Source: Burkholderiales bacterium
Lineage (GTDB): Bacteria; Pseudomonadota; Gammaproteobacteria; Burkholderiales; JAEUOS01
Direction of reading: 5' to 3'
NCBI GenBank assembly: GCA_016790695.1
Contig: JAEUOS010000192.1
Coordinates: 13,064 to 77,063, forward strand
DNA length: 64,000 nucleotides
Below the pieces are notes generated by a model. That model made no database searches and was not told the DNA's origin. It saw nothing but the letters and a program-made list of their open reading frames with translations. Numbering within the stretch: position 1 is the stretch's first letter; the number at the start of each line of letters is the position of its first letter. A program made the position numbers and the translations under genes. Positions 1-64,000 of the stretch are shown here, piece by piece.

Positions 1-165
1 ATCTACGGGCTCGAGCTGGCCCATCGCATCGCGGTCGCGCGCCGGCGCGCGCCGCGTGTGGTGCGGATGGCCGGGCACAACCACGTGTCGATCGTCGCGC
101 ACTTCAATTCGGGGGAGGACGTGCTGGGGCGGCAGATGCTCGCGTTCTTCGAACAGGGCCGCTGA
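1..165 (+). CDS. 3' end of a CDS entering from the left edge; function unknown, possibly the C-terminus of an alpha/beta hydrolase
   Basis: Frame 1 is open from base 1 to TGA at 163-165 (...MAGHNHVSIVAHFNSGEDVLGRQMLAFFEQGR*). Codon usage is GC3-rich like the neighbours. The fragment is too short to assign. Confidence 0.4.
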   Translation: MYGLELAHRIAVARRRAPRVVRMAGHNHVSIVAHFNSGEDVLGRQMLAFFEQGR

Positions 166-206
166 GCGGCAACTGCCGTCCTGACGGCTGCCGGTCGCCG
201 CCCCGC

Positions 207-1304
207 CTACCGCAGCGCCTCGCAGATCGCCCGCGTCACCGCCCCGGTGCCATCGCCGCCGCCGATGTCGGCCGGCCGCACCCGCCGCTCGCGGAACACG
301 GTGTCGACCGCGGCCTCGATCGACCGCGCGGCGTCGCACAGGTGCGGGGCATCACGCCGTTCGCCCAGCCAATCGAGCATCATCGCCGCCGACAGGATCG
401 CGGCCGTCGGGTTCGCGATGCCCCGGCCGGCGATGTCGGGCGCCGATCCGTGCGAGGGCTGGAACAGCGCGTGGCGGTCGCCGATATCCGCGGAGGGCGC
501 ATAGCCCATGCCGCAGACGAGCCCGGCGCCGAGGTCGGAGGTGATGTCGCCGAACTGGTTCTCCATCGGGCAGACGTCGTAGTCCCAGGGCTTGCGGATC
601 AGGTTCAGGCAATAGGCGTCGATGTAGCAATGGTCGGCGGCGATCCGCGGGTACCGGGCCGCGCGCTCGCGGAAGACGGCGTTCATGAACGCCATGCCGA
701 GGAACACGTTCGACTTGTCGATCAGCGTGACCCGCCCCTTGGCGGGGTCGCGCCGGGCGCGGCGCTCGGCCAGGCGGAACGCGAAGTCGAACAGGCGCTC
801 GCAGCCCCTGCGCGAGATCTCGCAGGTGTCCTGCACGGCTTCGTCGCCCGCGGCGTTGGTGACGCGGCGGCCTTGGCCGCGGGCGTGGAACCAGCCCTCG
901 GTCGATTCGCGCACGATCACGAAGTCGATCTTCGCCGCCTCGGGCGCGGCGAGCGGCAGCGGCAGGCCGGGGATCGCGCGGATCGGCCGCACGCCGGCGT
1001 AGAGGTCGAGCGCGACGCGCAGGTCCAGTTGCGGCGCGATCTCGGTGCCGTCCGGGTAGCGGATGTCGGGCCAGCCCATCGCGCCGAACAGGATCGCATC
1101 GGCGCGCTCGCTGGCCCGCATCGAGGCATCGGGAAAGGCGATGCCGGTGTCCTTGTACAGGTGCGCGCCGCCGGGACGGCGATCATGGGCGAGCCGGAAG
1201 CCGAAGCGCGCCTGGGCGCGGTCGAGCACGGCGAGCGCCGCGTCGGTGACCTCGATGCCGATGCCGTCGCCGGGCAGGACGACGATGTCGAATGCGGTGC
1301 TCAT
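207..1304 (-). CDS. Tartrate dehydrogenase / 3-isopropylmalate dehydrogenase family oxidative decarboxylase
   Basis: 365-aa ORF with Iso_dh-type motifs (VVLPGDGIGIEV, ENQFGDITSDLGAGL, GSAPDIAGRGIANP). It lies 22 nt downstream of otnI on the same strand. Confidence 0.85.
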   Translation of the reverse strand: MSTAFDIVVLPGDGIGIEVTDAALAVLDRAQARFGFRLAHDRRPGGAHLYKDTGIAFPDASMRASERADAILFGAMGWPDIRYPDGTEIAPQLDLRVALDLYAGVRPIRAIPGLPLPLAAPEAAKIDFVIVRESTEGWFHARGQGRRVTNAAGDEAVQDTCEISRRGCERLFDFAFRLAERRARRDPAKGRVTLIDKSNVFLGMAFMNAVFRERAARYPRIAADHCYIDAYCLNLIRKPWDYDVCPMENQFGDITSDLGAGLVCGMGYAPSADIGDRHALFQPSHGSAPDIAGRGIANPTAAILSAAMMLDWLGERRDAPHLCDAARSIEAAVDTVFRERRVRPADIGGGDGTGAVTRAICEALR

Positions 1305-1326
1305 GCGGGTGATTGCGGCGCGTTGG

Positions 1327-2097
1327 TCACGACTTCATCCAGGCCAGCCCGTCGCTGGTCCTGCCCCGGGGCCGGTATTCGCCCGCCACCCAGCCGTCGT
1401 AGCCCAGTTCGTCGATGAGCCGGAACAGGTACGGATAGTTGACTTCGCCCACGTCCGGCTCGTGGCGCTCGGGCACGCCGGCCACCTGGATGTGGCCCAC
1501 GCCGGCAATGTACTGACGGAACTTCATCGCGAGGTCGCCCTCGACGATCTGGCAGTGGTAGAAGTCCATCTGCACCTTGACCCGGTCGCTGCCGGTGTCC
1601 CTGCAGATCGCGTGCGCCTCGTCCTGGCGGTTCAGGAAGAACCCGGGGATGTCGCGCGTGTTGATCGGCTCGATGACCAGGATCAGATCGCGGCCCTTGA
1701 TCTGCTCTGCAGCCCAGGCGAGGTTGCTGACGTAGGTCGCGCGATGCTCCTCGCGCGATCGGCCGGGCGCCAGGATGCCGGCCATCACGTGCATGCGCTG
1801 GTTGCCCAGCACTTCCTGGTACGCCAGCGCCTGCTCGATCGAGCGCTTGAAGTCGTCCTCGCGCCCCGGCAGGGAGCCGATGCCGCGTTCTCCGCCGGCG
1901 AGGTCGCCGTGGGAGCAGTTGAACAGCACCTGCGTCAGGCCGTTGCGCGTCAGGCGCTCCCTGACTTCGGCGGCAGGGTGGTCGTAGACCGACATGGCTT
2001 CGACGCCCCGGAAGCCGTCGCGCGCGGCGGCGTCGTAGCGGTCGAGGAAGGCGTGCTCCTGGTACATCATCGAGAGATTGGCGGCGAACTTGGGCAT
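1327..2097 (-). CDS. otnI: 2-oxo-tetronate isomerase / hydroxypyruvate isomerase family (xylose-isomerase-like TIM barrel)
   Basis: Internal ATG at 2097 gives 256 aa starting [15 protein letters not shown], a typical Hyi/YgbM N-terminus. The upstream part of the 353-aa track ORF is Arg/Ser/Pro junk. Lies in the context of otnK/otnC. Confidence 0.8.
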
Positions 2098-2164
2098 GAC
2101 GGCGGCTCGAAAGGAAGGTCGGTTGATCGGCGGGCGGCCGCGCCGCGCGCGGCCGCGTCCGGCG

Positions 2165-3112
2165 CTAGAACAGCTGCCAGGGAATCGGGTCGAAGGCGTA
2201 GCCCTCGCCGGTCTTGCGCAGGCGGCCGATGCCGGGGAAGGCGACGTGCACGGCCGCGACCAGGATGTTCTCGCGCGCGGCCATGTCGAACAGCCGGGCG
2301 CGCACGGCGCGTGCGCCGTCCTGGTCGGAGTCGAACGCCACCGTGATCTCCGGGCGCGGGAACTGCACCGGCGCCACGTGCATCGCATCGCCGAGCGCCA
2401 GCAGGCGCGCCTCGCCCGACTGCACCATGTAGCAGCTGTGGCCCGGCGTGTGTCCCGCCGCGTGCACCGAGCGGATGCCGGCGGTCAGTTCGTCCCCGAG
2501 CGTGAAGGTGCGCAGGCGATCGCCGTAGGCGGCGAGCGCGCGCTCGGCGGCGACGAAGCGCGGCCGCTGGTTCTCCGGCGCCTTCGCCTTGTTCTCCGCG
2601 CTGCCCCAGAAGTCGACATCGGGCTTGGCCACGCGCACGACGGCGTTGGGGAACATGCGCGCGCCCTCGGGAGTCACCGTGCCGTGCAGGTGGTCGCCGT
2701 GCATGTGGGTGATGTACACCTCGTCGATCTGGCCGGGGTCGATGCCGGCGGCGGCGAGCGCCTGCGGCAGCCGCCCGGCGGTCGGCCCGAGCATGCGCGC
2801 GCCGCCGGCGTCGAGCAGCACGAGCTTCTCGCCGGTGTTGACGAGGAAGGTATTGACCGGCAGGCGCATCGGCCCGGCGGGCCAGCCGCCGGCGGCGAGC
2901 AGCTGGCGGATCAGGCCGGGGTCGCCGACGAGCACCGTCGGCGGCACGTCGATGTAGCCGTCGAGCAGCGTGGTGACCTCGAAGCTGCCGAGCTTCATGC
3001 GGTGGGCGCTGACCATCTGCCCGCCGGCGATGGGCGCCCTGGCCCCTGCCGCCTGCATGCCCAGCCCCAGGCCGGTTGCCGCCGTGGCGGCCAGGAATTC
3101 ACGTCGTTTCAT
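2165..3112 (-). CDS. Tat-exported metallo-beta-lactamase-fold hydrolase (lactonase-like)
   Basis: Start at 3112 ([18 protein letters not shown], a twin-arginine signal), preceded by GGAGG. HxHxDH motif (THMHGDH). 315 aa. Confidence 0.85.
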
Positions 3113-3143
3113 GTGCAGCTCCTCCGTGGTTGATGGAACGTCC

Positions 3144-3788
3144 TCACCTGTTGCGTTCGCGCAGGTCCGCGACCTGCTGCGCGTCGAGCATGCGCAGCCG
3201 CCTGCCGTGCAGGAGCAGGAACAGCTTGGCCGTCTCCTCGAGTTCCTCGATGGCGTCGGCGGCGGCGGCCAGCGAACTGCCCGCCACCACCGGACCGTGA
3301 TTGGCCAGCAGCAGCGCATGGTGCCTGCCGGCGAACCGCCGCACCGCCTCGGCGAGCGCGATGTCGCCCGGGGCAAAGTACGGCACCAGCGGCAGCGTTC
3401 CGACACGCATCACGTAGTAGGCGGTGATCGGCGGCAGCACGTCGGCCGGGTCGACGTCGGCCAGCACCGAGGCGGCGACCGAGTGGGTCGAGTGCAGGTG
3501 CACCACCGCGCCGGGCGGCGCGCCGGCGCGCGCGCGCTCCTCGTACATCGCCAGGTGCAGGAAGTGTTCCTTCGACGGCTTGTCGCCCGACAGCAGGCGG
3601 CCTTGCCAGTCGAGCCTGGACAGGCGCGCGGGGTCGAGGCTGCCGAGCGACGAGCCGGTGGGCGTGAGCAGCCAGCCGTCATCGAGGCGCGCGCTGATGT
3701 TGCCGGTGGAGCCGTGCGTGAGCCCGCGATCGAACATCGACTTGGCGATGCGGCAGATCGATTCGCGCGCCGCGCTCTCGGCGCTCAT
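3144..3788 (-). CDS. otnC: Class II aldolase/adducin family; 3-oxo-tetronate 4-phosphate decarboxylase-like
   Basis: 214 aa from MSAESAARESICRIAKSMFDRGLTHGSTGNIS, with HLHSTHS metal-binding histidines. Its ATG overlaps the otnK stop (ATGA). Confidence 0.8.
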   Translation of the reverse strand: MSAESAARESICRIAKSMFDRGLTHGSTGNISARLDDGWLLTPTGSSLGSLDPARLSRLDWQGRLLSGDKPSKEHFLHLAMYEERARAGAPPGAVVHLHSTHSVAASVLADVDPADVLPPITAYYVMRVGTLPLVPYFAPGDIALAEAVRRFAGRHHALLLANHGPVVAGSSLAAAADAIEELEETAKLFLLLHGRRLRMLDAQQVADLRERNR

Positions 3789-5044
3789 GCGAGCTGCTCC
3801 AGCGCCTTGGCGAAGAAATCGACGCTGCCGAAGTTGCCGGACTTGAGGGCCAGCGCCACCGGCGTCGCGCCGTCGGCCAGGGTCCAGGGCACGCCGGGGT
3901 CGATCTGCGGGCCGATGCGCAGCGTCTGCACGCCGAGCGCCTGGACCACCGCGCCCGAGGTTTCGCCGCCGGCGACCACGAGCTTGCGCACCCCCAGGGC
4001 GACCAGCCCTTGCGCAATCTGCGACAGCGCGCCTTCGATCAATGCGCCTGCCGCCGCGGTGCCGAGCCGCGCCTGCACCGCCCGGACCTCGGCGGGCGTG
4101 CTGGTGGCGTAGACCAGCACCGGCGCGCGGGCGAGCTGGGCGCCTGCCCAGTCGAGCGCGCGGCGCACCACCGGCGCGCCGGCGGCGAGTTCGAGTGCAT
4201 CGACGCGGAATGCCGGCCGGCTGCGGCGCCATTCCTCGACCTGCGCGTTGGTGGCCACCGAGCAGGAGCCGGAGACCACCGCGCCGCTGCCGCTGACCCG
4301 CGGCAGGGCGGACGCGGTGGCGGCATGGGCGAGCCGTCCCCGGGCGCGCGCGTTGAGCGCCAGGCCCAGCCCGACGCCCGACCCGGCCGTGACCAGGGGC
4401 ATGTCCTCGCAGGCCGCACCGATGGCGCCGAGGTCGGCATCCGACACCGCGTCGACGATCGCCATGGCGGTGCCTTCGGCCGCGAGCGCGGCGAAGCGCT
4501 CGCGGATCGCCTGCGGCCCCGCGGCCACGGTGTCGAAGCGGACCAGCCCGACCCGGCGCCGGGTCTGCGCCTGCAGCACCCGCACCAGGCTGGCGTCGGT
4601 CATCGGGGTGAGCGGGTGATCCTTCATCCCCGACTCGGAGAGCAGGACGTCGCCGACGAAGAGGTAGCCGCGGAAGATGGTGCGGCCGTTCTCCGGAAAC
4701 GCCGGGCAGGCGATGGTGAACCCGGTGCCGAGCGCGTCCATCAGCGCGTCGGTCACCGGGCCGATGTTTCCCTGCGGCGTCGAGTCGAACGTCGAGCAGT
4801 ACTTGAAGTAGACCTGCGGCGCGCCGTGCGCGCGCAGCCACGCCAGCGCGGCGAGCGACTGCGCCACCGCCTCCTGCGCGGGGATGGTCCGCGACTTCAG
4901 CGCCACGACCACCGCGTCGACGTCGTCCGGGGGCGGCCCCGCCGGCACGCCGATGGCCTGGATCGTGCGCATGCCGCCCTTGACCAGCATGCTGGCGAGG
5001 TCGGTGGCGCCGGTGAAGTCGTCGGCGATGCAGCCCAGCAGCAT
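3785..5044 (-). CDS. otnK: Four-carbon acid-sugar kinase (DUF1537 family; 3-oxo-tetronate kinase-like)
   Basis: 419 aa from MLLGCIADDFTGATDLASML, a hallmark DUF1537 N-terminus. Codon count from the stop at 3785 places the ATG at 5044, 1 nt into the ltnD stop. Confidence 0.85.
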   Translation of the reverse strand: MLLGCIADDFTGATDLASMLVKGGMRTIQAIGVPAGPPPDDVDAVVVALKSRTIPAQEAVAQSLAALAWLRAHGAPQVYFKYCSTFDSTPQGNIGPVTDALMDALGTGFTIACPAFPENGRTIFRGYLFVGDVLLSESGMKDHPLTPMTDASLVRVLQAQTRRRVGLVRFDTVAAGPQAIRERFAALAAEGTAMAIVDAVSDADLGAIGAACEDMPLVTAGSGVGLGLALNARARGRLAHAATASALPRVSGSGAVVSGSCSVATNAQVEEWRRSRPAFRVDALELAAGAPVVRRALDWAGAQLARAPVLVYATSTPAEVRAVQARLGTAAAGALIEGALSQIAQGLVALGVRKLVVAGGETSGAVVQALGVQTLRIGPQIDPGVPWTLADGATPVALALKSGNFGSVDFFAKALEQLA

Positions 5045-5943
5045 CACGCCTTCTCCCTGGCGGCCGGCAGGGTGATGCCGGGGAAGATCTTGATCACCGC
5101 CGCGTCGTCCTCGCGCGCGTGGCCGGCGGTGGAAGCCATCATGAACATCTGGTGCGCCGCGGCCGACAGCGGCAGCGGGAACTTGGTCGCGCGCGCGGTG
5201 TCGAGCACCAGTCCCAGGTCCTTGACGAAGATGTCGACCGCGGACAGCGGCGTGTAGTCGCCGGCGAGCACGTGGGCCATGCGATTCTCGAACATCCAGG
5301 AATTGCCGGCGCTGTGGGTGATCACCTCGTAGAGCGCCTCGGGCGCGACACCCTCGCGGATGCCCAGGGCCATCGCCTCGGCCGCGGCGGCGATGTGCAC
5401 GCCCGCGAGCAGCTGATTGATGATCTTGACCTTCGAGCCGTTGCCGGCGGACGCGCCCAACCGGTAGACGCGTGTCGCCATCGCCTCGAGCATCGCATCG
5501 CATTTCGCGTAGGCGGCAGGGCGCCCGGCGGTCATCATGGTCATCTCGCCCGCGGCGGCGCGCGCGGCGCCGCCCGAGATCGGCGCGTCGAGGAACAGGA
5601 GGCCCAGCGCCTCCAGGCGCGCCTCGAGCGCGATCGCGAACGCCGGCGCGACCGTGCTGCAGAGCGCGAACACGCTGCCGGGCCGCAGCGCCGCGGCCGC
5701 GCCATCCGGGCCGAACAGCACCGCCTCGGTCTGCTCGGCGTTGACGACCACGCAGAACACCACGTCGCAGGCCGCGGCGAGCACCGCCGGCGACGCGCAG
5801 GCGACGCCGCCGTCGCGCACGAACTCCTCCGCGGCCTCGGCGCGGATGTCGCAGACGTGCACCGCGAATCCGGCACGGCGCAGCGAGGCCGCCATGCCGC
5901 GCCCCATCGCGCCCAGGCCGATCACCCCCACCTTCTGTTTCAC
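5044..5943 (-). CDS. ltnD: HIBADH-type NAD(P) dehydrogenase; L-threonate (or D-erythronate) 2-dehydrogenase-like
   Basis: GTG start at 5943 (VKQKVGVIGLGAMGRGMA Rossmann motif), 299 aa. GTGA overlap with the upstream MetE-like stop. Same gene order as E. coli ygbJ-K-L-M. It could equally be denD. Confidence 0.75.
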   Translation of the reverse strand: MKQKVGVIGLGAMGRGMAASLRRAGFAVHVCDIRAEAAEEFVRDGGVACASPAVLAAACDVVFCVVVNAEQTEAVLFGPDGAAAALRPGSVFALCSTVAPAFAIALEARLEALGLLFLDAPISGGAARAAAGEMTMMTAGRPAAYAKCDAMLEAMATRVYRLGASAGNGSKVKIINQLLAGVHIAAAAEAMALGIREGVAPEALYEVITHSAGNSWMFENRMAHVLAGDYTPLSAVDIFVKDLGLVLDTARATKFPLPLSAAAHQMFMMASTAGHAREDDAAVIKIFPGITLPAAREKA

Positions 5944-7109
5944 GTCGATTCCTTTCGGTGCGTCCACAGGCGCCGGGAGGCCAGCGCGGCCCCCTCGACC
6001 ATGGAAGCCAGTTTCGCATAGCAGACGTCGGGGTCGACCGCGCCGTCGCCGGCAAAGGTCGAGAAGCCGCAATCGGACCCCGCCATCACGCGCTCGCGCC
6101 CGACGATGTCGGCGAACACGCACAGCCGCTGCGCGATCCATTCGGGGTGCTCGATGATGTTCGAGGTCGAGGCGATCACCCCCGGCACCAGCACCATGTC
6201 CTCGGGAATCTCGCGGCGGCGCTCCGCGAACACCCGCCACTCGTGGGCATGGCGCGGATTGGCCGCCTCGAACAGCAGGGTGCGCGGCCGCGCGCGCATC
6301 ACGATCGGGAACAGCTGGTCGAGCGCGATGTCGCGGTGATGCGGTCCCTCGTAGTTGCCCCAGCACAGGTGCAGGCGCAATCGTTCGGGCGGCAGCCCGT
6401 CGAGGGCCGCATTGAGCGCTTCGACCTGTGCGGCCGCGTGCCGCAGGAACGCCTCGTCGGTCTGCTCCTTGAAGGCGACGTGCCGGCCCATGGCCAGGTC
6501 GGGGCAGTCGATCTGCAGGTCGAAGCCCGCCGCGACGATGGCGCGGTACTCCTCGCGCATCGCCTGCGCCAGCGCGTCGAGGTAGCGCTGCGGCGACCCG
6601 TAGTAGAGGTCGGTCTGGAACACCGCGATCACGCCGGGCGAGGCCGCGTTCATGAATGCGCGCGGCGCCCCGGCAGCCTCGAGCGCGGCGCGCAGGCGCG
6701 CCAGGTCGGCCGCGAGCGGCGCCCGATCCCTGACCGCGACCGGCCCGGTGCAGCAGGGCCGGGCCAGCCGGATGGCGCCGCCGCGGCGCGCCAGAAGCCG
6801 CTCGAGATAGCCCGGGAAGTCCTCCAGGTCGGCGCTGCGCACCGGCCGGCTCGCGCCGGAGAACCCCGACAGCCGGTCCTTGATGTAGGTGGCGTAGCTC
6901 GGCTTGCTCTGCTCGCCGTCGCTGACGATGTCGATGCCGCTGGCGCGCTGGCGGGCAACGACCTGGGTGACGGCCGCGGCCATCACCCGGTCGAACGCGG
7001 CCGGGTCGGCGTCCTCGCCGCGTTCGCGCCGGGCGAGAACGTCCACCACCGGCTGGGCGCGCGGCAGCGAGCCGACGTGGGTGGTGAGAATCCGGGTCGG
7101 GGCGGCCAT
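5940..7109 (-). CDS. Cobalamin-independent methionine synthase (MetE C-terminal/UROD-like) family protein, function unclear
   Basis: 389 aa; MAAPTRILTTHVGSLPR N-terminus and the CWGNYEGPH, SDCGF signature of MetE-like TIM barrels. First gene of the otn operon. Confidence 0.8.
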   Translation of the reverse strand: MAAPTRILTTHVGSLPRAQPVVDVLARRERGEDADPAAFDRVMAAAVTQVVARQRASGIDIVSDGEQSKPSYATYIKDRLSGFSGASRPVRSADLEDFPGYLERLLARRGGAIRLARPCCTGPVAVRDRAPLAADLARLRAALEAAGAPRAFMNAASPGVIAVFQTDLYYGSPQRYLDALAQAMREEYRAIVAAGFDLQIDCPDLAMGRHVAFKEQTDEAFLRHAAAQVEALNAALDGLPPERLRLHLCWGNYEGPHHRDIALDQLFPIVMRARPRTLLFEAANPRHAHEWRVFAERRREIPEDMVLVPGVIASTSNIIEHPEWIAQRLCVFADIVGRERVMAGSDCGFSTFAGDGAVDPDVCYAKLASMVEGAALASRRLWTHRKEST

Positions 7110-7188
7110 CGTTCATCCGCCCCGCGAGCAGCGCCGACGCACGCCGCAACCCGGGGGCGGCGCGGCGCGATGGCGGGACGGGCGGCGC

Positions 7189-7899
7189 TCACGCATGGCG
7201 CAGGAAGTCGACGACGGCGGCGGGATTGGTCTGCATCAGTTCGTGTCCGCCGGGCACGCGATCGACGCGCCAGCCGGCCAGCGCGAGCTGGTCCGCGCAG
7301 TCCAGGTATGGCTGGGGGTCGCGATCGGTGGCGATCAGGTAGGCGCCGCCGTGGTCGCGCAGCGCCGCCCCGGGCAACGAAACCGGCTCGGCGAAGGTGC
7401 GCCAGGGCTGCGGCGTCAGGCGCGCGCCGATGGCGGCGGCGAGCGCCGGGTCGGCGATGTGGAACTGGCGCGGGTCGGGCGGAGGAATCAGCAGTCCGTC
7501 GCCGCGGTCGTACGCGGTCTCCCGGTAACGCTGCGCGGCCGCCGGCGGCACCGCGTCGAGCAGCGCCTGGCCGGGCGCGGCCAGCGCCGCCTCGATGAGC
7601 CGCAGTCCGACGACCCGGCCGCGCAGGCGCCCGAGCAGCGCCGGCCCCAGCACGCCCGAGTAGGAGTGCAGGACCAGGACCACGCGCTCGAGGTCGAGCG
7701 TCTCGACGAACTGCGCGACGTCGAGCACATGGCGGTCGGCATCGATCTCGCGCGGGCGGCGATCCTGCCGGTGCGCGAGGCCGGACAGCGTGAGCGCGTA
7801 TGCGGACTCGCCGCACGCGGCCAGCCGCGCCTCGACCGCGGCCCAGCACCAGCCGCCGTGCCAGGCGCCGTGGACCAGGACGTAGGAGCGCCGCGCCAC
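7189..7899 (-). CDS. Alpha/beta hydrolase (methylesterase-like)
   Basis: 236 aa; YVLVHGAWHGGWCW N-terminus and nucleophile elbow LHSYSGVLG. Confidence 0.8.
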   Translation of the reverse strand: MARRSYVLVHGAWHGGWCWAAVEARLAACGESAYALTLSGLAHRQDRRPREIDADRHVLDVAQFVETLDLERVVLVLHSYSGVLGPALLGRLRGRVVGLRLIEAALAAPGQALLDAVPPAAAQRYRETAYDRGDGLLIPPPDPRQFHIADPALAAAIGARLTPQPWRTFAEPVSLPGAALRDHGGAYLIATDRDPQPYLDCADQLALAGWRVDRVPGGHELMQTNPAAVVDFLRHA

Positions 7900-7911
7900 G
7901 TCGTCGGAAGG

Positions 7912-8502
7912 TCAGCCGATGCGGGTGGCGCTGCCGTCGGCGTCGAACCCGGCGCCGACCGCCTTGGCCTTCTCGGCCACCGTCGCATCCCACTTGACCG
8001 GCCCGGGGCGCCTGCCGCCGAGAATCGACACGAGCATGCCGCCGGTCTCGGGATCGTCGCCGTCGAGGCTGCGGAACGAGCGGTGCACGAAGGGCGGGAC
8101 GCTGATGGTGTCGCGCGGCCCGAGGGTGACGGTGTGCGTGCGTCCCGTGGCGCCGTCGATCCAGTCGAAATCCCAGCGGCCGCGGTGGACGAAGAAGACC
8201 TCCTCGGTGTCGTGCCAGTGCATCGCCGCGCCGCAGTTGGTCGGCGCAACGATGAAGTCGATGTGGAAGTTCTCCGCCGTCGCGATGCGCGGCTGGAACG
8301 CGGGGTTGTCGGTCACGCCCGAGCCGATCACGCTGTAGAGCGTGCGCTCATGGCCGCGGATGTAGGTGTCGACGAACGCGCGCGGGCTCGCCGGAATGTC
8401 GCCCCAGCGCGCCACGCGGCTCGCCATCTGCTCCGGCGGACAGGCCGCCGAGGCGGCGACGTGCGCGCTCCAGTTCTCTGCGAGTTGCTCCCTGGTGGTC
8501 AT
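7912..8502 (-). CDS. Cupin domain protein
   Basis: 196 aa; MHWHDTEEVFFVHRGRW cupin motif; AAGGAG Shine-Dalgarno upstream of the ATG. Paralogous to 34854-35411. Confidence 0.7.
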   Translation of the reverse strand: MTTREQLAENWSAHVAASAACPPEQMASRVARWGDIPASPRAFVDTYIRGHERTLYSVIGSGVTDNPAFQPRIATAENFHIDFIVAPTNCGAAMHWHDTEEVFFVHRGRWDFDWIDGATGRTHTVTLGPRDTISVPPFVHRSFRSLDGDDPETGGMLVSILGGRRPGPVKWDATVAEKAKAVGAGFDADGSATRIG

Positions 8503-8553
8503 CTTGACTCCTTTCTCGAGGTCGATCGATTGCCGACGTGCGCGGCGCGTGCC

Positions 8554-9372
8554 TCATCCCTTGACCGCGCCGGCAGTCAGCCCGGTGATGATCTGCTTGG
8601 CGGCGACGAAGGTGAAGACCAGCGGCGGCAGCGCGATGAGCACGCCGGCGGCCATGATCTTGCCCCACTCGACGCCGGTGTCGGTGATGTAGTTGGAGAT
8701 CGATGCGGGCAGGGTGCGCGTGTGGCGGTTGGTCAGGATGAACGAGAGGATGAACTCGTTCCAGGCCAGGCGGAACGTGAAGATCGCGGCCGCCGCGAGC
8801 CCCGGCTTGAGCAGCGGCAGGATCACCACCCAGAACACGCGGAACGGGCCGCAGCCGTCGATGGCGGCGGCCTCCTCGAGTTCCTCGGGCACCTGCTCGA
8901 TGAAGCCGTACAGCAGCCAGATCGTGAACGGCAGGTTGAGCGCGACGTAGACGAGGATCACCCCGCTCAGGGTGTCGTTGATGCCCCAGGTCGACCAGAT
9001 CACGAACACCGGGACCGCGAGCACCGCGGGGGGCAGGGTGCGCAGCACCAGCGTGCCGTAGGAGAGGGTGCCGCGCCCGAGGAAGCGGAAGCGGGCGAGC
9101 GCATAGGCGCACATGGTGCCGAACAGCAGGGTGATCGCGGTCGCGGCGATCGAGATGACGAGGCTGTTCTTCAGGTAGCGATCGATGTGGCCGTCCTCGA
9201 TGACCGCGCGGAAATTGTCCATCGTCGGCATGAAGAACCAGGACCACGAGGTGTCGAAGATCTGCCGCTCGGTCTTGAACGCGGTCAGCGCCAGCACGAT
9301 CACCGGCAGCAGGCAGACGACCGACAGCGCGGTCAGGATCAGATAGTGGACCAGGGCGTCGAGGCGGCGCAT
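8554..9372 (-). CDS. Carbohydrate (CUT1) ABC transporter permease, MalG/UgpE-like
   Basis: 272 aa, multi-TM, with EAA loop (EELEEAAAIDGCGPFRVFW). Confidence 0.9.
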   Translation of the reverse strand: MRRLDALVHYLILTALSVVCLLPVIVLALTAFKTERQIFDTSWSWFFMPTMDNFRAVIEDGHIDRYLKNSLVISIAATAITLLFGTMCAYALARFRFLGRGTLSYGTLVLRTLPPAVLAVPVFVIWSTWGINDTLSGVILVYVALNLPFTIWLLYGFIEQVPEELEEAAAIDGCGPFRVFWVVILPLLKPGLAAAAIFTFRLAWNEFILSFILTNRHTRTLPASISNYITDTGVEWGKIMAAGVLIALPPLVFTFVAAKQIITGLTAGAVKG

Positions 9373-9373
9373 G

Positions 9374-10264
9374 TCAGTCCGATTCGCGCCGGCGCAGCGG
9401 ATTGGCGGCCAGCAGCACCGCCAGCGACAGGAGGGTGACGATGGCGAGCAGCAGGATCGACAAGGCGGAGGCGACGCCGAGCTTCTGGCTGACGAAGGCC
9501 GCCTTGTAGATGTGCAGCGAGAACAGGTCGGTCGCCTGGCCCGGCCCGCCGAAGGTCATCACGTAGATCACCTCGAGGCCGCGGAAGCCGTCGATCATGC
9601 GCATGAGCAGGGTCACGATGAGGATCGGCTTGATGATCGGCAGCTTGACCAGGAAGATCGTCTGCCAGGTGCTGGCGCCGTCGATCCGCGCCGCCTCGGT
9701 CACCGCGGTGTCCATGCCCTGCAGGGCGGCCAGGGCCATGATGAACACGAACGGCGTCCACTGCCAGATGTCGGTGACGACCATGGCGAGGAACGCCGTC
9801 TCGGGCGCCGCGAGCCACGACCGCGGTGCAATGCCGAACAGGCCGGTCAGATGGTTGATCGGCCCGTAGGAGGCGTCGAACAGGTAGCGCCAGATCAGGC
9901 CGACGCAGATCGGCGCGATCATCATCGGCAGCACGAAGATGGTGCGGAAGACCCGCATCCCGCGCACCGGCCGCTCCAGGAACAGCGCGAGCGCGACACC
10001 CAGGCACATCTCGGCGGCGACCGCCAGCACCACGAAGGCGAGCGTGACCGCCAGCGAGGTCCAGACCTGCGGGCTGCCCAGCATCGCGACGAAGGCTTCC
10101 GTTCCCGTCCAACGCGCGGTCTCCCACGGCGTTCCCATGCCCCAGTCGTAGAACGACAGCTGGGCGGCCTTGGCGATCGGCCACAGCAGCCCGGCCGCCA
10201 TCACCAGCACGGCGGGCGCGATGTAGACGTAGGGGACGGCGCGGGAAATGCGGGCGGAAATCAT
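9374..10264 (-). CDS. Carbohydrate (CUT1) ABC transporter permease, MalF/UgpA-like
   Basis: 296 aa, multi-TM, with EAA loop (AVTEAARIDGASTWQTIF). Stop lies 1 nt before the next permease start. Confidence 0.9.
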   Translation of the reverse strand: MISARISRAVPYVYIAPAVLVMAAGLLWPIAKAAQLSFYDWGMGTPWETARWTGTEAFVAMLGSPQVWTSLAVTLAFVVLAVAAEMCLGVALALFLERPVRGMRVFRTIFVLPMMIAPICVGLIWRYLFDASYGPINHLTGLFGIAPRSWLAAPETAFLAMVVTDIWQWTPFVFIMALAALQGMDTAVTEAARIDGASTWQTIFLVKLPIIKPILIVTLLMRMIDGFRGLEVIYVMTFGGPGQATDLFSLHIYKAAFVSQKLGVASALSILLLAIVTLLSLAVLLAANPLRRRESD

Positions 10265-10343
10265 GGGACGGGCGGCGGGGCGGGCGCCGGCGCGGCCCCG
10301 CGGGAGCGCACCGGTGCCGGCCCGCCGGCAGCGCGGACGGCGG

Positions 10344-11693
10344 TCAACCCTTGAGCCAGCCGCCCTTGCGCACCACGTCCTCCGCGGCCGGGACGATGGC
10401 GGTCAGCGCATCCTTGGCCGACTTCTTGCCCGTGATGACGTCGGGCAGCGCGAGGCCGATGATCTGCTGGCTGATGTGATCCCATTCGGGGATCAGCGGG
10501 CGCCAGTCCGGGTTGGCGATCTTCAGCGCCTCCCTGAGCACCGGGAACTCGATCGGGTACTTCTTCTTCGTCTCGGCGTTCTCGAGCGTGGACCAGCGCG
10601 AGGCGCTGCCGCCGAGCAGCGCGACCTTGACGTCCTGCTGCTTGGCGGTCAGCCACTGGATCAGCAGGAACGCCGCGTCCTTGTTCTTCGCGTTCTTCGG
10701 GATCGCCAGCCCGAAGCCGCCGGTCTGCGCCGAATGCTTGACCGCCTTCGGATGAATCGCGTAGCCGACCTTGCCCGCGATGCGCGACTTGGCGGGATCC
10801 TGCACCGGTCCGAATACCGAGACGGAATCGAGGTAGAACGCGGCCTGTCCCTGGAGAAACGCATTCTGCATCTCGCCGAAGCCGAACGAGGGGATGCCGG
10901 GCGGCCCGGTGTCGACGATCTCCTTGAGCACCTCGGCCGCCTTGACCGCGGGCGGCAGATGCAGCGCGGCCTTGAACTTCGCGTCGAACACCTCGCCGCC
11001 GTGCGGCGTGAGGTGCAGGAGCCAGGCGGCGGTCACCTGATGGCCGGTCTGGCCGCGCGAGGTGAGCCCGCCCATTCCGGGCTCCTTCGCCTTGATCACG
11101 CGGCACTGGCCGAGCAGGTCGTCGTAGGTGGCCGGCACCTTCAGGTTGTGCTTCTCGAGGATGTCCTTGCGGTAGGCGAGCACGCCGGTCTCGGCGCCGT
11201 AGGGGATGCCGTAGAGCTTCGCGCCGGGGCCCGGCAGGTACATCTTGGGCCCGCCCACCAGGCCGATGTTCTCGTAGTAGGCGGTGATCAGATCCTTCAT
11301 GTCGTAGCCCGGATCGGCGAGCGCCTTGTTGGCGAAGAAGGGCTCGAGGGGGGCCAGGAGGTTCTTGGCCACATACTCGGTCTTCCACATCACCACGTAG
11401 GTGATGATGTCGTAGTCCCCCTGCGGCTTGCCCATCTCGAGGACCTGCTTGTCCTTCATCCGCAGGTACTGCATCTTGTCGCGCTCGACCTTGATGCCGG
11501 TCTCCTGGGTGAATTCGGCGAACAGCTTCTCCGCCTGGTCGTAGTGCGGGTGGGCCGGGTAGTTGATGACCACCGTCTGGCCCTTGTACTTCGCGTAGCG
11601 GTTCTGGGCGTTCGCGCCCCGGATCAGGGGGAACTGGGCGGCGCCCAGGATGGCGGCCATGCCCCCGGCCTTCAGAAGTTCGCGCTTGTTCAT
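10344..11693 (-). CDS. Extracellular solute-binding protein (family 1, sugar/acid-sugar ABC)
   Basis: ATG at 11693 by codon count (449 aa, MNKRELLKAGGMAAILGAAQFPLIRGANAQ signal). AAGGAG upstream. The rest of the 757-aa track ORF is shadow sequence. Confidence 0.9.
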   Translation of the reverse strand: MNKRELLKAGGMAAILGAAQFPLIRGANAQNRYAKYKGQTVVINYPAHPHYDQAEKLFAEFTQETGIKVERDKMQYLRMKDKQVLEMGKPQGDYDIITYVVMWKTEYVAKNLLAPLEPFFANKALADPGYDMKDLITAYYENIGLVGGPKMYLPGPGAKLYGIPYGAETGVLAYRKDILEKHNLKVPATYDDLLGQCRVIKAKEPGMGGLTSRGQTGHQVTAAWLLHLTPHGGEVFDAKFKAALHLPPAVKAAEVLKEIVDTGPPGIPSFGFGEMQNAFLQGQAAFYLDSVSVFGPVQDPAKSRIAGKVGYAIHPKAVKHSAQTGGFGLAIPKNAKNKDAAFLLIQWLTAKQQDVKVALLGGSASRWSTLENAETKKKYPIEFPVLREALKIANPDWRPLIPEWDHISQQIIGLALPDVITGKKSAKDALTAIVPAAEDVVRKGGWLKG

Positions 11694-11749
11694 CGTGGTC
11701 TCCTTGTCGACGTCGTGCGGGTGATGGGGTGGAATGCGGGCGGGTCGGA

Positions 11750-12562
11750 TCACGCGGGCCGCGGCGCAGTCGGCGCGGCGCGGGGCCTGGCAGGCGCGGC
11801 TTCCTTCGGCTGCAGGGTTCCCGCGAGCTCGTCGCCCGCGCTGACCCAGAAGTCCCTGCCGGCCATGGCGATGCGCTTCTTGGCGTTGTCCATGTGGCGC
11901 GCCGCGGCGCGGCGGGCGGCGGCGGCGTCGCCGGCATCGATCGCCGCGAGGATCGCGGCATGCTCCCGGCCGACGGCGGCCGCGAAGTCGATCCGGCGCG
12001 CCTCGTTGGCGCGCGTGACGCGCGTCGCGTCGTGCAGGTACTGGCCGAGGAACGCGAGGACCGAGAGGATGTAGGGGTTGCGGCTGGCCTCCGCCACCAG
12101 GCGATGGAAGCGCACGTCCTCGGCAACGCCGTCCTCGCCACGGGCGACGGCGCGTTCGAGATCCCGGAGCGCGGTGCGCATGGCGTCGACGTCGGCGCGG
12201 CGGCGGCGCTCCGCCGCCAGCGCGGCCGACTCGCCCTCGATGGCGCGGCGCAGCTCGACGATGTGGCGCACCGCCTGCTCGGAGCGGCCGGCATCGGGCG
12301 CGATGCGCAGCGGCTTCACGTGGGCGCCGGGCCGCACGTACAGCCCGCTGCCCTGGCGCGAGAGCAGCAGGCCTTCGGACTTCAGCCGCGACACCGCTTC
12401 GCGCACGACGGTGCGCGAGACGCCGAACTGCTGCGACAGCTGGCTCTCGGTGGGCAGCCGCGAGGTCGCGTCGAAGGTGCCGGCGTCGACGCGGGCGCGC
12501 AGCGCCGCCGCCACCTGGTCGGCCAGATTGGGGGCGGCCCCCACCGGGGCGAAGGGTTGCAT
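11750..12562 (-). CDS. GntR/FadR-family transcriptional regulator
   Basis: 270 aa; winged-HTH (LPTESQLSQQFGVSRTVVREAVSRLKSEGLL) plus an FCD-type C-terminal domain. Confidence 0.9.
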   Translation of the reverse strand: MQPFAPVGAAPNLADQVAAALRARVDAGTFDATSRLPTESQLSQQFGVSRTVVREAVSRLKSEGLLLSRQGSGLYVRPGAHVKPLRIAPDAGRSEQAVRHIVELRRAIEGESAALAAERRRRADVDAMRTALRDLERAVARGEDGVAEDVRFHRLVAEASRNPYILSVLAFLGQYLHDATRVTRANEARRIDFAAAVGREHAAILAAIDAGDAAAARRAAARHMDNAKKRIAMAGRDFWVSAGDELAGTLQPKEAAPARPRAAPTAPRPA

Positions 12563-12824
12563 CGACCGGATCCCTCGTTGGCGTCGCGGCAGAAGTAATC
12601 AGGTCATCATACAACATCCCGGTGCGTCCGGCGCGTGCGGCGTCCGGCGGTCGCCGCCGCCTGCGGTTAGAGGCCGGTCTCTACAAATTCCGGCGTTTCT
12701 AGTGTGCGCTCTCTAGACGGGCGGCCTAACATCCGGTTCACGCCGCGCGCCGTCATTCACGAGAGCAGGGCGCGCAACCGACCCGACCGCGATCGCGGTC
12801 AAACGACAGCGAAGGAGTCACAGC

Positions 12825-13349
12825 ATGGCCACGAAAGCGAAACAATCCGGAACCAGCCAGGGCGCCGCGAAGGCCCTTCCCGACAGCAAGCTGCTGCAGG
12901 CGGTGCGCGAGTCCGCGCAGGAGATCTGGCAGGCAGGCCTGGGCGCGTTCGCCAAGGCGCAGCAGGAAGGCACCAAGCTGTTCGAGGCGCTGGTCAAGGA
13001 AGGCGAGGACCTCTCGAAGAAGACGCGCTCGATCGCCGAGGGCAAGATCAACGAGGTCACCGGGAACGTCTCGAAGGCGGCGACGCAGATCTCCTCGAAG
13101 GCGCAGGCCTCGGCCAACGAGGCCTGGGACAAGCTCGAGCAGGTGTTCGAGGATCGCGTCGCGCGCGCGTTGAACCGCCTGGGCGTGCCCACGCAGCGCG
13201 ACGTGCAGTCGCTCGCCAAGCGTGTCGAGGAACTCACCGCCAGCGTGCACGCGCTCTCCGGCGGCCCGGCGGCGCGCAAGGCGCCGGCGAAGAAGGCGAC
13301 CGCGAAGAAGGCGGCCGCGAAGAAGCCCGCGCCGCGGCGCGCGGCCTGA
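12825..13349 (+). CDS. Phasin (polyhydroxyalkanoate granule-associated protein, PhaF/PhaI-like) with a lysine/alanine-rich tail
   Basis: 174 aa; a helical phasin core (AQEIWQAGLGAFAKAQQEGTKLFEALVKEGE), then AKKATAKKAAAKKPAPRR. Confidence 0.85.
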   Translation: MATKAKQSGTSQGAAKALPDSKLLQAVRESAQEIWQAGLGAFAKAQQEGTKLFEALVKEGEDLSKKTRSIAEGKINEVTGNVSKAATQISSKAQASANEAWDKLEQVFEDRVARALNRLGVPTQRDVQSLAKRVEELTASVHALSGGPAARKAPAKKATAKKAAAKKPAPRRAA

Positions 13350-13400
13350 GCGCCCGCAATGTTCAGCGGCGCGATGTCGGCGATGGCCGCGTCGATGCCA

Positions 13401-13438
13401 TCCGCGCCCGCCCGCCGATCCCGGGGGGCGGGCGCGGA
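13401..13438 (+). terminator. Strong GC hairpin downstream of the phasin gene (candidate terminator without a U-tract)
   Basis: 13401-13413 pairs with 13426-13438 (13 bp). After one mismatch there are 3 more bp and a 4-nt loop (atcc). It starts 52 nt after the phasin stop. No T-run follows. Confidence 0.4.
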
Positions 13439-13519
13439 CCTTGAATCCGCGCTCCCCGCGACGCCTGCCGCGACGCTGCTCCCTCCAGCCAGCGGCCGGC
13501 AGCGAGGGGTGCGGACCCG

Positions 13520-14920
13520 TTGACGGTGACGCCGGTGATTGCGACGGGCGACAGGCGCGGCGTGGCCGCGCCGGCAGGAGCGGGCAGCAAGCCGCGGGCC
13601 GCGCATCGGCCGGCCGCGCGCCCGTCGCCCGGGACCGGTCGGCGCCGCCTGCCCCGGCCGCGCGTCGCGCTCGCGATGGCGGGCGGCGGGCCGCTGGGCG
13701 CGATCTACGAAGTCGGCGCGCTCGCGGCGCTGGCGGAATCCCTGCACGGCCTCGACTTCAACCGTCTCGACGCCTATGTCGGCGTCTCCGCCGGCGGCAT
13801 CCTCGGCGCCGGGCTGGCCAACGGCATCACGCCGCGCGAGATGTGCCACCTGTTCATCGATGCCCCGGCGGACGGTCGCGCGCCCGACGGGGAGGTGCAG
13901 CCGTTCGACCCGTCGATGCTGATGCGGCCCGCGTTCGGCGAATACTGGGAGCGCCTGAAGCGCGTGCCGCCGCTGGCCGTCGAGGCGCTGTGGCGCTACG
14001 TGCGCTCCGGGCGCGGCCACGGGCCCGCGGGCATGCTCGGCGCCGCCGAGCATCTGGTGCAGTTGCTGCCGGCAGGCCTGTTCTCCAACGAGCCGCTGCG
14101 CGCCTACCTCGCGCGCCTGTTTGCCGCCCCGGGCCGGACCGACGATTTCCGCAAGCTCGGCACGCGCCTGTACCTGATCGCCACCGACCTCGATTCCGGC
14201 AAGGCGGTCGCCTTCGGGGCCGCCGGCCACGACGCGGTGCCGATCTCGGTCGCCGCGACGGCGAGTTCGGCCCTGCCCGGCCTGTTCCCGCCGGTGGAGA
14301 TCGCGGGTCGGCACTACGTGGATGGCGCGCTCAAGCGGACCCTGCATGCCTCGGTCGCCCTGCAGGGCGGCGCCGACCTGGTGATCTGCCTCAATCCGCT
14401 GGTGCCGTACGACGACAGCGCGGTGATCGCGGCGGGCGGCCGCGGTCGGCGCCTGATCGACGGCGGGTTGCCGCTGGTGGCCCTGCAGACCGTGCGCGCG
14501 GTGATCCACTCGCGCATGGAGATCGGCATGCGCCAGTACGGCGACGACTTTCCCCACGCCGACGTGGTGCTGTTCGAGCCCAACCGCGCCGATGCCGAGA
14601 TGTTCTTCACCAACATGTTCAGCTACTCGAACCGGCGCCGGCTGTCCGAGCACGCGTACCAGAAGACCCGCGCGGAATTGTGGCGCCGCCGGCACGAGCT
14701 GGCGCCGGTCCTGGCGCGGCACGGCATCGCCATCGACGTGGCGGCGCTGCGCGACACGTCCCGGACGCTGGTGGGAGGCCGTGGCCGCCCCGCGCGCGCG
14801 GCATGGCTGCCGTTCGGCACGATCACGGCGCAACTCGCCGATACCCTCGACGACCTGGGCCGCCTGCTCGGCCATCTGGACGCCCGGCGCGCGCCGGCGG
14901 CCCGCGCGGCGCGGGCGTGA
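13520..14920 (+). CDS. Patatin-like phospholipase
   Basis: GGGPLG oxyanion motif, GVSAG nucleophile elbow and YVDGAL catalytic Asp. The start is uncertain: TTG at 13520 is the first in-frame start, and the ATG at 13676 would remove the conserved RVALAMAGGG strand. Confidence 0.8.
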   Translation: MTVTPVIATGDRRGVAAPAGAGSKPRAAHRPAARPSPGTGRRRLPRPRVALAMAGGGPLGAIYEVGALAALAESLHGLDFNRLDAYVGVSAGGILGAGLANGITPREMCHLFIDAPADGRAPDGEVQPFDPSMLMRPAFGEYWERLKRVPPLAVEALWRYVRSGRGHGPAGMLGAAEHLVQLLPAGLFSNEPLRAYLARLFAAPGRTDDFRKLGTRLYLIATDLDSGKAVAFGAAGHDAVPISVAATASSALPGLFPPVEIAGRHYVDGALKRTLHASVALQGGADLVICLNPLVPYDDSAVIAAGGRGRRLIDGGLPLVALQTVRAVIHSRMEIGMRQYGDDFPHADVVLFEPNRADAEMFFTNMFSYSNRRRLSEHAYQKTRAELWRRRHELAPVLARHGIAIDVAALRDTSRTLVGGRGRPARAAWLPFGTITAQLADTLDDLGRLLGHLDARRAPAARAARA

Positions 14921-14964
14921 CGCGCGGCCGGCCGCAGGCCGCGGCCGCGTGCGGACGCCCATCG

Positions 14965-15066
14965 GCGTCGCCCGCCTGAGCCGGTGCCCGCCCTTGCCGG
15001 TGCCCGCCCTTGCCGGTGCCCGCCCTTGCCGGTGCCCGCCTGTGCCGGTGCCCGCCTGTGCCGGCA
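14965..15066. repeat. 16-bp tandem repeat: 5 full copies plus degenerate flanking copies
   Basis: Units at 14981, 14997 and 15013 are ccggtgcccgcccttg. Units at 15029 and 15045 are ccggtgcccgcctgtg. A 12/16 copy sits at 14965 and a partial copy at 15061. The repeat lies between convergent genes. Confidence 0.9.
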
Positions 15067-15105
15067 CGCCGGCGCCGCACGCGCGTCGCGGGCGACGGCG
15101 CGGGT

Positions 15106-15906
15106 TCAGCCGACCTTCGCCAGCGCGCCGCCGTCGACCGGCAGCGCCACGCCGGTGATGAAGCTGGCCTCGTCGGAGGCGAGGAACAGCGCGGCGTTGG
15201 CGACGTCCCACGCGGTGCCCATCCTGCCGCGCAGCGGCACCTGCGCGTCACGCTCGGCCTCGACCTCGGCGCGCGGCCGGTTGAAGGCGCGCGCGCGCGT
15301 GTCCACCGCCATCGGCGTGTTGATCAGGCCCGGCAGGATCGCGTTGGCGCGCACGCCGTAGGGCGCGTTGGCGAGGGCGAGCTGCTGGGTGAAGGCGATC
15401 ATCGCCGCCTTGGTCGCCTTGTAGGCGACGTACGGGTAGACGCTCCAGGCGGCGATCGAGGAGATGTTGACGATCGCGCCGCTCTTCTGCGCGCGCATCA
15501 CCGGCACCACGTGCTTGCAGGCCATCACCGTGCCGCGCAGGTTGATCGCCACGACGCGGTCGAAGCCGTCCTCGGTGATGTCGGCGAGCGCCGCGTCGCC
15601 GCCCGCGATCGAGACGCCGACATTGTTGTGCAGGACATCGACGCGTCCCCAGCGCGACATCGCGTCGGCGACCATGGCGGCCATGTCGCTCTCGTGCACG
15701 ACGTCGGCCGCGAAGGCCGCGGCGGTGCCGCCGGCGGATGCGATCGCGGCCGCGGTGGCGTCGGCGCCGGCGCGGTCGCGGTCGACGCACAGCACGCGCG
15801 CACCCTCGCGCGCGAACGTGAGGGCGGCGGCGCGGCCGTTGCCGACGCCCTCGCCGGGGCTCTGCCCGGCGCCGACGACGATGGCGACGCGGTCCTTCAG
15901 GCGCAT
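15106..15906 (-). CDS. Short-chain dehydrogenase/reductase (SDR)
   Basis: 266 aa; VVGAGQSPGEGVG cofactor motif, NISS and YxxxK (YVAYKATK). Confidence 0.9.
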   Translation of the reverse strand: MRLKDRVAIVVGAGQSPGEGVGNGRAAALTFAREGARVLCVDRDRAGADATAAAIASAGGTAAAFAADVVHESDMAAMVADAMSRWGRVDVLHNNVGVSIAGGDAALADITEDGFDRVVAINLRGTVMACKHVVPVMRAQKSGAIVNISSIAAWSVYPYVAYKATKAAMIAFTQQLALANAPYGVRANAILPGLINTPMAVDTRARAFNRPRAEVEAERDAQVPLRGRMGTAWDVANAALFLASDEASFITGVALPVDGGALAKVG

Positions 15907-15936
15907 GGCGGGGCCCTCCTCGGGCGGGGTGCGGAA

Positions 15937-16752
15937 TCAATCGATGTCATCGGTGTTGCCGGAGAACTCGATCGGGCAATAGAAGCCGCCGTGGAACTGC
16001 GCGGCAATCTCGTTCTCCTTTTCGCCCCTGGCGAGGATCTCGGCGGCGTAGACCTCGGAGTCGTCGACCGGGCGGTAGCCCAAGAACCTGACGTTGCTGT
16101 TGTCCCAGCGGCTGCGCAGGTTGTTCGAGACGCCGTAGACCACCGCGAAGTGGTAGTTCGGATGGTCGATGCAGCGCCGCACGAGCTGCACCATGTCGCG
16201 ATGGCTGATCCAGGTGAGCAGCTGGCGCGCGTTGTCCGGGCGGTCCGGATTGCGGAACGTGCCGATGCGCAGGCACGCGACCGACAGGCCGTGCTTGTCC
16301 GCATAGAGCCGGCCGACGGCCTCGCCGAACACCTTGGAGACGCCGTAGCGGGTGTCGGGCCGCGGCACCACGGTGTCGTCGATGAAACGCTCGCGCCGGT
16401 GAAAGCCGATCGCGTGGTTGGAGGAAGCGAAGATCACGCGGCCCACGCCCTGGCGCCGCGCCGCCTCGAACACGTTGTAGCAGCCGGCGATGTTGGCCGG
16501 CAGCACCTTCTCCCAGCTGTCCTCCACCGAGACCCCGCCCAGGTGCACCACGCAGTCGATGCCCGCCATGCTCCTCTCGAGCGCGGCGATGTCGGCGAGG
16601 TCGCACTGCACGAGTTCCTCGCCGGCGGCGGCGTCGCCGAGCGGCGCGATGTCCGACAGGCGCAGCAGCGCGTAGCTGCCGCGGAGGCCCTGGCGCAGCG
16701 CGACGCCGATCTGGCCGGCGGCGCCGGTGATGAGGATGCGATTGGCCTGCAT
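15937..16752 (-). CDS. udh: Uronate dehydrogenase (NAD-dependent epimerase/dehydratase fold)
   Basis: 271 aa. By-eye alignment to my recollection of Agrobacterium Udh shows LITGAAGQIG, VQCDLAD, VHLGGVSVE, FASSNHAIGF, YGVSKVFGE, LRIG, WDNS..FLGY.P.D and HGGFY. Confidence 0.8.
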   Translation of the reverse strand: MQANRILITGAAGQIGVALRQGLRGSYALLRLSDIAPLGDAAAGEELVQCDLADIAALERSMAGIDCVVHLGGVSVEDSWEKVLPANIAGCYNVFEAARRQGVGRVIFASSNHAIGFHRRERFIDDTVVPRPDTRYGVSKVFGEAVGRLYADKHGLSVACLRIGTFRNPDRPDNARQLLTWISHRDMVQLVRRCIDHPNYHFAVVYGVSNNLRSRWDNSNVRFLGYRPVDDSEVYAAEILARGEKENEIAAQFHGGFYCPIEFSGNTDDID

Positions 16753-16806
16753 GCGTCCCTCCCTTCTATGGTTCGTCGGCGGCGTGGATGCCGCCCCATG
16801 CGCCGG

Positions 16807-17895
16807 CTAGACCCGCAGCGCCTCCAGCCCCTTCCAGTCGAACTCGACGCCGTGCCCCGGGCGATCCGGCGCGACCGCGCAGCCCTCCGCGATCGCCAGC
16901 GGATGGGCGATGTACTGGTCCAGGCCGAATCCGTGCGCCTCGAGGTAGCTGCGGTTGGGGCAGGCGGCCAGGCAGTGCACGGTGATGTCGTGCGCGCCGT
17001 GCGAGGTCACCGGCAGGTTGGCCGCCTCGGCCAGGCGCGCCACCTTCATGAACCCGGTGACGCCGCCGACGACGGTGACGTCCGGCTCGGGAAAGGTCAC
17101 GCCGCCGGCGGCGATCATGTTCTGGAACTCCGACAGGGTGTGGAAGTTCTCGCCGGTCGCCACCGGCAGCCCGCCGTCGCGCACGATGCGCGCATGACCG
17201 GCGATGTCGTCGGGGATCGTGGGCTCCTCCAGCCAGACCGGCTGCAGGGGCGCGAGCGCGCGCGCCGCGCGGATCGCCTCGTCGGCGCTCCAGCGCATGT
17301 TCGCGTCGACCATCAGCGGGAAGTCGGCGCCGAGGTGCGCGCGCATCGCCGCCACCCGCGCCACGTCCTCCGAGAGCCGCGGCCGGCCCACCTTCATCTT
17401 GATGGCGCGAAACCCCTTCGCCAGGTTGGCGTCGGTCTGCGCGAGCAGCGCCTCCTCGGTGAACCAGAGGTCGATGCCGCCGGCGTAGCACGGCACGCGC
17501 GCGTCGAAGCCGCCCAGGAGCGTCCACAGCGGCACGCCGAAGCCGCGCGCCTTCAGGTCCCACAGCGCGATGTCGATCGCGGCGATCGCCATGGTCGCGG
17601 CGCCGCCGCGGCCGCCGTAGTGCAGGCGCCACCACATCTTCTGCCACACGGCCTCGATCAGGTCGGCGCGCTCCCCGACGAGCCCGGGCGCGAGGTCGTG
17701 GGCGATGGTGGCCGCGATCGCGCGGCCGTTGGCGCCGACGGTGTAGGTGTAGCCGCAGCCGTCGCCGCCGGCCGAGTCGGTGACGCGCGCGGTGACGAGT
17801 TCGAAGTGCGTCAGCGTGCCGTGAGTGCTGTCGCTCAGGGTCACCGGCAGCGGGATGCGGTAGAGGTCGGCGCGGACCGAGGCGATCGTGTTCAT
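16807..17895 (-). CDS. Enolase-superfamily enzyme, mandelate-racemase-subgroup-like (acid-sugar dehydratase/cycloisomerase candidate)
   Basis: ATG at 17895 by codon count (362 aa). KxK (IKMKVG), metal ligands MVDANM / WLEEP / ATGEN, and a late His (TSHGAHD). Confidence 0.85.
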   Translation of the reverse strand: MNTIASVRADLYRIPLPVTLSDSTHGTLTHFELVTARVTDSAGGDGCGYTYTVGANGRAIAATIAHDLAPGLVGERADLIEAVWQKMWWRLHYGGRGGAATMAIAAIDIALWDLKARGFGVPLWTLLGGFDARVPCYAGGIDLWFTEEALLAQTDANLAKGFRAIKMKVGRPRLSEDVARVAAMRAHLGADFPLMVDANMRWSADEAIRAARALAPLQPVWLEEPTIPDDIAGHARIVRDGGLPVATGENFHTLSEFQNMIAAGGVTFPEPDVTVVGGVTGFMKVARLAEAANLPVTSHGAHDITVHCLAACPNRSYLEAHGFGLDQYIAHPLAIAEGCAVAPDRPGHGVEFDWKGLEALRV

Positions 17896-17948
17896 CGATT
17901 CCGGGCCGCGTCGGGAGCGCGTCGCGTTTGCCGGCAGGCCATGGGGAG

Positions 17949-19133
17949 TCAGGCCAGTCCGTGCACCGCCAGCGTCGCGCGCATGCGCGCGCACGCGAGG
18001 TCGGGGTCGCGCAGCAGCCCGGCGCGGTCGGCGAGGCGGAACAGCTCCGCCAGGTGCAGGATGGAGCGCGCGCTCTGCTGGCCGCCGACCATGGTGAAGT
18101 GGTCCTGCGCGCCGTTGAGATAGGCCATGAACACCACGCCGGTCTTGTAGAAGCGCGTCGGCGCGCGGAAGATGTGGCGCGACAGCGGCACGGTGGGCGC
18201 GAGGATCGCGTTGAAGGTGCGCGTGTCGTCCTTCGCCAGCGCGGCCAGCGCGGCGGAGGCCGCCGGCGCGATGGCGTCGAAGATGCCCAGCAGCGCATGG
18301 CTGAAGCCGACGGCATCGCCTTCGATCAGCTCGGCGTAGTTGAAGTCGTCGCCGGTGTACATCTTCACGCCGGGCGCGAGCCGGCGGCGCATCGCGATCT
18401 CCTTGTCCTTGTCGAGCAGCGACACCTTGACGCCGTCGACCCGCGCGGCGTTGCGGTTGATCACGTCGACGGCGACGTCCATCGCGGCCAGGTGATCGGC
18501 CCGGCCCCAGTAGCCGGCGAGCGCCGGGTCGAACATCTCGCCGAGCCAGTGGATGATCACCGGCTCCCTCACCTGCGTCAGGATGCGGTCGTAGACGCGG
18601 TGGTAGTCGTCGGGCGATCGCGCCACCTGCGCCAGCGCGCGGCTGGCCATCAGGATGATGCGTCCGCCGAGCTTCTCGATCGCCGCGATCTGTTCCTCGT
18701 AGGCGCGGATCACGTCGTCGACCGAGCGCGCCGCGGCGGGGTCGAGGTGGTCGGTGCCGGCGCCGCTGGCCAGGAGCGCGCCCGGGATCTCTTTCGCCGC
18801 GTCGATGGAGCGCCGGATGAGTTCGAGCGAGGTCGGCCAGTCCAGGCCCATGCCGCGCTGCGCGGTGTCCATCGCCTCGGCCACGCCGAGGCCCAACCGC
18901 CACAGCCGGCGCCGGTAGGCGATGGTGGCGTCCCAGTCGATCGCGCAATCCAGCCACGGGTCGTGCTCCGCCAGCGGGTCGGCGACCACGTGCGCTGCCG
19001 AGTAGGCGATGCGCGTGAAGGCGCCGGCGGCACGGTCCGGAAAGCTGCGCGAGGCCGACAGGCGGAAGGTCTCGAGCCGGCCGCCGGCGACCGGCAGGTC
19101 GATGGCGGCGGCGATGCGTTCGGGGGCGTTCAT
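17949..19133 (-). CDS. DUF993 family protein (TIM-barrel, aldolase/DHDPS-like by recollection)
   Basis: ATG at 19133 by codon count (394 aa), ATGA overlap with the upstream gene. Conserved-looking blocks IAYSAAHVVADP, GLGVAEAMDTAQRGMGLDW and PVIIHWLGEMFDPALAGYWG match my memory of DUF993. Confidence 0.7.
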   Translation of the reverse strand: MNAPERIAAAIDLPVAGGRLETFRLSASRSFPDRAAGAFTRIAYSAAHVVADPLAEHDPWLDCAIDWDATIAYRRRLWRLGLGVAEAMDTAQRGMGLDWPTSLELIRRSIDAAKEIPGALLASGAGTDHLDPAAARSVDDVIRAYEEQIAAIEKLGGRIILMASRALAQVARSPDDYHRVYDRILTQVREPVIIHWLGEMFDPALAGYWGRADHLAAMDVAVDVINRNAARVDGVKVSLLDKDKEIAMRRRLAPGVKMYTGDDFNYAELIEGDAVGFSHALLGIFDAIAPAASAALAALAKDDTRTFNAILAPTVPLSRHIFRAPTRFYKTGVVFMAYLNGAQDHFTMVGGQQSARSILHLAELFRLADRAGLLRDPDLACARMRATLAVHGLA

Positions 19134-20569
19134 GGACTCTCCTTCGGGTGGGCGAGCGCGCGCATGCTGTTCCAGTCGGGCATCGCGGCGCTGGCGAAGC
19201 CGGCGCAGGCGAGCGAGCCGATCGCGATCTGTCCGTCGCGGATCCGCAGGCGCACCGCGCCGTGCGAGCGCGCGTAGAGGTCCGGGTGGGCCGCGAGGAA
19301 ATCGCGCTGCTCGGCCTCCGGATACGCGGCCATGCCGTCGACGTAGTGGTGGCCGTTGCGCTCCACGTGGGTGATGCCCAGGAGGTTGACCAGCGCCAGG
19401 TCCTGCTGCACGGCCAGGCCTGCCTGCGTCGTCAGGTCCTCGGCCGACATGAAGTAGCGCGGCGCGCCCGTCTCGCGGTTCCACTGCGCGCAGCGCGCCG
19501 CGTTGAGGATCGACTTGTAGAGGCCCTTGCAGGTCTTGGACGACACGCCGTCGTAGCCGCGCGCGCGCGCGTCGGCAAAGGTGTCGAGGGAGCCGTCGGA
19601 CTCGTCGATGATCACCGGCAGGCCGAGCGGCGTGCGCGCGAAGTCGGCGTCGAGCGCGGTCTTGCGGTTGATCGGCTGCTCGACGAACAGGATCGACGCC
19701 GTCAGGCGCGTGAGCGCCGGGCGCTCGCGCATGCGCGCGAGCAGCAGGGCGACCGCCCCGGCGTCCGCATACTGCTCGTTGCCGTCCAGCGACGCGAAGT
19801 AGGGCGCGGCCGAGCGGTCGAGCACCGCGGCGATCGCCTCGAGGCGGGCGAGGTCGGCGCCGATGTCGCCGCCGACCTTGAGCTTGAAGTACCGGTGGCC
19901 GTAGGTGGCGACGACCTCGTCGAGCGTTTCCGGCAGGCCGTCGCCGACGCGCTCGCGCAGGTCGGCGGCGGTGATGGCATCGACGAGCCCGACGGTGTGG
20001 CGGGCCGCGATCGCGGCGGCGGGCTCGCGCGCCGCCAGGAACGCGTCGATGTCGAGGCCGCCGAACTCGCGCCGCGCCGCGCCGATGCCGGCCAGGTTGC
20101 CGCGCATGGCGGTGTAGAAGTCGGTGCCGGCGGCGCGGCAGGCGGCGTCGAGGATGGCGCGGTCGATCAGCGCGGGCCCGTAACTGGCGAGCAGCGGGTT
20201 GTGGCCCCGCGCGCCCGCGGCGGCCAGATGCGCGTCGTAGTGGCGCGCGAAGTGGCCGAAGGCGGATGCCGGCGTCGCGTCGGCGAGATAGGCGTCGCGC
20301 GCGAGCAGCAGCACGTCGCGCAGCTGGTCGAAGTTGTCCTCGTTGCTGAGCGCGAGGTTCTTGTCGAACCACTTCGGCGCCATCATCTCGGCGGCGGCGC
20401 CGGCGGCCGTGCGGCCGTCGGTGAATTCCAGGGTCACGCGCGCGAAGGCTTGCGGGCAGGCCGTCAGGGTGACGACGCCGAAGCGGAACGGCAGGCGCAG
20501 CACCACCGGCCGCTCGAACAGCTCGATGGCGCGGACGGAAAAGCGCGGGGCGGCGCCGGCGGCGGCCAT
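19130..20569 (-). CDS. Divergent enolase-superfamily-like protein (479 aa)
   Basis: KxK (YFKLKVGG) and acidic ligands in enolase-barrel order (SLDGNEQY, FVEQP, IIDESD), with long N- and C-terminal regions I do not recognise. Confidence 0.6.
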   Translation of the reverse strand: MAAAGAAPRFSVRAIELFERPVVLRLPFRFGVVTLTACPQAFARVTLEFTDGRTAAGAAAEMMAPKWFDKNLALSNEDNFDQLRDVLLLARDAYLADATPASAFGHFARHYDAHLAAAGARGHNPLLASYGPALIDRAILDAACRAAGTDFYTAMRGNLAGIGAARREFGGLDIDAFLAAREPAAAIAARHTVGLVDAITAADLRERVGDGLPETLDEVVATYGHRYFKLKVGGDIGADLARLEAIAAVLDRSAAPYFASLDGNEQYADAGAVALLLARMRERPALTRLTASILFVEQPINRKTALDADFARTPLGLPVIIDESDGSLDTFADARARGYDGVSSKTCKGLYKSILNAARCAQWNRETGAPRYFMSAEDLTTQAGLAVQQDLALVNLLGITHVERNGHHYVDGMAAYPEAEQRDFLAAHPDLYARSHGAVRLRIRDGQIAIGSLACAGFASAAMPDWNSMRALAHPKESP

Positions 20570-20573
20570 GGCG

Positions 20574-21353
20574 TCAGTCCATCGCCAGCACGCCGGTGGC
20601 GCGGAAGATCTCGCGGATGCGGCCGGTGTACTCGTTGAAGCGCTCGGGCACCCGGTCCAGGCGCCGCGGCCGCGGCAGGTCGATGTCGAGGATCTCGACG
20701 ATGCGCCCGGGGCGCGGGCTCATCACCACGACGCGGTCGGCCAGCAGCACCGCCTCGGGGATGCTGTGGGTGATGAACAGCGCCGTCTTGCGCTTCTCCA
20801 TCCAGACGCGCTGGATGTCCATCGCGATCTGCTCGCGCGTGAGCGCATCGAGCGCGCCGAACGGCTCGTCCATCAGCAGCAGCGGCGGGTCGTGCACCAG
20901 CGCGCGGCAGATCGAGGCGCGCTGGCGCATGCCGCCGGAGAGCTCGAACGGCCGGTGCTTCTCGAATCCCGCGAGGCCGGTCGATGCCAGCAGGTGGCGC
21001 GCGACCGGCTCGTAGGCCGCGCGGTCGAGGCCGCGGATGTCGACCTGCAGCATCACGTTGTCGAGGATGTTGCGCCAGTCGAGCAGGATCGCGTCCTGGA
21101 ACACGATGCCGAGGTCGGTGTGCGGCCCGTCGACGCGCCGGCCGTCGACGGTGATCGTGCCGCTGGTGTACGGCTGCAGCCCGGCCACCATCTTGAGGAT
21201 GGTGGTCTTGCCGCAGCCGCTCGGGCCGACGATGGCGATGAACTCCGAGCGCCGGATCGCGAGGTTGACCTCGCCGCAGGCCTCGACCGGCCCGGCCTTC
21301 GACGGGTAGACCTTGCCGACGTTGTCGAGCCGGATGTAGGTGTCGTCGGCCAT
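20574..21353 (-). CDS. ABC transporter ATP-binding protein (NitT/TauT family)
   Basis: 259 aa; Walker A GPSGCGKTT, signature LSGGMRQR, Walker B LLLMDEP. Its start overlaps the SBP stop by 1 nt. Confidence 0.9.
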   Translation of the reverse strand: MADDTYIRLDNVGKVYPSKAGPVEACGEVNLAIRRSEFIAIVGPSGCGKTTILKMVAGLQPYTSGTITVDGRRVDGPHTDLGIVFQDAILLDWRNILDNVMLQVDIRGLDRAAYEPVARHLLASTGLAGFEKHRPFELSGGMRQRASICRALVHDPPLLLMDEPFGALDALTREQIAMDIQRVWMEKRKTALFITHSIPEAVLLADRVVVMSPRPGRIVEILDIDLPRPRRLDRVPERFNEYTGRIREIFRATGVLAMD

Positions 21354-22363
21354 CAGCGCTTGGGCAGGTACGGCGCTTCCGACAGGTACTCGTTGGTGAA
21401 GTACACGTTGAGGTCGGACGCCGGATTGAGCTTGGCGAACTTCGCGAGCAGGTCCTGGGTGTCGCGCCAGTCGCCGATGTCGGAGACCCCGATCGCCTTG
21501 CCCTTGGTGCGCTCGGTGCGGATGATGCTCATCGTGCCCTCGACCTCGAGCAGCGCGATCTCCTGGGTGAACACCGGCGCGGCCTTGCGGAAGATCTCGG
21601 CGGCCTCGGCGCGATTGTCGAACGCATGCTGCCAGCCGCGCTGCGAGGCGCGCAGGAAGCGCCGCAGCATGTCCTGGTTCTTCGCATCCTTGGCCCAGTT
21701 GTTGTTGACGATGATCGCCGAGGACAGCGTGGTCACGCCGGCCATGTCGTAGAGGCGGGTCCAGCCCATCTTGACGCCGGTCTGCAGCTGCATGCGCGGG
21801 CCCTGGTCCATGAAGTAGCCGAGCAGCGCGTCGGCCTGCTTGTTGAGCACGGCCTGCTCCTTGCCCTGCGGATTGGCCACCGTGATCACCTGGACATCCT
21901 CGACCTTCATGCCGAGCTTGCCCATGAAGGCGGTGAAGATCGCGAGGCTCGCGTCGCCGGCGGTCATGGCGATGCGGCTGCCCTTGATCTCCGAGATCTT
22001 GGTCGGCCGCGCCGCGTCCGCCCGGTAGATGAAGGCCATCGGGCTCTGCTGCAGGGTCACGCCGACCGCGCGGATCGGCATGCCGTTCGAGACGCCGCGC
22101 ATCATCGTCGCGGCGTCGACGTACGCGACCGGGCTGTTGTTCGACGCCACCAGCTGCGAGACGGTGGTCGAGCCGCTGCCTTCCTGGATCTCGACGTCGA
22201 GCCCCTCGGCGGCGTAGAAGCCCTTGTCGCGGGCGACGAAGAACGGCGCGTGCTCGCCGTACAGCGTCCAGTTGAGGCGGAACGGGAACTTGTCGAGCCG
22301 GGCCTGGGCCAGGGCCTGGCCGCCCATCATCAGCAGTACCAACAGCAGCAGGATGCGCTTCAT
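21353..22363 (-). CDS. NMT1/THI5-like (SsuA/TauA-type) periplasmic substrate-binding protein
   Basis: 336 aa with signal peptide MKRILLLLVLLMMGGQALAQA. Located between the ATPase and the permease of the same family. Confidence 0.85.
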   Translation of the reverse strand: MKRILLLLVLLMMGGQALAQARLDKFPFRLNWTLYGEHAPFFVARDKGFYAAEGLDVEIQEGSGSTTVSQLVASNNSPVAYVDAATMMRGVSNGMPIRAVGVTLQQSPMAFIYRADAARPTKISEIKGSRIAMTAGDASLAIFTAFMGKLGMKVEDVQVITVANPQGKEQAVLNKQADALLGYFMDQGPRMQLQTGVKMGWTRLYDMAGVTTLSSAIIVNNNWAKDAKNQDMLRRFLRASQRGWQHAFDNRAEAAEIFRKAAPVFTQEIALLEVEGTMSIIRTERTKGKAIGVSDIGDWRDTQDLLAKFAKLNPASDLNVYFTNEYLSEAPYLPKR

Positions 22364-22388
22364 GGATGTCTCCTTTGGGTTGACGACG

Positions 22389-23156
22389 CTACATGGTGCC
22401 TGCGCCCTCGCGCACGCGGTGGGTCACGTGCCAGGGGATCAGGAAGGCTTCGAGGAACTCGACGATGTAGAAGAACACCAGGCCGATGATGGTCAGCGCC
22501 ACGATGGTCGCGAACATCAGCGCGGTCTCCATGTTCGAATTGGTGACCAGCAGCAGGTAGCCGAGCCCCTTGTCGGCGCCGACGAACTCGCCGACCACCG
22601 CGCCGGCGACCGCGAGGGTGGCGGCGACCTTGAGCCCGGAGAAGAGGTAGGGCAGGCTGGTCGGCAGGCGGAAGCGCGCGAACAGCTGCCAGCGCGTTGC
22701 GCCCATCGAGCGCGCCAGGTCGTTCATTTCCGACGACATCGAGCGCAGGCCGACGGCCGCGTCGATGACGATCGGAAAGAACGAGATCAGGAACGCGACC
22801 AGCACCTTGGGCGTGGTGCCGACGCCGAACCACACGAGGAACAGCGGCGCGATCGCGACCTTGGGCACGACCTGGAAGAACAGGAGCTGCGGCGTGATGA
22901 AGCGGTCGAAGCGGTTCGACGAGGTGATGCCGATCGCGAGCGGCACGGCGATGACCACCGCGAGCAGGTAGCCGAGCAGCATCTCGTAGGTCGTGATCCA
23001 GCCGTGGAACAGCAGCTTGGGGAACTCCTGGACGAACGTGCCGAACACCTTGGTCGGCGGCGGCATCAGGTAGGCCGGCACCTTGAACAGGTGCACCAGC
23101 ACCTCCCAGGCGGCGAGGAAGACGAGGATGCCGAAGAACGGGGCGAGGCGGATCAT
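22389..23156 (-). CDS. ABC transporter permease (NitT/TauT family)
   Basis: ATG at 23156 by codon count (255 aa, 6 predicted TM). ATGA overlap with the upstream enolase gene. Confidence 0.9.
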   Translation of the reverse strand: MIRLAPFFGILVFLAAWEVLVHLFKVPAYLMPPPTKVFGTFVQEFPKLLFHGWITTYEMLLGYLLAVVIAVPLAIGITSSNRFDRFITPQLLFFQVVPKVAIAPLFLVWFGVGTTPKVLVAFLISFFPIVIDAAVGLRSMSSEMNDLARSMGATRWQLFARFRLPTSLPYLFSGLKVAATLAVAGAVVGEFVGADKGLGYLLLVTNSNMETALMFATIVALTIIGLVFFYIVEFLEAFLIPWHVTHRVREGAGTM

Positions 23157-24277
23157 GAAGCGGCGGCGGGCGTCAGGGATTGGAGGGCGGCGGCGTCCGG
23201 CACGATGCCGAGGCCGGGGCGGTCGGGCACGCGCACGCGGTCCAGCCGCGCGCGGAACGCGGCGTCGGTCGTGCCGCGGCCGTCGAGGTACTGCGGGCCG
23301 TTGAGCGCCGCCGGCCGTTCCAGGCCGGCCCAGGCGAACAGGTGGATCGAGGCGGCGAGCGACAGTTCGGCGTCGGTCAGGCCGGAGGCGAACAGCGCGA
23401 GCCCGTCGCGGCGCATGCCCTCGACGATGCGCGCGGCGTGCCAGAGGCCGCCGCAGCGCGCCACCTTCATCGCGATGCCGTCGAGCATGCCGAGGGCGGC
23501 GAACTCCTCGGCCTCGACCGCCGAGATCACGCCTTCGTCCATCAGGATCGGCAGCGCACCCTGCCGCTTGAGCGCCTGGTAGGCGCGGATGCGATTCGGC
23601 GGCAGCGGCGACTCGAGGGCCGCCAGCCCCAGGTCGGCCAGGCGCGGCGCCTGCGCGAGCGCGGTATCGAGGTCGTAGCCGGTGTTGGCGTCGCCCCAAT
23701 GGAGCCCGCCGGGCGCGAAGGCCATCACCTTGCGGACCAGGGCGAGATCGTAGTCGGGGCTCTGCGGCGGGCCGAGCTTGATGTTGAAGCTGCCGTAGCC
23801 GAGGGCGCGGCCCTCCTCGAGCAGCCGGTCGGCGGCGTCGAGGCTCGTGGTGTTGATGGTCCACGACAGCCGGATCTCCGCGGCGCGCACGCCGCCCAGC
23901 AGCGCGGCCACCGGCCGGCCGGCCTGGTGTCCCCAGAGGTCGTGGCAGGCGAGGTCGATCGCCGCCTTGGCCAGCGGCTGCCCGACCGAGAAGCTCGGCC
24001 GGATCGCGCGTTCCATCCGCGCATGGATGTCGGCGAGATCGGCGGGATCGGCGCCGAGCACCGCCGGCGCGAGGTACAGCCGGAGCGTGGACTCGACGCT
24101 CTCGACGGTCTCGTAGGTCCAGGTCTCGACCGGCACCGCCTGCCCGTAGCCGTGGCGCCCGTCCGCGTCGGTCAGGCGCACCAGCACGGTCGGCCGGCTG
24201 CCCGACTTGAAGAACTTGAACTCGCCCACCAGGGGATAGTCCCGGCGGCCGACTTCCACCTTGGTGATCCTGGACAT
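23153..24277 (-). CDS. Enolase-superfamily enzyme, muconate-lactonizing-subgroup-like (racemase/epimerase/cycloisomerase candidate)
   Basis: 374 aa; NIKLG (first Lys of KxK replaced by Asn), ligands WGDANTG / ALESP / LMDEG, and second base IAMKVARCGG. Confidence 0.85.
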   Translation of the reverse strand: MSRITKVEVGRRDYPLVGEFKFFKSGSRPTVLVRLTDADGRHGYGQAVPVETWTYETVESVESTLRLYLAPAVLGADPADLADIHARMERAIRPSFSVGQPLAKAAIDLACHDLWGHQAGRPVAALLGGVRAAEIRLSWTINTTSLDAADRLLEEGRALGYGSFNIKLGPPQSPDYDLALVRKVMAFAPGGLHWGDANTGYDLDTALAQAPRLADLGLAALESPLPPNRIRAYQALKRQGALPILMDEGVISAVEAEEFAALGMLDGIAMKVARCGGLWHAARIVEGMRRDGLALFASGLTDAELSLAASIHLFAWAGLERPAALNGPQYLDGRGTTDAAFRARLDRVRVPDRPGLGIVPDAAALQSLTPAAAS

Positions 24278-24319
24278 GTCGATTGCAGGGAGATGCCGCG
24301 CCAGAACGAGTCGGGAAGT

Positions 24320-24335
24320 GTAACCGAACGGTTAA
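24320..24335. promoter_or_regulatory. Candidate TetR-type operator O1 (GTAAC-N6-GTTAA)
   Basis: gTAACcgaaCGGTTAa, 43 nt upstream of the enolase ATG (24277, minus strand). It shares TAAC-N4-CGGTTA with three other sites. Confidence 0.55.
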
Positions 24336-24458
24336 CCTCGTTCACCGCCGCGCTGCGGCGCGCGGGCGCCGCCGCCGCCGCGCGCGCGCCGCCGCGACGG
24401 ACGCACCCGGAGGCGGTCGCACACCGGCCCGCGCGCGGCGGCCGGGCCCGGGCCCGAA

Positions 24459-24474
24459 GTAACGAGACGGTTAC
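24459..24474. promoter_or_regulatory. Candidate TetR-type operator O2 (GTAAC-N6-GTTAC)
   Basis: gTAACgagaCGGTTAc, 44 nt upstream of the MetE-like ATG (24518). It sits immediately upstream of a TAGGAT -10-like hexamer at 24481. Confidence 0.55.
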
Positions 24475-24517
24475 ATGTGTTAGGATTTTCGGGTTCATCG
24501 CAACCACGGGAATCGCC

Positions 24518-25522
24518 ATGCCGCGCATCAAGACCACCGTCGTCGGGTCGTATCCGGTGCCCGACTGGCTCGCCGCCGCGCCGTCCGAGCAGGCGCTGAC
24601 CGACGCCACCCGCGTGGTCATCGCCACGCAGGAGACCGCCGGCATCGACGTGGTCTGCGACGGTGAGCTCTACCGCTTCGACGTCAACCATCCCGAGACC
24701 AACGGGATGATCGAGTACTTCGTGCGCCCGCTCGACGGGGTCGGCTTCCGCATGAGTTTCGAGGAGCGCATCGCCTACCGCCAGGCCGAGGCGACGCGCT
24801 TTCGCACCCGCCCGCCGGGCGTCGTCGAGGGGCCGCTCGGCAGCGGCATGCTCGACCTGCCGCTCGCGTGCGCGCGCGCCGCGGCGCTCGCCACCAAGCC
24901 GTTCAAGTTCACCCTGACCGGCCCGCACATGCTCGCCAAGATGGTGATGAACAAGCACTACAAGGACACGCCGTCGCTGGCGTTCGCGCTCGCCGACATC
25001 CTCGCCGAGCAGGTCGCGCACTGCCGCGCCGACATCATCCAGGTCGACGAGGCCAACCTGCCCGGCGCGCCCGACGAATGGGAGTGGGCGGCCGCGTCGA
25101 TGAATCGGGTGCTCGACGCGGTCACGTCGGTGCCCGCGGTGCACCTGTGCTTCGGCAACTACGGCGGCCAGAGCATCCAGAAGGGCGGCTGGAAGAGCCT
25201 GATCCGCTACCTCAACGCATTGCACGTCGACCACATCGTCATGGAATGCGCGCACCGGCCCGAGGACGAACTCGCGGTGTTCCGCGACCTCGACCCGAAG
25301 ATCGGCTTCGGGCTGGGCGTGGTCGACATCAAGCGCACCGAGGCCGAGTCGGCGGACGCGATCGCGCGCGCGATCGAGCGTGCCGAGAAGACCCTGGGCG
25401 CGGGGCGCGTGAAGTACATCCATCCGGACTGCGGCTTCTGGATGCTCAAGCGCGGCATCGCCGACGCCAAGATCCGCGCGCTCGCGAAGGGGCGCGACCT
25501 GTTCGAGGGCGTCGCCGGCTAG
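24518..25522 (+). CDS. Cobalamin-independent methionine synthase (MetE C-terminal-like) family protein, second paralog
   Basis: 334 aa from MPRIKTTVVGSYPVPDWL, with VHLCFGNYGG and HPDCGFW motifs. Confidence 0.8.
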   Translation: MPRIKTTVVGSYPVPDWLAAAPSEQALTDATRVVIATQETAGIDVVCDGELYRFDVNHPETNGMIEYFVRPLDGVGFRMSFEERIAYRQAEATRFRTRPPGVVEGPLGSGMLDLPLACARAAALATKPFKFTLTGPHMLAKMVMNKHYKDTPSLAFALADILAEQVAHCRADIIQVDEANLPGAPDEWEWAAASMNRVLDAVTSVPAVHLCFGNYGGQSIQKGGWKSLIRYLNALHVDHIVMECAHRPEDELAVFRDLDPKIGFGLGVVDIKRTEAESADAIARAIERAEKTLGAGRVKYIHPDCGFWMLKRGIADAKIRALAKGRDLFEGVAG

Positions 25523-26346
25523 AGGCTCTCGGCGAGACCCTGCAGGTAGCCGATCGCGCGCGCCGCGCAGCCCGGGCCGTCCGGCACGTACTCGAACGGC
25601 TCGGCGGCGACCACGCCCGCGTAGCCGGTGTCCGCCAGCGCGCGCAGGATCGGCCCGAATTCCATCGCGCCCTGTCCGGGCGCGCGCCGGTTCGGGTCGT
25701 TGACCTGGACGTGGGCGACGAGCCCGGTGGGCATCCAGCGGCGGATCAGGTCGGCCACCGGCTCGGCCTCGGAGACGCCGGCGGAACTGGTGTCGATCAT
25801 GGTGCGCAGATGCGGGTTGTCGACCGCGCGCACGATCGCGGCGGCGTCGGCAAGCGTGTTGATCACCCGCGTCTGCGCCGGCGACAGCGGCTCGATGCAG
25901 TAGGTGACGCCGGCCGCGCGCGCGGCCGCGCCGGCAGCGGCGAACGCCTCGGTGGCGCGGTCGACGGCGGTCGCGACGGTCTCGCCCGGCGCCACGGCGC
26001 GCTGGGCATTCGAGCCGTGCACGAGGTAGGTGCCGCCCATCGCGGCGCACAGCTCGCACAGCCGCCGCATCATCGCCACGGTGCGCGCGCGCACGGCGCC
26101 GTCGGGCGCGGTGATCGACAGGCCCGCGGGCCGGACCAGCAGCCAGTGCAGCCCGGTGATGGCGATGCCGTGATCGGCGGCGACCGCGGCCAGCGCGCGC
26201 GCATCGGCCTCGGTCATCGCCTCGGGGTCGTCGGCGACCGTGTAGGGGGCGACCTCCAGCCCCATGTAGCCGAGCGCGGCGGCGATGCGGCATTGCGCGG
26301 CGAACGGCAGCGGTGCGAGCACCTCGTTGCACAGCGCGAACTTCAT
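25519..26346 (-). CDS. Sugar phosphate isomerase/epimerase (xylose-isomerase-like TIM barrel)
   Basis: 275 aa; MKFALCNEVL... with YCIEPL and VHVQVND motifs. It lies 19 nt downstream of the TetR gene, so it is probably co-transcribed with it. Confidence 0.8.
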   Translation of the reverse strand: MKFALCNEVLAPLPFAAQCRIAAALGYMGLEVAPYTVADDPEAMTEADARALAAVAADHGIAITGLHWLLVRPAGLSITAPDGAVRARTVAMMRRLCELCAAMGGTYLVHGSNAQRAVAPGETVATAVDRATEAFAAAGAAARAAGVTYCIEPLSPAQTRVINTLADAAAIVRAVDNPHLRTMIDTSSAGVSEAEPVADLIRRWMPTGLVAHVQVNDPNRRAPGQGAMEFGPILRALADTGYAGVVAAEPFEYVPDGPGCAARAIGYLQGLAESL

Positions 26347-26365
26347 CGCGATCCGCTCCGCGCGG

Positions 26366-27040
26366 TCATGCCTTGAACAGATAGCCCAGCACGAGGTCGG
26401 TCATGTGCGCGAGGCGCTCGGCCTTGGCGCGCGGCGACAGCAGGTCGCGGCCGAAGATCGCCGACAGCGTGTACTTGTTGCCGAGGTAGAAGTAGGTGAG
26501 CGCGGCGATCGAGATGTACAGCTGCACCGGATCGACGCCGGCGCGGAAGACGCCGGACTTGCGCCCGCGCTCGAGGATGTCCTCGATCATGGCCACGAAC
26601 GGCGAATGCATCGAGCGCACCGTGGTCGAATTCTCGAGGTGCCGCGCGCGATGCAGGTTGGCGCTGTTCAAGAGCGTCATGAATTCCGGGTTCTCGAGGT
26701 AGTAGTTCCAGGTGAACGCGACCAGCCGGCGGATCGCCTCCGGCGGCTCGACCTCGGCCAGGCGCAGCGCCTTCTCGGCCTCGCGGATGTGCGCGTAGGC
26801 GGCCTCGAGCACCGCGAGGAACAGCTCGTCCTTGTTGCCGAAGTAGTAGTAGAGCATGCGCTTGTTCGCATCGGCCGCGGCGGCGATGCGGTCGACGCGC
26901 GCCCCGCCCAGGCCGTGGGCGGCGAACTCCGCCTTGGCAGCCTCGAGGATGCGCGCGCGGGTGCGCTCCGGGTCGCGCGCCGGGCGGTCGACCGGCCGCT
27001 TGCGCCGGGCCGGCGATGCCGCTTTCGGAATGGCCTTCAT
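26366..27040 (-). CDS. TetR/AcrR-family transcriptional regulator
   Basis: 224 aa; HTH (ILEAAKAEFAAHGLGGARVDRIAAAADANKRMLYYYFGNKDELF). Confidence 0.9.
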   Translation of the reverse strand: MKAIPKAASPARRKRPVDRPARDPERTRARILEAAKAEFAAHGLGGARVDRIAAAADANKRMLYYYFGNKDELFLAVLEAAYAHIREAEKALRLAEVEPPEAIRRLVAFTWNYYLENPEFMTLLNSANLHRARHLENSTTVRSMHSPFVAMIEDILERGRKSGVFRAGVDPVQLYISIAALTYFYLGNKYTLSAIFGRDLLSPRAKAERLAHMTDLVLGYLFKA

Positions 27041-27046
27041 CGAACT

Positions 27047-27065
27047 ATTGTAACTGTCCGGTTAC
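27047..27065. promoter_or_regulatory. Candidate TetR operator O3 (GTAAC-N6-GTTAC) overlapping a TACAAT -10 box for the TetR gene
   Basis: Plus strand gTAACtgtcCGGTTAc at 27050-27065. On the minus strand it reads GGTAACCGGACAGTTACAATagttcgATG. TACAAT (27052-27047) ends 6 nt before the TetR ATG, and there is no Shine-Dalgarno. Confidence 0.55.
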
Positions 27066-27124
27066 CGGCAGCAAATCCGTGTCGCACGGCGCCCGCCCGC
27101 GAAGCGCGCGGGTAAACTCGCGCC

Positions 27125-28411
27125 ATGAACCCCGAGGCCCTGCTGCAGAAGAGCTTCGCCGCCGCGGTGGCGGCAGCCGATCCGCTGACGATCGTGCCGG
27201 CGCACCTGCCGTCGCCGCCGCGCGGGCGCACCGTGGTGGTCGGCGCGGGCAAGGCTGCGGCATCGATGGCGAAGGCCGTCGAACGGCACTGGCCGGCGAC
27301 GGCGGCGCTCGAGGGCCTGGTGATCACACGCTATGCCCACGGCTACGCGGGCGACGCGGCCTTGAAGCGCATCCGCGTCGTCGAGGCCGGCCACCCGGTG
27401 CCGGACGACGCCGGCGAGGCGGCGGCGCGCGAGATCGCCGCGCTCGCCCGCGCGCTCGGTCCCGACGACCTGCTGCTGGCGCTGGTGTCCGGCGGCGGAT
27501 CGAGCCTGCTGGCGCTGCCGGCCGAGGGCATTGCGATGGCCGACCTCAAGGCCGCCACGCGCGAACTGCTCGCCTGCGGCGCGCCGATCCAGGACATGAA
27601 CGTCGTGCGCAAGCACCTCTCGCTGATCCAGGGCGGGCGCCTGGCCGCGATGTGCGGTGCGCCGATCCTCTCGCTGGTGATCTCGGACGTCACCGGGGAC
27701 GAGCCGACCCACATCGCGAGCGGCCCCACGGTTCCCGACCCCAGCACCTACCAGGACGCGATCGACATCCTCGCGCGCTTCGACTGCCAGGTGCCTCCGG
27801 CGGTGAGCGAACGCCTCGCCGCCGGCGCGCGCGGCGGCATCGAGGAGACGCCCAAGCCCGGCGCGCCCGCGTTCGCGCGCGCCGACACGCGCGTGATCGC
27901 CACCGCGCACAGGAGCCTGGAGGCGGCCGCCGGCGTCTGCCGCGCCGCCGGTTTCACGCCGGTGATCCTGGGCGACACCGTCACGGGCGAGGCGCGCGAG
28001 GTCGCGCGCGCCCACGCGGCCATCGCGCGCGAGATCATCGCCTTCGGCGCGCCGTTCCGGCGGCCGGTCGCGCTGATCTCCGGCGGCGAGTGCACGGTGA
28101 CGCTGAAGAACCCGAACGGCCGCGGCGGACGCTGCAGCGAGTACCTGCTGTCACTGGCGATCGAGCTCGCCGGCGCGCCGGGGGTGTGGGGCCTGGCGGC
28201 CGACACCGACGGCATCGACGGATCGGAAAGCAACGCGGGCGCGTGGTTCGCGCCGGCGATGTGGCAGGCGGCTGCCGCGCGCGGGCTGCGCGCCGACAAG
28301 CTGCTCGCGGCGAACGACGCGTTCGGTTACTTCGAGGCCGTCGGCGGGTTGGTCCACACCGGTCCGACCCGCACCAACGTCAACGATTTCCGCGTCGTCC
28401 TGATCGCCTGA
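27125..28411 (+). CDS. Glycerate 2-kinase (MOFRL/DUF4147 family, TtuD/GckA-like)
   Basis: 428 aa; VVVGAGKAAASMA, LVSGGGSSL, MNVVRKHLS.IQGG, and C-terminal GTDGIDG...TGPTRTNVNDF. Confidence 0.85.
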   Translation: MNPEALLQKSFAAAVAAADPLTIVPAHLPSPPRGRTVVVGAGKAAASMAKAVERHWPATAALEGLVITRYAHGYAGDAALKRIRVVEAGHPVPDDAGEAAAREIAALARALGPDDLLLALVSGGGSSLLALPAEGIAMADLKAATRELLACGAPIQDMNVVRKHLSLIQGGRLAAMCGAPILSLVISDVTGDEPTHIASGPTVPDPSTYQDAIDILARFDCQVPPAVSERLAAGARGGIEETPKPGAPAFARADTRVIATAHRSLEAAAGVCRAAGFTPVILGDTVTGEAREVARAHAAIAREIIAFGAPFRRPVALISGGECTVTLKNPNGRGGRCSEYLLSLAIELAGAPGVWGLAADTDGIDGSESNAGAWFAPAMWQAAAARGLRADKLLAANDAFGYFEAVGGLVHTGPTRTNVNDFRVVLIA

Positions 28412-28417
28412 CCCGAC

Positions 28418-28723
28418 TCAGGCCGCGCGCAGGATCGGCGCGGGCGCGCCTCGGCCCCTGACCTCCGCCTCCTCGAACTCGGCCGCGGCGATCGCCCGGC
28501 CGAGCGCGGCAGCGAGCGCCTTGGCGGATTCGAGCGTCAGCTCGACCCCGGCCCGCGCACCCGCGTCGAGCCCGGTGTTGAGGAAGTCGAGCGTGATCAC
28601 GTCGCCCAGCGGCGCATGCCGCGCGTGGTCGTAGGCGACGACCGCCTGCGACAGCGGGAACCAGGCGTCGCCGCGCTTGGCCATGCCTTCGGCGGGCGCG
28701 ATCTCGATGATCGAGGTGCACAT
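28418..28723 (-). CDS. Small hypothetical protein (101 aa), possibly DUF6295-like
   Basis: ORF starting MCTSIIEIAPAEGMAKRGDAWFPL. Codon usage matches the genome. It lies 10 nt downstream of the dienelactone hydrolase gene. The family assignment is from memory only. Confidence 0.5.
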   Translation of the reverse strand: MCTSIIEIAPAEGMAKRGDAWFPLSQAVVAYDHARHAPLGDVITLDFLNTGLDAGARAGVELTLESAKALAAALGRAIAAAEFEEAEVRGRGAPAPILRAA

Positions 28724-28733
28724 GTCCGCGCCC

Positions 28734-29483
28734 CTACGCCGCCAGATGCTTGCCGAAGAACGCGAACACCTTGCCCCAGCCGTCCATCGCCTGCTCGGGA
28801 CGGTAGAGCGGGCGGTGCCAGTAGAAGAAGCCGTGGCCGGCGCCGTCGTAGCGGTGGAATTCGAAGTTCTTGCCGTGCTTCTTCAGTTCGGCCTCGTGCT
28901 GGTTCACCTGCTCGGGGCTGGGCGCGCGGTCGTCGTTGCCGAACAGGCCCAGCAGCGGGCAGGAAAGGTCCCTGGTCATGTCGATCGGCGCGACCGGCGT
29001 CTTCGCGTTGAGTTCCTCGGCGCCCATCACCACCCGCCCGCCCCAGAGATCGACGCAGGCATCGACGTCCTTGCGCTGCGAGGCGTAGATGACCGCGTGG
29101 CGGCCGCCGGAACACGAGCCGAACAGCCCGACCTTGCCGTTGTGGTTCGGCTGCGCGCGCATCCACTGCACGGCGGCCGCGGTGTCGCCGACCATCTGCG
29201 CGTCGGCGATGCCGCCGGCGGCACGCACCTTGGCGGCGACGTCGTCGGGATTGCCCGGGCCGTCGCGCTCGTAGAGGTTGGCGCAGATCGCCATGTAGCC
29301 GTGATGGGCGAAGCGGCGCGTCGTCTCGATGTAGTGCTCGCTCCAGCCGGGCAGGTGGTGGATCAGCACCACGCCCGGGAACGGGCCCGGCCCGGACGGC
29401 TTGGCCACATAGGCGGTGATCGGCGTGCCTTGATGGCCGTTGATGGTCACGTTGTCGCAGGTCATGCCGCGGTAGAAGGACAT
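28734..29483 (-). CDS. Dienelactone hydrolase family protein
   Basis: ATG at 29483 by codon count (249 aa), AAGGAGA upstream. Cys nucleophile elbow GSCSGG and C-terminal GAGHGF. Confidence 0.85.
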
Positions 29484-29742
29484 CGGGGGTTCTCCTTGGA
29501 CGGGATTGGCGGTCGGCAGTGGTCTCTGGGCGCGCGCCGCCGGCGGCGCGCGTCTCCAGCCGGATGCGATGATCGCACGGCGGGACCCGGACGCCGGACG
29601 CCGCCGCGTGCGCGAGGTCGCGTCCGTCGGCGCGCTTCGGATGTTCCGGATCGCGCGCAAGGGGCCGAGCGACCCGCGACGGGCACCGGTATCATTGCGC
29701 CCTCGGATGCAATGGCCGATGCATGCGCTGCGCGGCAGATCG

Positions 29743-30789
29743 ATGACCACCACCCTGGCAATCACCACCCCCGACGACTGGCACCTGCACGTGCGCGACG
29801 GCGCGGCCACGCGCGCGGTGCTGCCGGCCACGGCGCGCCAGTTCCGCCGCGCCATCATCATGCCCAATCTCAAGCCGCCGGTGCGCACCGTGGCGGAGGC
29901 GGCGGCGTACCGCGAGCGCATCCTCGCGGCGCTGCCGCCCGGGGCGCGCTTCGAGCCGCTGATGACGCTCTACCTCACCGACAACACGCCGGTCGACGAG
30001 ATCCGGCGCGTCGCGGCCTCGGGGTTCGTCAAGGCGCTCAAGTACTACCCCGCCGGCGCGACCACCAACTCGGACGCGGGGGTCACCGACATCGCGCGGC
30101 CGATGGCGGCGCTCGAGGCGATGGCCGATGCCGGCATTCCGCTGCTCATGCACGGCGAAGTCACCGATCCGGCGGTCGACGTGTTCGACCGCGAGGCGGT
30201 GTTCGTCGAGCGCATCCTCGACCCGCTGCTGCGCCGCCTGCCGTCGCTCAAGGTGGTGTTCGAGCACATCACCACCCGCCAGGGCGCCGAGTACGTGGCC
30301 GCGGCGCCGGGCAACGTCGCCGCGACCATCACGCCGCAGCACCTGCTCTACAACCGCAACGAGCTCTTCAAGGGCGGCATCCGCCCGCACTTCTACTGCC
30401 TGCCGGTCCTCAAGCGCGAGGAGCACCGCGTCGCGCTGGTCCGGGCCGCGACCTCGGGCAGCCCGAAGTTCTTCCTCGGCACCGATTCCGCGCCGCACGC
30501 GACCAACACCAAGGAGATCGCCTGCGGCTGCGCCGGCTGCTTCACCGCGCCGCACGCGCTGGAGCTGTATGCCGAGGCCTTCGAGGCGGCGGGCGCGCTC
30601 GACCGGCTCGAGGCCTTCGCCGCGTTTCACGGGCCCGACTTCTATGGCTTGCCGCGCAATTCCGGCACGGTGCGGCTCGAGCGAAGCGCCTGGCAGGTTC
30701 CGGAACGCCTCGACTATGTCGACGCCTCCGGCATCGTGCCCCTGCGCGCCGGCGAGACGCTCGCCTGGAAGCTCGTGGCCGGCGTGTGA
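29743..30789 (+). CDS. pyrC: Dihydroorotase, homodimeric type
   Basis: 348 aa from [20 protein letters not shown], with [22 protein letters not shown] and GTDSAPH motifs. The upstream 79 codons of the track ORF were discarded. Confidence 0.9.
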
Positions 30790-30804
30790 CGCGGGGAGCT
30801 CCGG

Positions 30805-31617
30805 ATGCAGCCTGACTGGCGGGCGTGGCGCGCGCGCGCGCCGGCCGCGCCGATCGGGCCGCTCGCGGCCCTGGTCGCGGCCCTGCCGCAGGATCGGTGG
30901 CCCGATCACGCCGACTGGTCGGCGCTGGCGCGCACGCGCGGCGTGACCAACGCGCGCGGCCTGCCGATCGCCTTCGTGCCGCCCGCGGCGCCGGCGCCCG
31001 CGGCGCTGGCGTTCGAGCGCCGCATCCTCGAGCGCGGCGAGGTCGAGACGCGCCCGGCGTGCTGGCACGATGCGTTCCACGCCTGCGCCTGGCTCGCCTT
31101 TCCGCGCGCCAAGGCGGCGATCAACGCGCTGCATGTCGCCGAGGGTCTCGATGCAACGCCCAATCGGCGCAGCGTCGTGCGCAATCTCCTGACGCTGTTC
31201 GACGAGGGCGGACTGGTGGTCCTCTCGGCCGACCCGGCGCTCCTCGATCTCGTGCGCGGCTTTCGCTGGCACGAGCTGTTCTGGGTGCGGCGCGAGGCGG
31301 TGTGCCGGCAGATGGACTTCACGATCTTCGGCCACGCGCTCTACGAGCGCACGCTGGCGATGGATTTCGGTGCCACCGGGCGCGCGCTGCTGTTCGCGGC
31401 CGACGCGGCGCTGCTCGCCGCCCCGGTCGCCGCGCGCCTGGCCTGGATCGACGCGCGCCTGGCCGCGCTGTTCCGCGACCCGTCCGGGCTGGGCGCGACC
31501 GCGCTGCTGCAACCGGTGCCGATCAACGGCATTCCGGGCTGGAACGCGGCCAACCTCGGCGAAGACTATTTCCGCGACACCCGGCAGTTCCGGCCCGGGC
31601 GGCGCAAGGCGGCCTGA
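30805..31617 (+). CDS. DUF3025 domain protein
   Basis: 270 aa; GGGGAG Shine-Dalgarno. WHDAFHACAWLAFPRAKAAINALH block. I recall the position downstream of pyrC as conserved in betaproteobacteria. Confidence 0.7.
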   Translation: MQPDWRAWRARAPAAPIGPLAALVAALPQDRWPDHADWSALARTRGVTNARGLPIAFVPPAAPAPAALAFERRILERGEVETRPACWHDAFHACAWLAFPRAKAAINALHVAEGLDATPNRRSVVRNLLTLFDEGGLVVLSADPALLDLVRGFRWHELFWVRREAVCRQMDFTIFGHALYERTLAMDFGATGRALLFAADAALLAAPVAARLAWIDARLAALFRDPSGLGATALLQPVPINGIPGWNAANLGEDYFRDTRQFRPGRRKAA

Positions 31618-32555
31618 TGCTGGCGATCCTCAACGTCACCGCGCCGTTCTTCGCGCTCATTGCCTGCGGCACGCTCGCCTCGCGGCTGAAGCTCCTGCCG
31701 GAGAACGCGATTCCGGCGCTCAACACCTTCGTGCTGTACTTCGCGCTGCCGTGCATGATGTTCCGCTTCACGCTGGAGACGCCGTTCGCCGAGATCCTCA
31801 ACGGCAAGGTGTTCTTCGCCTACATGGCGGCGGGGCTCGTCACCCTGGCGATCTTCGTGGCCACCTACCGCGTCGCGCACATGGATCGCGCCCAGGAGGC
31901 CGCGTACCCGGGCCTGGCGGTGGCGTGGTCGAACTGGGGCTACATGGGCTTCGCGCTGATCCCGGCCTTCCTCGGCAAGGAGGCGCTGCCGATCATCGTC
32001 GCCGGCGGCATGGCCGACGTGTTCGTGATCCTCTCCATCGCCCTCGCGCTGGCCGGCTCCGGCGGCACGGGCGCGCGCGAGATCCTGGCCGGTGCGGTGC
32101 TGCGGGTGGTGAAGAACCCGATGATGTGGGCCGTGGTGGCCGGCGCGATCGGCTCGGCGGCCGGGGTCAGGCTGCCGGCGGCACCGGATCAGCTGGTGCG
32201 CCTGCTCGGCAGCGCCGCGGTGCCGGTGGCGCTGTTCGCGATCGGCGTGTCGCTGTATCGTCCCGGCGTGCCGGTGCTGCGCGCCGAGGTGATGCTGATC
32301 ACCGGCGGGAAGCTGCTGCTGCATCCCTACGTGGTGGCGCTGGTGGCGGCGTTCGCCTTCGGCCTGTCGCGCGTGGAGATCCAGGTGCTGGTGCTGATGG
32401 CGGCGCTGCCGGTCGCAGGCTCGGTCTTCCTGTTCGCCGAGCGCGCGGGCAGCGACTCGGAGTCGATTTCCGGCGCGATCCTGGTGTCGACGGCGCTGGC
32501 GTTCCTGAGCTTCTCGGCCCTGGTCTGGGCGATGGGCGTCAGCCTCGGGCCGTGA
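31617..32555 (+). CDS. AEC (auxin efflux carrier) family transporter
   Basis: 312 aa from MLAILNVTAPFFALIACG, about 10 TM. TGATG overlap with the DUF3025 stop. Confidence 0.85.
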   Translation: MLAILNVTAPFFALIACGTLASRLKLLPENAIPALNTFVLYFALPCMMFRFTLETPFAEILNGKVFFAYMAAGLVTLAIFVATYRVAHMDRAQEAAYPGLAVAWSNWGYMGFALIPAFLGKEALPIIVAGGMADVFVILSIALALAGSGGTGAREILAGAVLRVVKNPMMWAVVAGAIGSAAGVRLPAAPDQLVRLLGSAAVPVALFAIGVSLYRPGVPVLRAEVMLITGGKLLLHPYVVALVAAFAFGLSRVEIQVLVLMAALPVAGSVFLFAERAGSDSESISGAILVSTALAFLSFSALVWAMGVSLGP

Positions 32556-32637
32556 GCGCCTGCGCCCGCGACGCGGCGCGGCGCGGGACGCTATAGTGCT
32601 GGCGGCGCCGCGATCGGCGCGACGCATCATCCTCCCC

Positions 32638-34002
32638 ATGACCTCCTACGACTACGACTTTTTCGTCATCGGCGCCGGTTCCGGCGGCGTGCGCGCGAGC
32701 CGCATCGCCGCGTCATTCGGTGCCCGGGTGGCGGTGGCCGAGTCCTACCGCCCGGGCGGCACCTGCGTGATCCGCGGCTGCGTGCCCAAGAAGCTCCTGG
32801 TCTACGCCGCGCATTTCCACGAGGACTTCGAGGACGCGCGCGGCTATGGCTGGACCGTGCCCGCGGCGGAGTTTTCCTGGCCGAAGCTGATCGAGGCCAA
32901 GGACCGCGAGATCGCGCGCCTCGAGGGCATCTACGAGAACCTGCTGGTCAAGGCCGGCGTCACGCTGATCCGCGGCCGCGCGCGGGTGGCCGATGCCCAC
33001 ACCGTCGAAGTCGACGGCGTGCGCCACACCGCGAAGCACATCCTGGTCGCCACCGGCGGCTGGCCGGCGAAGACCGAGATCCCCGGCGCGGAGCTGGGCA
33101 TCACCTCCAACGAGGCGTTCGAGCTCAAGCACCTGCCCCGGCGCGTGCTGATGATCGGCGGCGGCTACATCGCCGTCGAATTCGCCGGCATCTTCCGCGG
33201 CCTCGGCGCCGAGGTGACGCTGTCCTACCGCGGTTCGGAGATCCTGCGCGGCTTCGACGACGACGTGCGCCGCCACCTGCGCGCCGAGATCGAGGCCAGG
33301 GGCGTCCGGGTGCTGCTGCGCAACGAGGTGGTGTCGATCGAGCGCCACGGCGCCGGCCTGCGCGCGCGCACCAGCGACGTCGACATCACGATCGACTGCG
33401 ACTGCGTGATGTTCGCCACCGGCCGCATGCCCAACACCGCCGGGCTCGGCCTCGCCGAGGCCGGCGTCGCCCTGGACGAGAACGGCGCGGTGATCGTCGA
33501 CGCATTCGGGCAGAGCTCGGTGCCGAGCATCCATGCGGTCGGCGACGTCACGCATCGCGTGCAGCTGACGCCGGTGGCGATCCGCGAGGGCCAGGCGCTC
33601 GCCAACACCCTGTTCAACAACCGGCCGACCACGGTCGCCTACGGCAACATTCCCTCGGCGGTGTTCAGCCAGCCGCCGATCGGCACCGTCGGCGACACCG
33701 AGGAGCAGGCGATCCAGAAGTACGGCCGGGTCGAGATCTACCAGGCGAGCTTCCGGCCGATGAAGCACACCCTGTCCGGACGCGCCGAGAAGACCTACAT
33801 GAAGCTCATCGTCGAGCCGGCGTCGCAGAAGGTGATCGGCGCGCACATGGTCGGGCCCGACGCCCCGGAGATCATCCAGGGCATCGGCATCGCGGTCGTC
33901 GCGGGGCTCACCAAGCAGCAGTTCGACGACACCGTCGGCATCCATCCGACCGCGGCCGAGGAATTCGTCACCATGCGCGAGAAGGTGCTGCGCGGGTTCT
34001 AG
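32638..34002 (+). CDS. gor: Glutathione-disulfide reductase
   Basis: 454 aa from MTSYDYDFFVIGAGSGG. Redox-active GGTCVIRGCVPKK and a C-terminal HPTAAEE dimer-interface His-Glu. Confidence 0.9.
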   Translation: MTSYDYDFFVIGAGSGGVRASRIAASFGARVAVAESYRPGGTCVIRGCVPKKLLVYAAHFHEDFEDARGYGWTVPAAEFSWPKLIEAKDREIARLEGIYENLLVKAGVTLIRGRARVADAHTVEVDGVRHTAKHILVATGGWPAKTEIPGAELGITSNEAFELKHLPRRVLMIGGGYIAVEFAGIFRGLGAEVTLSYRGSEILRGFDDDVRRHLRAEIEARGVRVLLRNEVVSIERHGAGLRARTSDVDITIDCDCVMFATGRMPNTAGLGLAEAGVALDENGAVIVDAFGQSSVPSIHAVGDVTHRVQLTPVAIREGQALANTLFNNRPTTVAYGNIPSAVFSQPPIGTVGDTEEQAIQKYGRVEIYQASFRPMKHTLSGRAEKTYMKLIVEPASQKVIGAHMVGPDAPEIIQGIGIAVVAGLTKQQFDDTVGIHPTAAEEFVTMREKVLRGF

Positions 34003-34036
34003 CCGGCCCGGGCGCGGCCCCGGCCGCCGGCAGGCC

Positions 34037-34816
34037 TCAGGACATCGCGCCGCCGTCGACGGTGTAGATGCCGCCGTTGACGTACGACGCGTCGGCCGAG
34101 AGCAGGAAGGCGGCGAGCGCGGCGACCTCCTCGGGCTTGCCGTAGCGGCCCATCGGAATGCGCGCGTTGAAGCGCTCGCGTGCCGCCGCGGGATCGGCCG
34201 GGCTGAAGCCGGCGTTGAGCTCGTCGCCCATCGACGTGTCGATCGGCGCCGGGCAGATCGCGTTGACGCGGATGCCCTTGGGCGCGAGCTCCACCGACGC
34301 GGTGCGCGTCATGCCGAGCACCGCGTGCTTGCTGGCGGTGTAGGCGACGAGGCCGGGGCTGCCGCGCAGGCCGGCGATCGACGCGGTGTTGACGATCGCG
34401 CCGCCGCCGCGGCGCAGGAGCGCCGGCGCCACCAGCTGCATGCCCATCCACACCGCCTTGACGTTGACCGCGAGCACACGGTCGAACACGTCCTCGGGAT
34501 AGTCGAGCAGCGGGCGCACCACGCCGAGGATGCCGGCGTTGTTGAAGAAGCCGTCGATGCCGCCGAAGGTGTCGCAGGCGGCGGCGACGTAGCGCTCGAC
34601 GTCGGCGCGCAGCGTGACATCGGCGCCGACCGCGAGCGCGCGGCCGCCGGCCGCCGCGATGGCGCCCGCGCACTCCTCGAGCGCGGCGCCGGGCAGGTCG
34701 ACCACCACCACCCGCGCGCCTTCGGCCGCGAGACGGCGCGCGGCCGCCGCGCCGATGCCGCGCGCACCGCCGGTGACGACGATGACCTTGTCCTGGAAGC
34801 GGGCGGCGCCGGTCAT
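34037..34816 (-). CDS. Short-chain dehydrogenase/reductase (SDR)
   Basis: 259 aa; TGGARGIG, NNAG, YTASKHAV. Confidence 0.9.
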   Translation of the reverse strand: MTGAARFQDKVIVVTGGARGIGAAAARRLAAEGARVVVVDLPGAALEECAGAIAAAGGRALAVGADVTLRADVERYVAAACDTFGGIDGFFNNAGILGVVRPLLDYPEDVFDRVLAVNVKAVWMGMQLVAPALLRRGGGAIVNTASIAGLRGSPGLVAYTASKHAVLGMTRTASVELAPKGIRVNAICPAPIDTSMGDELNAGFSPADPAAARERFNARIPMGRYGKPEEVAALAAFLLSADASYVNGGIYTVDGGAMS

Positions 34817-34853
34817 GGGCGCCCCGGCAGGCGGCGCGCGCGGCGGAGCGCGC

Positions 34854-35411
34854 TCACGCGGCCTGCTGCCCGGGCTGGAAGATGCCGGCCGCGACCAGGC
34901 GCGCGATGCCCTGGGGCGAGATCTCGGCGGCCGGCGCGTCGCCGCCGATGATGCCGAGCAGCAGGCCTTCGGCGCGGCCCGCGCCCGCCTCGATGCACTC
35001 GAAGCGGCGCTGCACCCCGATCGGGCAGGCGATGAAATCGAGCGGCGCCAGGGTCACGGCCTCGGTGCCGCTGTCGAGCTCCCACTCGAGCTTCCAGGTG
35101 CCGTGCATGACCACGAAGGTCTCCACCGTGTCGTGGGTGTGCATCAGCACCCCGCAGCCCGGCTTGGCGGCGACGAACGCGAGCCCGAAGCCGGCGCGCA
35201 GGTGCGAGACCGCCGCCGGCGCCATGTCGCCGAAGGGCGAATACTGTCCCTCGCCCTTGGGCTGGCTGAAGCCCAGCACGTTCAGGAAGGTGCGTTCGCA
35301 CTCGGGCAACTGCATGTCGGGCAGGCCGGTGCTGCAGCGGGTGAGGTCGGAAAAGCGCGCGACGCAGCGCTGCATTTCCGCGCGCGACGGCTGGATGACG
35401 GTGATGGACAT
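34854..35411 (-). CDS. Cupin domain protein (paralog of 7912-8502)
   Basis: ATG at 35411 by codon count (185 aa). MHTHDTVETFVVMHGTWKLEW aligns with MHWHDTEEVFFVHRGRWDFDW of the other cupin. Confidence 0.65.
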   Translation of the reverse strand: MSITVIQPSRAEMQRCVARFSDLTRCSTGLPDMQLPECERTFLNVLGFSQPKGEGQYSPFGDMAPAAVSHLRAGFGLAFVAAKPGCGVLMHTHDTVETFVVMHGTWKLEWELDSGTEAVTLAPLDFIACPIGVQRRFECIEAGAGRAEGLLLGIIGGDAPAAEISPQGIARLVAAGIFQPGQQAA

Positions 35412-35542
35412 GGCGGGACTCCCGGGTGGCACGGACGCGCCGATTAGAGCAGGACGCGCGCGGCATCGCAATCCGGGCGGTGTATTCTCCGCTCCGGACA
35501 ACGGCTTGGCGGAGCCGCGCGGCGGCTCCGGCGGAGGTGGCG

Positions 35543-36250
35543 ATGCGTCAGGAGGGATTCGAGATCGAGGTCTGCGGCCGGCGCGTGCCGGGCATGCTGT
35601 TCCTGCCCGATCATGCTGCGGGCAGGCTGCCGCTGGTGCTGGCCCAGCACGGCGGCAGCAGCCACAAGCTGGGCCAGGAGATCCTCGACTGGGCCGAGGT
35701 GTTCGTCGCGCGCCGCGGCATGGCGCTGGCTGCCATCGACGGGCCCGTGCACGGCGACCGGCGCCCGGGCGGCGCCGCGGGGGCGAGCAAGGAGGCGACG
35801 CGCGCCGACTTCCTGGCGCTCTGGCAGCGCGGCGACGGCGGGGTCGACGCCATGAACGCCGACTGGCGCGCGGTCGTCGACCGCCTGGCCGGCGATGCGC
35901 GCATCGATGCCGGCGCGATCGGCTGGATCGGCGTCTCGATGGGCACCGCCTACGGCCTGCCGCTCCTGGCGGTCGAACCGCGCATCCGCGCCGCGGTGCT
36001 CGGCATGTGGGGATTGTCGTTTCCCAACTCCGAGCGCCTGGGCACGGACGCGGCGCGACTCGCCTGCCCGGTGCTGTTCCAGCAGAAGTGGGACGACGAA
36101 CTGTTCACCCGTGCGGGCCAGATCGAACTCTTCGAGAAGATCGGCAGCCGCGACAAGTGGTTGAACGTCTACCCCGGCGGCCACGTGCGCGCCGAGGGGC
36201 GGCAGTTGCGGGACATGGAAGGCTTTCTGGCCGAGCAGCTCGGTGGCTGA
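35543..36250 (+). CDS. Alpha/beta hydrolase (dienelactone-hydrolase-like)
   Basis: ATG at 35543 after GGAGGTGG (235 aa). Nucleophile elbow GVSMG. Confidence 0.75.
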   Translation: MRQEGFEIEVCGRRVPGMLFLPDHAAGRLPLVLAQHGGSSHKLGQEILDWAEVFVARRGMALAAIDGPVHGDRRPGGAAGASKEATRADFLALWQRGDGGVDAMNADWRAVVDRLAGDARIDAGAIGWIGVSMGTAYGLPLLAVEPRIRAAVLGMWGLSFPNSERLGTDAARLACPVLFQQKWDDELFTRAGQIELFEKIGSRDKWLNVYPGGHVRAEGRQLRDMEGFLAEQLGG

Positions 36251-36345
36251 GCGGGACGGCTGAACGGCGCGCCGCCTTGGCTGCCCGGGGCGCCGATCCC
36301 GGCGACCCGGGGGCGCGCTGGCGCGATGAGGAAGGCGCCTTACCG

Positions 36346-36413
36346 GGCGGGCGGATGGTCATGAGGATGGCCGGTCCCGGGTGTCGTTTAGCGCGACCGG
36401 CCGTCCGCCCGCC
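36346..36413. terminator. Nested GC hairpins between convergent genes (candidate bidirectional terminator)
   Basis: Outer stem GGCGGGCGGA (36346-36355) pairs with TCCGCCCGCC (36404-36413). Inner stem GGCCGGTC (36369-36376) pairs with GACCGGCC (36395-36402). The right arm abuts the stop of the 36413 gene. Confidence 0.35.
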
Positions 36414-36910
36414 TATTTGGCCGAGAGCTGGCGCGCCGCGCCCATCCAGTCCTCGATGTGATGGGCACGGGTGAGCTTGCCGTCACGCACCGTGTGAATG
36501 TCGATGGACATGACGCGGAAGCTGCGTCCGCCGTGTGGGACTCCCATGAACGGGCCGGCGGGCGTGCCAGAGGCCTCGCCGCGCACGACGATGCGATCGC
36601 CCGCCACGAGGATCTCCTTGATCTCCCATTTGAGATCGGGAATCGCTCTTGAAAAGCCGGCGATCGCCGGGGCCACCTTCTCGCGCGGGCTGCACTGGTC
36701 ATTGTTGCCGCAGGACACCCAGTCCGCGGTGGTCGCGGCCAGCACCAGCGCGGCGGCGTCGCGGCCAGGGGCTGCGTTCAAGGCGTCGTAGAACGGCGCG
36801 ACGATCGCGCGGGCCTGCTCGACGGTGAGCGCCTGCGCGCTGGCGTGGCTGGCGGCGAGCGCAGCGATCGTGCCGGCCGCGGCGGCGAGTCGGAAGAAGC
36901 GGGGGGTCAT
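36413..36910 (-). CDS. Secreted SnoaL-like / ester-cyclase (NTF2-fold) protein
   Basis: ATG at 36910 (165 aa), signal peptide MTPRFFRLAAAAGTIAALAASHASAQA. AIPDLKWEIKEILVAGDRIVVRGEASGT block. Confidence 0.7.
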   Translation of the reverse strand: MTPRFFRLAAAAGTIAALAASHASAQALTVEQARAIVAPFYDALNAAPGRDAAALVLAATTADWVSCGNNDQCSPREKVAPAIAGFSRAIPDLKWEIKEILVAGDRIVVRGEASGTPAGPFMGVPHGGRSFRVMSIDIHTVRDGKLTRAHHIEDWMGAARQLSAK

Positions 36911-36993
36911 GAGGTCTCCAGGAAGAGGGGGTTGCGGAGGCGCCATTGGGCCGCATCGCCGATAATCATTCCAGCGCATAATTTTCATTGGCC

Positions 36994-37992
36994 ATGAACA
37001 ATATCGATTTACGTCGCTTCGACCTCAATCTGCTGGTGGTCTTCGAGGTGTTGATGGCCGAGCAGAGCGTGACCCGGGCCGCTGCGCGGCTCTCGCGCAC
37101 GCAGTCGGCGGTGAGCCATGCGCTCATGCGCCTGCGTGCGCAGGTTGACGATCCGCTGCTGGTCAAGGTAGGGGGGCGCATGCGCCCGAGCCCGCGCGCG
37201 GCGACGCTCCTTGAGGAGGTGCGGCCGATCCTGGCGGGCATCCGCCGCGCGCTGGCCAGCCCCGAGCCGTTCGCCGCAGCGACAAGCACGCGCGCGTTTC
37301 GCGTCGCCATTCCCGACGTCTCGTTGTCGCTGTTCGCCGAATTCGCCGCCCGCGTGGCGCGCGAGGCGCCCGGCACGTCGCTGGAATGGGTGTCGCGGGA
37401 CGCCGGGACGCTGCTGGCGGTGGCCGAGGGACGCATCGACCTCGCGATGATGCCAACGGCGCTCGGCCTGCCCGAGGGCGTCGAGGGCGAGGCCGCCGGG
37501 GTGCTGCGCTGGGCCACCTTCGCGCGGCGCGACCATCCGGCACTGTCCGCGTGGGGGCGCCGGGCGTGGGCCCGCTGGCCGCACGTGGTCGTGCGCGTGG
37601 GCGATGCGATGCCCAGCCCGGTCGATGCGGTCGCGCCGGGCGCGCCGGCACGGCGTGTCGCAACCTGGGTGCCGCATTTCTCGGCGGTGGCGCCGCTGCT
37701 CGCCAAGTCGGACTGCCTGGCCACCCTGCCGCTGATCGTGATGGCCGATGCGCTCGATCGGTATGCGCTGGTGGCGCTGCCGACGCCGTTCCCGATCGCC
37801 CCGATGCCGCACCGGCTGGTATGGGGCAGACGCCTGAGCGGCGAGCCCGGGCTGGTCTGGTTGCGCGAGCACCTGCGCGCGGCTTTCGGCGAGGTGCTGG
37901 CGGCGTCGGAAGCGATGGTCGCGGGCCGCCTGCGGCCACCGGCGCTCAGGACTGCCCCGGAGCGGCCGATAAGGCGGATGAAGGCCGGTTGA
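36994..37992 (+). CDS. LysR-family transcriptional regulator
   Basis: MNNIDLRRFDLNLLVVFEVLMAEQSVTRAAARLSRTQSAVSHAL HTH. I prefer the ATG at 36994 over the TTG at 36988. Divergent from the SnoaL-like gene. Confidence 0.9.
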   Translation: MNNIDLRRFDLNLLVVFEVLMAEQSVTRAAARLSRTQSAVSHALMRLRAQVDDPLLVKVGGRMRPSPRAATLLEEVRPILAGIRRALASPEPFAAATSTRAFRVAIPDVSLSLFAEFAARVAREAPGTSLEWVSRDAGTLLAVAEGRIDLAMMPTALGLPEGVEGEAAGVLRWATFARRDHPALSAWGRRAWARWPHVVVRVGDAMPSPVDAVAPGAPARRVATWVPHFSAVAPLLAKSDCLATLPLIVMADALDRYALVALPTPFPIAPMPHRLVWGRRLSGEPGLVWLREHLRAAFGEVLAASEAMVAGRLRPPALRTAPERPIRRMKAG

Positions 37993-38078
37993 CGGACCGG
38001 GCGCCCGCATGCGGACGAGGGCCGCGCGCATCGCCGTGCGGCCGTGTGTCGCCCCACCACGGGCAAGGAGGAATCAGC

Positions 38079-38666
38079 ATGAACGCTTCGGCATGGGCAG
38101 CATCGCTTGCGGCCGGCCTGGCTGCCGGCAGCGCCTCGGCGCAGTGGTATGCGGGCGCCGGGCTCGGCGTCGCGGGCGCTGCGATCGACGGATCCGCCGG
38201 CGCCATCGGCCTGTCGGCACGCGACAAGCGCAACACCTCGTTCAAGCTCGTCGGCGGCTACCAGTTCACGCCCCACTGGGGCGTCGAGGCGCAATTCACC
38301 GACCTCGGCCGCGCCGGCTACAACGCCTGCGTCGGCGCCACCTGCGGCGCCGGCAGCGTCGGCCTGCGCCAGTGGAGCGTGACCGGCACCGGCACCTACA
38401 CCCTCGCGAACAACTACTTCGTCTTCGGCAAGCTCGGCGTGACCTGGAACCAGGCGCGCGGCGACGCGTTCTGCGCCGCCGGCGCCTGCGGCGGCAGCCC
38501 CGCCGGGACGCGCAGCGACCTCCTCGCCGGGCTCGGTGTCGGCTACCAGTTCAGCCGCAACATCTCGATGCGCCTCGAGTACGAGCATTTCGGCCGCGCC
38601 GTTTCCGGCAACGGCTTTTCCGCCAAGGCCGACAACTGGTCGGCGAGCCTGCGCTACACGTTCTAG
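38079..38666 (+). CDS. Outer-membrane beta-barrel protein (OmpA-N/OMP_b-brl-like)
   Basis: ATG at 38079 after AAGGAGGA (195 aa). Signal peptide ending ASAQ, alternating beta-strand pattern, and C-terminal ...ASLRYTF. Confidence 0.8.
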   Translation: MNASAWAASLAAGLAAGSASAQWYAGAGLGVAGAAIDGSAGAIGLSARDKRNTSFKLVGGYQFTPHWGVEAQFTDLGRAGYNACVGATCGAGSVGLRQWSVTGTGTYTLANNYFVFGKLGVTWNQARGDAFCAAGACGGSPAGTRSDLLAGLGVGYQFSRNISMRLEYEHFGRAVSGNGFSAKADNWSASLRYTF

Positions 38667-38698
38667 GCGCGCGCGGCCGGCGCCCGCCAGGCGGCGCG

Positions 38699-38728
38699 TG
38701 GACGCGCGGGCACGGACACGCCTAGAAT
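38699..38728 (+). promoter_or_regulatory. Sigma70-like promoter (TGGACG-N18-TAGAAT) placed to give a leaderless transcript
   Basis: TGGACG at 38699-38704 and TAGAAT at 38723-38728. The ATG of the next CDS starts 7 nt after the -10 box, and there is no Shine-Dalgarno. Confidence 0.35.
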
Positions 38729-38734
38729 GCGGGC

Positions 38735-39610
38735 ATGCAAGGCATGTCCGCGGATATCGACAGCATCAACCACGTCGGCATGGCGGTGCGCGACCTCGGC
38801 ACGGCCGCGCGCTGCTACGAGGCGATGGGCTTCCAGCTCACGCCCTACTCGCCGCATTCGGGCGCCTGGAAGCCGGGCGAAGCCGTCAAGCCGCTGGGCT
38901 CGGGCAACCGCTGCGTGATGCTGCCGCACAACTACCTCGAGATCCTCGCGAGCGAGAACCCGCGCCAGCCGGCCGAGCGCATCGAGGCGTTCCTGCGCCA
39001 CCATCAGGGCGCGCACATCATCTGCTTCAATTCGGAGGTGCCGGACGCGATCGATGCGCGGCTGCGCGCGGCGGGCTTGCGCACGTCCGGCGTGATTCCG
39101 CTGCAGCGCGAGATCGACACGCCCGACGGGGTGCGCACCGCGAAGTTCCAGCGGGTGCAGTTCGCGCCGGACGACTCGCCCGAAGGCTACATCCAGGTGG
39201 CGCGCCACCTGACGCCCGAGTACATCTACCAGCCGCGCTACACCGCGCACGCCAACGGCTGCACCGCGCTCTCCGACACCATCGTGGTGGCGGACGATGT
39301 CGGGCATTTCGCGGCCAAGTACGCGCGCTACCTCGGCGTCGCGCCGGTGCGCGCGGACGGGGCGGCGCGCTTCCGCTTCTCGCTGGTCGGCCACCTGACC
39401 ATCGTCGGCGTCGGCGACGTGCCGCGCTTCCTGCCCGGCACGCTGCTGCCGCCGCTGCCTGGCATCGCGGGCGTGGTGTTCCGCGTCCCGGACCTCGCGG
39501 CCCAGCGCGCGCGTCTGGCGGCGGCCGGCTTCGTCGTCCGCGACGCGGGGGCGCGCCTCCTGGTGTGCGCCGAGGACGCGTGCGGCGTGGCCGTGCTGTT
39601 CGAAACCTGA
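38735..39610 (+). CDS. VOC (glyoxalase/dioxygenase-fold) family protein, two-domain
   Basis: 291 aa; INHVGMAVRDL...YEAMGF N-terminal VOC module. The start could instead be the ATG at 38744. Confidence 0.7.
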   Translation: MQGMSADIDSINHVGMAVRDLGTAARCYEAMGFQLTPYSPHSGAWKPGEAVKPLGSGNRCVMLPHNYLEILASENPRQPAERIEAFLRHHQGAHIICFNSEVPDAIDARLRAAGLRTSGVIPLQREIDTPDGVRTAKFQRVQFAPDDSPEGYIQVARHLTPEYIYQPRYTAHANGCTALSDTIVVADDVGHFAAKYARYLGVAPVRADGAARFRFSLVGHLTIVGVGDVPRFLPGTLLPPLPGIAGVVFRVPDLAAQRARLAAAGFVVRDAGARLLVCAEDACGVAVLFET

Positions 39611-39662
39611 CCCGTCCGCCGCGCCACGCGCGCCGCTGCGACGACACCAAGCGAGAAGCGTC

Positions 39663-40631
39663 ATGTCCCTTCCGAAGATCCTGCTGGCGACCTGCCTCGC
39701 CGCGTTCGCCGTCCTGGTCCACGCGCAGGACTTTCCGGCGCGCGCGGTGCGCGTCGTCGTGCCCTACCCGCCGGGCGGCGGGGTCGACGGCCTGGCGCGG
39801 CCGCTCGCCGAGCGCCTGTCGCGCCTGTGGAACCAGCCGGTGGTGGTCGACAACCGTGCCGGCGCCGCGACCCAGATCGGCGGTGATGCCGTCGCCAAGG
39901 CGGCGCCCGACGGCCACACCCTGCTGCTCACCACCGACTCGACGATCACCAGCAACCCGCACCTGTATCCGAAGATGCCGTTCGATCCGATCAGGGACCT
40001 GGCGCCGGTCACGCAGCTGATCGACCTGCATCAGATGGTGGTCGCGCACCCGTCGGTGGGCGCGAGCTCGATGCAGGAACTGGTCGCGCTCGCGCGCGCG
40101 AAGCCCGGCGCGCTCAACTACGGCTCCTACGGCAGCGGCAGCCAGCCGCACCTGCTGTTCGAGGCGCTCAAGGCGCAGACCGGGGTGCAGATCGCGCACA
40201 TCCCGTACAAGGGGATCGCGCCGGCGCTGACGGCGGCGATCGCCGGCGAGGTCCAGCTCACCCTGGGCGGCGCGGCGACCACGCGCGGCCATTTCCAGAC
40301 CGGGCGCCTGAAGCCGCTCGCGATCGCGCGCCAGGAGCGCCTGCCGCTGTATCCCGACGTGCCGACCCTGCGCGAGGCCGGCTTCCCCGACGTCGACCCG
40401 CGGCCGTGGTTCGGCGTGTTCGCGCCGGCGGCGACGCCGCGGGCGGTGATCGAGCGCATCCGCCGCGACATCGCCGCGGTGCTCGCGGAGCCGGAGTTCC
40501 GCGAGCGCGAGATCACCGGCAAGGGCTACACCGGCGTCGGCAACACGCCCGAGGAGTTCGCCGCGTTCATCCGCGCCGACCTGGAGATGAAGGGGCGCCT
40601 GATCCGCGTCTCGGGCGCCAAGGCGGAATAG
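39663..40631 (+). CDS. Bug-family (TctC-like) tripartite tricarboxylate transporter substrate-binding protein
   Basis: 322 aa; signal peptide, VVPYPPGGGVDGLAR, NRAGA, PDGHTLL, YKG motifs. Confidence 0.9.
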   Translation: MSLPKILLATCLAAFAVLVHAQDFPARAVRVVVPYPPGGGVDGLARPLAERLSRLWNQPVVVDNRAGAATQIGGDAVAKAAPDGHTLLLTTDSTITSNPHLYPKMPFDPIRDLAPVTQLIDLHQMVVAHPSVGASSMQELVALARAKPGALNYGSYGSGSQPHLLFEALKAQTGVQIAHIPYKGIAPALTAAIAGEVQLTLGGAATTRGHFQTGRLKPLAIARQERLPLYPDVPTLREAGFPDVDPRPWFGVFAPAATPRAVIERIRRDIAAVLAEPEFREREITGKGYTGVGNTPEEFAAFIRADLEMKGRLIRVSGAKAE

Positions 40632-40642
40632 GCCGCGCGCGC

Positions 40643-41386
40643 CTACGCCAGCCCGCGCACGATCAGCGAGGCGCCGCTACCCAGGAGCATGAGGCCGACG
40701 ACGCGGATGAGCGCGTCGCGCGACAGGTGCCGGAACGCGCGGGAGCCGAGCCAGAAGCCGGCCGCGGAGGCGGGCAACGCGGCCAGGGCCCAGGCCCAGG
40801 GCTTGAGCGAGAGCAGCATGCCGGCGGCGATGAAGGCGATCACGCGCACACTGATGCTGAACACCGAGCACACGCCGAGCGTGGCGCGATACTGGTCCGT
40901 GGTCAGCCCGCGACGCGACAGATAGATCGCATAGGGCGGGCCGCCGGCGCCGAACAGCGCGCCGGTGATGCCGCCCGCCGCGCCGGCGACCGGCGCCCAG
41001 CGATGGTGCACGCGGCCGACCGCGACGCCGCGCGCGAGATTCGACAGCGCCACCGCCAGCACGAACACGCCCAGCGCCACCATCGCCGCATGGCGCGGCA
41101 GGCTCACCAGCACCGTGAGCCCGATCACCGTGCCGACGGCGATGCCCGGCAGCATGAATTTCCACTCGGCGCCGACGGCCGCGCGCGGATTCTCCAGTCC
41201 GACCCGCCACGCGTTGGTCAGGTCGAGCAGCGAGTACATCGCGAGCGCGAACGGCAGCGGCACCAGGTGGGTTGCCAGCGGGATGGTGAGCAGCGCCGAG
41301 CCGAAGCCGGTGATGCTGAAGATGAACGAGCCGCCGAACGCGAGCAGCGCCAGGAGGCCGAGGGTGGGGAGGTCGGAGAGTGGCAT
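40643..41386 (-). CDS. TauE/SafE (DUF81) family anion exporter
   Basis: ATG at 41386 by codon count (247 aa), about 7-8 TM, with [10 protein letters not shown] and GAGGPP motifs. Confidence 0.85.
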
Positions 41387-41449
41387 GGCGGCCGCGCGTC
41401 GTGCGGGCGGCGCGCCGATCATAGCGCGCGCCTGCCGGCGCGGCGCGCC

Positions 41450-41470
41450 GCCGCAATTTTCTCCAAGCCG
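41450..41470. repeat. 21-bp box, copy 1 (gccgcaattttctccaagccg)
   Basis: Located in the divergent TauE/AraC promoter region. 19/21 identical to 42408-42428. Followed by the GC hairpin gccgcgc-cgc-gcgcggc. Confidence 0.6.
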
Positions 41471-41549
41471 CGCCGCGCGCGGCGTGTCATCATGGCGGGC
41501 GTCGGCGGCACGGTTGCCGCCGCGCCGCCGGCCAGCCCGACCGACCCCC

Positions 41550-42401
41550 ATGCTCACCGCCGAGACGCTCTTCGAGTCGCCGGACATCGCGATCCGCGAA
41601 TTCCGCTGCACGGCCGGGCCGTCGGCGCGTCCCTTTGTCGAGGTCCACACGCGCCACGTGCTGTCGATCGTGCGCGACGGCAGCTTCGGCTACCGCTTCG
41701 AGGGCCGCGCGCACGAGCTCGTGCCCGGATCGATCCTGACCGGCCGCCCGGGCGCCGAGTTCGTCTGCACGCACGAGCACCATGGCTGCGGCGACCGCTG
41801 CCTGTCGTTCCACTTCTCCGAGGCCGCGGCCGCCGACCTGTCCCTCGGCGCGGCGACCTGGGCGGCCGGCGGCATCGCGCCGCTCGCGCCGGCGGCGGTG
41901 GGCGCCGCGCTGGCGCAGGCGGCCGCTGCCGGCGCCTCCGACGTCGGCCCGGCCGAGGCCGCGCGCCTGTTCGCCGCCGGCGTCGATGCCCTGGTGACGC
42001 CGCGCGCCCGGGTGCCGCACCGCGCCGGCGCGCGCGACCGCCGGCGCGCGGTCGACGCCGCCGTGTGGCTCGAGGACCATGCGGCGCAGCCCGTCGACCT
42101 CGACCAGGCTGCCGCCGTCGCCGGGCTCGGTCGCTTTCACTTCCTGCGCGTGTTCACGCAGGTGGCCGGGGTGACGCCGCACCAGTACCTGCTGCGCTGC
42201 CGCCTGCGCCGGGCGGCGGGGCTGCTCGCCGAAACCGACCTGCCGGTCACCGCCGTCGCCTACGATGCCGGATTCGCCGACCTGTCGAATTTCGTACGCA
42301 GTTTCGGGCGCGCCGCCGGCATGGCGCCGACGCAGTTCCGGCAACGCGCGCGCGGGCGCGCCGCCGGGCCACGCGCGCCGCGGCGCCGCGCCGCGCGCTG
42401 A
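41550..42401 (+). CDS. AraC-family transcriptional regulator
   Basis: ATG at 41550 by codon count (283 aa). C-terminal HTH pair ([24 protein letters not shown] ... [25 protein letters not shown]). Confidence 0.85.
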
Positions 42402-42407
42402 CGCCGC

Positions 42408-42452
42408 GCCGCAAGATTCTCCAAGCCGGCGCGGCGCGCGCCGCCGAGAATC
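42408..42452. repeat. 21-bp box, copy 2 (gccgcaagattctccaagccg), embedded in an inverted repeat GATTCTC...GAGAATC
   Basis: Box at 42408-42428. GATTCTC at 42415-42421 pairs with GAGAATC at 42446-42452 around a GC-rich core. It lies between the AraC stop and the VOC start. Confidence 0.6.
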
Positions 42453-42478
42453 GGGCCTTCCCATCCACGGAGGCTCCC

Positions 42479-42850
42479 ATGTTCGATCACATCGGCATTC
42501 GCACCGCCAACCTCGAGCGCGCCGTCGCGTTCTACCGCGCCACCCTCGCGAGTCTCGGTCATGTCGTCGGCAGCACCGGCGCGGACTATGCGGGCATCGG
42601 ACCGGCCGGCGCGCCGTGCCTGTGGCTGCACGCCGCCGGCCGGGCGACCGGCGGCGTGCACGTCGCGTTCCGCGCGGCCGACCGCGCCGCGGTCGACGCC
42701 ATGCATGCGGCCGGCCTGGCCGCGGGCGGCCGCGACAACGGCGCGCCGGGCCTGCGCCCGGACTACGGCGCGAACTACTACGCGGCCTTCCTGATCGACC
42801 CCGACGGCAACAACATCGAGGCGGTCTGCCTGGCGCCGGCGGCAGGCTAG
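42479..42850 (+). CDS. Glyoxalase/VOC family protein (single domain)
   Basis: 123 aa from MFDHIGIRTANLERAVAFYRATL; ends ...FLIDPDGNNIEAV. ACGGAGG Shine-Dalgarno. Confidence 0.8.
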   Translation: MFDHIGIRTANLERAVAFYRATLASLGHVVGSTGADYAGIGPAGAPCLWLHAAGRATGGVHVAFRAADRAAVDAMHAAGLAAGGRDNGAPGLRPDYGANYYAAFLIDPDGNNIEAVCLAPAAG

Positions 42851-44010
42851 GCGTCGGCGCAGCCCAGGCCCAGCCCGCGCAGCGCCTCGACCTCGCTGTC
42901 CGCAAAGCCCCAGTCGGCGAGCGCGGCGCGGCCCTGCGCGCCGCGCTCGGGCGCGGGGCCGACGATCGCGCCCGGGGTGCGCGAGAAGCGCGGCGCCGGC
43001 GCCGCCTGCGAGATGCCGGCGACCTCGGTGAAGGTGCCGCGCGCGACGTTGTGCGGGAAGGCGCGCGCCTCGGAGAACGACAGCACCGGCGCGACGCAGG
43101 CGTCGATGCGATTGAACACCTCGGCCCAGGCGTCGCGCGTCCTCGACTTGAACGCGGCGGCGAAGGCCGCGCGCAGTTCCGGCCAGCGCGCGCGGTCATG
43201 CTGCCTGGGCAGGGTCGCGGGGTCGAGGCCGAGGCCGGCGAGCAGTTCCTCGTAGAACTTGGGCTCGATCGCGCCGACCGACATGTGCTTGCCGTCGGCG
43301 GTCTCGTAGACGTCGTACCAGGGCGAACCGGTGTCGAGGATGTTCTCGCCGCGCGCCTCGGTCCAGCTGCCGGCGGCCATCATGCCGGAGAACATCGCCG
43401 CCAGCACCGAGGCGCCGTCGACCATCGCGGCATCGACGACCTGGCCCTTGCCCGAGCGCTGCGCCTCGACGATGCCGCAGGCGATGCCGAACGCGAGGAA
43501 CATGCCGCCGCCGCCGAAATCGCCGACCAGGTTCAGCGGCGGCACCGGCGCCTCGCCCTTGCGCCCGATCGCGTTCAGCACGCCGGTGAGCGCGATGTAG
43601 TTGATGTCGTGGCCGGCGCGCGGCGCCATCGGCCCGTCCTGGCCCCAGCCGGTCATGCGGCCGTAGACCAGCTTCGGATTGGCCGCCAGCAGCACCTCCG
43701 GCCCCAGCCCCAGGCGCTCCATCACCCCGGGGCGGAAGCCCTCGATGATCGCGTCGGCCTTCGCGGCGAGGCGGAGCGCGGCGGCGACCCCGTCCTTCGA
43801 CTTCAGGTCGAGGGTCACCGAGCGGCGCCCGCGCATCATGATCTCGTGGCGCCGCTTGCGGCCCAGGCCGAGCCCGGAGTCGGCCGGGCGGTCGACCAGG
43901 AGGACGTCGGCGCCCATGTCGGCGAGCAGCATGCCGCAGAACGGCCCGGGGCCGATGGCTTCGAATTCGAGGATGCGGATGCCGGACAACGGGCCGGAGC
44001 GCTTGGTCAT
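42847..44010 (-). CDS. Family III CoA-transferase (CaiB/BaiF; alpha-methylacyl-CoA racemase-like)
   Basis: 387 aa; GIRILEFEAIGPGPFCGMLLADMGADV, GHDINY and VGDFGGG motifs. Confidence 0.85.
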   Translation of the reverse strand: MTKRSGPLSGIRILEFEAIGPGPFCGMLLADMGADVLLVDRPADSGLGLGRKRRHEIMMRGRRSVTLDLKSKDGVAAALRLAAKADAIIEGFRPGVMERLGLGPEVLLAANPKLVYGRMTGWGQDGPMAPRAGHDINYIALTGVLNAIGRKGEAPVPPLNLVGDFGGGGMFLAFGIACGIVEAQRSGKGQVVDAAMVDGASVLAAMFSGMMAAGSWTEARGENILDTGSPWYDVYETADGKHMSVGAIEPKFYEELLAGLGLDPATLPRQHDRARWPELRAAFAAAFKSRTRDAWAEVFNRIDACVAPVLSFSEARAFPHNVARGTFTEVAGISQAAPAPRFSRTPGAIVGPAPERGAQGRAALADWGFADSEVEALRGLGLGCADA

Positions 44011-44058
44011 GGAGGTTCCTGTCGGGTTGGATGCGTTGGCGCGGCGAAAGTGTAGCGG

Positions 44059-44880
44059 CTACGCGCCGGTGAAACGCGGCGCGCGCTTCTCGACGAACGC
44101 GCGCACCGCCTCGTTGTGGTCGGCGGTGCGGGAGCACCGGATGATGCGCTCGGCCTCGCCCGCGATGGCGGCGCCGATGTCGATGCGCGGCGCGTCGTCG
44201 AGGTTGTCCTTGATCGCCGCCAGGGCCACGCGCGGCCCGTCGGCGAGCGACCGGGCCAGCGCGAAGGCCTCGTCCTGCAGCCGGTCGTCGGCGACGACGC
44301 GATGGAACAGGCCGAGGCGCTCGCCGCGCACGGCGTCGACACGCTCGCCGGTGAGCATGAGTTCCCGCGCCCGGCTCGCGCCGACCGCCCGCGTCATCAG
44401 CCAGGCGATGCCGTAGTCGCCGGACAGGCCGACCCGCGTGTAGCCGGTGGCGGCGACGGCGCTCGCGCCGGCGATGCGCAGGTCGCAGGCCAGCGCGATC
44501 GCGAGCCCCGCGCCGACGGCGGCGCCGGGGAGGGCCGCGACCGTCGGCTTGCGCAGCGCGACCAGCGCCCCGGTCAGCCCGCCGTGGCGCTCCTTGTAAT
44601 CGGCCAGGCGCTCGGCGTCGGACAGGTGCGCGCGCGTGCTGTTGCCGCCCATGCCCTTGACGTCGCCGCCGGCACAGAAGGCGCCGCCGGTGCCGGTGAG
44701 GAGAAGCGCGCCGACCGCGGGATCGTCGCCGCAGGCGCGGATCATGCGCCGCAGTGCCGGCGAGAGTTCGTCGGACAGCGCGTTGCGTGCTTCCGGCCGG
44801 TTCAGCGTGATGACGGCGACGCCGTCGCGCACCGCGCACAGCAGCTGCGCGGTTCCGGTCTCGATGGTGCGGCTGGTCAT
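44059..44880 (-). CDS. Enoyl-CoA hydratase/isomerase (crotonase) family
   Basis: ATG at 44880 by codon count (273 aa). ITLNRPEARNAL, FCAGGDV, GAAVGAGLAIALACD. Confidence 0.9.
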   Translation of the reverse strand: MTSRTIETGTAQLLCAVRDGVAVITLNRPEARNALSDELSPALRRMIRACGDDPAVGALLLTGTGGAFCAGGDVKGMGGNSTRAHLSDAERLADYKERHGGLTGALVALRKPTVAALPGAAVGAGLAIALACDLRIAGASAVAATGYTRVGLSGDYGIAWLMTRAVGASRARELMLTGERVDAVRGERLGLFHRVVADDRLQDEAFALARSLADGPRVALAAIKDNLDDAPRIDIGAAIAGEAERIIRCSRTADHNEAVRAFVEKRAPRFTGA

Positions 44881-45008
44881 GGTGGCTCCGTCCGCGGCAG
44901 CGCGCCGCGCCGACGCAGTGTAGCCGCATCGCCGCCGCCGCGGCCGGGCAGCCGGGCGCCGCCGCGCATAGAATCGCCGCACTCCGACGCTCGCCCGGTG
45001 CGACCCGC

Positions 45009-46685
45009 ATGCCCGAATTCGACCTCGTCCTCCACAACGGCCGCATCCACACCCTCGAGACGCCCAACCGGACCGTCGAGGCGCTGGCCGTCGCCGGCGA
45101 TCGCGTCGCCGCCGCCGGCGCGGCGGCGACGCTGCTCGCGGCGCGCGGCGCGCACACCCGGGTGATCGACCTGGCCGGCGCCACGGTCGTGCCCGGATTC
45201 TTCGACGCGCATCCGCACCTGGACCGCATGGGCCTGCGCGACCTGTGCGGGGTGGCGATCGGCCATTGCCGCTCGGTCGCGGAGATCTGCGACGCGGTGC
45301 GCGCGGCGGCCGCGCGCACGCCGCCGGGCGAGTGGATCGTCACCCTGCCGATGGGCGCGCCGCCCGACGACTATGTGTTCGATCCGCGCCAGTTGCGCGA
45401 GGGCCGCTTTCCCGATCGCCGCGACCTCGACCGCGCGGCGCCCGACCACCCGGTCTACATCCGCTCGCCCTGGGGCTGGTGGAGCCGGCTGCCGCTGCCG
45501 TCGGTCGCCAACAGCCGGGCGCTGGCGGCGGCCGGGGTCGACGCCGACACCGCGCTGCCGCCCAAGGTCGAGATGCTGCGCGACGCGACCGGCGCGCCGA
45601 CCGGCGTGTTCCTGGAGCGCAACTGGGCGCCGGTGCTCGAGTACACCCTGTTCCGCTGCGTGCCGCGCTTCACCTACGAGGACCGGGTCGCCGGCCTGCG
45701 CCACGCGGTGCGCGAGACGGTGCGCGCCGGCACCACGGCGGCCTTCGAGGGCCACGGCCTCACGCCGCAGCTGTTCGACGCCTACCGGCGCCTCGAGGCC
45801 GCGGGCGAACTGCCGCTGCGCATGCAGCTGCCCCTGAGCGTGCCGAGCGCGGCCTTCGGGGATGCCAAGATCGGCGCGCTCCTGGCCCACTGGGCGCCGC
45901 GCCTGGCCGGTCGCGGCAGCGCCGCCGGCGCGCGCGGCCTGCTCGCCGAGGAGGGCATCTGCCTCGACGTCGCCGATCCCGGCACCGCGCGCATCATCGC
46001 CACCGGCTACCCCTACGAGCAATGGGCCGGGCACTTCTACCAGGCGCTGCCGCACGAGCGCCTGGTGGCGCTCGGGGTCGCGGCCGCGCGCCTGGGCCTG
46101 CGCGTGTCCACGCTCGTCTGCTACGAGCTCGAGCGCGTGCTCGCCGCCTTCGAGGAGATCGACGCGCAGGTCGGCATCCGCGACCGGCGCTGGGTCGCGG
46201 TGCACGTCACCGAGGCGACGCCGGCGCAGATCGCGCGCATCAAGGCGCTCGGCCTGGTGGCGACCGTCACGCCCGGCTTCATGTACATGGCCAGGGACCG
46301 CTTCAACCTGCAGGCGCTGGGCGCGCGCGGCACGCCGATCCGCGCGCTGCTCGACGCCGGGGTGCCGGTGGCGCTGTCGACCGACGGCGTGCCGCACTCG
46401 ATGCTGTTCGCGCTCTGGGAGGCGCTGGCGCGCTGGGACAACGATGGCCAGGCGCGCCTCGGCGAGTCCGGGCTCACGCGCGAGGAGGCGCTGCGCCTGG
46501 CCACCGTCGCCGGCCACACCCTGACCTGGAACGAGGCGACGCGCGGGCCGCTGGCGGCCGGCATGGCCGCCGACTTCGTGGTGCTCGACGACGACCCGCT
46601 GACCTGCGCGCTCGAGCGCCTGCGCACGCTCGCGGTGCTGCGCACCTTCGTCGGCGGGCGCGAGGTGCACGGGCCGGACGCCTGA
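45009..46685 (+). CDS. Amidohydrolase (Amidohydro_3 / COG1574 YtcJ-like metal-dependent hydrolase)
   Basis: 558 aa; VVPGFFDAHPHL (HxH) near the N-terminus and DFVVLDDDPL near the C-terminus. Confidence 0.85.
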   Translation: MPEFDLVLHNGRIHTLETPNRTVEALAVAGDRVAAAGAAATLLAARGAHTRVIDLAGATVVPGFFDAHPHLDRMGLRDLCGVAIGHCRSVAEICDAVRAAAARTPPGEWIVTLPMGAPPDDYVFDPRQLREGRFPDRRDLDRAAPDHPVYIRSPWGWWSRLPLPSVANSRALAAAGVDADTALPPKVEMLRDATGAPTGVFLERNWAPVLEYTLFRCVPRFTYEDRVAGLRHAVRETVRAGTTAAFEGHGLTPQLFDAYRRLEAAGELPLRMQLPLSVPSAAFGDAKIGALLAHWAPRLAGRGSAAGARGLLAEEGICLDVADPGTARIIATGYPYEQWAGHFYQALPHERLVALGVAAARLGLRVSTLVCYELERVLAAFEEIDAQVGIRDRRWVAVHVTEATPAQIARIKALGLVATVTPGFMYMARDRFNLQALGARGTPIRALLDAGVPVALSTDGVPHSMLFALWEALARWDNDGQARLGESGLTREEALRLATVAGHTLTWNEATRGPLAAGMAADFVVLDDDPLTCALERLRTLAVLRTFVGGREVHGPDA

Positions 46686-46720
46686 GGCCGGCGCGGCCCC
46701 GGGTCCGGTGTCCGGCGGGT

Positions 46721-46735
46721 ATTCCAACTTCGAAT
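46721..46735. promoter_or_regulatory. LysR-type T-N11-A dyad (ATTC-N7-GAAT)
   Basis: attccaacttcgaat, centred 69 nt upstream of the 46797 ATG. It ends 27 nt upstream of a TAGACT -10-like hexamer (46763-46768). Confidence 0.45.
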
Positions 46736-46796
46736 AACCCGGCGCGGCCCGGCCGGGCGACGTAGACTCGCGCATCCGCCTTCTGGAGACGATGCG

Positions 46797-47687
46797 ATGC
46801 GCCTGAACCGATTCATGATCCGCCCGCTGGTCGAGGCGGGGCTGCGCGAGGAACTCAACGCCGGCGACACCACCGGCGGCTTCCTGGTCTGGGACGACGA
46901 TCCGGTGCAGACCGCGCAGATCTACGCCAAGGGCACCGGCGTGGCCTGCGGCCTGCTGTTCGCCGACGAGACCATCAAGCTGATCGACCCGGAGGCGCAG
47001 ATCGAGCACTGCGTCGAGGAAGGCGCCGCGGTCGGCCCGGGCACGGTGCTGCTCAAGGTGCGCGCGCGCGCCTCCGCGTTCTTCATGATCGAGCGCGCGG
47101 CGCTCGACTGGATCCAGCAGCTCTCGGGCATCGCCACCAAGACGCGCCGCTACGTCGACCTGATCCGCCACACCAAGGTGCGCCTGACCGACACCCGCAA
47201 GGGCTGGCCGGGGCTGCGCATGGTGCAGAAGTACGCGGTGCGCGTCGGCGGCGCGCACAACCACATCTTCAACCTCACCAACTGCGTGCTGGTCAAGGAC
47301 AACCACATCAAGATCGCCGGCAGCATCAGGAACGCGGTCGAGATCCTGCGCGCGCGCGCGCAGCACACCTTCAAGTTCGAGGTCGAGTGCGAGTCGCTGG
47401 CAATGGTCGAGGAGGCGCTGGCCTGCGGCGTCGAGGTGATCATGTTCGACAACATGGATCTGGACGAGATGCGCGCGGCGCTCAAGGTCGTCGGCGGCCG
47501 CGCCATCACCGAGGCCTCGGGCGGGGTCAACGAGAGCACCGTGGTCGCGATCGCCGAGACCGGCGTCGACGTGATCTCGGTGGGCGACCTCACGCACACG
47601 GTCAAGGCGCTCGACATCAGCCTCGACGTGCGCGACATCAAGCCCTCGGCGCTGCGCACCATCGACCGGCTGCGGGCGGCCGGCTGA
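46797..47687 (+). CDS. Quinolinate phosphoribosyltransferase (NadC/ModD)-family protein, divergent active site
   Basis: 296 aa; ERAALDWIQQLSGIAT, DTRKGWPGLR, KYAVRVGGAHNH, KDNH, FEVECE, IMFDN and ASGGV all align with my recollection of E. coli NadC. The NHR arginine is Ile here. Confidence 0.8.
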   Translation: MRLNRFMIRPLVEAGLREELNAGDTTGGFLVWDDDPVQTAQIYAKGTGVACGLLFADETIKLIDPEAQIEHCVEEGAAVGPGTVLLKVRARASAFFMIERAALDWIQQLSGIATKTRRYVDLIRHTKVRLTDTRKGWPGLRMVQKYAVRVGGAHNHIFNLTNCVLVKDNHIKIAGSIRNAVEILRARAQHTFKFEVECESLAMVEEALACGVEVIMFDNMDLDEMRAALKVVGGRAITEASGGVNESTVVAIAETGVDVISVGDLTHTVKALDISLDVRDIKPSALRTIDRLRAAG

Positions 47688-48412
47688 TGGCCGCGCCGGC
47701 GCGCTTCCGCGCGCGTCACGGCGTGATCGTCGCGCTCGACGCCGACGGGGTCGACGCCTGCAAGCGCACCATCGATCTCACGGCCGCGGTCGACGGCGTG
47801 GTCGGCTACAAGCTCGGCATGACCATGGTGCTGCGCCTGGGCCTGGCCGAATCGGTGCGCCAGCTGCGCGCGCACACCGACCTGCCGCTCCTGTACGACC
47901 ACCAGAAGGCCGGCCCGGACGTGTTCGACATGGCGCCGAAGTTCGCCGGCCTGTGCGCCGAGGCCGGCGTCGACGGGCTGATCCTGTTCCCCACCGCCGG
48001 GCCGCGCGCGGTCGACGCCTTCGTCGGCGAGACCATCCGGCGCGGCATGCTGGCGCTGGTCGGCGGCGACCTGCCGTTCCCCGACTACAACGTCGGCGGC
48101 GGCGGCTACGTCGCCGACGACGCGCTCGAGCGCATCATCGACCGCGCGATCGCCTGCGGCGCCGACCACTTCGTGGTGCCGGGCAACACGCCGGACAAGC
48201 TGCGCCGTCACGCCGCGCGCCTGAAGGGCCGGCTCGCGCGCCCGGTGTTCGTGGTGCCGGGCATCGGCCCGCTCGGCGGAAAGATCGGCGATCTGGTCGC
48301 CGCCGCCGGCGGTGCCAGCGTCTACGGCGTGGTCGGACGCGCGGTCTACGGCGCGAGCGACCAGACGGCGGCGGCGCGCGCGCTCGCCGACGAGGCGCTG
48401 GCGGCCGGCTGA
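47687..48412 (+). CDS. Orotidine-5'-phosphate-decarboxylase-fold protein (atypical catalytic motif spacing)
   Basis: 241 aa; VALD...GYKLG, VVPGIGPLGG, and YGVVGRAVYGASD (phosphate-gripper end). TGATG overlap with the previous gene. Confidence 0.7.
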   Translation: MAAPARFRARHGVIVALDADGVDACKRTIDLTAAVDGVVGYKLGMTMVLRLGLAESVRQLRAHTDLPLLYDHQKAGPDVFDMAPKFAGLCAEAGVDGLILFPTAGPRAVDAFVGETIRRGMLALVGGDLPFPDYNVGGGGYVADDALERIIDRAIACGADHFVVPGNTPDKLRRHAARLKGRLARPVFVVPGIGPLGGKIGDLVAAAGGASVYGVVGRAVYGASDQTAAARALADEALAAG

Positions 48413-49170
48413 TGCCCGCGCCGCGCGACGACCGCCCGGTCGTGCTGTTCGACTGGGGCGAGACGCTGATGTGGATCCCCGGCATGATCCACGACCCGGA
48501 CCGCCACCTCGCCTGCGTCGAGGAGATCTACGACGAGCGCATCCGGCCGCATGTGCGCGGCGCAAGCGGCGGCGCCCCGGTCGGCCGGTTCGTCGAGCAC
48601 TACCTGCTCGCCTGCCGGCGCCAGATCGCGCAGTCGAAGGCGACCCAGCGCGAGCACAGCTTCGCCGACCGCTTCGCCATGGCCTTCGCGCTGGCCGGCG
48701 TCGACGCGCTGCCGCCGCGCGCGGTGTTCGAGGGCATCGCCGATGCGCTGGGCGACGCGGTCGCGCGCAACGCGCGCCTGCTCGACGGCGCGGCCGACGT
48801 GGTTCCGCGCCTGGCCGCCACCCACCGCCTCGGCGTGGTGTCGAACTACCCGCACGGGCCGGTCGTGGCGGCCAGCCTCGCGCGCTTCGGTCTGCTGCGC
48901 CACTTCGAGGCCGTGGTGGTGTCGTCCGAGACCGGCTGGATGAAGCCGCATGCGGACTGCTACCGCCCCGCGCTCGCGGCGCTGGCGGCCGATCCGGCGC
49001 GCACCCTGATGGTCGGCGACGACCTGGTCAACGACGTCCGGGGCGCGAAGGCGCTGGGCCTCCATACCGCGTGGCTGGCGCCGCACGCGACCGCGCTCGA
49101 TGCCGCGGTCGACATCCACCTGCGGCACCTGGACGAGCTGCCGGCCCATTGCGCGAGGCTGTTCGCATGA
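48412..49170 (+). CDS. HAD-superfamily hydrolase
   Basis: 252 aa; motif I VLFDWGETL, motif II VVSN, motifs III/IV K...VGDDLVNDV. TGATG overlap with the previous gene. Confidence 0.75.
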   Translation: MPAPRDDRPVVLFDWGETLMWIPGMIHDPDRHLACVEEIYDERIRPHVRGASGGAPVGRFVEHYLLACRRQIAQSKATQREHSFADRFAMAFALAGVDALPPRAVFEGIADALGDAVARNARLLDGAADVVPRLAATHRLGVVSNYPHGPVVAASLARFGLLRHFEAVVVSSETGWMKPHADCYRPALAALAADPARTLMVGDDLVNDVRGAKALGLHTAWLAPHATALDAAVDIHLRHLDELPAHCARLFA

Positions 49171-50621
49171 GCTTTCCGACCGACCTCCTGATCGACGGCA
49201 GGTTCGTGCCCGCGGCCGCGGGCGCGCGCTTCGCGGTGACGAGCCCGCTCGATTTCTCCACGCTGGCCGAGGTGGCCGCCGCCGGGCGCGCCGATCTCGA
49301 TCTGGCGGTCGCCGCCGCGCGGCGTGCGTTCGATGCGGGCGCCTGGTCCGGCATGATGCCGTTCGCGCGCGGCAAGCTCTTGCGGCGCATCGCCGAGGGC
49401 ATCCGCGCCGCGGGGCAGCGCCTCGCCGAGGTCGAGACCACGAGCGGCGGCAAGACCATCGCCAATTCCCTGAACGAGGTCGAGTCCGCGGCCAACGTCT
49501 TCGAGTACTACGCCGGCGCGATGGACAAGTTCTACGGCGACACCATCCCGATGGGTTCGTCCGTGCTCGACTTCACGCTGCGCGAGCCGGTCGGCGTGGT
49601 GGCGGCGATCACGCCGTGGAACTTCCCGTTCCTGGCCGCTGCCTGGAAGGTGGCGCCGGCGCTCGCCGCCGGGTGCACGGTCGTCCTGAAGCCGGCGAGC
49701 CACACGCCGCTGACCGCGCTGATGCTGGGCGAGATCGCGCTCGCCGCCGGCGTGCCGGCGGGCGTGCTCAACATCCTGCCGGGACCCGGCGCCGCGCGCG
49801 GCGAGGCCATCGCGCGCCATCCGGGGATCGACAAGATCTCCTTCACCGGCTCGACCGCGGCCGGCGCGCTGCTTTCGCGCCAGGCGGCCGACGGCATCAA
49901 GCGCGTCACCCTGGAACTCGGCGGCAAGAGCCCGAACCTGGTCTTCGCCGACGCCGACATCGGCAAGGCGGCCGCGCAGGCGGTCAAGGCCGGCTTCGGC
50001 AACGCGGGCCAGAGCTGCTCGGCGCGCACCCGCGTCCTGGTCGAGCGCGGCGCCCACGACGCCTTTCTCGAGGCCTTCGCCGCCGCGACCGCGCAGGCGC
50101 GCGTCGGCGATCCGCGCGATCCGGCGACCGAGATCGGGCCGCTGGTCTCGCGCGCGCAGCGCGACACGGTGCACGGCTACGTGGAATCGGGCATTGCCGA
50201 GGGCTGCCGCCTGGTCGCCGGCGGCGCGCCGCCGGCCGGCCTCGGCGGCGGCGCCTACTATGCGCCGACCATCCTCGCCGGCGCGCGCAACGCGATGCGC
50301 GTCGCGCAGGAGGAGATCTTCGGGCCGGTCGTGGTGGTGATGCCGTTCGCCACCGAAGCCGAGGCCGTCGCGCTCGCCAACGACAGCCCCTACGGCCTGA
50401 ACGCCTCGGTATGGACGCGCGACACCGGCCGCGCGCTGCGCGTCGCGCGCGCGATCCGGAGCGGCATGGTCAGCGTAAACTCGCATGGCAGCGCGAGCCG
50501 CTACGGCTTCATGGCGCCGTTCGGCGGCGTCAAGCAGTCGGGCATCGGCCGCGAGCTCGGCATGGACGCGCTGTCGCTGTACACCGACGTCAAGAACGTC
50601 TTCGTCGACCTGGAGGACTGA
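49167..50621 (+). CDS. NAD(P)-dependent aldehyde dehydrogenase
   Basis: 484 aa; ITPWNFP, LELGGKSP, FGNAGQSCSA (catalytic Cys) and EEIFGPV. ATGA overlap with the HAD stop. Confidence 0.9.
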   Translation: MSFPTDLLIDGRFVPAAAGARFAVTSPLDFSTLAEVAAAGRADLDLAVAAARRAFDAGAWSGMMPFARGKLLRRIAEGIRAAGQRLAEVETTSGGKTIANSLNEVESAANVFEYYAGAMDKFYGDTIPMGSSVLDFTLREPVGVVAAITPWNFPFLAAAWKVAPALAAGCTVVLKPASHTPLTALMLGEIALAAGVPAGVLNILPGPGAARGEAIARHPGIDKISFTGSTAAGALLSRQAADGIKRVTLELGGKSPNLVFADADIGKAAAQAVKAGFGNAGQSCSARTRVLVERGAHDAFLEAFAAATAQARVGDPRDPATEIGPLVSRAQRDTVHGYVESGIAEGCRLVAGGAPPAGLGGGAYYAPTILAGARNAMRVAQEEIFGPVVVVMPFATEAEAVALANDSPYGLNASVWTRDTGRALRVARAIRSGMVSVNSHGSASRYGFMAPFGGVKQSGIGRELGMDALSLYTDVKNVFVDLED

Positions 50622-50624
50622 CCC

Positions 50625-51884
50625 GTGGCGAGTCTGGCCATCACCGGCGGCACGCTGATCGACGGCAGCGGCCGCGACCCGCTCGCCCACGCCACCGTCG
50701 TCGTCGAGGACGACCGCATCGTCGCCTGCGGGCCGGCGGCCGGCGTGGCGATCCCGCGCGGCGCGCGCGTGCTCGACGCCGGCGGGCGCACCATCATGCC
50801 GGGCATCATCGACTGCCACGTGCACGGCACCTACCGCGCGCGCGACATGCGCGCGCACCTGCTGAACGCGCCGACCTACAACGTGCTGCGCTCGACCCAC
50901 GTGCTGCGCGAGACCCTCGCCTGCGGCGTCACCACCGCGCGCGACATGGGCGGGGCCGACGCCGGCTTTCGCGAGGCGATCGCCGAGGGCTTCATCGACG
51001 GCCCGCGCCTGCTGATCTCGATCGCCATGGTGTCGCAGACCGGCGGCCACGGCGACGCCTGGGTCCCGGCCGGCCTGCGCGTGCAGAAGCGCGCCTGGCT
51101 GCCGAGCCCGGTCGCCGACGGCGTCGACGAGGTGCGGCGCCTGGTGCGCCACCTGCTGATGGCGGGCGCAGACTTCATCAAGATCTGCGCCACCGGCGGC
51201 ATCACCTCGGTGACCGATTCCTGGGACGAGGCGCAGTTCACCGTCGACGAGATCAAGGTCGCGGTGGCGGAGGCGGCGGCGCGCCGCAAGACGGTCGCGG
51301 TGCACGCCGAGGGCATCGACGGCATCCGCACCGCGCTCGCCTGCGGCATCCATTCGCTCGAGCACGGCTGGTTCATCGACGAGGCCTGCGTCGAGACCAT
51401 GCTCGCGGCCGGCACCTGGTGGGTGCCGACGCTCGCGCTGGTGCCGCTGTCGCTCGAGCACCGCAAGGCCAACAGCGCGTGGGACAAGCAGCAGCTCGCG
51501 AACGAGGCCGGCAAGGAGGCCGAGATCTATGCGCGCATGGAGCGGCAGGTCCCGCTGTGGAAGGACGCGGTGCGGCGCGGCGTCAAGGTCGCCTTCGGCA
51601 CCGACCAGTCGCATCGCCTGCTGGTCGGCGAGAACCTGGTGGAGCTGCGCTTCATGGTCGACTGGCTCGGCATGACGCCGATGCAGGCGCTGGTGGCGGC
51701 GACCGGCCGCGCCGCCGAATGCATCGGCAGGAACGATGTCGGCCGCATCGCGCCGGGGTGCCTCGCCGATCTCCTCGTGGTCGACGGCGACCCGCTCGCC
51801 GACATCCGCGTGCTCGAGGAGCGTTCGCGCCTGAAGCTGGTCATGCAGGGCGGGCGCGCGTTCACCAACACCCTGCGGGAGTAG
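50625..51884 (+). CDS. Amidohydrolase (Amidohydro_1 / COG1228-like)
   Basis: GTG start 3 nt after the ALDH stop, GGAGGA Shine-Dalgarno. 419 aa; MPGIIDCHVHG (HxH) and C-terminal DLLVVDGDPLADI. Confidence 0.85.
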   Translation: MASLAITGGTLIDGSGRDPLAHATVVVEDDRIVACGPAAGVAIPRGARVLDAGGRTIMPGIIDCHVHGTYRARDMRAHLLNAPTYNVLRSTHVLRETLACGVTTARDMGGADAGFREAIAEGFIDGPRLLISIAMVSQTGGHGDAWVPAGLRVQKRAWLPSPVADGVDEVRRLVRHLLMAGADFIKICATGGITSVTDSWDEAQFTVDEIKVAVAEAAARRKTVAVHAEGIDGIRTALACGIHSLEHGWFIDEACVETMLAAGTWWVPTLALVPLSLEHRKANSAWDKQQLANEAGKEAEIYARMERQVPLWKDAVRRGVKVAFGTDQSHRLLVGENLVELRFMVDWLGMTPMQALVAATGRAAECIGRNDVGRIAPGCLADLLVVDGDPLADIRVLEERSRLKLVMQGGRAFTNTLRE

Positions 51885-51886
51885 CC

Positions 51887-52375
51887 ATGTTCTCCACCGA
51901 ACTGCTCGACAAGGCGGCGCGCGCGCTCGCCGCCGCGCGCGCCGCCGGCGTGCGCATCGCCACCGCCGAGACCTGCACCGCGGGCCTGGTCAGCGGCTGC
52001 ATCACCGCGGTGTCGGGCGCGTCGCAGACCTTCGAGCGCGGCTTCGTCCTCTACCACGACAGCGCCAAGGCCACCGGGCTCGGCGTGCCCGAGGAGATCT
52101 CGCGCGCGCACGGCGCGGTGAGCGCCGAGGTCACGCAGGGCCTGGCCGAGGGCGCGCTCGCGCACTCCAGCGCGGGCGTCGCGGTGGCGGTGACCGGCTA
52201 TGCGGGCCCGGGCGGCGGCAGCGCGAAGAACCCGGTCGGGACCTGCTACATCGCCGCGGCGCGGCCGGGCATGCCGACGCTCGTCGAGCGCCACGTGTTC
52301 GCCGGCGATCGCGACGGCGTGCGCCTGGCCGCGGTCGGCGCCGCGCTCGACCTGATCGTCAAGCGCCTCGCCTGA
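51887..52375 (+). CDS. CinA C-terminal-domain / PncC-type nicotinamide-nucleotide amidohydrolase family
   Basis: 162 aa; ATAETCTAGLVSG, SAEV...LAEGA, AVTGYAGPGGGS..NPVGTCYIA. Confidence 0.85.
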   Translation: MFSTELLDKAARALAAARAAGVRIATAETCTAGLVSGCITAVSGASQTFERGFVLYHDSAKATGLGVPEEISRAHGAVSAEVTQGLAEGALAHSSAGVAVAVTGYAGPGGGSAKNPVGTCYIAAARPGMPTLVERHVFAGDRDGVRLAAVGAALDLIVKRLA

Positions 52376-52378
52376 GCC

Positions 52379-53425
52379 GTGCCGGCGCCCGCGACCGGCC
52401 GCGACGTCGGCGCGGCGATCCCGGTCACCATCCTCACCGGCGCGCTCGGCGCCGGCAAGACCACGCTCATCAACACCGCGCTCGCCGGCGCCCTCGCCGA
52501 GGTCGCGGTCGTGGTCAACGAGTTCGGCGAGATCGGCATCGACGATGCGCTGATCCGCGCCGCGAGCGAGGACGTGGTGCTGCTGCCCGGCGGGTGCGTC
52601 TGCTGCGTCGTGCGCGCCGACCTCGCGGTGGCCCTGCTGCAGCTCGAGCGCGGCGCGGCGCGCGGCGAGCATCCGGGGTTCCGGCGCGTGCTCGTCGAGA
52701 CCAGCGGCCTGGCCGAGCCCGGGCCGATCCTGCAGCTGTTCGCCGAGTCGCCGGCGCTGGCGGGGCGCTTCCGCGTCGACGTGCTGGTCTGCGTGGTCGA
52801 CGCCCAGGCCGGCGCCGCGGCGCTCGCGGCGGACGGCGCGGCGCGGCGCCAGGCGCTCCTCGCCGACCGCCTGCTCGTGAGCAAGGCGGAACGGGCGACG
52901 GCGGACGGCCTCGCGGCGCTTGACCGGATGCTCGAGGCGATCAATCCGCAGGCCGAGCGCCTGCGCGCGCCGCGCGGGGTCGCGCAGGCGGACTGGTTCG
53001 GGCCGGCGCCGCTGGCGCACGCGCGCGTGGTGCCGGCGGCGCTGCTGCGCGCCGCGCACGACGACGCGATCGAGTCCTTCGTGCTGCGCTGGGATGCGGC
53101 GCAGCCGCTGGCCGCGATCGGCGACTGGCTGCGCGCCCTGTGCGAGTCGCACGGGGCGCGCATCCTGCGCATCAAGGGCATCGTCGCCGCCGCCGGCGTC
53201 GACGCCGGCGTGGCGGTGCATGCGGTCGGGCACCTGATGGGCCCGCCCGAGTTCCTCGCGCAGCCCGCGGCCGAGTCGCGCGTGGTGCTGATCACCCGCG
53301 GGCTGGAGCCCGGGGATGTGGCACCACCCTGGCCGTGTGCGGCGGGGCGCGCAGCGGCGGCGCCCCGCGCGCGAGCAGCGCCCACACCGCTTCCGCCGCC
53401 GCCGGCAGGGGCGTCCGGCGCCTGA
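52379..53425 (+). CDS. COG0523 (CobW/YjiA-like) metallochaperone GTPase
   Basis: GTG start; Walker A GALGAGKTTL, CxCC metal motif (GGCVCCVV), ETSGLAEP. The last ~40 codons are low-complexity and overlap the convergent LysR gene. Confidence 0.85.
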   Translation: MPAPATGRDVGAAIPVTILTGALGAGKTTLINTALAGALAEVAVVVNEFGEIGIDDALIRAASEDVVLLPGGCVCCVVRADLAVALLQLERGAARGEHPGFRRVLVETSGLAEPGPILQLFAESPALAGRFRVDVLVCVVDAQAGAAALAADGAARRQALLADRLLVSKAERATADGLAALDRMLEAINPQAERLRAPRGVAQADWFGPAPLAHARVVPAALLRAAHDDAIESFVLRWDAAQPLAAIGDWLRALCESHGARILRIKGIVAAAGVDAGVAVHAVGHLMGPPEFLAQPAAESRVVLITRGLEPGDVAPPWPCAAGRAAAAPRARAAPTPLPPPPAGASGA

Positions 53426-54260
53426 GCAGTTCGACGGTCATGGCGATGTCCCAGTCGCCGCCGCCGATGTGCGCGAGGCTGCCGTCGGCCAGATTGCGCT
53501 CGATGGTCGACAGCGGCAGCCACGCGACCCCGGCGCCGGAGAGGGCGAGCTCCTTCAGGATGAACACCAGCGGATCCTCGAACGGGCTCTGCACGCGCAC
53601 CGCGGGCACGCGGCGCGCGACCTCGTCGTCGACCGCGCGCCCGATGTAGGACGAGCGTCCGTACGGGAGGTACGCGAGCGCCGTGCCGGCCGCGACCGGC
53701 AGCGCGAAGCCGGGGCTGCCGCGCCGCTGCGGCGCGCAGACCGGAACCATCGGCTCGTCGGCGATCTCGATCGCGTCGAGGCGATCGAAGCCGGCGGGTC
53801 GCGGCAGCGCCGGATGCCGGTACGACAGCGCGAGGTCGGCTTCGCCGCCCGCGTACAGCGCGGCCACCTCGTCGATCGCCTTGACCGCGCCGCGGCCGAT
53901 CAGCGGGCCGATCTCGCGGTTGAGCCGGGCGAGCAGCGCCGGAAAGAATCCGGCCGAGCATGCGGTCGGCATCAGGAAGTCGACCGTCGGCGCGGTGTCG
54001 GCCTGCCGGGCGCGCACCGAGGCGCGGAAATCGAGCAGCGGCTCGACGCTGCCGACCGCGATCGGCAGCAGCTGCTGGCCCGCGGCGGTGAGTTCCACCG
54101 GCCGCGCGCCGCGGTCGAACAGCGGCGTGCCGACCCAGTCCTCGAGGGCCTGGATGCGGCGGCTGAACGCCGACTGGGTGACGTGGCGTTCCGTCGCCGC
54201 GCGCGAGAAGCTGCCGGTGCGCACCAGGGCCAGGAAGTCCTGCAGCCAGTAGAGCTCCAC
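53292..54260 (-). CDS. LysR-family transcriptional regulator
   Basis: 322 aa; MELYWLQDFLALVRTGSFSRAATERHVTQSAFSRRIQALE HTH. Lies 9 nt downstream of the crotonase gene. Confidence 0.9.
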   Translation of the reverse strand: MELYWLQDFLALVRTGSFSRAATERHVTQSAFSRRIQALEDWVGTPLFDRGARPVELTAAGQQLLPIAVGSVEPLLDFRASVRARQADTAPTVDFLMPTACSAGFFPALLARLNREIGPLIGRGAVKAIDEVAALYAGGEADLALSYRHPALPRPAGFDRLDAIEIADEPMVPVCAPQRRGSPGFALPVAAGTALAYLPYGRSSYIGRAVDDEVARRVPAVRVQSPFEDPLVFILKELALSGAGVAWLPLSTIERNLADGSLAHIGGGDWDIAMTVELLRRRTPLPAAAEAVWALLARGAPPLRAPPHTARVVPHPRAPARG

Positions 54261-54269
54261 CGCGCGCGC

Positions 54270-55046
54270 CTACTTCCGGTTCTTCAGGGCGGCGGCGCGC
54301 GCGGCGCGCGCCTCGGGGCTGGCCGAGGCGAGCGCGATCTGGTCATGCGCCATGTAGCCGCTGACGTGGTTCAACGCCAGCGCGGCGGCGTTGACCGATT
54401 CCTTGCTCATGCGCACCGCCGCGGCCGGCATCGCCAGCGTGCGCGCCGCCAGCTCGCGCGCCGTCGCCAGCGCCTCGCCCTTGGGCGCGGTGTAGTCGAC
54501 CAGGCCCATGGCCAGCGCCTCGGCGGCGCCGAAGCGCTCGCACAGGATGGTCGCGCGCTTGGCCCGGGCGGGCCCGAGCAGGTTGACCAGGCGCGGGATC
54601 GTGCCCCAGGTGAGCGGGATGCCGAGCGCGATCTCGGGCAGCGAGACGAAGGCGTCGTCGGCCATCACCCGCCAGTCGCAGGCCAGCGCGAGCGCCAGGC
54701 CGCCGCCGATCGCATACCCCTCGATGGCGACGATGGTGATCTGCGGCAGTTCCTCCCAGGCCTTGCACATGCGAAAGCCGGTGCCGGCGACCTCGCGGCG
54801 CGCGACGGTGGACAGCGACTCGTCGGCCCAGGCCGCCGCGTCCTTCAGGTCGGCGCCGGCGGTGAAGCACACCGCGTCGCCGGTGAGGATCACCGCGTCG
54901 ATGTCGGTGCGCTCGGCGAGCGCGCGCGCGCAGGCGGTGAGCTCGCGCATCAGCGCATGGGACAGGGCGTTGCGCGCGGCGGGGCGGTTCAGGCGCACCA
55001 GCGCCAGGCGCGGCGCGAATTCGACGATCAGGTGGACGTAGCTCAT
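54270..55046 (-). CDS. Enoyl-CoA hydratase/isomerase (crotonase) family
   Basis: ATG at 55046 by codon count (258 aa). RLNRPAARNAL, FTAGADL, GYAIGGGLALALACD. Confidence 0.85.
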   Translation of the reverse strand: MSYVHLIVEFAPRLALVRLNRPAARNALSHALMRELTACARALAERTDIDAVILTGDAVCFTAGADLKDAAAWADESLSTVARREVAGTGFRMCKAWEELPQITIVAIEGYAIGGGLALALACDWRVMADDAFVSLPEIALGIPLTWGTIPRLVNLLGPARAKRATILCERFGAAEALAMGLVDYTAPKGEALATARELAARTLAMPAAAVRMSKESVNAAALALNHVSGYMAHDQIALASASPEARAARAAALKNRK

Positions 55047-55057
55047 GGCGCGTTCCG

Positions 55058-56047
55058 TCAGTCCGCCTTGATGCCGAGCTCGCGCGCGAGCTGCCCGTAG
55101 CGCTGGTGGTCCGCCTTCATGAAGTCGGCCAGCACCTGCGGCGCGCCGCCGAGGAGGTCGAGGCCGGCGCCGGCCAGGCGCGCGCGCACGTCGGGCATCT
55201 GCAGCACGGCGTTGAATTCCTGGTTGAGCCGCGCGACGACGGGCGCCGGCGTGCCGGCCGGGGCGAGCACGCCGTACCACGCATTGACCTCGACGTTGGC
55301 CACGCCCTGCTCGGTGGCCGTCGGCACCTCCGGCAGCAGCGCCGAGCGCGCCTTCTCGGTCACGGCCAGCGCGACCAGCTTGCCCGAGCGGATGTGCGGC
55401 ACCGCGCCGCCGAGGCCGGTGAACAGGAGCCGCACCTCGCCGCCGATGGCCGCGGTGATCGACGGGCCGACGCCCTTGTACGGCACGTGCAGCAGGTTGA
55501 TGCCGGACGAGCGCTTGAACATCTCGCCGGCGAAATGCATCGGCGAGCCGTTGCCCGGGCTGCCGTAGGGCAGGCCCGGCTGGGCGCGCGCGATGTCGAG
55601 CGCCGCCTTCAGGTTGGCGGCGCCCAGTTGCGGATTGGCGACCAGCACCAGCGGCGTGGTGGCGGGCGCGATCACGGGCGCGAGATCCTTGTGCACGTCG
55701 ACGCCGCCGCCGGCGCCCGGCGCGAGCACGTGCGGGGAGATCACCATCGTGTTCGGCGTGAGCAGCAGGGTGTGGCCGTCGGGTGCCGCCTTGGCGACCG
55801 CGCCGGCGCCGATCAGCGCGCCGGCGCCCGGGCGGTTCTCCACCACCGCGCCCTGGCCGAGGCGGGCGGCGAGCTTCTCCGCGATCACGCGCGCGGCGAT
55901 GTCGGGACCGCCGCCCGGGGGGAACGGCACGACGATGGTGAGGCCCTTGGTCGGGAAGGTCTGGGCGTGCGCGGCCGCCAATGGCAAGGCGGCCGCCGGG
56001 CAGCACAAGGCGACGAGCAGGGTGCGAGAACGCAGGAGACGATTCAT
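55058..56047 (-). CDS. Bug-family (TctC-like) substrate-binding protein
   Basis: ATG at 56047 by codon count (329 aa). Signal peptide, VVPFPPGGGPDIAAR, NRPGAG, PDGHTLL, YKG. Confidence 0.9.
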   Translation of the reverse strand: MNRLLRSRTLLVALCCPAAALPLAAAHAQTFPTKGLTIVVPFPPGGGPDIAARVIAEKLAARLGQGAVVENRPGAGALIGAGAVAKAAPDGHTLLLTPNTMVISPHVLAPGAGGGVDVHKDLAPVIAPATTPLVLVANPQLGAANLKAALDIARAQPGLPYGSPGNGSPMHFAGEMFKRSSGINLLHVPYKGVGPSITAAIGGEVRLLFTGLGGAVPHIRSGKLVALAVTEKARSALLPEVPTATEQGVANVEVNAWYGVLAPAGTPAPVVARLNQEFNAVLQMPDVRARLAGAGLDLLGGAPQVLADFMKADHQRYGQLARELGIKAD

Positions 56048-56069
56048 CGACATTTCCGGGGCAAGGGAA

Positions 56070-56097
56070 GGCGAATAGGAAGGACGGCGGATTCGCC
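56070..56097. promoter_or_regulatory. Inverted repeat GGCGAAT-N14-ATTCGCC in the divergent Bug/Bug promoter region
   Basis: Perfect 7-bp arms at 56070-56076 and 56091-56097, 23 nt upstream of the minus-strand Bug ATG. Confidence 0.3.
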
Positions 56098-56221
56098 GGA
56101 GGGCGAAAGATACCGGCAATCCGCAGGCTGCGCTACGCCGGGCCCGTGACAGCAAAGGCACATGCCGGCACGGCGAATTGTGTTGAAATGGACCTGGCAC
56201 TCGCACCCCGGGGAGAGGCAA

Positions 56222-57211
56222 ATGCACACCATGTTGACGCGCCGTCGTTTCGTCGCCAGCGGTACCGCTCTGGCGGTCGGCGCGGGCGTTGGTCCGGCGC
56301 TTGGGCAATCCGCTGCGTGGCCGACGCGGCCGGTCCGCATGCTCGTGCCTTTTCCTCCGGGAGGCGGTGCCGACTTCATCGCGCGCATGCTCGGCCAGAA
56401 GCTGGCCGAAATCTGGGGCCAGCAGGTGCTTGTCGACAATCGCCCGGGGGCGAGCACGATGATCGCGCACGAGGCCGTCGCCAAGGCCGCTCCCGACGGC
56501 TACACGCTGATCCTTGCGGTGAGCAATCACGCCAGCAACCCGGCGCTGTTTTCCAAAATCCCCTACGACACGGTCAAGGACTTCACGCCGATCACCGTCG
56601 TCGGCAGCGCGCCAATGGTCCTGGTGGTCAATCCCCGCCTGCAGGCCAGGACCTTGCAGGAGTTGCTTGCCGCGATGCGCGAGAAGCCAGGCAGAATGAG
56701 CTATGCCTCTGCGGGCAATGGCAGTGTCGGCCACCTTGGCGGCGAACTCCTGAAACAGCTTACCGGCGTGGACATGGTGCATATCGCCTACAAGGGCACC
56801 GGACCGGCCGAACTCGACCTGATCGGCGGCACCGTCGACCTGATGTTCACCGGCATGGTCACCGCCGTGCCGCAGATCAAGGCGGGCAAGATGCGCGGTG
56901 TCGCCGTCGGCAGCCTGATGCGCTCCAGCGCGCTTCCGGAGTTGCCTTCGATCAGCGAGGCCGGCGTACCGGGATTCGAGTCGAGCATCTGGTACGGCCT
57001 GCTCGGCCCTGCCGGCTTGCCGCGCGAAATCGTGGCGAAGGTTCATGCCGACACACTGAAGGTGCTGCAGTTGCCCGACACCCGCAGTCGGCTCTTGAGT
57101 CAGGGCGCGGAAGCCATCGGCAGTACCCCGGAGCAGTTCGCACGTCAGATCGAGGCCGAGATCGCCAGGTGGATCAAGCTGGTCAAGGCGGCGGGCATCA
57201 AGAGCGAGTAG
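56222..57211 (+). CDS. Bug-family (TctC-like) substrate-binding protein
   Basis: ATG at 56222 after GGGGAGAGG (329 aa). Tat-like TRRRFV signal, LVPFPPGGGADFIAR, NRPGAS, PDGYTLI, YKG. Confidence 0.9.
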   Translation: MHTMLTRRRFVASGTALAVGAGVGPALGQSAAWPTRPVRMLVPFPPGGGADFIARMLGQKLAEIWGQQVLVDNRPGASTMIAHEAVAKAAPDGYTLILAVSNHASNPALFSKIPYDTVKDFTPITVVGSAPMVLVVNPRLQARTLQELLAAMREKPGRMSYASAGNGSVGHLGGELLKQLTGVDMVHIAYKGTGPAELDLIGGTVDLMFTGMVTAVPQIKAGKMRGVAVGSLMRSSALPELPSISEAGVPGFESSIWYGLLGPAGLPREIVAKVHADTLKVLQLPDTRSRLLSQGAEAIGSTPEQFARQIEAEIARWIKLVKAAGIKSE

Positions 57212-57216
57212 CCGCG

Positions 57217-57834
57217 ATGCGGAGCGTCGAATTCTTCTTCGATTTCTCCAGCCCATGGACCTACATGGCGTTCAGGCAGATCGAGCCCCTGTGCCGGGAA
57301 TGCGCGGCGCAACTCGTGTGGAAGCCCTTTTACGTCGCCGCGGTGTTTCGCGAGATCAATCACAACGTCGCGGACATGCGCGCGCGGCCGGTGCCGGCGA
57401 AACTGGCCGCCTACGCCACCGACATGGCGCGCTGGGCGGCGCGTCTGGGCATACGCATCGCGCGGCCGCCGGTGTACGGCGGCGGCTCTGCGCCCCTGAA
57501 CAGCGCCCGGGCGCTGCGCGGCGCGTTCGTCGCGATTGACGCAGGGCGCATCTCCGCTTACGCCGAGGCGGTGTTTCGCGCCTATTGGGAGGAACTGCGC
57601 GACGTTTCCGACGCCGCTGTTCTCGCGGAACTGGCTGCCTGCGCCGGGCTCGATCCCCATCAATTCGCATTGGCCGTCGAAGGCCGGGACTGTCGCGAGC
57701 GCCTCGCCGCCAACACCGACGAACTGATCGCGCGTGGCGGCTTCGGTACGCCCACGTTCTTCGTCGGCGGCGCCGAGATGTTCTTCGGCAATGACCGGCT
57801 GGATTTCGTGCGCGAGGCGTTGCTGCGTCAGTGA
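57217..57834 (+). CDS. 2-hydroxychromene-2-carboxylate isomerase / DsbA-like thioredoxin-fold protein
   Basis: 205 aa from MRSVEFFFDFSSPWTY, with C-terminal GGFGTPTFFVGGEMFFGNDRL. Confidence 0.8.
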   Translation: MRSVEFFFDFSSPWTYMAFRQIEPLCRECAAQLVWKPFYVAAVFREINHNVADMRARPVPAKLAAYATDMARWAARLGIRIARPPVYGGGSAPLNSARALRGAFVAIDAGRISAYAEAVFRAYWEELRDVSDAAVLAELAACAGLDPHQFALAVEGRDCRERLAANTDELIARGGFGTPTFFVGGAEMFFGNDRLDFVREALLRQ

Positions 57835-57855
57835 TCGCCGGCGCGAATCGGCGCG

Positions 57856-58380
57856 CTAGGCGTCGCGGGCCGCCGGGCCGGCGACGCTGATTGCCACCGG
57901 CAGGTGGCGCTCCTCGCAGTCGAGCGGTCCGCCGCACTGCCATTGCAACATGAGGAAATCGGCGTTCTCGCCCAGCGCCGCCAGCGGGCTGTGCCACACC
58001 CCGGCGTTCCAGACGATGCCCTGCGCGCGAGTGCCGATGAATGCCTGGAGGGCGGACAGGTCCGGTTCGCCATCGGTGCGCACCGGGCAGGCGCAGACCA
58101 GGAAACCCGCGCCGGAATTGGGGTAGAACAACTGCGGCGACAGCGGGTGGCGCTCGATCACGGTGACGGTGAATGGCAGGCTGCTCTGCGCGATCCGATA
58201 GACGGCGCTGTGCAGGCGGCTGGCGCGGGCATCATGGGTCGCCAGATCGAGCGCGGTATCGAAGCGCTCGGCGCGGCCCTGGTTGGCGGTGCTCGCATGT
58301 CCACCGGCTTCGAGCACCCGGCCGAACGGCGCGAACGCCGCCGCAGTCAGCAGCGCGGCGCGAATGGTGCGGGCTGGCAC
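57856..58380 (-). CDS. allA: Ureidoglycolate lyase (AllA) family protein
   Basis: GTG at 58380 is the only plausible start (174 aa). FAPFGRVLE, ERHPLSPQLFYP and GVWHSPL align with E. coli AllA blocks as I recall them. There is no clear Shine-Dalgarno. Confidence 0.7.
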   Translation of the reverse strand: MPARTIRAALLTAAAFAPFGRVLEAGGHASTANQGRAERFDTALDLATHDARASRLHSAVYRIAQSSLPFTVTVIERHPLSPQLFYPNSGAGFLVCACPVRTDGEPDLSALQAFIGTRAQGIVWNAGVWHSPLAALGENADFLMLQWQCGGPLDCEERHLPVAISVAGPAARDA

Positions 58381-58415
58381 GATACGGCCGGTGCGCGCGC
58401 GGAGGATTCGGAGGA

Positions 58416-60098
58416 CTACTTGCGCGATTTCGCGCGCAGGCCGTCGATCGTGGTCTGGGTGGTGATCGCGTTCGGATCGATCACCACCTCGATCACCGCG
58501 GGCTTGCCGCTCGCCACCGCGCGCTCGAGCGCGCCGGCGAACTGGCCGGTCTCGGTGACGGTCTCGCCGTGCGCGCCGTAGGCGCGCGCCAGGGCCGCGA
58601 AGTCCGGATTGGTGAACGAGGTGCCGTGCACGCGCTCCGGATACTCGCGCTCCTGGTGCATGCGGATGGTGCCGTACATGCCGTTGTTGACGATGACGAA
58701 GATGACGGCGAGCTTGTGATGCACCGCGGTCGCCAGTTCCTGGCCGTTCATCATGTAGCAGCCGTCGCCGTTGAACGAGACCACGGTGCGCCGGCGGTCG
58801 GCGACCTTGGCGGCGACGCCGGCAGGCACGCCGTAGCCCATCGAGCCGGCGGTCGGCGCGAGCTGGGTGCGCAGACCCGTGTAGCGATGGAAGCGGTGCA
58901 GCCAGCCCGCGAAATTGCCGGCGCCGTTGGTGAAGATGGTGTCCTCGGGCAGCGCCGCCTCCATGGCGCGGATCACCTCGCGAAGGTCGACCTTGCCGGG
59001 CATGCCCGGGTAGGCGCTGCCCTGCCAGGTGTCGTAGTCGGCACGCGCGGCGCGGGTGGCGGCCGCGTACGGGACCGCCGCCGGCCGGCCCAGCGCGGCG
59101 GCGGCGGCGGCGAACTCGTTCATGCCCGAGGCGATCAGGAGCTCGCCCTGGTAGACGCGGCCGAGTTCGTTCGGATCGTTGTGCACGTGGACCAGTCGTT
59201 GCGCCGGCACCGGCGGGGTCAGCAGCGTGTAGCCGGACGTGGTCATCTCGCCGAGGCGCGCGCCGATCGCGAGCACCAGGTCGGCCTCGCGGATGCGCTT
59301 GCCGAGCGCCGGGTTGACGCCGATGCCGACGTCGCCCGCGTAGTTGGGCAGGCGGTTGTCGTAGAGGTCCTGGAAGCGGAACGCGCAGCCGACCGGCAGG
59401 TCGAAGTTCTCGATGAAGGTGCGCAGGTCGGCGACGCCCGTCGCGTTCCAGCCGGCGCCGCCGAGGATGACCACGGGGCTGCGCGCGCCTTCGAGCAGCG
59501 TCTTCAGGCGCGCCATGTCGGCCGGATTGGGCGAGGCCTGCACCACCTTGTAGGCGCCGGCGTCGGCCACCGTCGCGACCGTGGTCAGCATGTCCTCGGG
59601 CAGCGCCAGCACCACCGGGCCCGGGCGTCCCGAGACGGCGCAGTGGAACGCATGGCTCACGTACTCGGGGATGCGGTCGGCGCGGTCGATCTGCGCCACC
59701 CACTTGGCCATCTGGCCGAACATGCGCCGGAAGTCGACTTCCTGGAAGGCCTCGCGCTCGACCTGGTCGGAGGCGACCTGGCCGACGAACAGGATCATCG
59801 GGTCGGAGTCCTGAAACGCGGTGTGCACCGCGATCGAGGCGTTGGTCGCGCCCGGCCCGCGCGTGACGAAGCAGATGCCGGGCTTGCCGGTCATCTTGCC
59901 GTAGGCGCCGGCCATGAACGCGGCGCCGCCGTCCTGGCGCGCGACGATGAGCTCGATGGATTCGCGCGCGCCATAGAGCGCGTCGAGCACCGCGAGATAG
60001 GACTCGCCGGGCACGCAGAAGGCGTGGCGCACGCCGTGGATCTTGAGCTGGTCGACGAGGATCTCGCCGCCGGTCCGGGAAGGGAGTGCGTTGTTCAT
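58416..60098 (-). CDS. Thiamine-diphosphate-dependent enzyme (acetolactate-synthase-like, COG0028)
   Basis: ATG at 60098 by codon count (560 aa). GVRHAFCVPGES, CFVTRGPGATNA, and the ThDP motif GDGCYMMNGQEL...NNG. ATGA overlap with the upstream cupin. Confidence 0.9.
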   Translation of the reverse strand: MNNALPSRTGGEILVDQLKIHGVRHAFCVPGESYLAVLDALYGARESIELIVARQDGGAAFMAGAYGKMTGKPGICFVTRGPGATNASIAVHTAFQDSDPMILFVGQVASDQVEREAFQEVDFRRMFGQMAKWVAQIDRADRIPEYVSHAFHCAVSGRPGPVVLALPEDMLTTVATVADAGAYKVVQASPNPADMARLKTLLEGARSPVVILGGAGWNATGVADLRTFIENFDLPVGCAFRFQDLYDNRLPNYAGDVGIGVNPALGKRIREADLVLAIGARLGEMTTSGYTLLTPPVPAQRLVHVHNDPNELGRVYQGELLIASGMNEFAAAAAALGRPAAVPYAAATRAARADYDTWQGSAYPGMPGKVDLREVIRAMEAALPEDTIFTNGAGNFAGWLHRFHRYTGLRTQLAPTAGSMGYGVPAGVAAKVADRRRTVVSFNGDGCYMMNGQELATAVHHKLAVIFVIVNNGMYGTIRMHQEREYPERVHGTSFTNPDFAALARAYGAHGETVTETGQFAGALERAVASGKPAVIEVVIDPNAITTQTTIDGLRAKSRK

Positions 60099-60745
60099 GG
60101 GTCGATGAATTCGTCGGCGAATATCTGGTACGACTGCGTCTTCGGCTTGTCCGCGTCTTCCGGCCGGACATAGCGGATCGAGCTCCTGCCATGGCAGCTG
60201 CGCGGCAGGATCATCACGCGCGCGAAGGCGGACGGCTCGTCGCGGGAGGCGGCAGCATACACGGGATCGGGGCCGGCCTCGAACCACGCCTCGCCGGGTC
60301 CGTAGGCGTGCGAGCCGCCCTGGGTGTCGATGCGGATGCCGCCGGCGATGAGGCAGCGGATGCCCGGGCCCTGGTGCACATGGGTCAGCGCCTCGCCGCC
60401 CGGAGGAAAGTCGACGCGGTCGCAGCGCATCAGGACGTCGGGCGCGGGCAGGTCGATCGGCGCCTCGAGGGTGAGGCTGGTCGCCGCGCAGGGCGCGGCC
60501 GCAGCGGCGGCCGCGGCGCCCGCCAGTTCCCAGCGCAGCACCCGCGCCCCCGCCTTGCCGGCGACGATGGTCGCGCCGGTCGCGCCGCACCAGGCGCCGT
60601 TGGCGTCGAGCGACGCGGCGGCGCCGCCGGCACGGACGATGACCGATCCCGCGACGACGTAGAGCGCGCACGCGCGCGGCGCCAGGGTGCCGCCCTCGGC
60701 GGCGGCGAAGCGGTCGGTGTGGAGCCGCAGGCGATGGGTCGGCAT
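60095..60745 (-). CDS. Cupin domain protein
   Basis: ATG at 60745 (216 aa). C-terminal cupin motif PPGGEALTHVHQGPGIRCLIAG. Confidence 0.6.
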   Translation of the reverse strand: MPTHRLRLHTDRFAAAEGGTLAPRACALYVVAGSVIVRAGGAAASLDANGAWCGATGATIVAGKAGARVLRWELAGAAAAAAAAPCAATSLTLEAPIDLPAPDVLMRCDRVDFPPGGEALTHVHQGPGIRCLIAGGIRIDTQGGSHAYGPGEAWFEAGPDPVYAAASRDEPSAFARVMILPRSCHGRSSIRYVRPEDADKPKTQSYQIFADEFIDP

Positions 60746-60834
60746 GGTCGGTTTTCCCGGGATGACGGACCGGCAGTTTATCCGCGCGCGGCCTAGAATC
60801 CTCGCCTCCGCTCCGGCGCCCCCGACCGACCGCC

Positions 60835-62004
60835 ATGAATCCACGTCCCCTGGAAGGCATCACCGTCATCGCCCTCGAACACGCGATCGCCGCGCCGTTC
60901 GCCACGCGCCAGCTCGCCGACATGGGCGCGCGGGTGATCAAGATCGAGCGCCCGGGCGTCGGCGACTTCGCGCGCGCCTATGACGCGCGCGTGGCCGGCC
61001 TGTGCTCCCACTTCGCCTGGGTCAACCGTTCCAAGGAGAGTCTGGCGCTGGATCTCAAGGACGCCGCGGCGCGCGAGGTGCTCGCGCGCCTGCTCGAGCG
61101 GGCCGACGTGCTGATCCAGAACCTGGCGCCGGGCGCCACCGCGCGCATGGGGCTCGACTACGCGAGCCTGAAGGAGCGCCATCCGCGCCTGATCGTCTGC
61201 GACATCTCCGGCTACGGCGGCGACGGGCCGCAGCGCGACAAGAAGGCCTACGACCTCCTGATCCAGAGCGAGGCGGGCTTCCTCTCGACCACCGGGACGC
61301 CGGAGGAGCCGGCCAAGGCCGGCATCTCGATCGCCGACATCGCCGCCGGCATGTACGCCTACACCGGCATCCTCAACGCCCTGATGCTGCGCGAGAAGAC
61401 CGGCACGGGCTCCGCCATCGATGTCTCGATGCTCGAGTCCCTCGCCGAGTGGATGAGCTTTCCGCTGTACTACGCGTACCAGGGCGCGAGCCCGCCGCCG
61501 CGCGCCGGCGCCAGCCACGCCACGATCTACCCGTACGGGCCGTTCCGCGCCGGCGACGGCAAGCGCGTGGTGCTGGGCCTGCAGAACGAGCGCGAGTGGG
61601 CCGCGTTCTGCGCCGAGGTGCTGCGCGACCCGGCCCTTGCCGGCGACATGCTGTTCGACAGCGTGGCCAAGCGCTCCGCCAACCGCGAGGCGCTGCGCGC
61701 GATCATCGAGGCCGCGTTCGAGCCGCTCTCGACCGCGGAGGTCGAGGCCAGGCTCGACGCCGCCGGCATCGGCTACGGCCGCATGAACGACATGGCGGGG
61801 CTGTGGGCGCATCCGCAGCTTGCGGCGCGGAAGCGCTGGCGCGAGGTCGAATCGCCGGTCGGCCCGATCCCGGCGCTGCTGCCGCCGGGAACCTCCTCGG
61901 CGTTCGAGGCGCGCATGGACCCGGTGCCGGCCTTGGGCGCGCATACCGAGGCGATCCTGCGCGAGATCGGTTGCGACGCAGCATGCATCGCGCGGTTGAC
62001 CTGA
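60835..62004 (+). CDS. Family III CoA-transferase (CaiB/BaiF)
   Basis: 389 aa; GITVIALEHAIAAPFATRQLADMGARVIKIE, AYDLLIQSEAG, ADIAAGMYA. Confidence 0.9.
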   Translation: MNPRPLEGITVIALEHAIAAPFATRQLADMGARVIKIERPGVGDFARAYDARVAGLCSHFAWVNRSKESLALDLKDAAAREVLARLLERADVLIQNLAPGATARMGLDYASLKERHPRLIVCDISGYGGDGPQRDKKAYDLLIQSEAGFLSTTGTPEEPAKAGISIADIAAGMYAYTGILNALMLREKTGTGSAIDVSMLESLAEWMSFPLYYAYQGASPPPRAGASHATIYPYGPFRAGDGKRVVLGLQNEREWAAFCAEVLRDPALAGDMLFDSVAKRSANREALRAIIEAAFEPLSTAEVEARLDAAGIGYGRMNDMAGLWAHPQLAARKRWREVESPVGPIPALLPPGTSSAFEARMDPVPALGAHTEAILREIGCDAACIARLT

Positions 62005-62017
62005 GGTAGACTGATTT

Positions 62018-62033
62018 TTAACGACCCGGTTAC
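62018..62033. promoter_or_regulatory. Candidate TetR-type operator O4 (TTAAC-N6-GTTAC)
   Basis: tTAACgaccCGGTTAc, starting 6 nt after a TAGACT -10-like hexamer (62007-62012). It lies 49 nt upstream of the SBP ATG. Confidence 0.5.
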
Positions 62034-62081
62034 CTGCACGCCGGGCAGACCCCGTGCCGAGTCCACCCCGAGGAGATGCAC

Positions 62082-63368
62082 ATGTCGCACACGAAACTTG
62101 CCGCCGGCGCCGCCCTGCTGCTCGCCGCCGCCGCCGCGTTCGCGCAGCCGAAGGAGATCAAGATCGGGGTGATCTACGACCTGACCGGGCCGTTCGCCGG
62201 CGGCGGGTCGGAAGCGAACCACATCGGCACCAAGGCCGCCATCGACATGTTCAACGAGAAGGGCGGCGTCGAGGGCTACCGCATCAACCCGGTGTACGTC
62301 GATGCGCAGTCGAAGGTCGACGTGGCGATCAACGAGGCCGAGCGACTGATCAACCAGGAAAAGGTCGACATGCTGCTCGGCGTCTATTCGAGCGCGCAGT
62401 GCGTGCCGATGGTCGGCAAGGTCGACGCCGCCAAGAAGTTCATGTGGGCGACGGTGTGCGTGTCCTCGGCCGTGTTCAAGGGCAAGAACCTGCAGTATGT
62501 GTTCCGCCCGCAGCCGCACAGCGACCAGTACGGCCAGGCCTCGTGCGACTACATCAAGGAGCATGCGCAGAAGAAGTTCGGCACGTCGCACGACAAGCTC
62601 AAGGTCGCGATCATCTACGAGGACGGTCCCTACGGCGCCGGTGTCGCCGCCGGCAACGAGGCGCAGTGCAAGGCGAACGGCACGCCGATCGTCCTCAAGG
62701 AAGGCTATGCCGCCACCGCGCCCGACCTGTCCTCGCTGGTGACCAAGCTGCGCCGCGCCGCGCCGGACGTCATCCTGCACACCGGCTATAACCCCGACAT
62801 CACGCTGTTCCTGCGCCAGGCGAAGGAGCAGAACTTCAAGTTCAAGGCGCTGATCGGCCACGGCGCCGGCCACAGCCAGATCGGCAAGCTGCGCGAGACC
62901 TTCGGCGACGACGTCAACTATTTCCATTCGATCGATCCGGTGGCGTCGCAGATCCTCGATCCCAAGACGCTCAAGCCGGGCATGGGCGACCTGGCCAAGG
63001 AGATGGTCCGGCGCTATCAGGCCGTCAAGGGCCCGGTCGAGGTGCCGCCGCACGCGTCGATGGGCTTCACCAACACATGGATCTTCCTGGCCGACGTGCT
63101 GCCGCGCGCGATCAAGAAGCACGGCGGCATCTCCTCCGAGGCGCTGCGCCGCGCCGCGCTCGAGACCGACATCCCCGCCGGCGGCACGCCGTCGGGCTAT
63201 GGCGTGAAGTTCTTCCCGCCGGGACACAACATGTCGGGCCAGAACGAGCGATCGCAGCTGGTGGTCATGCAGTTCGTCAACGGCCGCACCTACATCGCGT
63301 GGCCGACGCCGATCCGCACCACCGACCCGGTGCTGCCGTTCCCCAAGGGCCACGTCTACGCCCGGTAG
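62082..63368 (+). CDS. Branched-chain-amino-acid-type (LivJ/Peripla_BP_6) ABC substrate-binding protein
   Basis: I prefer the ATG at 62082 because its AGGAG spacing is better than for 62076. Signal peptide ...AAAAAFAQP, then IKIGVIYDLTGPFAGGG. Confidence 0.85.
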   Translation: MSHTKLAAGAALLLAAAAAFAQPKEIKIGVIYDLTGPFAGGGSEANHIGTKAAIDMFNEKGGVEGYRINPVYVDAQSKVDVAINEAERLINQEKVDMLLGVYSSAQCVPMVGKVDAAKKFMWATVCVSSAVFKGKNLQYVFRPQPHSDQYGQASCDYIKEHAQKKFGTSHDKLKVAIIYEDGPYGAGVAAGNEAQCKANGTPIVLKEGYAATAPDLSSLVTKLRRAAPDVILHTGYNPDITLFLRQAKEQNFKFKALIGHGAGHSQIGKLRETFGDDVNYFHSIDPVASQILDPKTLKPGMGDLAKEMVRRYQAVKGPVEVPPHASMGFTNTWIFLADVLPRAIKKHGGISSEALRRAALETDIPAGGTPSGYGVKFFPPGHNMSGQNERSQLVVMQFVNGRTYIAWPTPIRTTDPVLPFPKGHVYAR

Positions 63369-63431
63369 GCGCCGCCGCCGTCCGGCGCAGCGCCAGTCCG
63401 CCGGCGCCGCGGCGCCGGCGCTTGCACGCCA

Positions 63432-64000
63432 ATGCTCAACGTCCAGGCCCTGACCAAGAAGTTCGGCGGCTTCACCGCCGTCTCCTCGATCTCCTTCGAC
63501 CTGGCCGAGGGGGAGATCCTCGGCCTCATCGGACCCAACGGCTCGGGCAAGAGCACGACGTTCAATCTCATCGCCGGCCTGTACGCGCCGACCGCCGGCT
63601 CGATCCGGTTCCAGGGCCGCGAGATCGGCGGCCTCAGCGCCACCCAGGTCTGCCATGCGGGCATCGGCCGCACGTTCCAGATCCCGCGACCGTTCAGGAA
63701 GCTCAGCGTCATCGAGAACGTGACCCTGGCCGCCTACTACGGCCAGGCCGGGCGTGTCAGCGAGGCCGAGGCCAGGCGCCAGGCGGCCGACGCGCTGGAC
63801 CTGATCGGACTGCCGCACGCGCGCGGCGAGGGGATCGACGGCCTCGGTGCGGCGGCGCTGAAGAAGCTCGAGATGGCGCGCGCCCTCGCGACCCAGCCCC
63901 GGCTGCTGCTCGCCGATGAGTCGCTCGGCGGTCTCGACGAGGCCGAGATGGAGCAGGCCGCCGACATGCTGCGCATGATCCGCAGGGAGCGCAACATCAC
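63432..64000 (+). CDS. ABC transporter ATP-binding protein (LivG-like), truncated by the window edge
   Basis: Not in the ORF track because no stop lies within the window. My own translation from the ATG at 63432 reads MLNVQALTKKFGGFTAVSSISFDLAEGEILGLIGPNGSGKSTTFNLIAG... with Walker A, a Q-loop (GRTFQ) and Walker B (LLLADE). Confidence 0.85.
   Translation, partial: MLNVQALTKKFGGFTAVSSISFDLAEGEILGLIGPNGSGKSTTFNLIAGLYAPTAGSIRFQGREIGGLSATQVCHAGIGRTFQIPRPFRKLSVIENVTLAAYYGQAGRVSEAEARRQAADALDLIGLPHARGEGIDGLGAAALKKLEMARALATQPRLLLADESLGGLDEAEMEQAADMLRMIRRERNI

Follow-up and report, generated by a model that had tools for sequence, protein, structure and literature searches.

The question raised by this locus is whether nine adjoining minus-strand genes, among them three enolase-superfamily members, a DUF993 protein, a uronate dehydrogenase (Udh) homologue and an ABC importer, serve one catabolic purpose, and whether that purpose is, as an earlier note on this DNA proposed, in part the oxidative degradation of uronates. 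The genes lie within the window (the whole stretch of DNA analysed, 64,000 nucleotides), which comes from a MAG-like genome (5.49 Mb, 228 contigs, 91% complete, 3.75% contamination). The features of the gene block were as follows.

23153..24277, minus strand: g1, MLE-subgroup-like enolase-superfamily protein, 374 aa, first operon gene (MR_MLE_N and MR_MLE_C)
22389..23156, minus strand: g2, NitT/TauT-type ABC permease, 255 aa (BPD_transp_1)
21353..22363, minus strand: g3, periplasmic NMT1/THI5-type solute-binding protein with signal peptide, 336 aa (PF09084)
20574..21353, minus strand: g4, TauB-like ABC ATPase, 259 aa (ABC_tran)
19130..20569, minus strand: g5, enolase-superfamily outlier with an MLE-like catalytic set, 479 aa (AlphaFold model, weak MR_MLE_C)
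17949..19133, minus strand: g6, DUF993 protein, predicted DHDPS/NAL-like TIM barrel, 394 aa (PF06187)
16807..17895, minus strand: g7, MR-subgroup enolase of the 2OVL / 3,6-anhydro-L-galactonate cycloisomerase clade, 362 aa (PDB matches)
15937..16752, minus strand: g8, Udh homologue, 271 aa (alignment to 3RFT)
15106..15906, minus strand: g9, classical SDR oxidoreductase, 266 aa, last gene (adh_short_C2)
14970..15064, no strand: 16-bp tandem repeat, 5.9 copies (Tandem Repeats Finder score 141)

The junctions from g1 to g9, recomputed from the coordinates, were -4, +25, -1, +4, -4, +53, +54 and +30 nt (4-nt overlaps at g1/g2 and g5/g6, and a 1-nt overlap at g3/g4); the nine genes, their eight junctions and the family assignments given in the earlier note were all reproduced from the ORF coordinates and with Pfam and NCBIfam. 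The third-position GC was 0.93-0.97 throughout g1-g9. No minus-strand terminator-like or promoter-like site was found within the block by a consensus scan, Shine-Dalgarno-like purine runs were present in all three larger gaps, and the tail g7-g9 would, judging from the sequence, be co-transcribed with the rest of the operon. The tandem repeat follows g9 directly and marks the border of the rearranged tail.

The neighbouring genes upstream of g1 and the operator-like sites were as follows.

24320..24335, no strand: operator-like palindrome GTAACCGAACGGTTAA, upstream of g1
24459..24474, no strand: operator-like site GTAACGAGACGGTTAC, upstream of the divergent gene u1
24518..25522, plus strand: u1, single-domain MetE-like protein, divergent from g1 (Meth_synt_2, Pfam 78.8 bits)
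25519..26346, minus strand: u2, xylose-isomerase-like TIM barrel of the keto-sugar epimerase/isomerase type, co-oriented with the TetR gene (PF01261)
26366..27040, minus strand: u3, TetR-family repressor (TetR_N and TetR_C_29)
27050..27065, no strand: operator-like site GTAACTGTCCGGTTAC, between u3 and u4
27125..28411, plus strand: u4, glycerate 2-kinase family protein (DUF4147 and MOFRL)

A pattern search for GTAAC-N6-GTTAC gave four sites in the window, where 0.08 were expected, and just six across the 5.49-Mb genome. The site upstream of g1 is kept at the equivalent position in relatives, and orthologues of u3 adjoin the cluster with the same operator in Burkholderiales, in Alphaproteobacteria and in one Eremiobacterota MAG. 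The predicted operator is conserved across phyla. Through it the operon is tied to the gene for glycerate 2-kinase, in line with the operator that the earlier note had described as shared with that gene's promoter. The same operator also occurs with OYE-like and cupin genes on contig C64 of this genome, and such genes are found within the cluster itself in two related loci (L005 and L006). The u4 protein scored 210 bits with the NCBIfam glycerate 2-kinase model (cut-off, 550), and its gene also stands beside the TetR gene in loci L002 and L010. The top NCBIfam models for u2 were 5-keto-L-gluconate epimerase and psicose 3-epimerase, both below cut-off, and u1 was below every methionine-synthase cut-off.

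The assignment of g8 as Udh was supported. The protein belongs to the extended-SDR 'Epimerase' family, aligns with Udh of Agrobacterium tumefaciens (3RFT) over its full length (225 bits), and matches it at the YxxxK (YGVSK), SSNH, GGVSVE and RIG motifs. The g6 protein matched PF06187 over its full length with 626 bits in the HMM search that had been suggested for DUF993, and was 68% identical (9e-171) to PDB entry 4DNH, the uncharacterised Sinorhizobium meliloti protein SMc04132; the subsequent Foldseek matches of its model were exclusively DHDPS/NAL proteins (E ~2e-9, target-normalised TM ~0.8). Predicted strand 6 carries an invariant lysine (K236), and strand 7 is followed by G261-D262-D263, which resembles the GDD motif of DHDPS. 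DUF993 had no Pfam DHDPS match, lacks the Thr-Thr/Tyr motifs of DHDPS, and gave no significant profile alignment to DapA. DUF993 is predicted from the structural model to have the DHDPS/NAL aldolase fold, which upholds its placement in a DHDPS-like slot, and its chemistry may be that of an aldolase; no published function for DUF993 was found.

That three enolase-fold proteins stand in one operon was borne out, for g5 by the predicted structure. In Pfam, g5 had a weak MR_MLE_C match alone (40 bits); its AlphaFold model (pLDDT 91) has the enolase superfamily as its top PDB folds, with merely 11-21% identity, and K229-x-K231, D262, E297, D322 and K345/K348 are invariant across 33 homologues. On this model g5 is a genuine yet very distant member of the superfamily, and 540 clusters (50% identity) match it at E<=1e-30. 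Muconate cycloisomerase was the top NCBIfam model for g1 (all models were below cut-off) and chloromuconate cycloisomerase its top PDB match (1.6e-33); N-acylamino-acid racemases, dipeptide epimerases and 4H2H are also among its PDB relatives. For the importer, Pfam and NCBIfam agreed on the NitT/TauT type: SaoP, TauC and SsuC were the top-scoring models for g2, which is TauC/SsuC-like, none of them above cut-off; g4 scored 232 bits with the taurine ATPase model (cut-off, 357); and g3 matched PF09084 (NMT1) with 144 bits. The nearest PDB entry to g3 is 4NMY, an unnamed solute-binding protein (2e-17), and the comparison with PDB binding proteins yielded no ligand inference.

The earlier note had stated that in Agrobacterium an enolase-superfamily cycloisomerase acts after Udh; g7 is not of that type. 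It scored 485 bits with 2OVL, 321 bits with the 3,6-anhydro-L-galactonate cycloisomerase (ACI) 5XD7, 196 bits with TalrD/GalrD and 110 bits with Gci 4GGB; besides MR_MLE_N and MR_MLE_C in Pfam, the NCBIfam TalrD/GalrD model gave 264 bits against a cut-off of 500. By alignment, the nearest function-named match of g7 is ACI (~47% identity, catalytic His aligned), which catalyses ring opening through beta-elimination beside a carboxylate. The g9 protein matched adh_short_C2 (197 bits) and passed the NCBIfam glucose 1-dehydrogenase subfamily model (218 bits; cut-off, 215).

In a synteny sample of 80 related loci, of which 51 were long, the nine genes did not form a conserved pathway unit. The conserved partners of g5 in the 80 loci are the xylose-isomerase-like barrel (u2 is directly upstream of g5 in 42 of the 51 long loci), DUF993 and TetR, and many of the loci additionally hold Gfo/Idh/MocA, DHDPS-like and NAD-epimerase-like genes. 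Linkage of u1 to g1 and the ABC genes was found in 9/51 long loci, and g1, u1, the ABC genes and g5 stood together in 7/51. Neither g7 nor g9 was beside the cluster in any of the 80 loci, g8 was present in two of the 51 long ones, the synteny with relatives stops at the 3' end of g6, and the full nine-gene set was found in this genome alone. The top matches of g7 outside the genome (82-86% identical) are in other families, it was absent from all six sampled genomes of the same family, and its close relatives elsewhere adjoin an MBL-fold hydrolase, not Udh. Both same-genus genomes have orthologues of g8 (85-87% identical) and ~8 kb of other genes between DUF993 and Udh; there, Udh belongs to an MFS-Udh-CoA-transferase unit that converges on cupin and OYE-like genes, a context ill-suited to a simple aldolase route. 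A distance of 3-21 kb separates Udh from DUF993 in G242, a genome of the same genus, and in G209, G290 and G072, which represent three genera of another family. In the order sample, Udh was present in 17/29 DUF993-positive and 28/272 DUF993-negative genomes, which is merely suggestive because kin are not independent. A separate, conventional locus with Udh, TRAP, GarD-like and lactonase genes is present on contig C153. Of the uronate proposal, the Udh assignment and the series of folds stood; since the conserved partners differ, g7 is not Gci-type and the C153 locus is separate, the oxidative uronate pathway is a reasonable hypothesis that is not enforced by the gene set. The native substrate of the g5/DUF993 core may not be a uronate, because most of its clusters are without Udh and have Gfo/Idh/MocA, DHDPS-like and NAD-epimerase-like genes.

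These data leave several readings to be weighed. The reading that we tentatively prefer, and regard as quite possible, is that the operon is a TetR-repressed catabolic unit for an acidic sugar derivative, built from three pieces. A somewhat less probable, still serious one is a fusion, in which g1-g6 and u1-u4 degrade a non-uronate carboxylate on which the widespread g5/XylTIM/DUF993 module would natively act, possibly by CoA-transferase and ene-reductase steps as in relatives, and g7-g9 are an unrelated sugar-acid/lactone tail placed by local rearrangement. The near-absence of g7-g9 from related loci, the foreign affinities of g7, the ~8 kb between DUF993 and Udh in the genus, and the tandem repeat at the tail end speak for it, as do the larger +53 and +54 gaps, which start precisely where synteny ends, the operator-bearing OYE-like/cupin genes, and the CoA-transferases in alphaproteobacterial cluster versions; it is opposed by the lack of terminator-like or promoter-like signals between g6 and g9, by the recurrence of Udh-DUF993 proximity in another family, and by the series of extended SDR, enolase and DHDPS-like folds, which parallels the known uronate route. 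That the g6-g7-g8 junction is an assembly artefact, and the operon not real in the organism, is very unlikely: the genome is fragmented and synteny breaks at g6, but g7 is flanked by g6 and g8, which both have 85-87% same-genus orthologues, GC and third-position GC are uniform over the junctions, and the gaps are short with ribosome-binding sites.

It is improbable that DUF993 acts like KdgD, as a Schiff-base dehydratase/decarboxylase that would make 2-ketoglutarate semialdehyde from 5-keto-4-deoxy-aldarate in a non-orthologous version of the Agrobacterium/Pseudomonas oxidative route that ends in 2-ketoglutarate. The fold, the presence of Udh and the absence of a KdgD equivalog from the genome (top score 110 bits against a cut-off of 374, TIGR03249) would suit it, and the missing equivalog also counts in favour of the preferred model. 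Against it, neither the operon nor the regulon has an aldehyde dehydrogenase, the co-regulated enzyme at the end of the route is a glycerate 2-kinase, and relatives have tartronate-semialdehyde-reductase-like genes; nor is DUF993 a simple stand-in for a DHDPS-like protein, since genes for the two occur together in many of the related clusters. We also consider it unlikely that the substrate is another small polar carboxylate (e.g., an N-substituted amino acid, betaine or heterocycle) and that the Udh-like enzyme oxidises a different hemiacetal or alcohol. NMT1/THI5-type binding proteins of known ligand bind pyrimidines, the importer is nearest to taurine/sulfonate systems, and the PDB relatives of g1 and the linked MetE-like gene would fit; however, g8 retains, in alignment, the motifs with which A. 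tumefaciens Udh contacts its substrate, g7 is in an acid-sugar clade, u2 is similar to keto-sugar epimerases, the regulon includes a glycerate kinase, and relatives carry TctABC carboxylate transporters and Gfo/Idh/MocA sugar dehydrogenases.

In the preferred three-piece reading, g1, the importer g2-g4 and the divergent u1 would serve uptake and pre-processing; g5, g6, u2 and u3 would be the remnant of a widespread orphan module; and g7 (MR-type cycloisomerase/dehydratase), g8 and g9 would be a lineage-specific tail. Our best model, put forward with the same reserve, runs from uronate through aldarolactone to keto-deoxy-aldarate, followed by aldolase cleavage towards glycerate, and its steps would probably follow in this order. 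A uronate-type substrate would be imported and oxidised at C1 by Udh to the aldaro-lactone; enolase-superfamily enzymes would take the proton alpha to the carboxylate, and elimination of the ring or hydroxyl oxygen, or epimerisation, would lead to 2-keto-3-deoxy-aldarate. The DUF993 lysine would form a Schiff base with the 2-keto acid, and cleavage would give pyruvate and tartronate semialdehyde, which may be isomerised or reduced to glycerate by u2, by g9 or, as in relatives, by a HIBADH-type enzyme (HIBADH-like genes are within close relatives' clusters, with 2-hydroxy-3-oxopropionate reductase as top model). Glycerate would then be phosphorylated by u4. The operon joins DUF993 and g5, both without assigned function and present in many bacteria, to a well-supported Udh, and so gives a testable lead to their roles.

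The oxidative D-galacturonate/D-glucuronate pathway of A. tumefaciens and Pseudomonas comprises Udh, Gli or UxuL/UxuF, Gci or GarD/GudD, KdgD and 2-ketoglutarate-semialdehyde dehydrogenase, in the fold order extended SDR, enolase superfamily, DHDPS-like (PMC6353982). The operon likewise has a Udh homologue, enolase-superfamily enzymes and a DHDPS/NAL-fold protein, but it has no Gli, lactonase or aldehyde dehydrogenase gene, g7 is not orthologous to Gci (110 bits), its DHDPS-fold protein is DUF993 instead of KdgD, its uptake system is a NitT/TauT-type ABC importer, and its regulon ends in glycerate 2-kinase. The proposed route from keto-deoxy-aldarate through pyruvate plus tartronate semialdehyde and glycerate to phosphoglycerate resembles that of Escherichia coli. 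There, glucarate and galactarate are degraded by the dehydratases GudD/GarD, the aldolase GarL, the tartronate-semialdehyde reductase GarR and the glycerate kinase GarK. A glycerate kinase is co-regulated here, and GarR-like genes are in close relatives' clusters; unlike the E. coli system, the operon has no GarR-like gene, its aldolase candidate has a predicted class I DHDPS-like fold (GarL is class II, HpcH type), its kinase is of the DUF4147/MOFRL family, and its dehydratase candidates have at most a distant relationship to GudD and GarD. The alignment of g7 with ACI 5XD7, an enzyme of the agar 3,6-anhydrogalactose pathway, is full-length and takes in KxK, the metal ligands and the catalytic His; g7 is nearer, however, to the uncharacterised 2OVL of Streptomyces coelicolor, and its context has no AHG dehydrogenase or agarase. 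The orphan module comprises Gfo/Idh/MocA, DUF993 and a xylose-isomerase-like barrel, often joined to NAD-epimerase-like, DHDPS-like, XylTIM and 479-aa enolase genes, and 4DNH is the structure of one of its members. Here g5, g6, u2 and TetR with its operator are orthologous to it, whereas the Gfo/Idh/MocA, second XylTIM, DHDPS-like and NAD-epimerase-like partners were absent from this genome by tblastn (1e-15); g5 and g6 directly overlap by 4 nt, and the operon carries Udh, the ACI-like enolase and the SDR instead.

Nine open reading frames on the minus strand fill positions 15106-24277 of the window (G+C about 72%), with a third-position GC of 0.93-0.97, and the junctions of -4, +25, -1, +4, -4, +53, +54 and +30 nt reported in the earlier note were reproduced from the ORF coordinates. 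All of the family calls made there were likewise upheld by domain searches (Pfam and NCBIfam). The genes of the block and its flank are as follows.

15106-24277, minus strand, nine genes:
g1, MLE-like enolase (Pfam MR_MLE_N and MR_MLE_C)
g2-g4, NitT/TauT-type ABC importer with NMT1 binding protein (domain searches)
g5, 479-aa enolase-like protein (weak MR_MLE_C match only)
g6, full-length DUF993 protein (626 bits)
g7, MR-type enolase (domain search)
g8, extended SDR (domain search), uronate dehydrogenase (Udh) homologue
g9, classical SDR (domain search)
24518-25522, plus strand: u1, single-domain MetE-like protein
25519-26346, minus strand: u2, xylose-isomerase-like barrel (XylTIM)
26366-27040, minus strand: u3, TetR regulator
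27125-28411, plus strand: u4, glycerate 2-kinase family protein

A consensus promoter and terminator scan of the coding strand inside the block found no terminator-like and no sigma-70-like signal, purine-rich ribosome-binding sites are present in all three larger gaps, and the two orphan genes, g5 and g6, overlap by 4 nt. The Rfam scan of 14000-28500 returned no riboswitch and no other RNA; no record of the exact g5 protein turned up among public contigs. The importer has the NMT1-type binding protein (g3), TauC/SsuC-like permease (g2) and TauB-like ATPase (g4) of the NitT/TauT family, and the equivalog models for all three scored below cut-off, so that annotation rules would name neither taurine nor sulfonate nor nitrate as the substrate. 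Comparison of g3 with the PDB gave no clue to the ligand.

Udh (EC 1.1.1.203) uses NAD to oxidise glucuronate or galacturonate, with the aldaro-1,5-lactone as product. The assignment of g8 to this enzyme in the earlier note was borne out by homology: residues 3-258 align with residues 3-258 of the A. tumefaciens Udh 3RFT over the full length (225 bits, E 1e-65), the scores against 6MFH and 3AY3 are similar, the next-best families reach at most 60 bits, and the NAD-binding motif GxxGxxG (TGAAGQIG), the putative catalytic Tyr-x3-Lys (YGVSK) and the putative substrate-site motifs SSNH, GGVSVE and RIG (LRIG) are in register with 3RFT in the alignment. The roles of these motif residues were reportedly described by Parkkinen and colleagues in 2011 (cited in PMC6353982). 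The assignment is as good as sequence can make it, but since the same genome has a 49%-identical paralogue in a conventional uronate locus (contig C153), the specificity of g8 may differ. The gene is native to the genus: orthologues 85-87% identical occur in two same-genus genomes, in one of which (G242) Udh lies about 8 kb downstream of DUF993 inside an MFS-Udh-CoA-transferase unit, convergent with cupin and OYE-like genes, and in the other (G200) is followed by a CoA-transferase gene and is likewise convergent with OYE-like and cupin genes. On sequence, g8 was rejected as a homologue of the NAD-epimerase-like gene usual in related clusters (identity 22%, E 0.02).

The top PDB match of g7 is the uncharacterised S. 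coelicolor protein 2OVL (485 bits), with 196 bits to L-talarate/galactarate dehydratase. The expectation that an Agrobacterium-type cycloisomerase (Gci) acts next after Udh did not hold for g7, which matches 3,6-anhydro-L-galactonate cycloisomerase (ACI) at 321 bits and Gci (4GGB/4HPN) at no more than 110 bits. No g7 was found in six other same-family genomes sampled; its best matches elsewhere (82-86% identical) are in other families, and there its relatives adjoin an MBL-fold hydrolase gene, or genes for an IlvD/EDD dehydratase and a 2-hydroxyacid dehydrogenase, and never Udh. In three loci of other Burkholderiales families (L111, L112 and L115, from genomes G034, G045 and G089), close g7 relatives (78-86% identical) are paired with a metallo-beta-lactamase-fold hydrolase of about 305 aa, which may be a lactonase; this hints at a lactone-related substrate for that clade of MR-type enolases.

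For g6, the HMM check gave PF06187 over the full length (626 bits) as the only Pfam match, with no PF00701. It shares 68% identity with 4DNH, an uncharacterised DUF993 structure from S. meliloti that has been available since 2012. The Foldseek matches of the g6 model listed after 4DNH are all DHDPS, N-acetylneuraminate lyase (NAL) or YagE-type class I aldolases (E 2e-9 to 4e-8, target-normalised TM 0.70-0.82), and the model thus predicts a (beta/alpha)8 barrel of DHDPS/NAL architecture. These matches lend structural support, at the level of a model, to the suggestion of the earlier note that DUF993 takes the place expected of a DHDPS-like enzyme. Residues 232-238 form a predicted strand, by count the sixth of the barrel, which contains an invariant lysine, K236 (D-G-V-K), and strand 7 is followed by a G-D-D motif such as DHDPS also has; K236 is a candidate Schiff-base lysine, as mapped from the secondary-structure register of the model. 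Profile alignment (hhalign) of DUF993 with E. coli DapA (approximate query sequence) and with the DHDPS-like proteins of related clusters was not significant. DHDPS carries GTTGE on strand 2 and YNxP on strand 5; these Thr-Thr and Tyr motifs are unrecognisable in DUF993, of which the strand 2 region reads AEAMDTAQRG and the strand 5 region IIHWLG. Literature searches for DUF993, PF06187 and 4DNH found no published function, and the 4DNH protein (SMc04132) appears in one transcriptome table, solely as 'uncharacterized protein'.

The AlphaFold model of g5, built from 33 homologues (pLDDT 91, pTM 0.92), had 284 PDB matches at E<=0.001, and all 50 listed are enolase-superfamily members (target-normalised TM 0.63-0.75, identity 11-21%); a capping domain and a modified TIM barrel are predicted accordingly. 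In 33 sequences (61-78% identical to the query), K229-x-K231, D262 (DGNEQ), E297 (IEQP), D322 (IDESD) and K345/K348 are invariant, which by sequence is the MLE-type catalytic set of three carboxylate metal ligands and a general base; motif order and the secondary structure of the model would place these residues on the barrel strand ends. Membership of a characterised enolase subgroup was not found in Pfam (MR_MLE_C 40 bits, no N-domain match), the NCBIfam search gave nothing meaningful, and the PDB held no significant match by sequence (E 1e-3 at best by profile search). The protein is about 100 aa longer than MLE and MR members, and its family comprises about 540 clusters at 50% identity (E<=1e-30), to which neither a curated family model nor a solved structure assigns a function.

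The MetE-like gene u1 is divergent from g1, the TetR gene u3 is co-oriented with u2, and u4 is divergent from both. Copies of the palindrome GTAAC-N6-GTTAC precede both g1 and u1, and another separates u3 from u4; the operator common to the operon and the glycerate 2-kinase promoter claimed in the earlier note was confirmed and is conserved in relatives. The window holds four sites, one with a mismatch, where 0.08 were expected, and the genome only six. TetR and cluster promoters of Burkholderiales, Alphaproteobacteria and one Eremiobacterota MAG share the motif, and the regulon is therefore judged to be real and old. The fourth copy (TTAACGACCCGGTTAC, 62018-62033, one mismatch) has on one side a CoA-transferase III gene (60766-62004) and on the other a gene set for a Peripla_BP_6 binding protein and ABC components (62022 onward), and may extend the regulon or may be a chance occurrence. 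Another operator (TTAACGAATTGGTTAA, C64:5531, outside the window) lies between genes for an OYE-like 491-aa flavoprotein and a ChrR-type cupin (C64:4005-5961), orthologues of which are inside the g5-DUF993 cluster in two related loci (L005 and L006); both same-genus genomes have the same operator at these genes, so that two or more contigs share the regulon. A sixth, operator-like site (TTAACAAGATGGTTAA, C133:16659, outside the window) was observed between genes for an FAD monooxygenase-like protein and a DctP-type TRAP binding protein. The window CoA-transferase was rejected as the orthologue of the same-genus Udh neighbour (34% identical, against 75% for the orthologue on contig C82); roughly fifty family III paralogues are present in the genome, and one tblastn query matched over about 40 contigs. 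Two single-domain MetE-like (Meth_synt_2) paralogues, at 5940-7112 and 24518-25522 (u1), were also seen, and both head an acid-sugar gene block, not a methionine context.

We tentatively propose, as a quite possible reading, that the operon encodes an acid-sugar route. An acid sugar would be imported by g2-g4 and oxidised at C1 by the putative Udh (g8), and enolase-type enzymes would then open the ring, dehydrate or epimerise by carboxylate-directed proton abstraction, with g7 acting by analogy with ACI, and g1 and g5 with predicted MLE-type two-lysine sites. The resulting 2-keto-3-deoxy-aldarate would be cleaved by DUF993 through a Schiff base, the tartronate semialdehyde converted to glycerate, and the glycerate phosphorylated by the co-regulated kinase u4. 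HIBADH-like genes inside the clusters of close relatives have 2-hydroxy-3-oxopropionate reductase as best match, which fits these last steps.

The comparison of loci was based on a scan of one genome per species, which gave 384 stretches with g5 relatives, of which 80 loci were kept (mostly Comamonadaceae-like Burkholderiales (Ramlibacter, Variovorax, Caenimonas), with some Alphaproteobacteria, Rokubacteria and Eremiobacterota). In the 51 loci that span 17 kb or more, the neighbours of g5 were u2 (XylTIM; 42/51), a DHDPS-like gene (33/51), a 340-aa NAD-epimerase-like gene (32/51), DUF993 (29/51), Gfo/Idh/MocA (22/51), a second XylTIM (21/51), TetR (14/51) and g1 (7/51); the transporter is TctABC or an NMT1-type ABC system. 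The claim that the nine genes form one pathway unit was not sustained by conservation, since g8 adjoins g5 in two of the 51 long loci, and g7 and g9 in none. The main rival to our proposal, that g1-g6 act on other substrates than g7-g9 and the two groups are merely joined, draws on these counts and is possible, if on the doubtful side; it has to be set against the Udh link. For a meaningful link speak the proximity of Udh to DUF993 elsewhere (3-21 kb in G209, G290 and G072, three genera of another family), co-occurrence (Udh in 17/29 DUF993-positive versus 28/272 DUF993-negative genomes of an order-level sample, a contrast inflated by relatedness) and the lack of a KdgD equivalog in the genome (TIGR03249; best 110 bits versus a cut-off of 374, outside the window). 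Against it are the majority of clusters without Udh, HpcH-type aldolases elsewhere in the genome and the conventional C153 locus.

That locus (C153:19260-28774, outside the window) comprises GntR, a TctC-type binding protein, the Udh paralogue, a TRAP transporter of DctP type, a beta-propeller lactonase and a dehydratase of the UxaA/GarD family that scores 362 bits, below cut-off, with the galactarate dehydratase model; it resembles the lactonase variant in PMC6353982. The G290 neighbourhood also has GntR and TRAP binding-protein genes, 80% identical to those of the C153 locus. TctC-type binding-protein genes recur in the loci examined.

Three lesser rivals were considered: that DUF993 decarboxylates in the manner of KdgD, which the DHDPS-type fold of the g6 model would suit; a non-sugar substrate, to be weighed against the Udh assignment of g8; and an assembly artefact. 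A chimeric contig is unlikely, given the uniform composition and the position of g7 between two genes typical of the genus. The tail ends in a 16-bp tandem repeat (14970-15064, 5.9 copies, 93% matches) between a convergent patatin-like gene and g9, where synteny with relatives is lost, and this repeat may be a rearrangement scar.

It is unlikely, in our estimate, that DUF993 is a new lysine Schiff-base aldolase/lyase family forming with g5 a third, hitherto undescribed branch in the oxidative breakdown of uronates and aldarates, and that the operon thereby reveals the substrate class of an orphan module found across many phyla. Such a branch would run from Udh through enolase-type ring opening or dehydration to DUF993, which would yield pyruvate and tartronate semialdehyde, then glycerate and 2-phosphoglycerate, with a true Udh replacing the usual Gfo/Idh/MocA and NAD-epimerase-like dehydrogenases in a streamlined operon. 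The locus does not solve the orphan module. Members of the DUF993 and g5 families occur widely among bacteria of soil and freshwater, most copies lying among equally anonymous dehydrogenases, and the specific value of this locus is that the two orphans are bracketed by a well-understood enzyme (Udh) and a defined end reaction. The presence of g5 and g6 in one predicted operon with Udh, under a repressor site common with glycerate 2-kinase, narrows the candidate compounds to uronates, aldaro-lactones, aldarates and keto-deoxy-aldarates, and the chemistry indicated is Schiff-base aldol cleavage. If true, two orphan families would gain a function, and a glycerate-forming branch, of interest for the turnover of pectin and hemicellulose and for aldaric-acid biotechnology, would be added to bacterial uronate oxidation; if the lead fails, the locus is one more mosaic sugar-acid operon.

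Among known systems, the orphan Gfo/Idh/MocA-DUF993-XylTIM module has Gfo/Idh/MocA and a second XylTIM adjacent to DUF993, whereas the window is without both; these two and the DHDPS-like and NAD-epimerase-like partners gave no tblastn match at 1e-15 in this 91%-complete genome, and the operon is thus a stripped and rebuilt version of the widespread orphan cluster. In the complete oxidative uronate route (Udh-Gli/UxuL-Gci/GarD-KdgD-KGSADH), Gci or GarD/GudD adjoins Udh, unlike here: Gci is not among the best PDB matches of g1 or g5, and the GarD-like gene is on C153, not in the operon. As for 2-ketoglutarate-semialdehyde dehydrogenase (KGSADH), domain searches of the nine genes and of the neighbouring regulon genes found no aldehyde dehydrogenase domain. 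The oxidative uronate pathway of Agrobacterium has the same series of folds as the operon, but three of its defining enzymes were not found here. The E. coli Gar/Gud pathway is built from protein families unrelated to those of the operon, and it is the end of the proposed route that the two would have in common.

Follow-up and report, generated by a model that had tools for sequence, protein, structure and literature searches.

RutR of Escherichia coli, a TetR-family regulator, recognizes the RUT box, a 16-bp site (TTGACCANNTGGTGAA as printed in PMC2952853, citing Shimada et al.) that is bound by one RutR dimer. Tn10 TetR with its operator tetO and the mycobacterial BkaR (PMC3920632) are autoregulated repressors whose gene adjoins a divergent intergenic region with two palindromic operators, a separate palindrome for each promoter; BkaR binds as one dimer per 16-bp core, and a small regulon is defined by additional sites at a handful of genes elsewhere. 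A literature search on PF17938, TetR_C_29 and PF06187 found one studied regulator with the PF17938 domain, BP1026B_II1561 from Burkholderia pseudomallei (PMC11358695). TetR-linked clusters with DUF993, Gfo/Idh/MocA and TIM-barrel genes (represented by the S. meliloti structural-genomics protein 4dnh) share with the present locus a core made of a DUF993 protein, an isomerase-like TIM barrel, X479 (an atypical enolase-like protein of 479 aa) and an importer, which in these clusters is a NitT/TauT ABC or a TctABC system. The only solved structure of the DUF993 module, 4dnh, is labelled uncharacterised. Our literature search found no DUF993 paper, no published function or operator for the TetR-linked clusters and, with the S. 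meliloti locus tags SMc04129-04134, nothing on regulation.

The window, i.e. the whole stretch of 64,000 nucleotides that was analysed, contains a tetR gene and four copies of the 16-bp palindrome KTAACCR-NN-YGGTTAM:

26366..27040, minus strand: tetR, a 224-aa TetR-family regulator with the domains TetR_N and TetR_C_29 and the recognition helix N59-K-R-M-L-Y-Y-Y-F67
24320..24335, unstranded: operator O1, GTAACCGAACGGTTAA, 42 nt 5' of the ATG of ENO1 (first gene of a minus-strand nine-gene operon)
24459..24474, unstranded: operator O2, GTAACGAGACGGTTAC, 43 nt 5' of the MetE-like gene and abutting its extended -10
27050..27065, unstranded: operator O3, GTAACTGTCCGGTTAC, 9 nt 5' of the tetR ATG
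62018..62033, unstranded: operator O4, TTAACGACCCGGTTAC, 14 nt past a CoA-transferase stop and 42-48 nt 5' of a Liv-type SBP gene

The sites O1 to O3 read as described in an earlier note on this DNA, and O4 is a fourth copy revealed by the scan of the window. The palindromy claimed in that note is retained, but its layout, GTAAC-N6-GTTAC (5-6-5), is replaced by 7-2-7 with a half-site of 7 nt (GTAACCG). With at most one mismatch, GTAAC-N6-GTTAC has four matches in the window, a count never reached in 100 dinucleotide-preserving shuffles (0.08 expected), and TAAC-N4-CGGTTA has six strand-matches for 0.13 expected. All four sites are intergenic (ENO1/MetE-like, tetR/glyK and CoA-transferase/Liv-SBP), as had been stated for the first three. 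From the comparisons given below, this palindrome is very probably the operator of the TetR repressor encoded at 26366-27040.

The regulator and its predicted operator resemble RutR and the RUT box by the protein family, the length of the palindrome and the same 7-2-7 layout. The half-sites are identical at positions -7, -5, -4 and -3 (T-A-C-C), that is at four of the six outer positions (-8 to -3), and position -6 differs systematically, with A in the present operator, C in a variant clade and G in the RutR box TTGACCA-NN-TGGTCAA. In Variovorax-type loci, the TCACC...GGTGAA variant agrees with the printed RutR consensus in its right arm. The two lysines used by RutR (K51 and K61; PMC2952853) correspond, judged by spacing, to K60 and K70 of the present TetR. 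Identity with RutR was nevertheless rejected (64.4 bits for a cut-off of 368, NCBIfam TIGR03613; the search of the whole genome gave the same result). The C-terminal domain here is TetR_C_29. Around the regulator and among its predicted targets are enolase-superfamily, DUF993, Udh-like, ABC, TRAP and OYE-like genes, instead of the rut/car pyrimidine genes that accompany RutR. RutR sites often lie at a distance upstream of promoters or within genes, whereas the sites here are all on predicted promoters. BkaR, to which a literature search by half-site words had led, differs by its core GTTA-N-T-N4-A-N-TAAC, whose arms face the opposite way, by its branched-chain keto-acid gene targets, by its phylum and by its C-terminal domain. 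Unlike in the Tn10 TetR and BkaR systems, a two-operator region here separates the operon from the MetE-like gene, and tetR has a separate third operator. BP1026B_II1561 also combines TetR_N and TetR_C_29 in a Burkholderiales host, but its ChIP-seq consensus, TATnnGAACTAACTAGnT, is another sequence; its direct targets (shikimate/quinate-type genes and a porin) are described as up-regulated, and no autoregulatory site is reported (PMC11358695). In comparison with the TetR-linked DUF993 clusters, the operon of the window has no Gfo/Idh/MocA gene; a Udh homologue, an SDR and two further members of the enolase superfamily are added.

The genes adjoining the four sites are the following:

15106..24277, minus strand: nine-gene operon, predicted target of O1
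24518..25522, plus strand: MetE-like gene with a cobalamin-independent synthase catalytic domain (Pfam Meth_synt_2, 79.2 bits), predicted target of O2
25519..26346, minus strand: xylose-isomerase-like TIM-barrel gene (Pfam AP_endonuc_2, 130.9 bits), 19 nt downstream of tetR
27125..28411, plus strand: glycerate 2-kinase gene glyK (DUF4147 and MOFRL), divergent from tetR, a neighbour only
62076..64000, continuing to about 66783 past the window end (ORFs there taken from the genome sequence), plus strand: Liv-type ABC uptake operon (from Pfam), predicted target of O4

The nine-gene operon encodes, in order, an MR/MLE enolase, a NitT/TauT-type ABC transporter (permease, NMT1 SBP and ATPase), X479, the DUF993 protein, which matches structure 4dnh, a galactarate-dehydratase-like enolase, a uronate-dehydrogenase (Udh) homologue and an SDR. 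The product of 15937-16806 matches the A. tumefaciens Udh (3rft) with E = 1.2e-65 over residues 21-276. The product of 16807-17946 scores 263 bits with the L-talarate/galactarate dehydratase model, under the equivalog cut-off of 500. Calling this a uronate-type operon, as had been done previously, is justified by homology, a Udh homologue and an aldarate-dehydratase-type enolase being found together; the substrate is putative. The MetE-like gene is syntenic with the operator pair in relatives, and the isomerase-like gene, probably co-transcribed with tetR, directly adjoins it in the loci L041 and L042. The Liv-type operon encodes a Peripla_BP_6 SBP (62076-63368) and an ABC ATPase (from 63432); upstream of the SBP orthologues, O4 is conserved in four relatives (G005, G008, G019 and G021), and another four have it in degenerate form. 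Outside the window, two intergenic sites were detected on other contigs, upstream of an old-yellow-enzyme-like (OYE) reductase (C64:5531) and upstream of the TRAP binding protein DctP (C133:16659). Both are kept in position in the relative G010 (83% identity for OYE and 88% for DctP) with diverged inner bases.

Membership of the predicted regulon is supported by the comparisons for the enolase/ABC/X479/DUF993/Udh operon, for the MetE-like gene and for tetR with the isomerase-like gene. The regulon would be larger than first proposed, by inclusion of the Liv-type ABC operon, the OYE-like reductase and the TRAP DctP. The earlier idea of a single regulon under the adjacent TetR therefore keeps its core, based on comparative evidence, with the uronate-type operon, the MetE-like gene and the isomerase; it loses the glycerate kinase, whose unlinked orthologues are without site, and needs these extra members.

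As in the TetR family generally, the tetR product displays an N-terminal TetR-type helix-turn-helix (PF00440 TetR_N, 53.5 bits for a cut-off of 24, residues 31-77) and a C-terminal all-helical ligand-binding/dimerisation domain (PF17938 TetR_C_29, 157.6 bits for a cut-off of 26.2, residues 99-217). The closest solved structures (3npi and 2d6y) both belong to this family. The site is found just upstream of all 19 family tetR orthologues (71-87% identity). Phylogenetic footprinting, which the earlier note had suggested, reveals the operator as a clear conserved block in the orthologous intergenic alignments, with a mean pairwise identity of 0.92 and 0.77 in operator columns versus 0.50 and 0.47 in the other well-aligned intergenic columns. 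On a wider scale, the pattern T[AC]AC-N6-GT[TG]A occurs at most 300 bp upstream of the tetR homologue in 51 of 80 loci from Burkholderiales and some Alphaproteobacteria, at a density 26-fold that of the remainder of these loci. Cultured relatives with the same locus include Aquabacterium humicola, Pseudaquabacterium terrae and Variovorax brevis. The other 29 loci have no upstream site by this pattern, and some have variants such as TTCCCCGCTCGGTTAG. In some of these 29 loci, tetR sits within the operon. The TAACC operator is paired with the helix NKRMLYYYF and the TCACC operator (Variovorax, Polaromonas, Aquabacterium) with NKRLIYYYF. This covariation is in essence one clade-level switch with a few mixed cases (L062, L076, L082), and is weak as independent evidence. 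Two TetR-less relatives, G001 and G004, were considered as a natural control and rejected, since both assemblies are 71-83% complete and G004 retains the operator pair beside X479.

Conserved blocks of the intergenic alignments suggest the following promoter elements:

27047..27052, minus strand: predicted tetR -10, reading TACAAT on this strand, a conserved block at 6 nt from the ATG (leaderless)
27069-27074: predicted tetR -35-like element TTGCTG, a TTGCC-like conserved block in the orthologue alignment
24478..24486, plus strand: predicted extended -10 of the MetE-like gene, TGtTAGGAT, a conserved block

The operator O3 is the main invariant block of the tetR intergenic alignment, where GTTACAAT-N6-ATG is conserved. 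It fills the -35/-10 spacer of the predicted tetR promoter and overlaps its -10; a 16-bp palindrome adjoining tetR and overlapping a conserved TACAAT is what is expected of a TetR-family operator, the promoter itself being predicted. O2 is conserved together with a TGnTAGGAT/TAGCAT block in orthologous loci. The position of O1 is kept in seven orthologous loci, directly after TTGACA-N17-(-10), and the same succession precedes the OYE gene in two genomes. In the window, the O1 region has a G+C-rich low-complexity stretch in place of the TTGACA box of the relatives, so that the mode of action of O1 is less clear in this genome. A generic sigma-70 promoter scan of 24200-27200 and 61800-62200 called none of the proposed promoters, and the -35 and -10 assignments therefore derive from the conserved alignment blocks; a terminator scan of the same regions gave no terminator-like site.

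From these positions, we infer the binding, its stoichiometry, the sign of regulation and the nature of the inducer as follows. One TetR dimer probably occupies each operator copy. Occupancy of O3 between the TTGCTG -35 and the TACAAT -10 would exclude RNA polymerase, so that tetR and the isomerase-like gene would share a leaderless, autoregulated transcript; at tetR, both repression and autoregulation are likely. O2 would cover the -35 and spacer of the MetE-like gene promoter, O1 would control the divergent nine-gene enolase/ABC/X479/DUF993/Udh operon, O4 the Liv-type ABC uptake operon 35 kb away, and the two sites outside the window would act on the promoters of the OYE-like reductase and of the TRAP transporter. 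The inducer would be a small molecule, probably an imported sugar acid or an early intermediate, that binds TetR_C_29 and frees the repressor.

Such a TetR/operator pair would be an ordinary kind of bacterial switch, and for the gene set predicted to serve in sugar-acid breakdown and uptake no pathway is described. We tentatively propose, as a joint reading that is a serious possibility rather than the expected outcome, that the operator marks a complete, undescribed and widely conserved sugar-acid catabolic system (X479, DUF993, the TIM-barrel isomerase, the MetE-like protein, the OYE-like reductase and three importers) under one ligand-responsive TetR, and that the helix residues 62/63 (M-L, L-I, and N-L in RutR) set base -6 (A, C and G, respectively). 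If true, a small readable recognition code would be common to this TetR and RutR. The RutR-like geometry with a clade-specific change of one base and two helix residues would offer a small testable case of specificity evolution in TetR proteins. The specificity of the operator (six sites in 5.5 Mb) allows listing the genes that belong with the DUF993/atypical-enolase module, here and in relatives, and the unexpected members (MetE-like protein, OYE-like reductase, Liv-type and TRAP importers) narrow the range in which the substrate is to be sought. The repressor is also a potential biosensor for the pathway substrate, and a ligand releasing the 16-bp site would identify the inducer.

The main alternative concerns glyK, on which TetR bound at O3 might also act, as repressor or activator. 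In the window and in 11 orthologous loci, this gene runs divergently from tetR at a distance of only 59 nt from O3, and sugar-acid breakdown by aldarate and tartronate-semialdehyde routes may plausibly end in glycerate. However, glyK has its own conserved -10 (TAAACT, 27113-27118, 6 nt before the ATG), and the centre of O3 falls outside the -35/-10 of glyK, about 67 bp upstream of the leaderless start predicted for this gene. The glyK orthologues unlinked from tetR (G014, G012 and G011; 71-82% identity) keep the promoter TTAAAAT-N6-ATG with no operator upstream, and several tetR loci have no neighbouring glyK. An action on glyK is thus unlikely, and its membership of the predicted regulon is not supported.

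It is improbable that the palindrome is the site of another regulator encoded elsewhere, the adjacent TetR having a different target. The genome does encode other TetR proteins with related N-terminal domains, namely a paralogue of 55% identity on C158 and, on C201, a RutR-like protein (143 bits), but their helices (NERMLYYYF and SKPQLHYYI, respectively) both differ at base-contacting positions, and the pattern xK[RT]x[LI][YL]YYF is found in the adjacent TetR alone among the proteins of the genome. Moreover, the site accompanies this TetR orthologue in the 51 loci despite differing gene orders and is absent at the loci of 55%-identity paralogues.

Very improbable is a third reading, where the conserved blocks are mere promoter elements (a -10-like TACAAT/TACACT and a spacer) or structural DNA with incidental palindromy and no dedicated repressor. 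At tetR, and possibly at ENO1 (GTTACACT), the right arm does run into the -10 hexamer, and A/T-rich words concentrate in the intergenic DNA of this 71% G+C genome. Yet both arms are conserved, including the one in the spacer, where sigma-70 requires no sequence; the symmetry is kept while inner bases vary, and the placement relative to the promoter blocks changes from the spacer (tetR) to over the -35 (MetE-like) or after the -10 (transport operon, OYE in relatives). No extended inverted repeat surrounds any of the four window sites, and a REP or terminator origin was rejected. A riboswitch or known RNA was likewise rejected as the cause of the intergenic conservation, as the sole Rfam match in 24000-27300 is a sub-threshold radC within the coding sequence of the MetE-like gene (E = 0.12, 23 bits versus a gathering score of 40 bits).

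Chance, finally, has practically no likelihood as the source of the repeated motif: composition predicts roughly one such match per genome, but the observed count was never reached in the shuffles, four sites share one 38-kb stretch and their positions are conserved in dozens of genomes. The predicted operator of the adjacent TetR was also searched in the whole genome (5,489,972 bp, A = T = 0.144). The motif TAAC-N4-CGGTTA occurs five times, four of them inside the window, and the degenerate consensus KTAACCRNNYGGTTAM with at most one mismatch has exactly six matches, the four window sites and the C64 and C133 sites. All six are intergenic. With two mismatches, 14 G+C-rich matches are obtained, more than half of them within coding sequence. 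As about one match of such quality is expected per genome from base frequencies, the strength of the observation resides in clustering and cross-genome conservation more than in rarity, and a lone C133 or C64 site would be unconvincing unless conserved. Two other matches were set aside as terminator-like: C16:42588 (ATAACGATCCGGTTAT), inside a longer GCGCATAAC...GTTATGCGC hairpin just past the stop of a gene, and C155:522. In relatives, the total count of TAAC-N6-GTTA is not over-represented (control: the reversed pattern ATTG-N6-CAAT), and what stands out is the location and the inner bases rather than the raw count. In the complete genome of the relative G006, five of nine TAAC-N6-GTTA matches fall within 44 kb around tetR and X479.

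The genes were mapped from the frame-specific G+C content and from Pfam/NCBIfam matches.

Predicted genes and putative operators of the window
24277 down to 15106 (-): nine-gene operon, the MR/MLE enolase ENO1 first
same operon (-): transport part, NitT/TauT-type ABC permease, NMT1-type binding protein and ATPase
same operon (-): X479, atypical enolase-like protein of 479 aa, weak MR_MLE_C match alone
same operon, after X479 (-): DUF993 gene
same operon (-): second protein of the enolase superfamily, nearest to L-talarate/galactarate dehydratase, matched at 263 bits (under the cut-off)
same operon (-): uronate dehydrogenase homologue, Udh (3rft, E = 1e-65)
same operon, last listed (-): SDR
24320-24335: putative operator O1, GTAACCGAACGGTTAA
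24459-24474: putative operator O2, GTAACGAGACGGTTAC
24518-25522 (+): MetE-like gene
25519-26346 (-): xylose-isomerase-like TIM-barrel gene
26366-27040 (-): tetR, TetR_N and TetR_C_29
27050-27065: putative operator O3, GTAACTGTCCGGTTAC
27125-28411 (+): glycerate 2-kinase gene, glyK
62018-62033: putative operator O4, TTAACGACCCGGTTAC, between a family III CoA-transferase gene and the next gene
62076-63368: Liv-type binding protein gene, then ABC ATPase and permease genes continuing beyond the window end

Within the coding region of the MetE-like gene, a hit to the radC RNA motif (25206-25349, minus strand; 23.3 bits for a gathering score of 40 bits, E = 0.12) is most likely due to chance.

The three TAAC-N4-CGGTTA sites claimed in the earlier note (O1 to O3) are all present, and O4 was added by a scan of the window. 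Reading of both strands extends the half-site to the 7 nt GTAACCG and defines the unit as the 7-2-7 palindrome KTAACCR-NN-YGGTTAM. The motif GTAAC-N6-GTTAC, with at most one mismatch, was observed four times in the window (C61:13064-77063) versus 0.08 expected from dinucleotide-preserving shuffles (n = 100), none of which gave four matches. The asymmetric pattern first proposed gave 6 strand-matches for 0.13 expected. In the whole assembly (5.49 Mb, 228 contigs, A = T = 0.144), TAAC-N4-CGGTTA occurs five times, four of them inside the window, and a position weight matrix built from the orthologous sites recovered only 8 matches. The degenerate consensus with at most one mismatch recovered exactly six, namely the four window sites, C64:5531 and C133:16659; a second mismatch adds G+C-rich matches, over half of which fall in coding sequence. 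As we estimate from base composition that a genome should contain about one match of such quality, the weight of the observation lies in clustering and conservation and not in bare rarity. In the complete genome of the relative G006, 5 of the 9 TAAC-N6-GTTA matches are localized in a 44-kb region that surrounds tetR and X479. Outside the window, ATAACGATCCGGTTAT (C16:42588-42603) is part of a more extended inverted repeat, GCGCATAAC-N6-GTTATGCGC, about 20 nt past the stop codon of a gene of the outer-membrane efflux type; it has the appearance of a terminator or REP-like hairpin rather than of an operator.

The 16-bp palindrome is predicted to be the operator of the adjacent TetR. Five comparative lines indicate that the earlier interpretation is largely right on this link, glyK being the part that was not retained. 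Among 60 relatives searched, 19 genomes of the same family contain a tetR orthologue (71-87% identity), and the palindrome is directly upstream in all 19. It is absent from the loci of a 55% TetR paralogue in the relatives compared. Of 80 named loci taken from a species-representative collection, 51 have the motif T[AC]AC-N6-GT[TG]A upstream of their tetR homologue, at a distance of at most 300 bp; its density there is 26 times that of the rest of the 80 loci, where many of the leftover sites are operon operators. Phylogenetic footprinting, suggested earlier as a check, showed the operator columns to be better conserved than their surroundings, with mean pairwise identities of 0.92 and 0.77, compared with 0.50 and 0.47 elsewhere among the well-aligned columns. 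The alignment of 12 glyK-tetR intergenic regions reveals four conserved blocks: on the glyK side, the ATG with the hexamer TAAAAT/TAAACT 6 nt ahead and, on the tetR side, a TTGCC-like -35, then TAACC-N5-AGTTACAAT, with the tetR ATG 6 nt after. In the alignment of eight MetE-like/operon intergenic regions, both operators, the extended -10 of the MetE-like gene and the operon promoter TTGACA-N17-(-10) are prominent. The spacing between O1 and O2 varies from 107 to 150 bp among loci, and the two sites therefore look independent rather than phased. No second protein with the recognition-helix pattern of TetR was found in the genome. The 55%-identical paralogue of this genome (C158:21439-22107, outside the window) has the helix NERMLYYYF, with Glu at the DNA-contacting Lys position, and a different upstream region; no TAACC-type site was found near its gene, and its orthologues are present in most genomes of the family.

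Loci with TAACC operators encode the recognition helix NKRMLYYYF and those with TCACC operators (Variovorax, Polaromonas, Rhodoferax, Aquabacterium and others) the helix NKRLIYYYF, with a few mixed cases; at loci L064-L110 (Variovorax, Polaromonas and others), the latter is paired with the variant TTCACC-N4-GGTGAA. This covariation fits the TetR-operator link but represents essentially one clade-level switch and is thus not strong independent evidence. The box of Escherichia coli RutR, printed as TTGACCANNTGGTGAA (PMC2952853), displays the same length and 7-2-7 layout as the window operator and identical half-site positions -7, -5, -4 and -3, whereas position -6 is G in RutR, A here and C in the variant clade. 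Since TAACC, TCACC and the GACC of RutR each go with their own helix, residues 62 and 63 of TetR may read position -6. The spacing of K51 and K61 in RutR equals that of K60 and K70 in the window TetR. The protein is not RutR, its score being 64 bits for a cut-off of 368 and its C-terminal domain and neighbours being different. Tn10 TetR and the mycobacterial BkaR share the organization of two operators in a divergent region with a few remote sites, but the motif arms of BkaR face the opposite way (PMC3920632). The only studied regulator found with the C-terminal domain TetR_C_29, BP1026B_II1561 of B. pseudomallei, differs from the window TetR in its ChIP consensus and targets (PMC11358695).

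All promoter assignments at tetR, the MetE-like gene, the operon and the OYE gene (an old-yellow-enzyme-like reductase, C64) are deduced from conserved blocks; a generic promoter scanner called none of those proposed in the window. On the minus strand, tetR is preceded by TTGCTG-N16-TACAAT-N6-ATG, where O3 occupies the -35/-10 spacer and reaches three bases into the -10. A TetR dimer on O3 would shut out RNA polymerase, so that TetR would control its own gene on a leaderless transcript shared with the isomerase-like gene; the two genes are separated by 19 nt, and the scan called no terminator between them. O2 is separated by 3 nt from the TG that opens the extended -10 of the MetE-like gene (TGtTAGGAT, 24478-24486) and would thus cover the -35/spacer region. 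In relatives, O1 follows the -10 hexamer of a TTGACA-N17 promoter without a gap, so that the transcription start would be covered. The same layout is observed at the transport operon in loci of the Variovorax type (TTGACA-N17-AACAAT|TCACC...), at the OYE gene of this genome and of G010, and upstream of tetR in Polaromonas. At O1 in the window, the TTGACA box is replaced by a G+C-rich low-complexity stretch (24340-24458, between O1 and O2), about 120 bp of almost pure G+C with overlapping GC palindromes throughout. As the -35 is clear in the corresponding DNA of relatives, the promoter of the nine-gene operon may be remodelled here; GTGAAC-N17-TACACT, with the operator in its spacer, is a possible but weak candidate. 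The mechanism that we propose is probably an ordinary TetR repressor/operator switch, in which repression, the binding of a single dimer to each site and release by a ligand are carried over from TetR-family proteins and from the work on RutR (PMC2952853).

The regulon proposed earlier stands in part. Its predicted members tetR with the isomerase-like gene (via O3), the MetE-like gene (O2) and the nine-gene, uronate-type operon (O1) are supported, as are three putative members that it lacked: the Liv-type ABC operon (O4), the OYE-like flavin reductase on C64 and the TRAP binding protein DctP on C133. O4 is unchanged in G005 and G008, and G019 and G021 also have it; in G002, G003, G009 and G010 it is degenerate, and upstream of the 69-72% orthologues it is absent. 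The C64 site, flanked by a cupin gene and the reductase gene, and the C133 site are both kept in G010, beside orthologues of 83% and 88%, respectively. Relatives have more sites, located ahead of a formamidase-like/molybdenum-hydroxylase operon, of another TRAP system and of an Ldh_2 gene. At L129 (G010:C463, 10802-15000), the copy GTAACCAAACGGTTAA lies ahead of a formamidase/acetamidase-family operon that continues with xanthine-dehydrogenase-type FAD and molybdopterin subunits, an unexpected company for a sugar-acid regulon.

Membership of glyK was dropped. The centre of O3 is localized about 67 bp upstream of its start, and no operator is present at the 71-82% orthologues of G011, G012 and G014, which are unlinked from tetR. 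The gene has a conserved promoter of its own, with a -10-like hexamer (TAAACT in the window, TTAAAAT in relatives) that ends 6 nt before the ATG (27113-27127; L138, L143). This feature, also reported earlier in a separate finding, is retained even where glyK is unlinked from tetR; together with the lack of a Shine-Dalgarno sequence ahead of the gene, this suggests a leaderless mRNA.

The operator is of interest as an entry point to a catabolic module that is widely conserved and still uncharacterised. The same locus is found in the cultured relatives Aquabacterium humicola RJY3, Pseudaquabacterium terrae S2 and Variovorax brevis J22R133. In Burkholderiales, Bradyrhizobium and Ferrovibrio, the TetR homologue is accompanied by an importer (NitT/TauT ABC or TctABC), X479, DUF993, the isomerase-like TIM barrel and a Gfo/Idh/MocA dehydrogenase. 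X479 has no PDB relative by sequence; the only solved DUF993 structure (4dnh) is labelled uncharacterised, and a literature search gave no publication on DUF993. An acidic sugar as substrate is suggested by the Udh homologue, by the enolase resembling galactarate dehydratase and by the importers of carboxylate type. Related TetR/DUF993 loci of other genomes, among them one with a putative box CACCA-N3-GGTTACTT flanking a tetR, fit this picture as leads and are not counted as evidence. Two X479 orthologues, from two genomes of a sister genus (G014:C15:23610-25013 and G011:C77:20366-21769), each contain one in-frame TGA, which could represent a pseudogene common to both, an artefact of sequencing or a codon that is recoded.

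Follow-up and report, generated by a model that had tools for sequence, protein, structure and literature searches.

We found that an operon on the plus strand of a Burkholderiales contig, within the 64,000-nucleotide stretch of DNA analyzed here (the window), is genuine, conserved and widespread among bacteria. Its conserved core is formed by five genes, which code for a NadC-like phosphoribosyltransferase (PRTase), an enzyme with the fold of OMP decarboxylase (OMPDC-like), a CinA-like amidase, a metal amidohydrolase (AH1) and an aldehyde dehydrogenase (ALDH). The reading that we prefer, with a probability of roughly 0.45, is the oxygen-independent catabolism of a pyridine monocarboxylate at the ribonucleotide level, for which 6-hydroxypicolinate (6HPA) is the best candidate; the substrate, the order of the third and fourth steps and the end product given below are those that we infer. 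Literature searches found no published account of such a pathway, in agreement with the sequence-only reading of this DNA, which could match the gene set to no characterized pathway.

The operon and its conservation

The features of the region (coordinates in the window, strand, product) are:

42847-44010, minus strand: divergent CoA-transferase III (CoA_transf_3, 285 bits)
44059-44880, minus strand: enoyl-CoA hydratase (ECH_1, 176 bits)
45009-46685, plus strand: Amidohydro_3 (COG1574-type) hydrolase, 558 aa (Amidohydro_3, 206 bits)
46797-47687, plus strand: NadC-like type II phosphoribosyltransferase, 296 aa (QRPTase_C, 197 bits; QRPTase_N, 51 bits)
47687-48412, plus strand: enzyme with OMP decarboxylase fold, 241 aa (Pfam OMPdecase, only 45 bits)
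48412-49170, plus strand: HAD-IA phosphatase of the YjjG-like nucleotidase type, 252 aa (Hydrolase, HAD_2, Hydrolase_like)
49167-50621, plus strand: NAD(P)-dependent aldehyde dehydrogenase, 484 aa (Aldedh, 567 bits; no NCBIfam equivalog reached)
50625-51884, plus strand: metal amidohydrolase AH1, carboxypeptidase/ochratoxinase-like clade, 419 aa (Amidohydro_1, 155 bits)
51887-52375, plus strand: CinA/PncC-family amidase of a divergent subfamily, 162 aa (CinA, 150 bits)
52379-53425, plus strand: COG0523 (CobW-type) GTPase metallochaperone, 348 aa (cobW, 140 bits; CobW_C, 48 bits)
53292-54260, minus strand: convergent LysR-type regulator, 322 aa (HTH_1, LysR_substrate)

Eight plus-strand ORFs (GC3 of 0.95 to 0.98) were reproduced by ORF calling, and profile searches with Pfam and NCBIfam confirmed all the domains that had been assigned from the sequence (Amidohydro_3, QRPTase_N/C, OMPdecase, HAD, Aldedh, Amidohydro_1, CinA, cobW/CobW_C and the convergent LysR). 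The seven genes from 46797 to 53425 are separated by junctions of -1, -1, -4, +3, +2 and +3 nt, the first three being TGATG, TGATG and ATGA, and a signal scan found no terminator-like site on the plus strand within them. These values are exactly those claimed for a tightly coupled unit, which is further sustained by its conservation across loci.

Conservation was counted over 42 related loci, each with at least 5 kb on either side of the OMPDC-like gene. Its partners are the NadC-like gene in 35 of them, the CinA-like gene in 36, AH1 in 34 and ALDH in 33, all on its own strand and in 18 different gene orders; the pairing of a PRTase with an OMPDC-fold enzyme pointed out earlier is thus real. 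Carriers of the cluster, with shuffled gene order, belong to the Beta-, Alpha-, Gamma- and Deltaproteobacteria, the Acidobacteriota, the Rubrobacteraceae and Mycobacterium. The HAD gene (18 of the 42 full loci) and the COG0523 gene (15 of 42) are accessory.

The best conserved gene of the set is the NadC-like one (median identity of 82% in the related loci and 50 to 92% across phyla). Such conservation would also suit a biosynthetic operon whose product is a modified nucleotide or nucleoside of pyridine (for instance a natural product, a cofactor or a pincer-type molecule that binds metal), as would the linked metallochaperone and the CbiM/PDGLE pair for metal uptake that one lineage has beside a set of NAMPT, fused OMPDC-like::CinA and HAD genes. 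However, the uptake systems (TRAP, TTT, ABC and MFS), the Mo hydroxylase, the ALDH and the LysR or MocR regulators linked to the cluster form a pattern typical of catabolic islands, and the cluster has no conserved genes for tailoring, export or resistance, which makes a biosynthetic role very unlikely.

The COG1574 amidohydrolase gene does lie 111 nt upstream of the seven-gene unit, but a homologue is found beside the cluster in only 1 of the 42 loci (L012). It is therefore lineage-specific and outside the conserved set, and of the two metal amidohydrolases formerly placed in the route only AH1 is conserved. The LysR gene, although confirmed, is limited at its convergent position to close Burkholderiales relatives (10/42 loci); it is possibly the local regulator of the operon. 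Its ORF and that of COG0523, whose low-complexity C-terminal tail lies in the overlap, share 134 nt at their 3' ends (53292-53425), which corrects the earlier description.

Divergent enzyme subfamilies

Judged by motifs and profile scores, the NadC-like, OMPDC-like and CinA-like proteins are divergent subfamilies and none of them is housekeeping NadC, PyrF or PncC. The NadC-like protein has the fold and family of the NadC of NAD metabolism and its PRPP/ribose-phosphate motifs TRK and KDNH, and scores 286 bits against the NCBIfam nadC equivalog TIGR00078, above the cutoff of 198, an observation that runs against the 6HPA reading. The substrate pocket is different, however: the TRK-TT and GGG-R-NH-R of canonical NadC have become TRK-GW and GGA-H-NH-I; the canonical NHR motif is found in none of 69 cluster-linked copies, and Ile or Leu occupies the position of the quinolinate-binding Arg in all 66 copies in which the motif was read. 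This Arg (human R161 equivalent) binds the 3-carboxylate of quinolinate or NaMN (PMC3633916). With it gone, the substrate is probably not of the pyridine-dicarboxylate type, as had been thought, and the loss therefore points to a monocarboxylate such as 6HPA.

The OMPDC-like protein reaches 50 bits against NCBIfam PRK13813 (cutoff, 208), and its AF2 model (pLDDT 86) matches archaeal-type OMPDC structures only, with TM of 0.75 to 0.85 and 20 to 21% identity. The protein retains the catalytic Asp and Lys residues of OMP decarboxylase and the phosphate gripper Gly-Arg (D18, K42, D71, K74, D78 and G217-R218 are invariant among the copies), but the motif reads D-x-x-K-x-x-x-D, and every copy with the motif read has Leu or Met in place of the Gln that belongs to the pyrimidine-recognition network (Q185 in Mt-OMPDC). 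The CinA-like protein misses the equivalog cutoff of PncC, the NMN deamidase (129 bits against 212). It shares fold, family and Lys61 with PncC, but Ser29, Thr55 and Ser57 (Ser, Thr and Ser/Thr in the PDB homologues) are replaced by Thr (41 of 41 copies), Leu (41 of 41) and His (40 of 41). One protein (P0155) fuses the OMPDC-like and CinA-like domains and is encoded between NAMPT and HAD genes, and in seven loci a HisI-like protein (112 bits; cutoff, 126) stands in place of the CinA-like one, directly after the OMPDC-like gene. As for the remaining enzymes, the best PDB match of the ALDH, which is not discriminating, is 4-hydroxymuconic semialdehyde dehydrogenase 4go4 (418 bits), AH1 reaches 281 bits against NCBIfam XaaProDiPepCaul (cutoff, 500) and about 190 to 200 bits against its PDB relatives 3mkv, 3mtw, 3feq and 4c5y, and the HAD protein comes closest, among NCBIfam models, to the non-canonical pyrimidine nucleotidase of the YjjG family, though at 76 bits it stays under the cutoff.

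Ordinary NAD and pyrimidine genes (NadC, PyrF and PncC) lying by chance beside unrelated hydrolases would account for the public annotation names, NadC and OMP decarboxylase, and for the nadC score. Considering that the five core genes are kept together across loci in shuffled orders, that the quinolinate-binding Arg and the pyrimidine-network Gln are gone, that the CinA active-site region is altered, that the OMPDC-like protein falls so far below its cutoff and that the families recurring at the cluster in related loci include no nad or pyr genes, this explanation, already disfavored, is hardly credible.

Where the PRTase partner is swapped, the OMPDC-like gene is always retained. Some loci have a genuine NadV/NAMPT (435 bits to 7yqo) instead of the NadC-like protein, in an operon with AH1, OMPDC-like and CinA-like genes in L045, L053, L056 and L081-L084 and divergent in L066, and the Firmicutes have a divergent NAMPT-like enzyme. 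Several lineages thus have a bona fide NAMPT, and CinA is of PncC ancestry; both observations speak, against 6HPA and for part of the family at least, for nicotinamide/NMN-type substrates. Nicotinamide or nicotinate could accordingly be catabolized through NMN and NaMN: NadV would form NMN, or the NadC-like enzyme would convert nicotinate to NaMN, the CinA-like enzyme would, like PncC, deamidate NMN to NaMN, the OMPDC-like enzyme would decarboxylate NaMN at C3, AH1 would hydrolytically open the N-ribosylpyridinium and ALDH would oxidize the glutaconaldehyde-type product. The loss of one or two Arg in the NadC-like protein also fits a monocarboxylate such as nicotinate, and a nitrile hydratase between the NadC-like and OMPDC-like genes of L056 suggests a series from nitrile to amide, acid and decarboxylation. 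Nevertheless, we consider this alternative unlikely, given the departures from PncC described above, the action of OMP-type decarboxylases on the carboxylate beside the ribosylated N and not at C3, and the competition with NAD synthesis that a drain on NaMN would bring. On chemical reasoning, loss of the carboxylate would also lower the electrophilicity of the pyridinium ahead of ring opening, and the PicT/PicA-like module found ahead of the cluster would be left unexplained.

Linkage to picolinate genes

In relatives, the cluster is physically linked to a picolinate uptake and hydroxylation module. Many Burkholderiales have it directly behind a TRAP binding protein homologous to BB0280 of B. 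bronchiseptica RB50 (PDB 4YIC/4YZZ; 477 bits, TM of 0.90 to 0.97), encoded directly upstream of the NadC-like gene in six loci; the ligand in 4YIC is presumably picolinate. BB0280 is part of the Bordetella pic cluster bb0268-bb0283 (PMC10142695). The TRAP-adjacent Mo hydroxylase has three subunits, MCD, FAD and [Fe-S]+SRPBCC, the unusual architecture of PicA (bioRxiv 10.1101/530550), and these PicA1A2A3-like subunits are 64 to 71%, 44 to 55% and 36 to 55% identical to those of L088, a locus that is pic-type by gene organization only. In L029, DctQMP, PicA1A2A3-like, c28, GST and NadC-like genes, and on to CobW, all lie on one strand.

The related loci thus resemble the pic clusters of Alcaligenes faecalis JQ135 and Bordetella bronchiseptica RB50 in the BB0280 homologue and the hydroxylase (up to 71% identity to a pic-type cluster), but the oxygen-dependent lower pathway is missing and the NadC-like/OMPDC-like/CinA-like/AH1/ALDH set is found instead. 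The 80 loci contain no homologue of PicB, the Rieske oxygenase, enzymes of the PicC-G type were not noticed among the families that recur in related loci, and the conserved set includes no oxygenase. There is no PicT- or PicA-like gene in the window, and such genes are absent within 10 kb in many alphaproteobacterial loci.

A possible ribotide-level route

Picolinate dehydrogenase forms 6HPA, a 3-deaza-4-deoxy analogue of orotate that is isosteric with it around the N-C(COO-) edge. In the route that we propose, the NadC-like enzyme would move the phosphoribosyl group of PRPP onto the ring nitrogen, and the OMPDC-fold enzyme would strip the carboxylate beside it to give 1-(5-phosphoribosyl)-2-pyridone. 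Since the ribotide would be a neutral lactam like OMP, and not a cationic quinolinate mononucleotide, the ylide-type CO2 loss of NadC would be impossible, hence the role given to the OMPDC-fold enzyme. The ring amide would then be hydrolyzed by the CinA-like amidase (that this enzyme should act on a ring amide, and not on a carboxamide, is speculation) or, in the seven loci mentioned, by the HisI-like cyclohydrolase. As a C-N hydrolase for the opened ring, AH1 would hydrolyze the N-ribosyl enamine/imine to glutaconate semialdehyde and phosphoribosylamine, the latter yielding ribose 5-phosphate and NH3; alternatively, AH1 may itself open the ring. Solved AH1 relatives hydrolyze linear N-acyl amino acid bonds, not imines, an observation against the imine step. 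ALDH would convert the semialdehyde to glutaconate, the HAD phosphatase would process the ribose moiety (its recycling seems in other loci to fall to a nucleoside hydrolase and PRPP synthetase) and COG0523 would load metal into a hydrolase. A GST gene, possibly coding for a cis-trans isomerase, is found at the cluster in eight loci, and the ECH family (c42) is near it in six, the window among them; both, with the CoA-transferase, are compatible with an unsaturated dicarboxylate product, in whose downstream handling the CoA-transferase III and enoyl-CoA hydratase may take part, although this link is weak.

The ribotide might instead serve as a handle for decarboxylation only: after ribotylation, deamidation and/or decarboxylation and dephosphorylation by HAD, a nucleosidase would release the modified base for degradation elsewhere, as from orotate to uracil, and AH1 and ALDH would have the freed base or side products as their substrates. 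The HAD gene, an IU-nucleoside hydrolase (L045, L064 and L067) and a PRPP synthetase gene, Prs, adjoining the cluster (L067 and L072) would suit this scheme, as would the Firmicutes set of NAMPT-like, OMPDC-like, HisI-like, Prs, nucleosidase and Cof-type HAD genes, which is without AH1 or ALDH. It also has a precedent in PyrZ, a NadC homologue, cited in PMC12339860, that converts quinolinate through NaMN to nicotinate. We find it distinctly unlikely, however, as AH1 and ALDH are conserved more often than HAD or nucleosidase, and no pyridone-degrading monooxygenase or dioxygenase is linked to the cluster in related loci. PyrZ resembles our proposed 6HPA route in the recruitment of a NadC-family enzyme outside NAD synthesis and in the transient ribotide, but it acts on quinolinate and releases nicotinate unaided, without an OMPDC-like partner.

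Known ribotide pathways show further parallels to the 6HPA route. As in the orotate pathway, an OMPDC-fold enzyme comes after a PRTase that depends on PRPP, but the PRTase is of type II (NadC or NAMPT family), not PyrE, and the setting is catabolic, with hydrolases and ALDH downstream. In histidine biosynthesis, PRPP likewise ribosylates a ring nitrogen (HisG) and hydrolysis then cleaves the neighboring bond; HisI normally cuts between the phosphoribosylated ring N and the adjacent carbon, and it is a HisI paralogue that takes the place of CinA in seven loci. However, the ring would here be a pyridine or pyridone, not adenine, the purpose would be catabolic and HisA/HisF-type steps are absent from the operon. 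The URC pathway of yeast uracil catabolism also begins with a PRTase making the ribotide, opens the ring as a nucleotide and recycles the ribosyl fragment, but its enzymes are of other families (a homologue of GTP cyclohydrolase II), its substrate is a pyrimidine and its host is a eukaryote. Within the family, other loci link the cluster to a second hydroxylase, of the IorAB type, and to a decarboxylase of the UbiD type, and the input of the pathway may therefore vary from one locus to another.

The operon and its conserved core

The sequence of the window is identical to the contig of the Burkholderiales MAG and has a G+C content of 72-76%, with a GC3 of 0.95-0.98 in all eight plus-strand genes when the proposed ORFs are translated. 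This translation reproduced exactly the gene junctions of the sequence-only reading (111 nt between the first gene and the second, followed by TGATG (-1), TGATG (-1), ATGA (-4), +3, +2, and +3 nt), and every domain named in it was recovered with Pfam and NCBIfam.

Genes of the operon and its immediate neighbors, with their Pfam/NCBIfam domains
45009-46685, plus strand, COG1574 amidohydrolase (Amidohydro_3)
46797-47687, plus strand, NadC-like phosphoribosyltransferase (QRPTase_N/C)
47687-48412, plus strand, OMPDC-like enzyme (OMPdecase, at only 45 bits)
48412-49170, plus strand, HAD enzyme (HAD-IA)
49167-50621, plus strand, aldehyde dehydrogenase, ALDH (Aldedh)
50625-51884, plus strand, metal amidohydrolase AH1 (Amidohydro_1)
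51887-52375, plus strand, CinA-like amidase (CinA)
52379-53425, plus strand, COG0523 GTPase (cobW/CobW_C)
53292-54260, minus strand, LysR regulator (LysR)

A promoter and terminator scan, otherwise uninformative, found no plus-strand terminator-like sites inside the unit. The 3' ends of the COG0523 (plus strand) and LysR (minus strand) ORFs overlap by 134 nt (53292-53425); since the COG0523 tail past CobW_C is Ala/Pro-rich and of low complexity, its stop and any function of the overlap are tentative. The window also codes for three TctC (Bug) binding proteins (39663-40631, 55058-56053, and 56162-57211) and two family III CoA-transferases (42847-44010 and 60835-62004), all within 20 kb and none tied to the cluster by conservation, an abundance that is typical of the Burkholderiales. 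Two enoyl-CoA hydratases are also found in the flanks, and one of the hydratase families of the window recurs in six loci, the window included.

A profile search with the OMPDC-like protein retrieved 80 loci, of at least 486 confirmed, that span Beta-, Alpha-, Gamma-, and Deltaproteobacteria, Acidobacteriota, Rubrobacteraceae, Mycobacterium, Firmicutes, and one cyanobacterium. Cultured carriers of the cluster include Tistlia consotensis USBA 355, Acuticoccus mangrovi B2012, Mycobacterium sp. E1214, and Bacillus methanolicus PB1. Partners were counted by tblastn of the window proteins in the 42 loci whose flanks reached 5 kb or more to either side.

Partners of the OMPDC-like gene in these 42 loci
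CinA-like, 36/42
NadC-like, 35/42
AH1, 34/42
ALDH, 33/42
HAD, 18/42
COG0523, 15/42
LysR, 10/42
COG1574 amidohydrolase, 1/42

The partners were on the same strand as the OMPDC-like gene without exception, in 18 different gene orders. These frequencies, the shared strand, and the number of orders define a core formed by the NadC-like, OMPDC-like, CinA-like, AH1, and ALDH genes. HAD and COG0523 are accessory, and the COG1574 amidohydrolase and LysR are lineage-specific. Within the set, the NadC-like protein has the highest median identity (82%, versus 62% for the OMPDC-like one). A tblastn search of 72,556 plasmids gave zero matches to the OMPDC-like protein.

Active sites of the core enzymes

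The NadC-like protein has the two-domain QRPTase fold, passes the NCBIfam nadC model (TIGR00078, 286.6 bits with a cutoff of 198.4), and scores 220 bits against the Thermus NadC 1x1o. In the alignment it reads TRK-GW...GGA-H-NH-I; solved NadC structures read TRK-TT...GGG-R-NH-R. The NHR motif is absent from all 69 cluster-linked copies, and the 66 in which this stretch could be read all have Ile or Leu at its last position. The missing Arg is equivalent to human R161 and Mycobacterium tuberculosis R162. In the human and pig enzymes, R161 forms, with R138, H160, and K171, the basic pocket that binds the 3-carboxylate of NaMN, and it is rated key to quinolinate binding (PMC3633916). Its loss leaves the pocket less cationic and more hydrophobic, which fits a monocarboxylate or neutral substrate. 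The 120 closest homologs (P0271-P0390) have at least 80% identity each, and those named at the source are all called "carboxylating nicotinate-nucleotide diphosphorylase," a name that, considering the absence of the quinolinate-binding Arg, is likely a systematic over-annotation.

The OMPDC-like protein falls far from the curated models, with 50 bits against the archaeal-type model PRK13813 (cutoff, 208) and 26 bits against PRK00230 (cutoff, 193). The top Foldseek matches of its AF2 model (pLDDT 86) were OMPDC structures without exception (TM 0.75-0.85, 20-21% identity). Invariant residues are D18, K42, D71, K74, D78, and G217-R218, the last pair being the Gly-Arg phosphodianion gripper. The catalytic motif is spaced D-x-x-K-x-x-x-D (YDHQKAGPD) instead of the D-x-K-x-x-D of OMP decarboxylase, and this spacing recurs in the PyrE-fused proteins, which are probably genuine OMPDCs. 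At the position of Mt-OMPDC Q185, all cluster-type copies in which the motif was read have Leu or Met (PGIG(P/A)-L-GG or TG(I/F)G-x-(L/M)-GG), and the PyrE-fused and deeper relatives have Gln. Gln185, linked to Ser127, belongs to what we take to be the pyrimidine-recognition network of Mt-OMPDC, which recognizes N3-H and O4 of the base. In an exhaustive HMM search, the cluster-type proteins formed a compact subfamily, led by P0121 and P0122 at more than 360 bits, with fragments at lower scores. Hits under about 205 bits were proteins that share the YDHQK motif and keep the Gln, several of them with a fused PyrE-like domain and housekeeping genes as neighbors. These are probably true OMP decarboxylases of an under-recognized subtype, of which the cluster enzyme would be a neofunctionalized sibling.

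Fusions of an OMPDC-like domain with a type I phosphoribosyltransferase (PRTase) were considered as a "Rosetta stone" and dropped: their PyrE-like halves, conserved Gln, and housekeeping neighbors indicate that they are probably genuine UMP-synthase-type enzymes. They occur at L085 (4774-6279) and L086 (8001-9509) as P0176 and P0162, and also as P0143 and P0169. Their housekeeping neighbors include archaeal ribosomal and RNA polymerase genes. These fusion proteins carry YDHQK(A/G)xD (D-x-x-K-x-x-x-D) with the Gln retained and score far under the NCBIfam cutoffs; they look like a distinct, poorly modeled subtype of genuine OMP decarboxylase. Among OMPDC-domain fusions, only the OMPDC::CinA protein P0155 is informative.

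The CinA-like protein (PF02464, 150 bits) passes the PncC domain model TIGR00199 (128 bits; cutoff, 68.9) and misses the PncC equivalog NF002975 (129 bits; cutoff, 212). Ser29 and Lys61 presumably have active-site roles in PncC. Among the cluster copies, Thr29 and Leu55 are present in 41/41 and His57 in 40/41, position 32 is Ala or Ser, and Lys61 alone is kept. The three best-matching PDB homologs, on whose alignments the comparison was made, have Ser, Thr, and Ser/Thr at positions 29, 55, and 57 and read AESCTGG. AH1, which shows the H-x-H metal motif (DCHVHG), belongs to the clade of Sgx9260 prolidases, Cc2672 carboxypeptidase, and ochratoxinase (PDB relatives at about 190-200 bits) and misses NF051886, the Xaa-Pro dipeptidase/Arg carboxypeptidase model (281 bits; cutoff, 500). 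Comparisons of the ALDH with curated families and the PDB did not discriminate its subfamily. Judging from these residues, the NadC-like, OMPDC-like, and CinA-like proteins are not housekeeping types. The coincidental juxtaposition of housekeeping genes is contradicted by the loss of the Arg, the changes in the CinA site, the loss of the OMPDC Gln, and the co-conservation of the core, and we consider it extremely unlikely.

Variant loci and the link to picolinate

A TRAP binding protein lies directly upstream of or divergent from the NadC-like gene in six loci (L023, L026-L029, and L035). It matches PDB 4YIC/4YZZ with 477 bits, and its model superimposes on them with a TM of 0.90-0.97; 4YIC presumably holds picolinic acid as ligand. 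The titles of both entries name Bordetella bronchiseptica RB50 BB0280, which is part of the RB50 picolinate-degradation cluster bb0268-bb0283 (PMC10142695). Adjoining the TRAP protein gene are the genes of a Mo hydroxylase with three subunits (MoCo, FAD, and [2Fe-2S] plus CoxG/SRPBCC), the same subunit architecture as in the picolinate dehydrogenase PicA1A2A3, which yields 6-hydroxypicolinate (bioRxiv 10.1101/530550). For reference we used locus L088, found via a homologous binding protein and of the picolinate (pic) type by its gene organization (MarR | DctP, MoCo, FAD, FeS-CoxG, Rieske alpha, and Rieske beta).

Identity of hydroxylase subunits at cluster loci to those of L088
Large (PicA1-like), 64-71%: L016, L029, L028, L023
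FAD (PicA2-like), 44-55%: L016, L029, L028, L023, L003, L004, L024, L036
FeS-CoxG (PicA3-like), 36-55%: L016, L029, L028, L023, L003, L004, L017, L020, L024, L030

The binding protein (PicT type) and the PicA1A2A3-like hydroxylase adjoin the cluster in L016, L023, L028, and L029, and neither is found in the 64-kb window. L029 has both modules in a single same-strand run with short gaps: DctQMP and the PicA-like subunits, then genes for a 141-aa protein and a GST, then NadC-like to COG0523. The uptake/hydroxylase module of L023 and L028 is divergent from the cluster. Other loci have in the same place an IorAB-type two-subunit hydroxylase or a UbiD-type decarboxylase. Homologs of the Rieske oxygenase PicB (alpha or beta) were found in none of the 80 loci. 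By tblastn, the window itself has no homologs of Mo hydroxylase, UbiD, HisI-like, NAMPT, DctP, GST, the recurrent family c28, PicT, PicA, or PicB.

The protein of about 141 aa (L029, 7845-8270) represents a family without a Pfam or NCBIfam match that is also found in L016, L017, L020, L023, L024, L028, and L030. Where neighbors are visible, its gene has that of the PicA3-like subunit on one side and the GST or NadC-like gene on the other.

Where the NadC-like gene is absent, the OMPDC-like gene adjoins another type II PRTase. In L045, L053, L056, and L066, that PRTase is a bona fide NadV/NAMPT, with 435 bits against 7yqo; in Firmicutes loci, it is a very divergent NAMPT-like protein. In a metagenomic lineage, the OMPDC-like::CinA fusion P0155 lies between NAMPT and HAD genes. 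L067 and L072 have a PRPP synthetase beside the OMPDC-like gene, and L045, L064, and L067 have an IU-nucleoside hydrolase. In seven loci, exactly those that lack CinA, the OMPDC-like gene is directly followed by a HisI paralog (112 bits; cutoff, 126). This distribution points to non-homologous replacements for one step, at which the HisI-like and CinA-like proteins look interchangeable. Taken together, the variants indicate that a pyridine-type PRTase makes the substrate of the OMPDC-like enzyme, with stoichiometric consumption of PRPP, and that a C-N bond is then cleaved hydrolytically. A "handle-only" decarboxylation after which the base is released seems improbable to us, and the biosynthesis of a modified nucleotide even more so. 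A nicotinamide/nicotinate route centered on NMN/NaMN would suit the loci with a genuine NAMPT and the PncC ancestry of the CinA-like protein; however, it leaves both the PicT/PicA link and the altered CinA site unexplained, and we regard it as unlikely.

Several loci carry further genes. In L056, a nitrile hydratase of three ORFs (beta-N, beta-C, and alpha; 8479-9775) is located between the NadC-like and OMPDC-like genes, which are followed by CinA-like and true NAMPT genes. This split-beta layout resembles that of toyocamycin nitrile hydratase and suggests a nitrile-bearing heterocycle as the input in that lineage. L045 (7152-8387, minus strand) and L050 have two genes divergent from and upstream of AH1-OMPDC-like-CinA-NAMPT, coding for a 248-aa weakly TrpF-like protein (phosphoribosylanthranilate isomerase, 34 bits) and a PNPOx-like flavoprotein; an N-aryl or enamine ribosylamine intermediate would suit an Amadori enzyme of the TrpF type. 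In L081 and L082, a CbiM/PDGLE metal-uptake pair is divergent from the set of NAMPT, OMPDC::CinA fusion, and HAD which, with the COG0523 gene of the window, hints at a specific metal need (Co or Ni?) of one hydrolase. Directly downstream of the Firmicutes cluster of Aneurinibacillus danicus there is an IS605 OrfB/TnpB (Cas12f-like) gene (L067, 14822-15994).

A proposed ribotide route

We propose that the operon breaks down a pyridine carboxylate or carboxamide at the ribotide level, with a probability of roughly 70 to 75%. The specific route from 6-hydroxypicolinate set out here is a narrower claim, which we put slightly short of even. The ring NH of this compound lies between C=O and C-COO-, the same as N1 of orotate, and the NadC-like enzyme would ribotylate it to a neutral lactam, an analog of OMP. 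Unlike the cationic quinolinate mononucleotide, a neutral lactam cannot decarboxylate through an ylide, and a separate OMPDC-type enzyme would therefore be needed. The OMPDC-like protein would remove the carboxylate, leaving 1-(5-phosphoribosyl)-2-pyridone; the pyridone has CH at the positions of pyrimidine N3-H and O4, which would explain the loss of the Gln. During histidine synthesis, HisI opens the N1-C6 amidine of phosphoribosyl-AMP, of which this ribotide is the oxo analog; its natural ring opener would therefore be the CinA-like amidase or an enzyme of the HisI type. AH1 would then hydrolyze the N-ribosyl enamine/imine and the ALDH would oxidize the semialdehyde to glutaconate, while the GST, enoyl-CoA hydratase, and CoA-transferase genes would suit the metabolism of a cis-unsaturated dicarboxylate.

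No conserved enzyme of the set requires O2, in contrast to the lower pathway of the pic cluster, in which PicB and PicD do. To our knowledge, the characterized aerobic picolinate and nicotinate routes all need oxygenases, and we know of no resolved O2-free handling of 6-hydroxypicolinate. More tentative is the wider proposal of a widespread O2-independent opening of pyridine rings, by PRPP ribotylation, decarboxylation of a non-pyrimidine by an OMPDC-family enzyme, and PncC- or HisI-like hydrolysis, with nicotinamide-type substrates in other lineages.

Public annotation calls the operon proteins NadC and OMP decarboxylase. The sequence-only reading had matched the gene set to no characterized pathway, and in the text retrieved by our full-text searches of the literature there was no description of it, only a PyrZ citation. 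The cluster is a metabolic operon of known folds that probably brings three new enzyme specificities, together with a new mode of pyridine-ring opening. If this is true, a PRPP-activated lower pathway of hydrolases and dehydrogenases would fill the O2-free gap for 6-hydroxypicolinate, and the "ribosylate, then open ring" logic of histidine synthesis would reach pyridine catabolism. OMP decarboxylase, a textbook enzyme thought dedicated to one reaction, would gain a functional sibling with a different base, the first known member of its family to act on a non-pyrimidine, and the NadC and PncC families would gain new specificities. The systematic misannotation of the NadC-like homologs would be corrected, and hundreds of genes annotated as NadC, PyrF, or PncC would represent a new pathway with three new activities.
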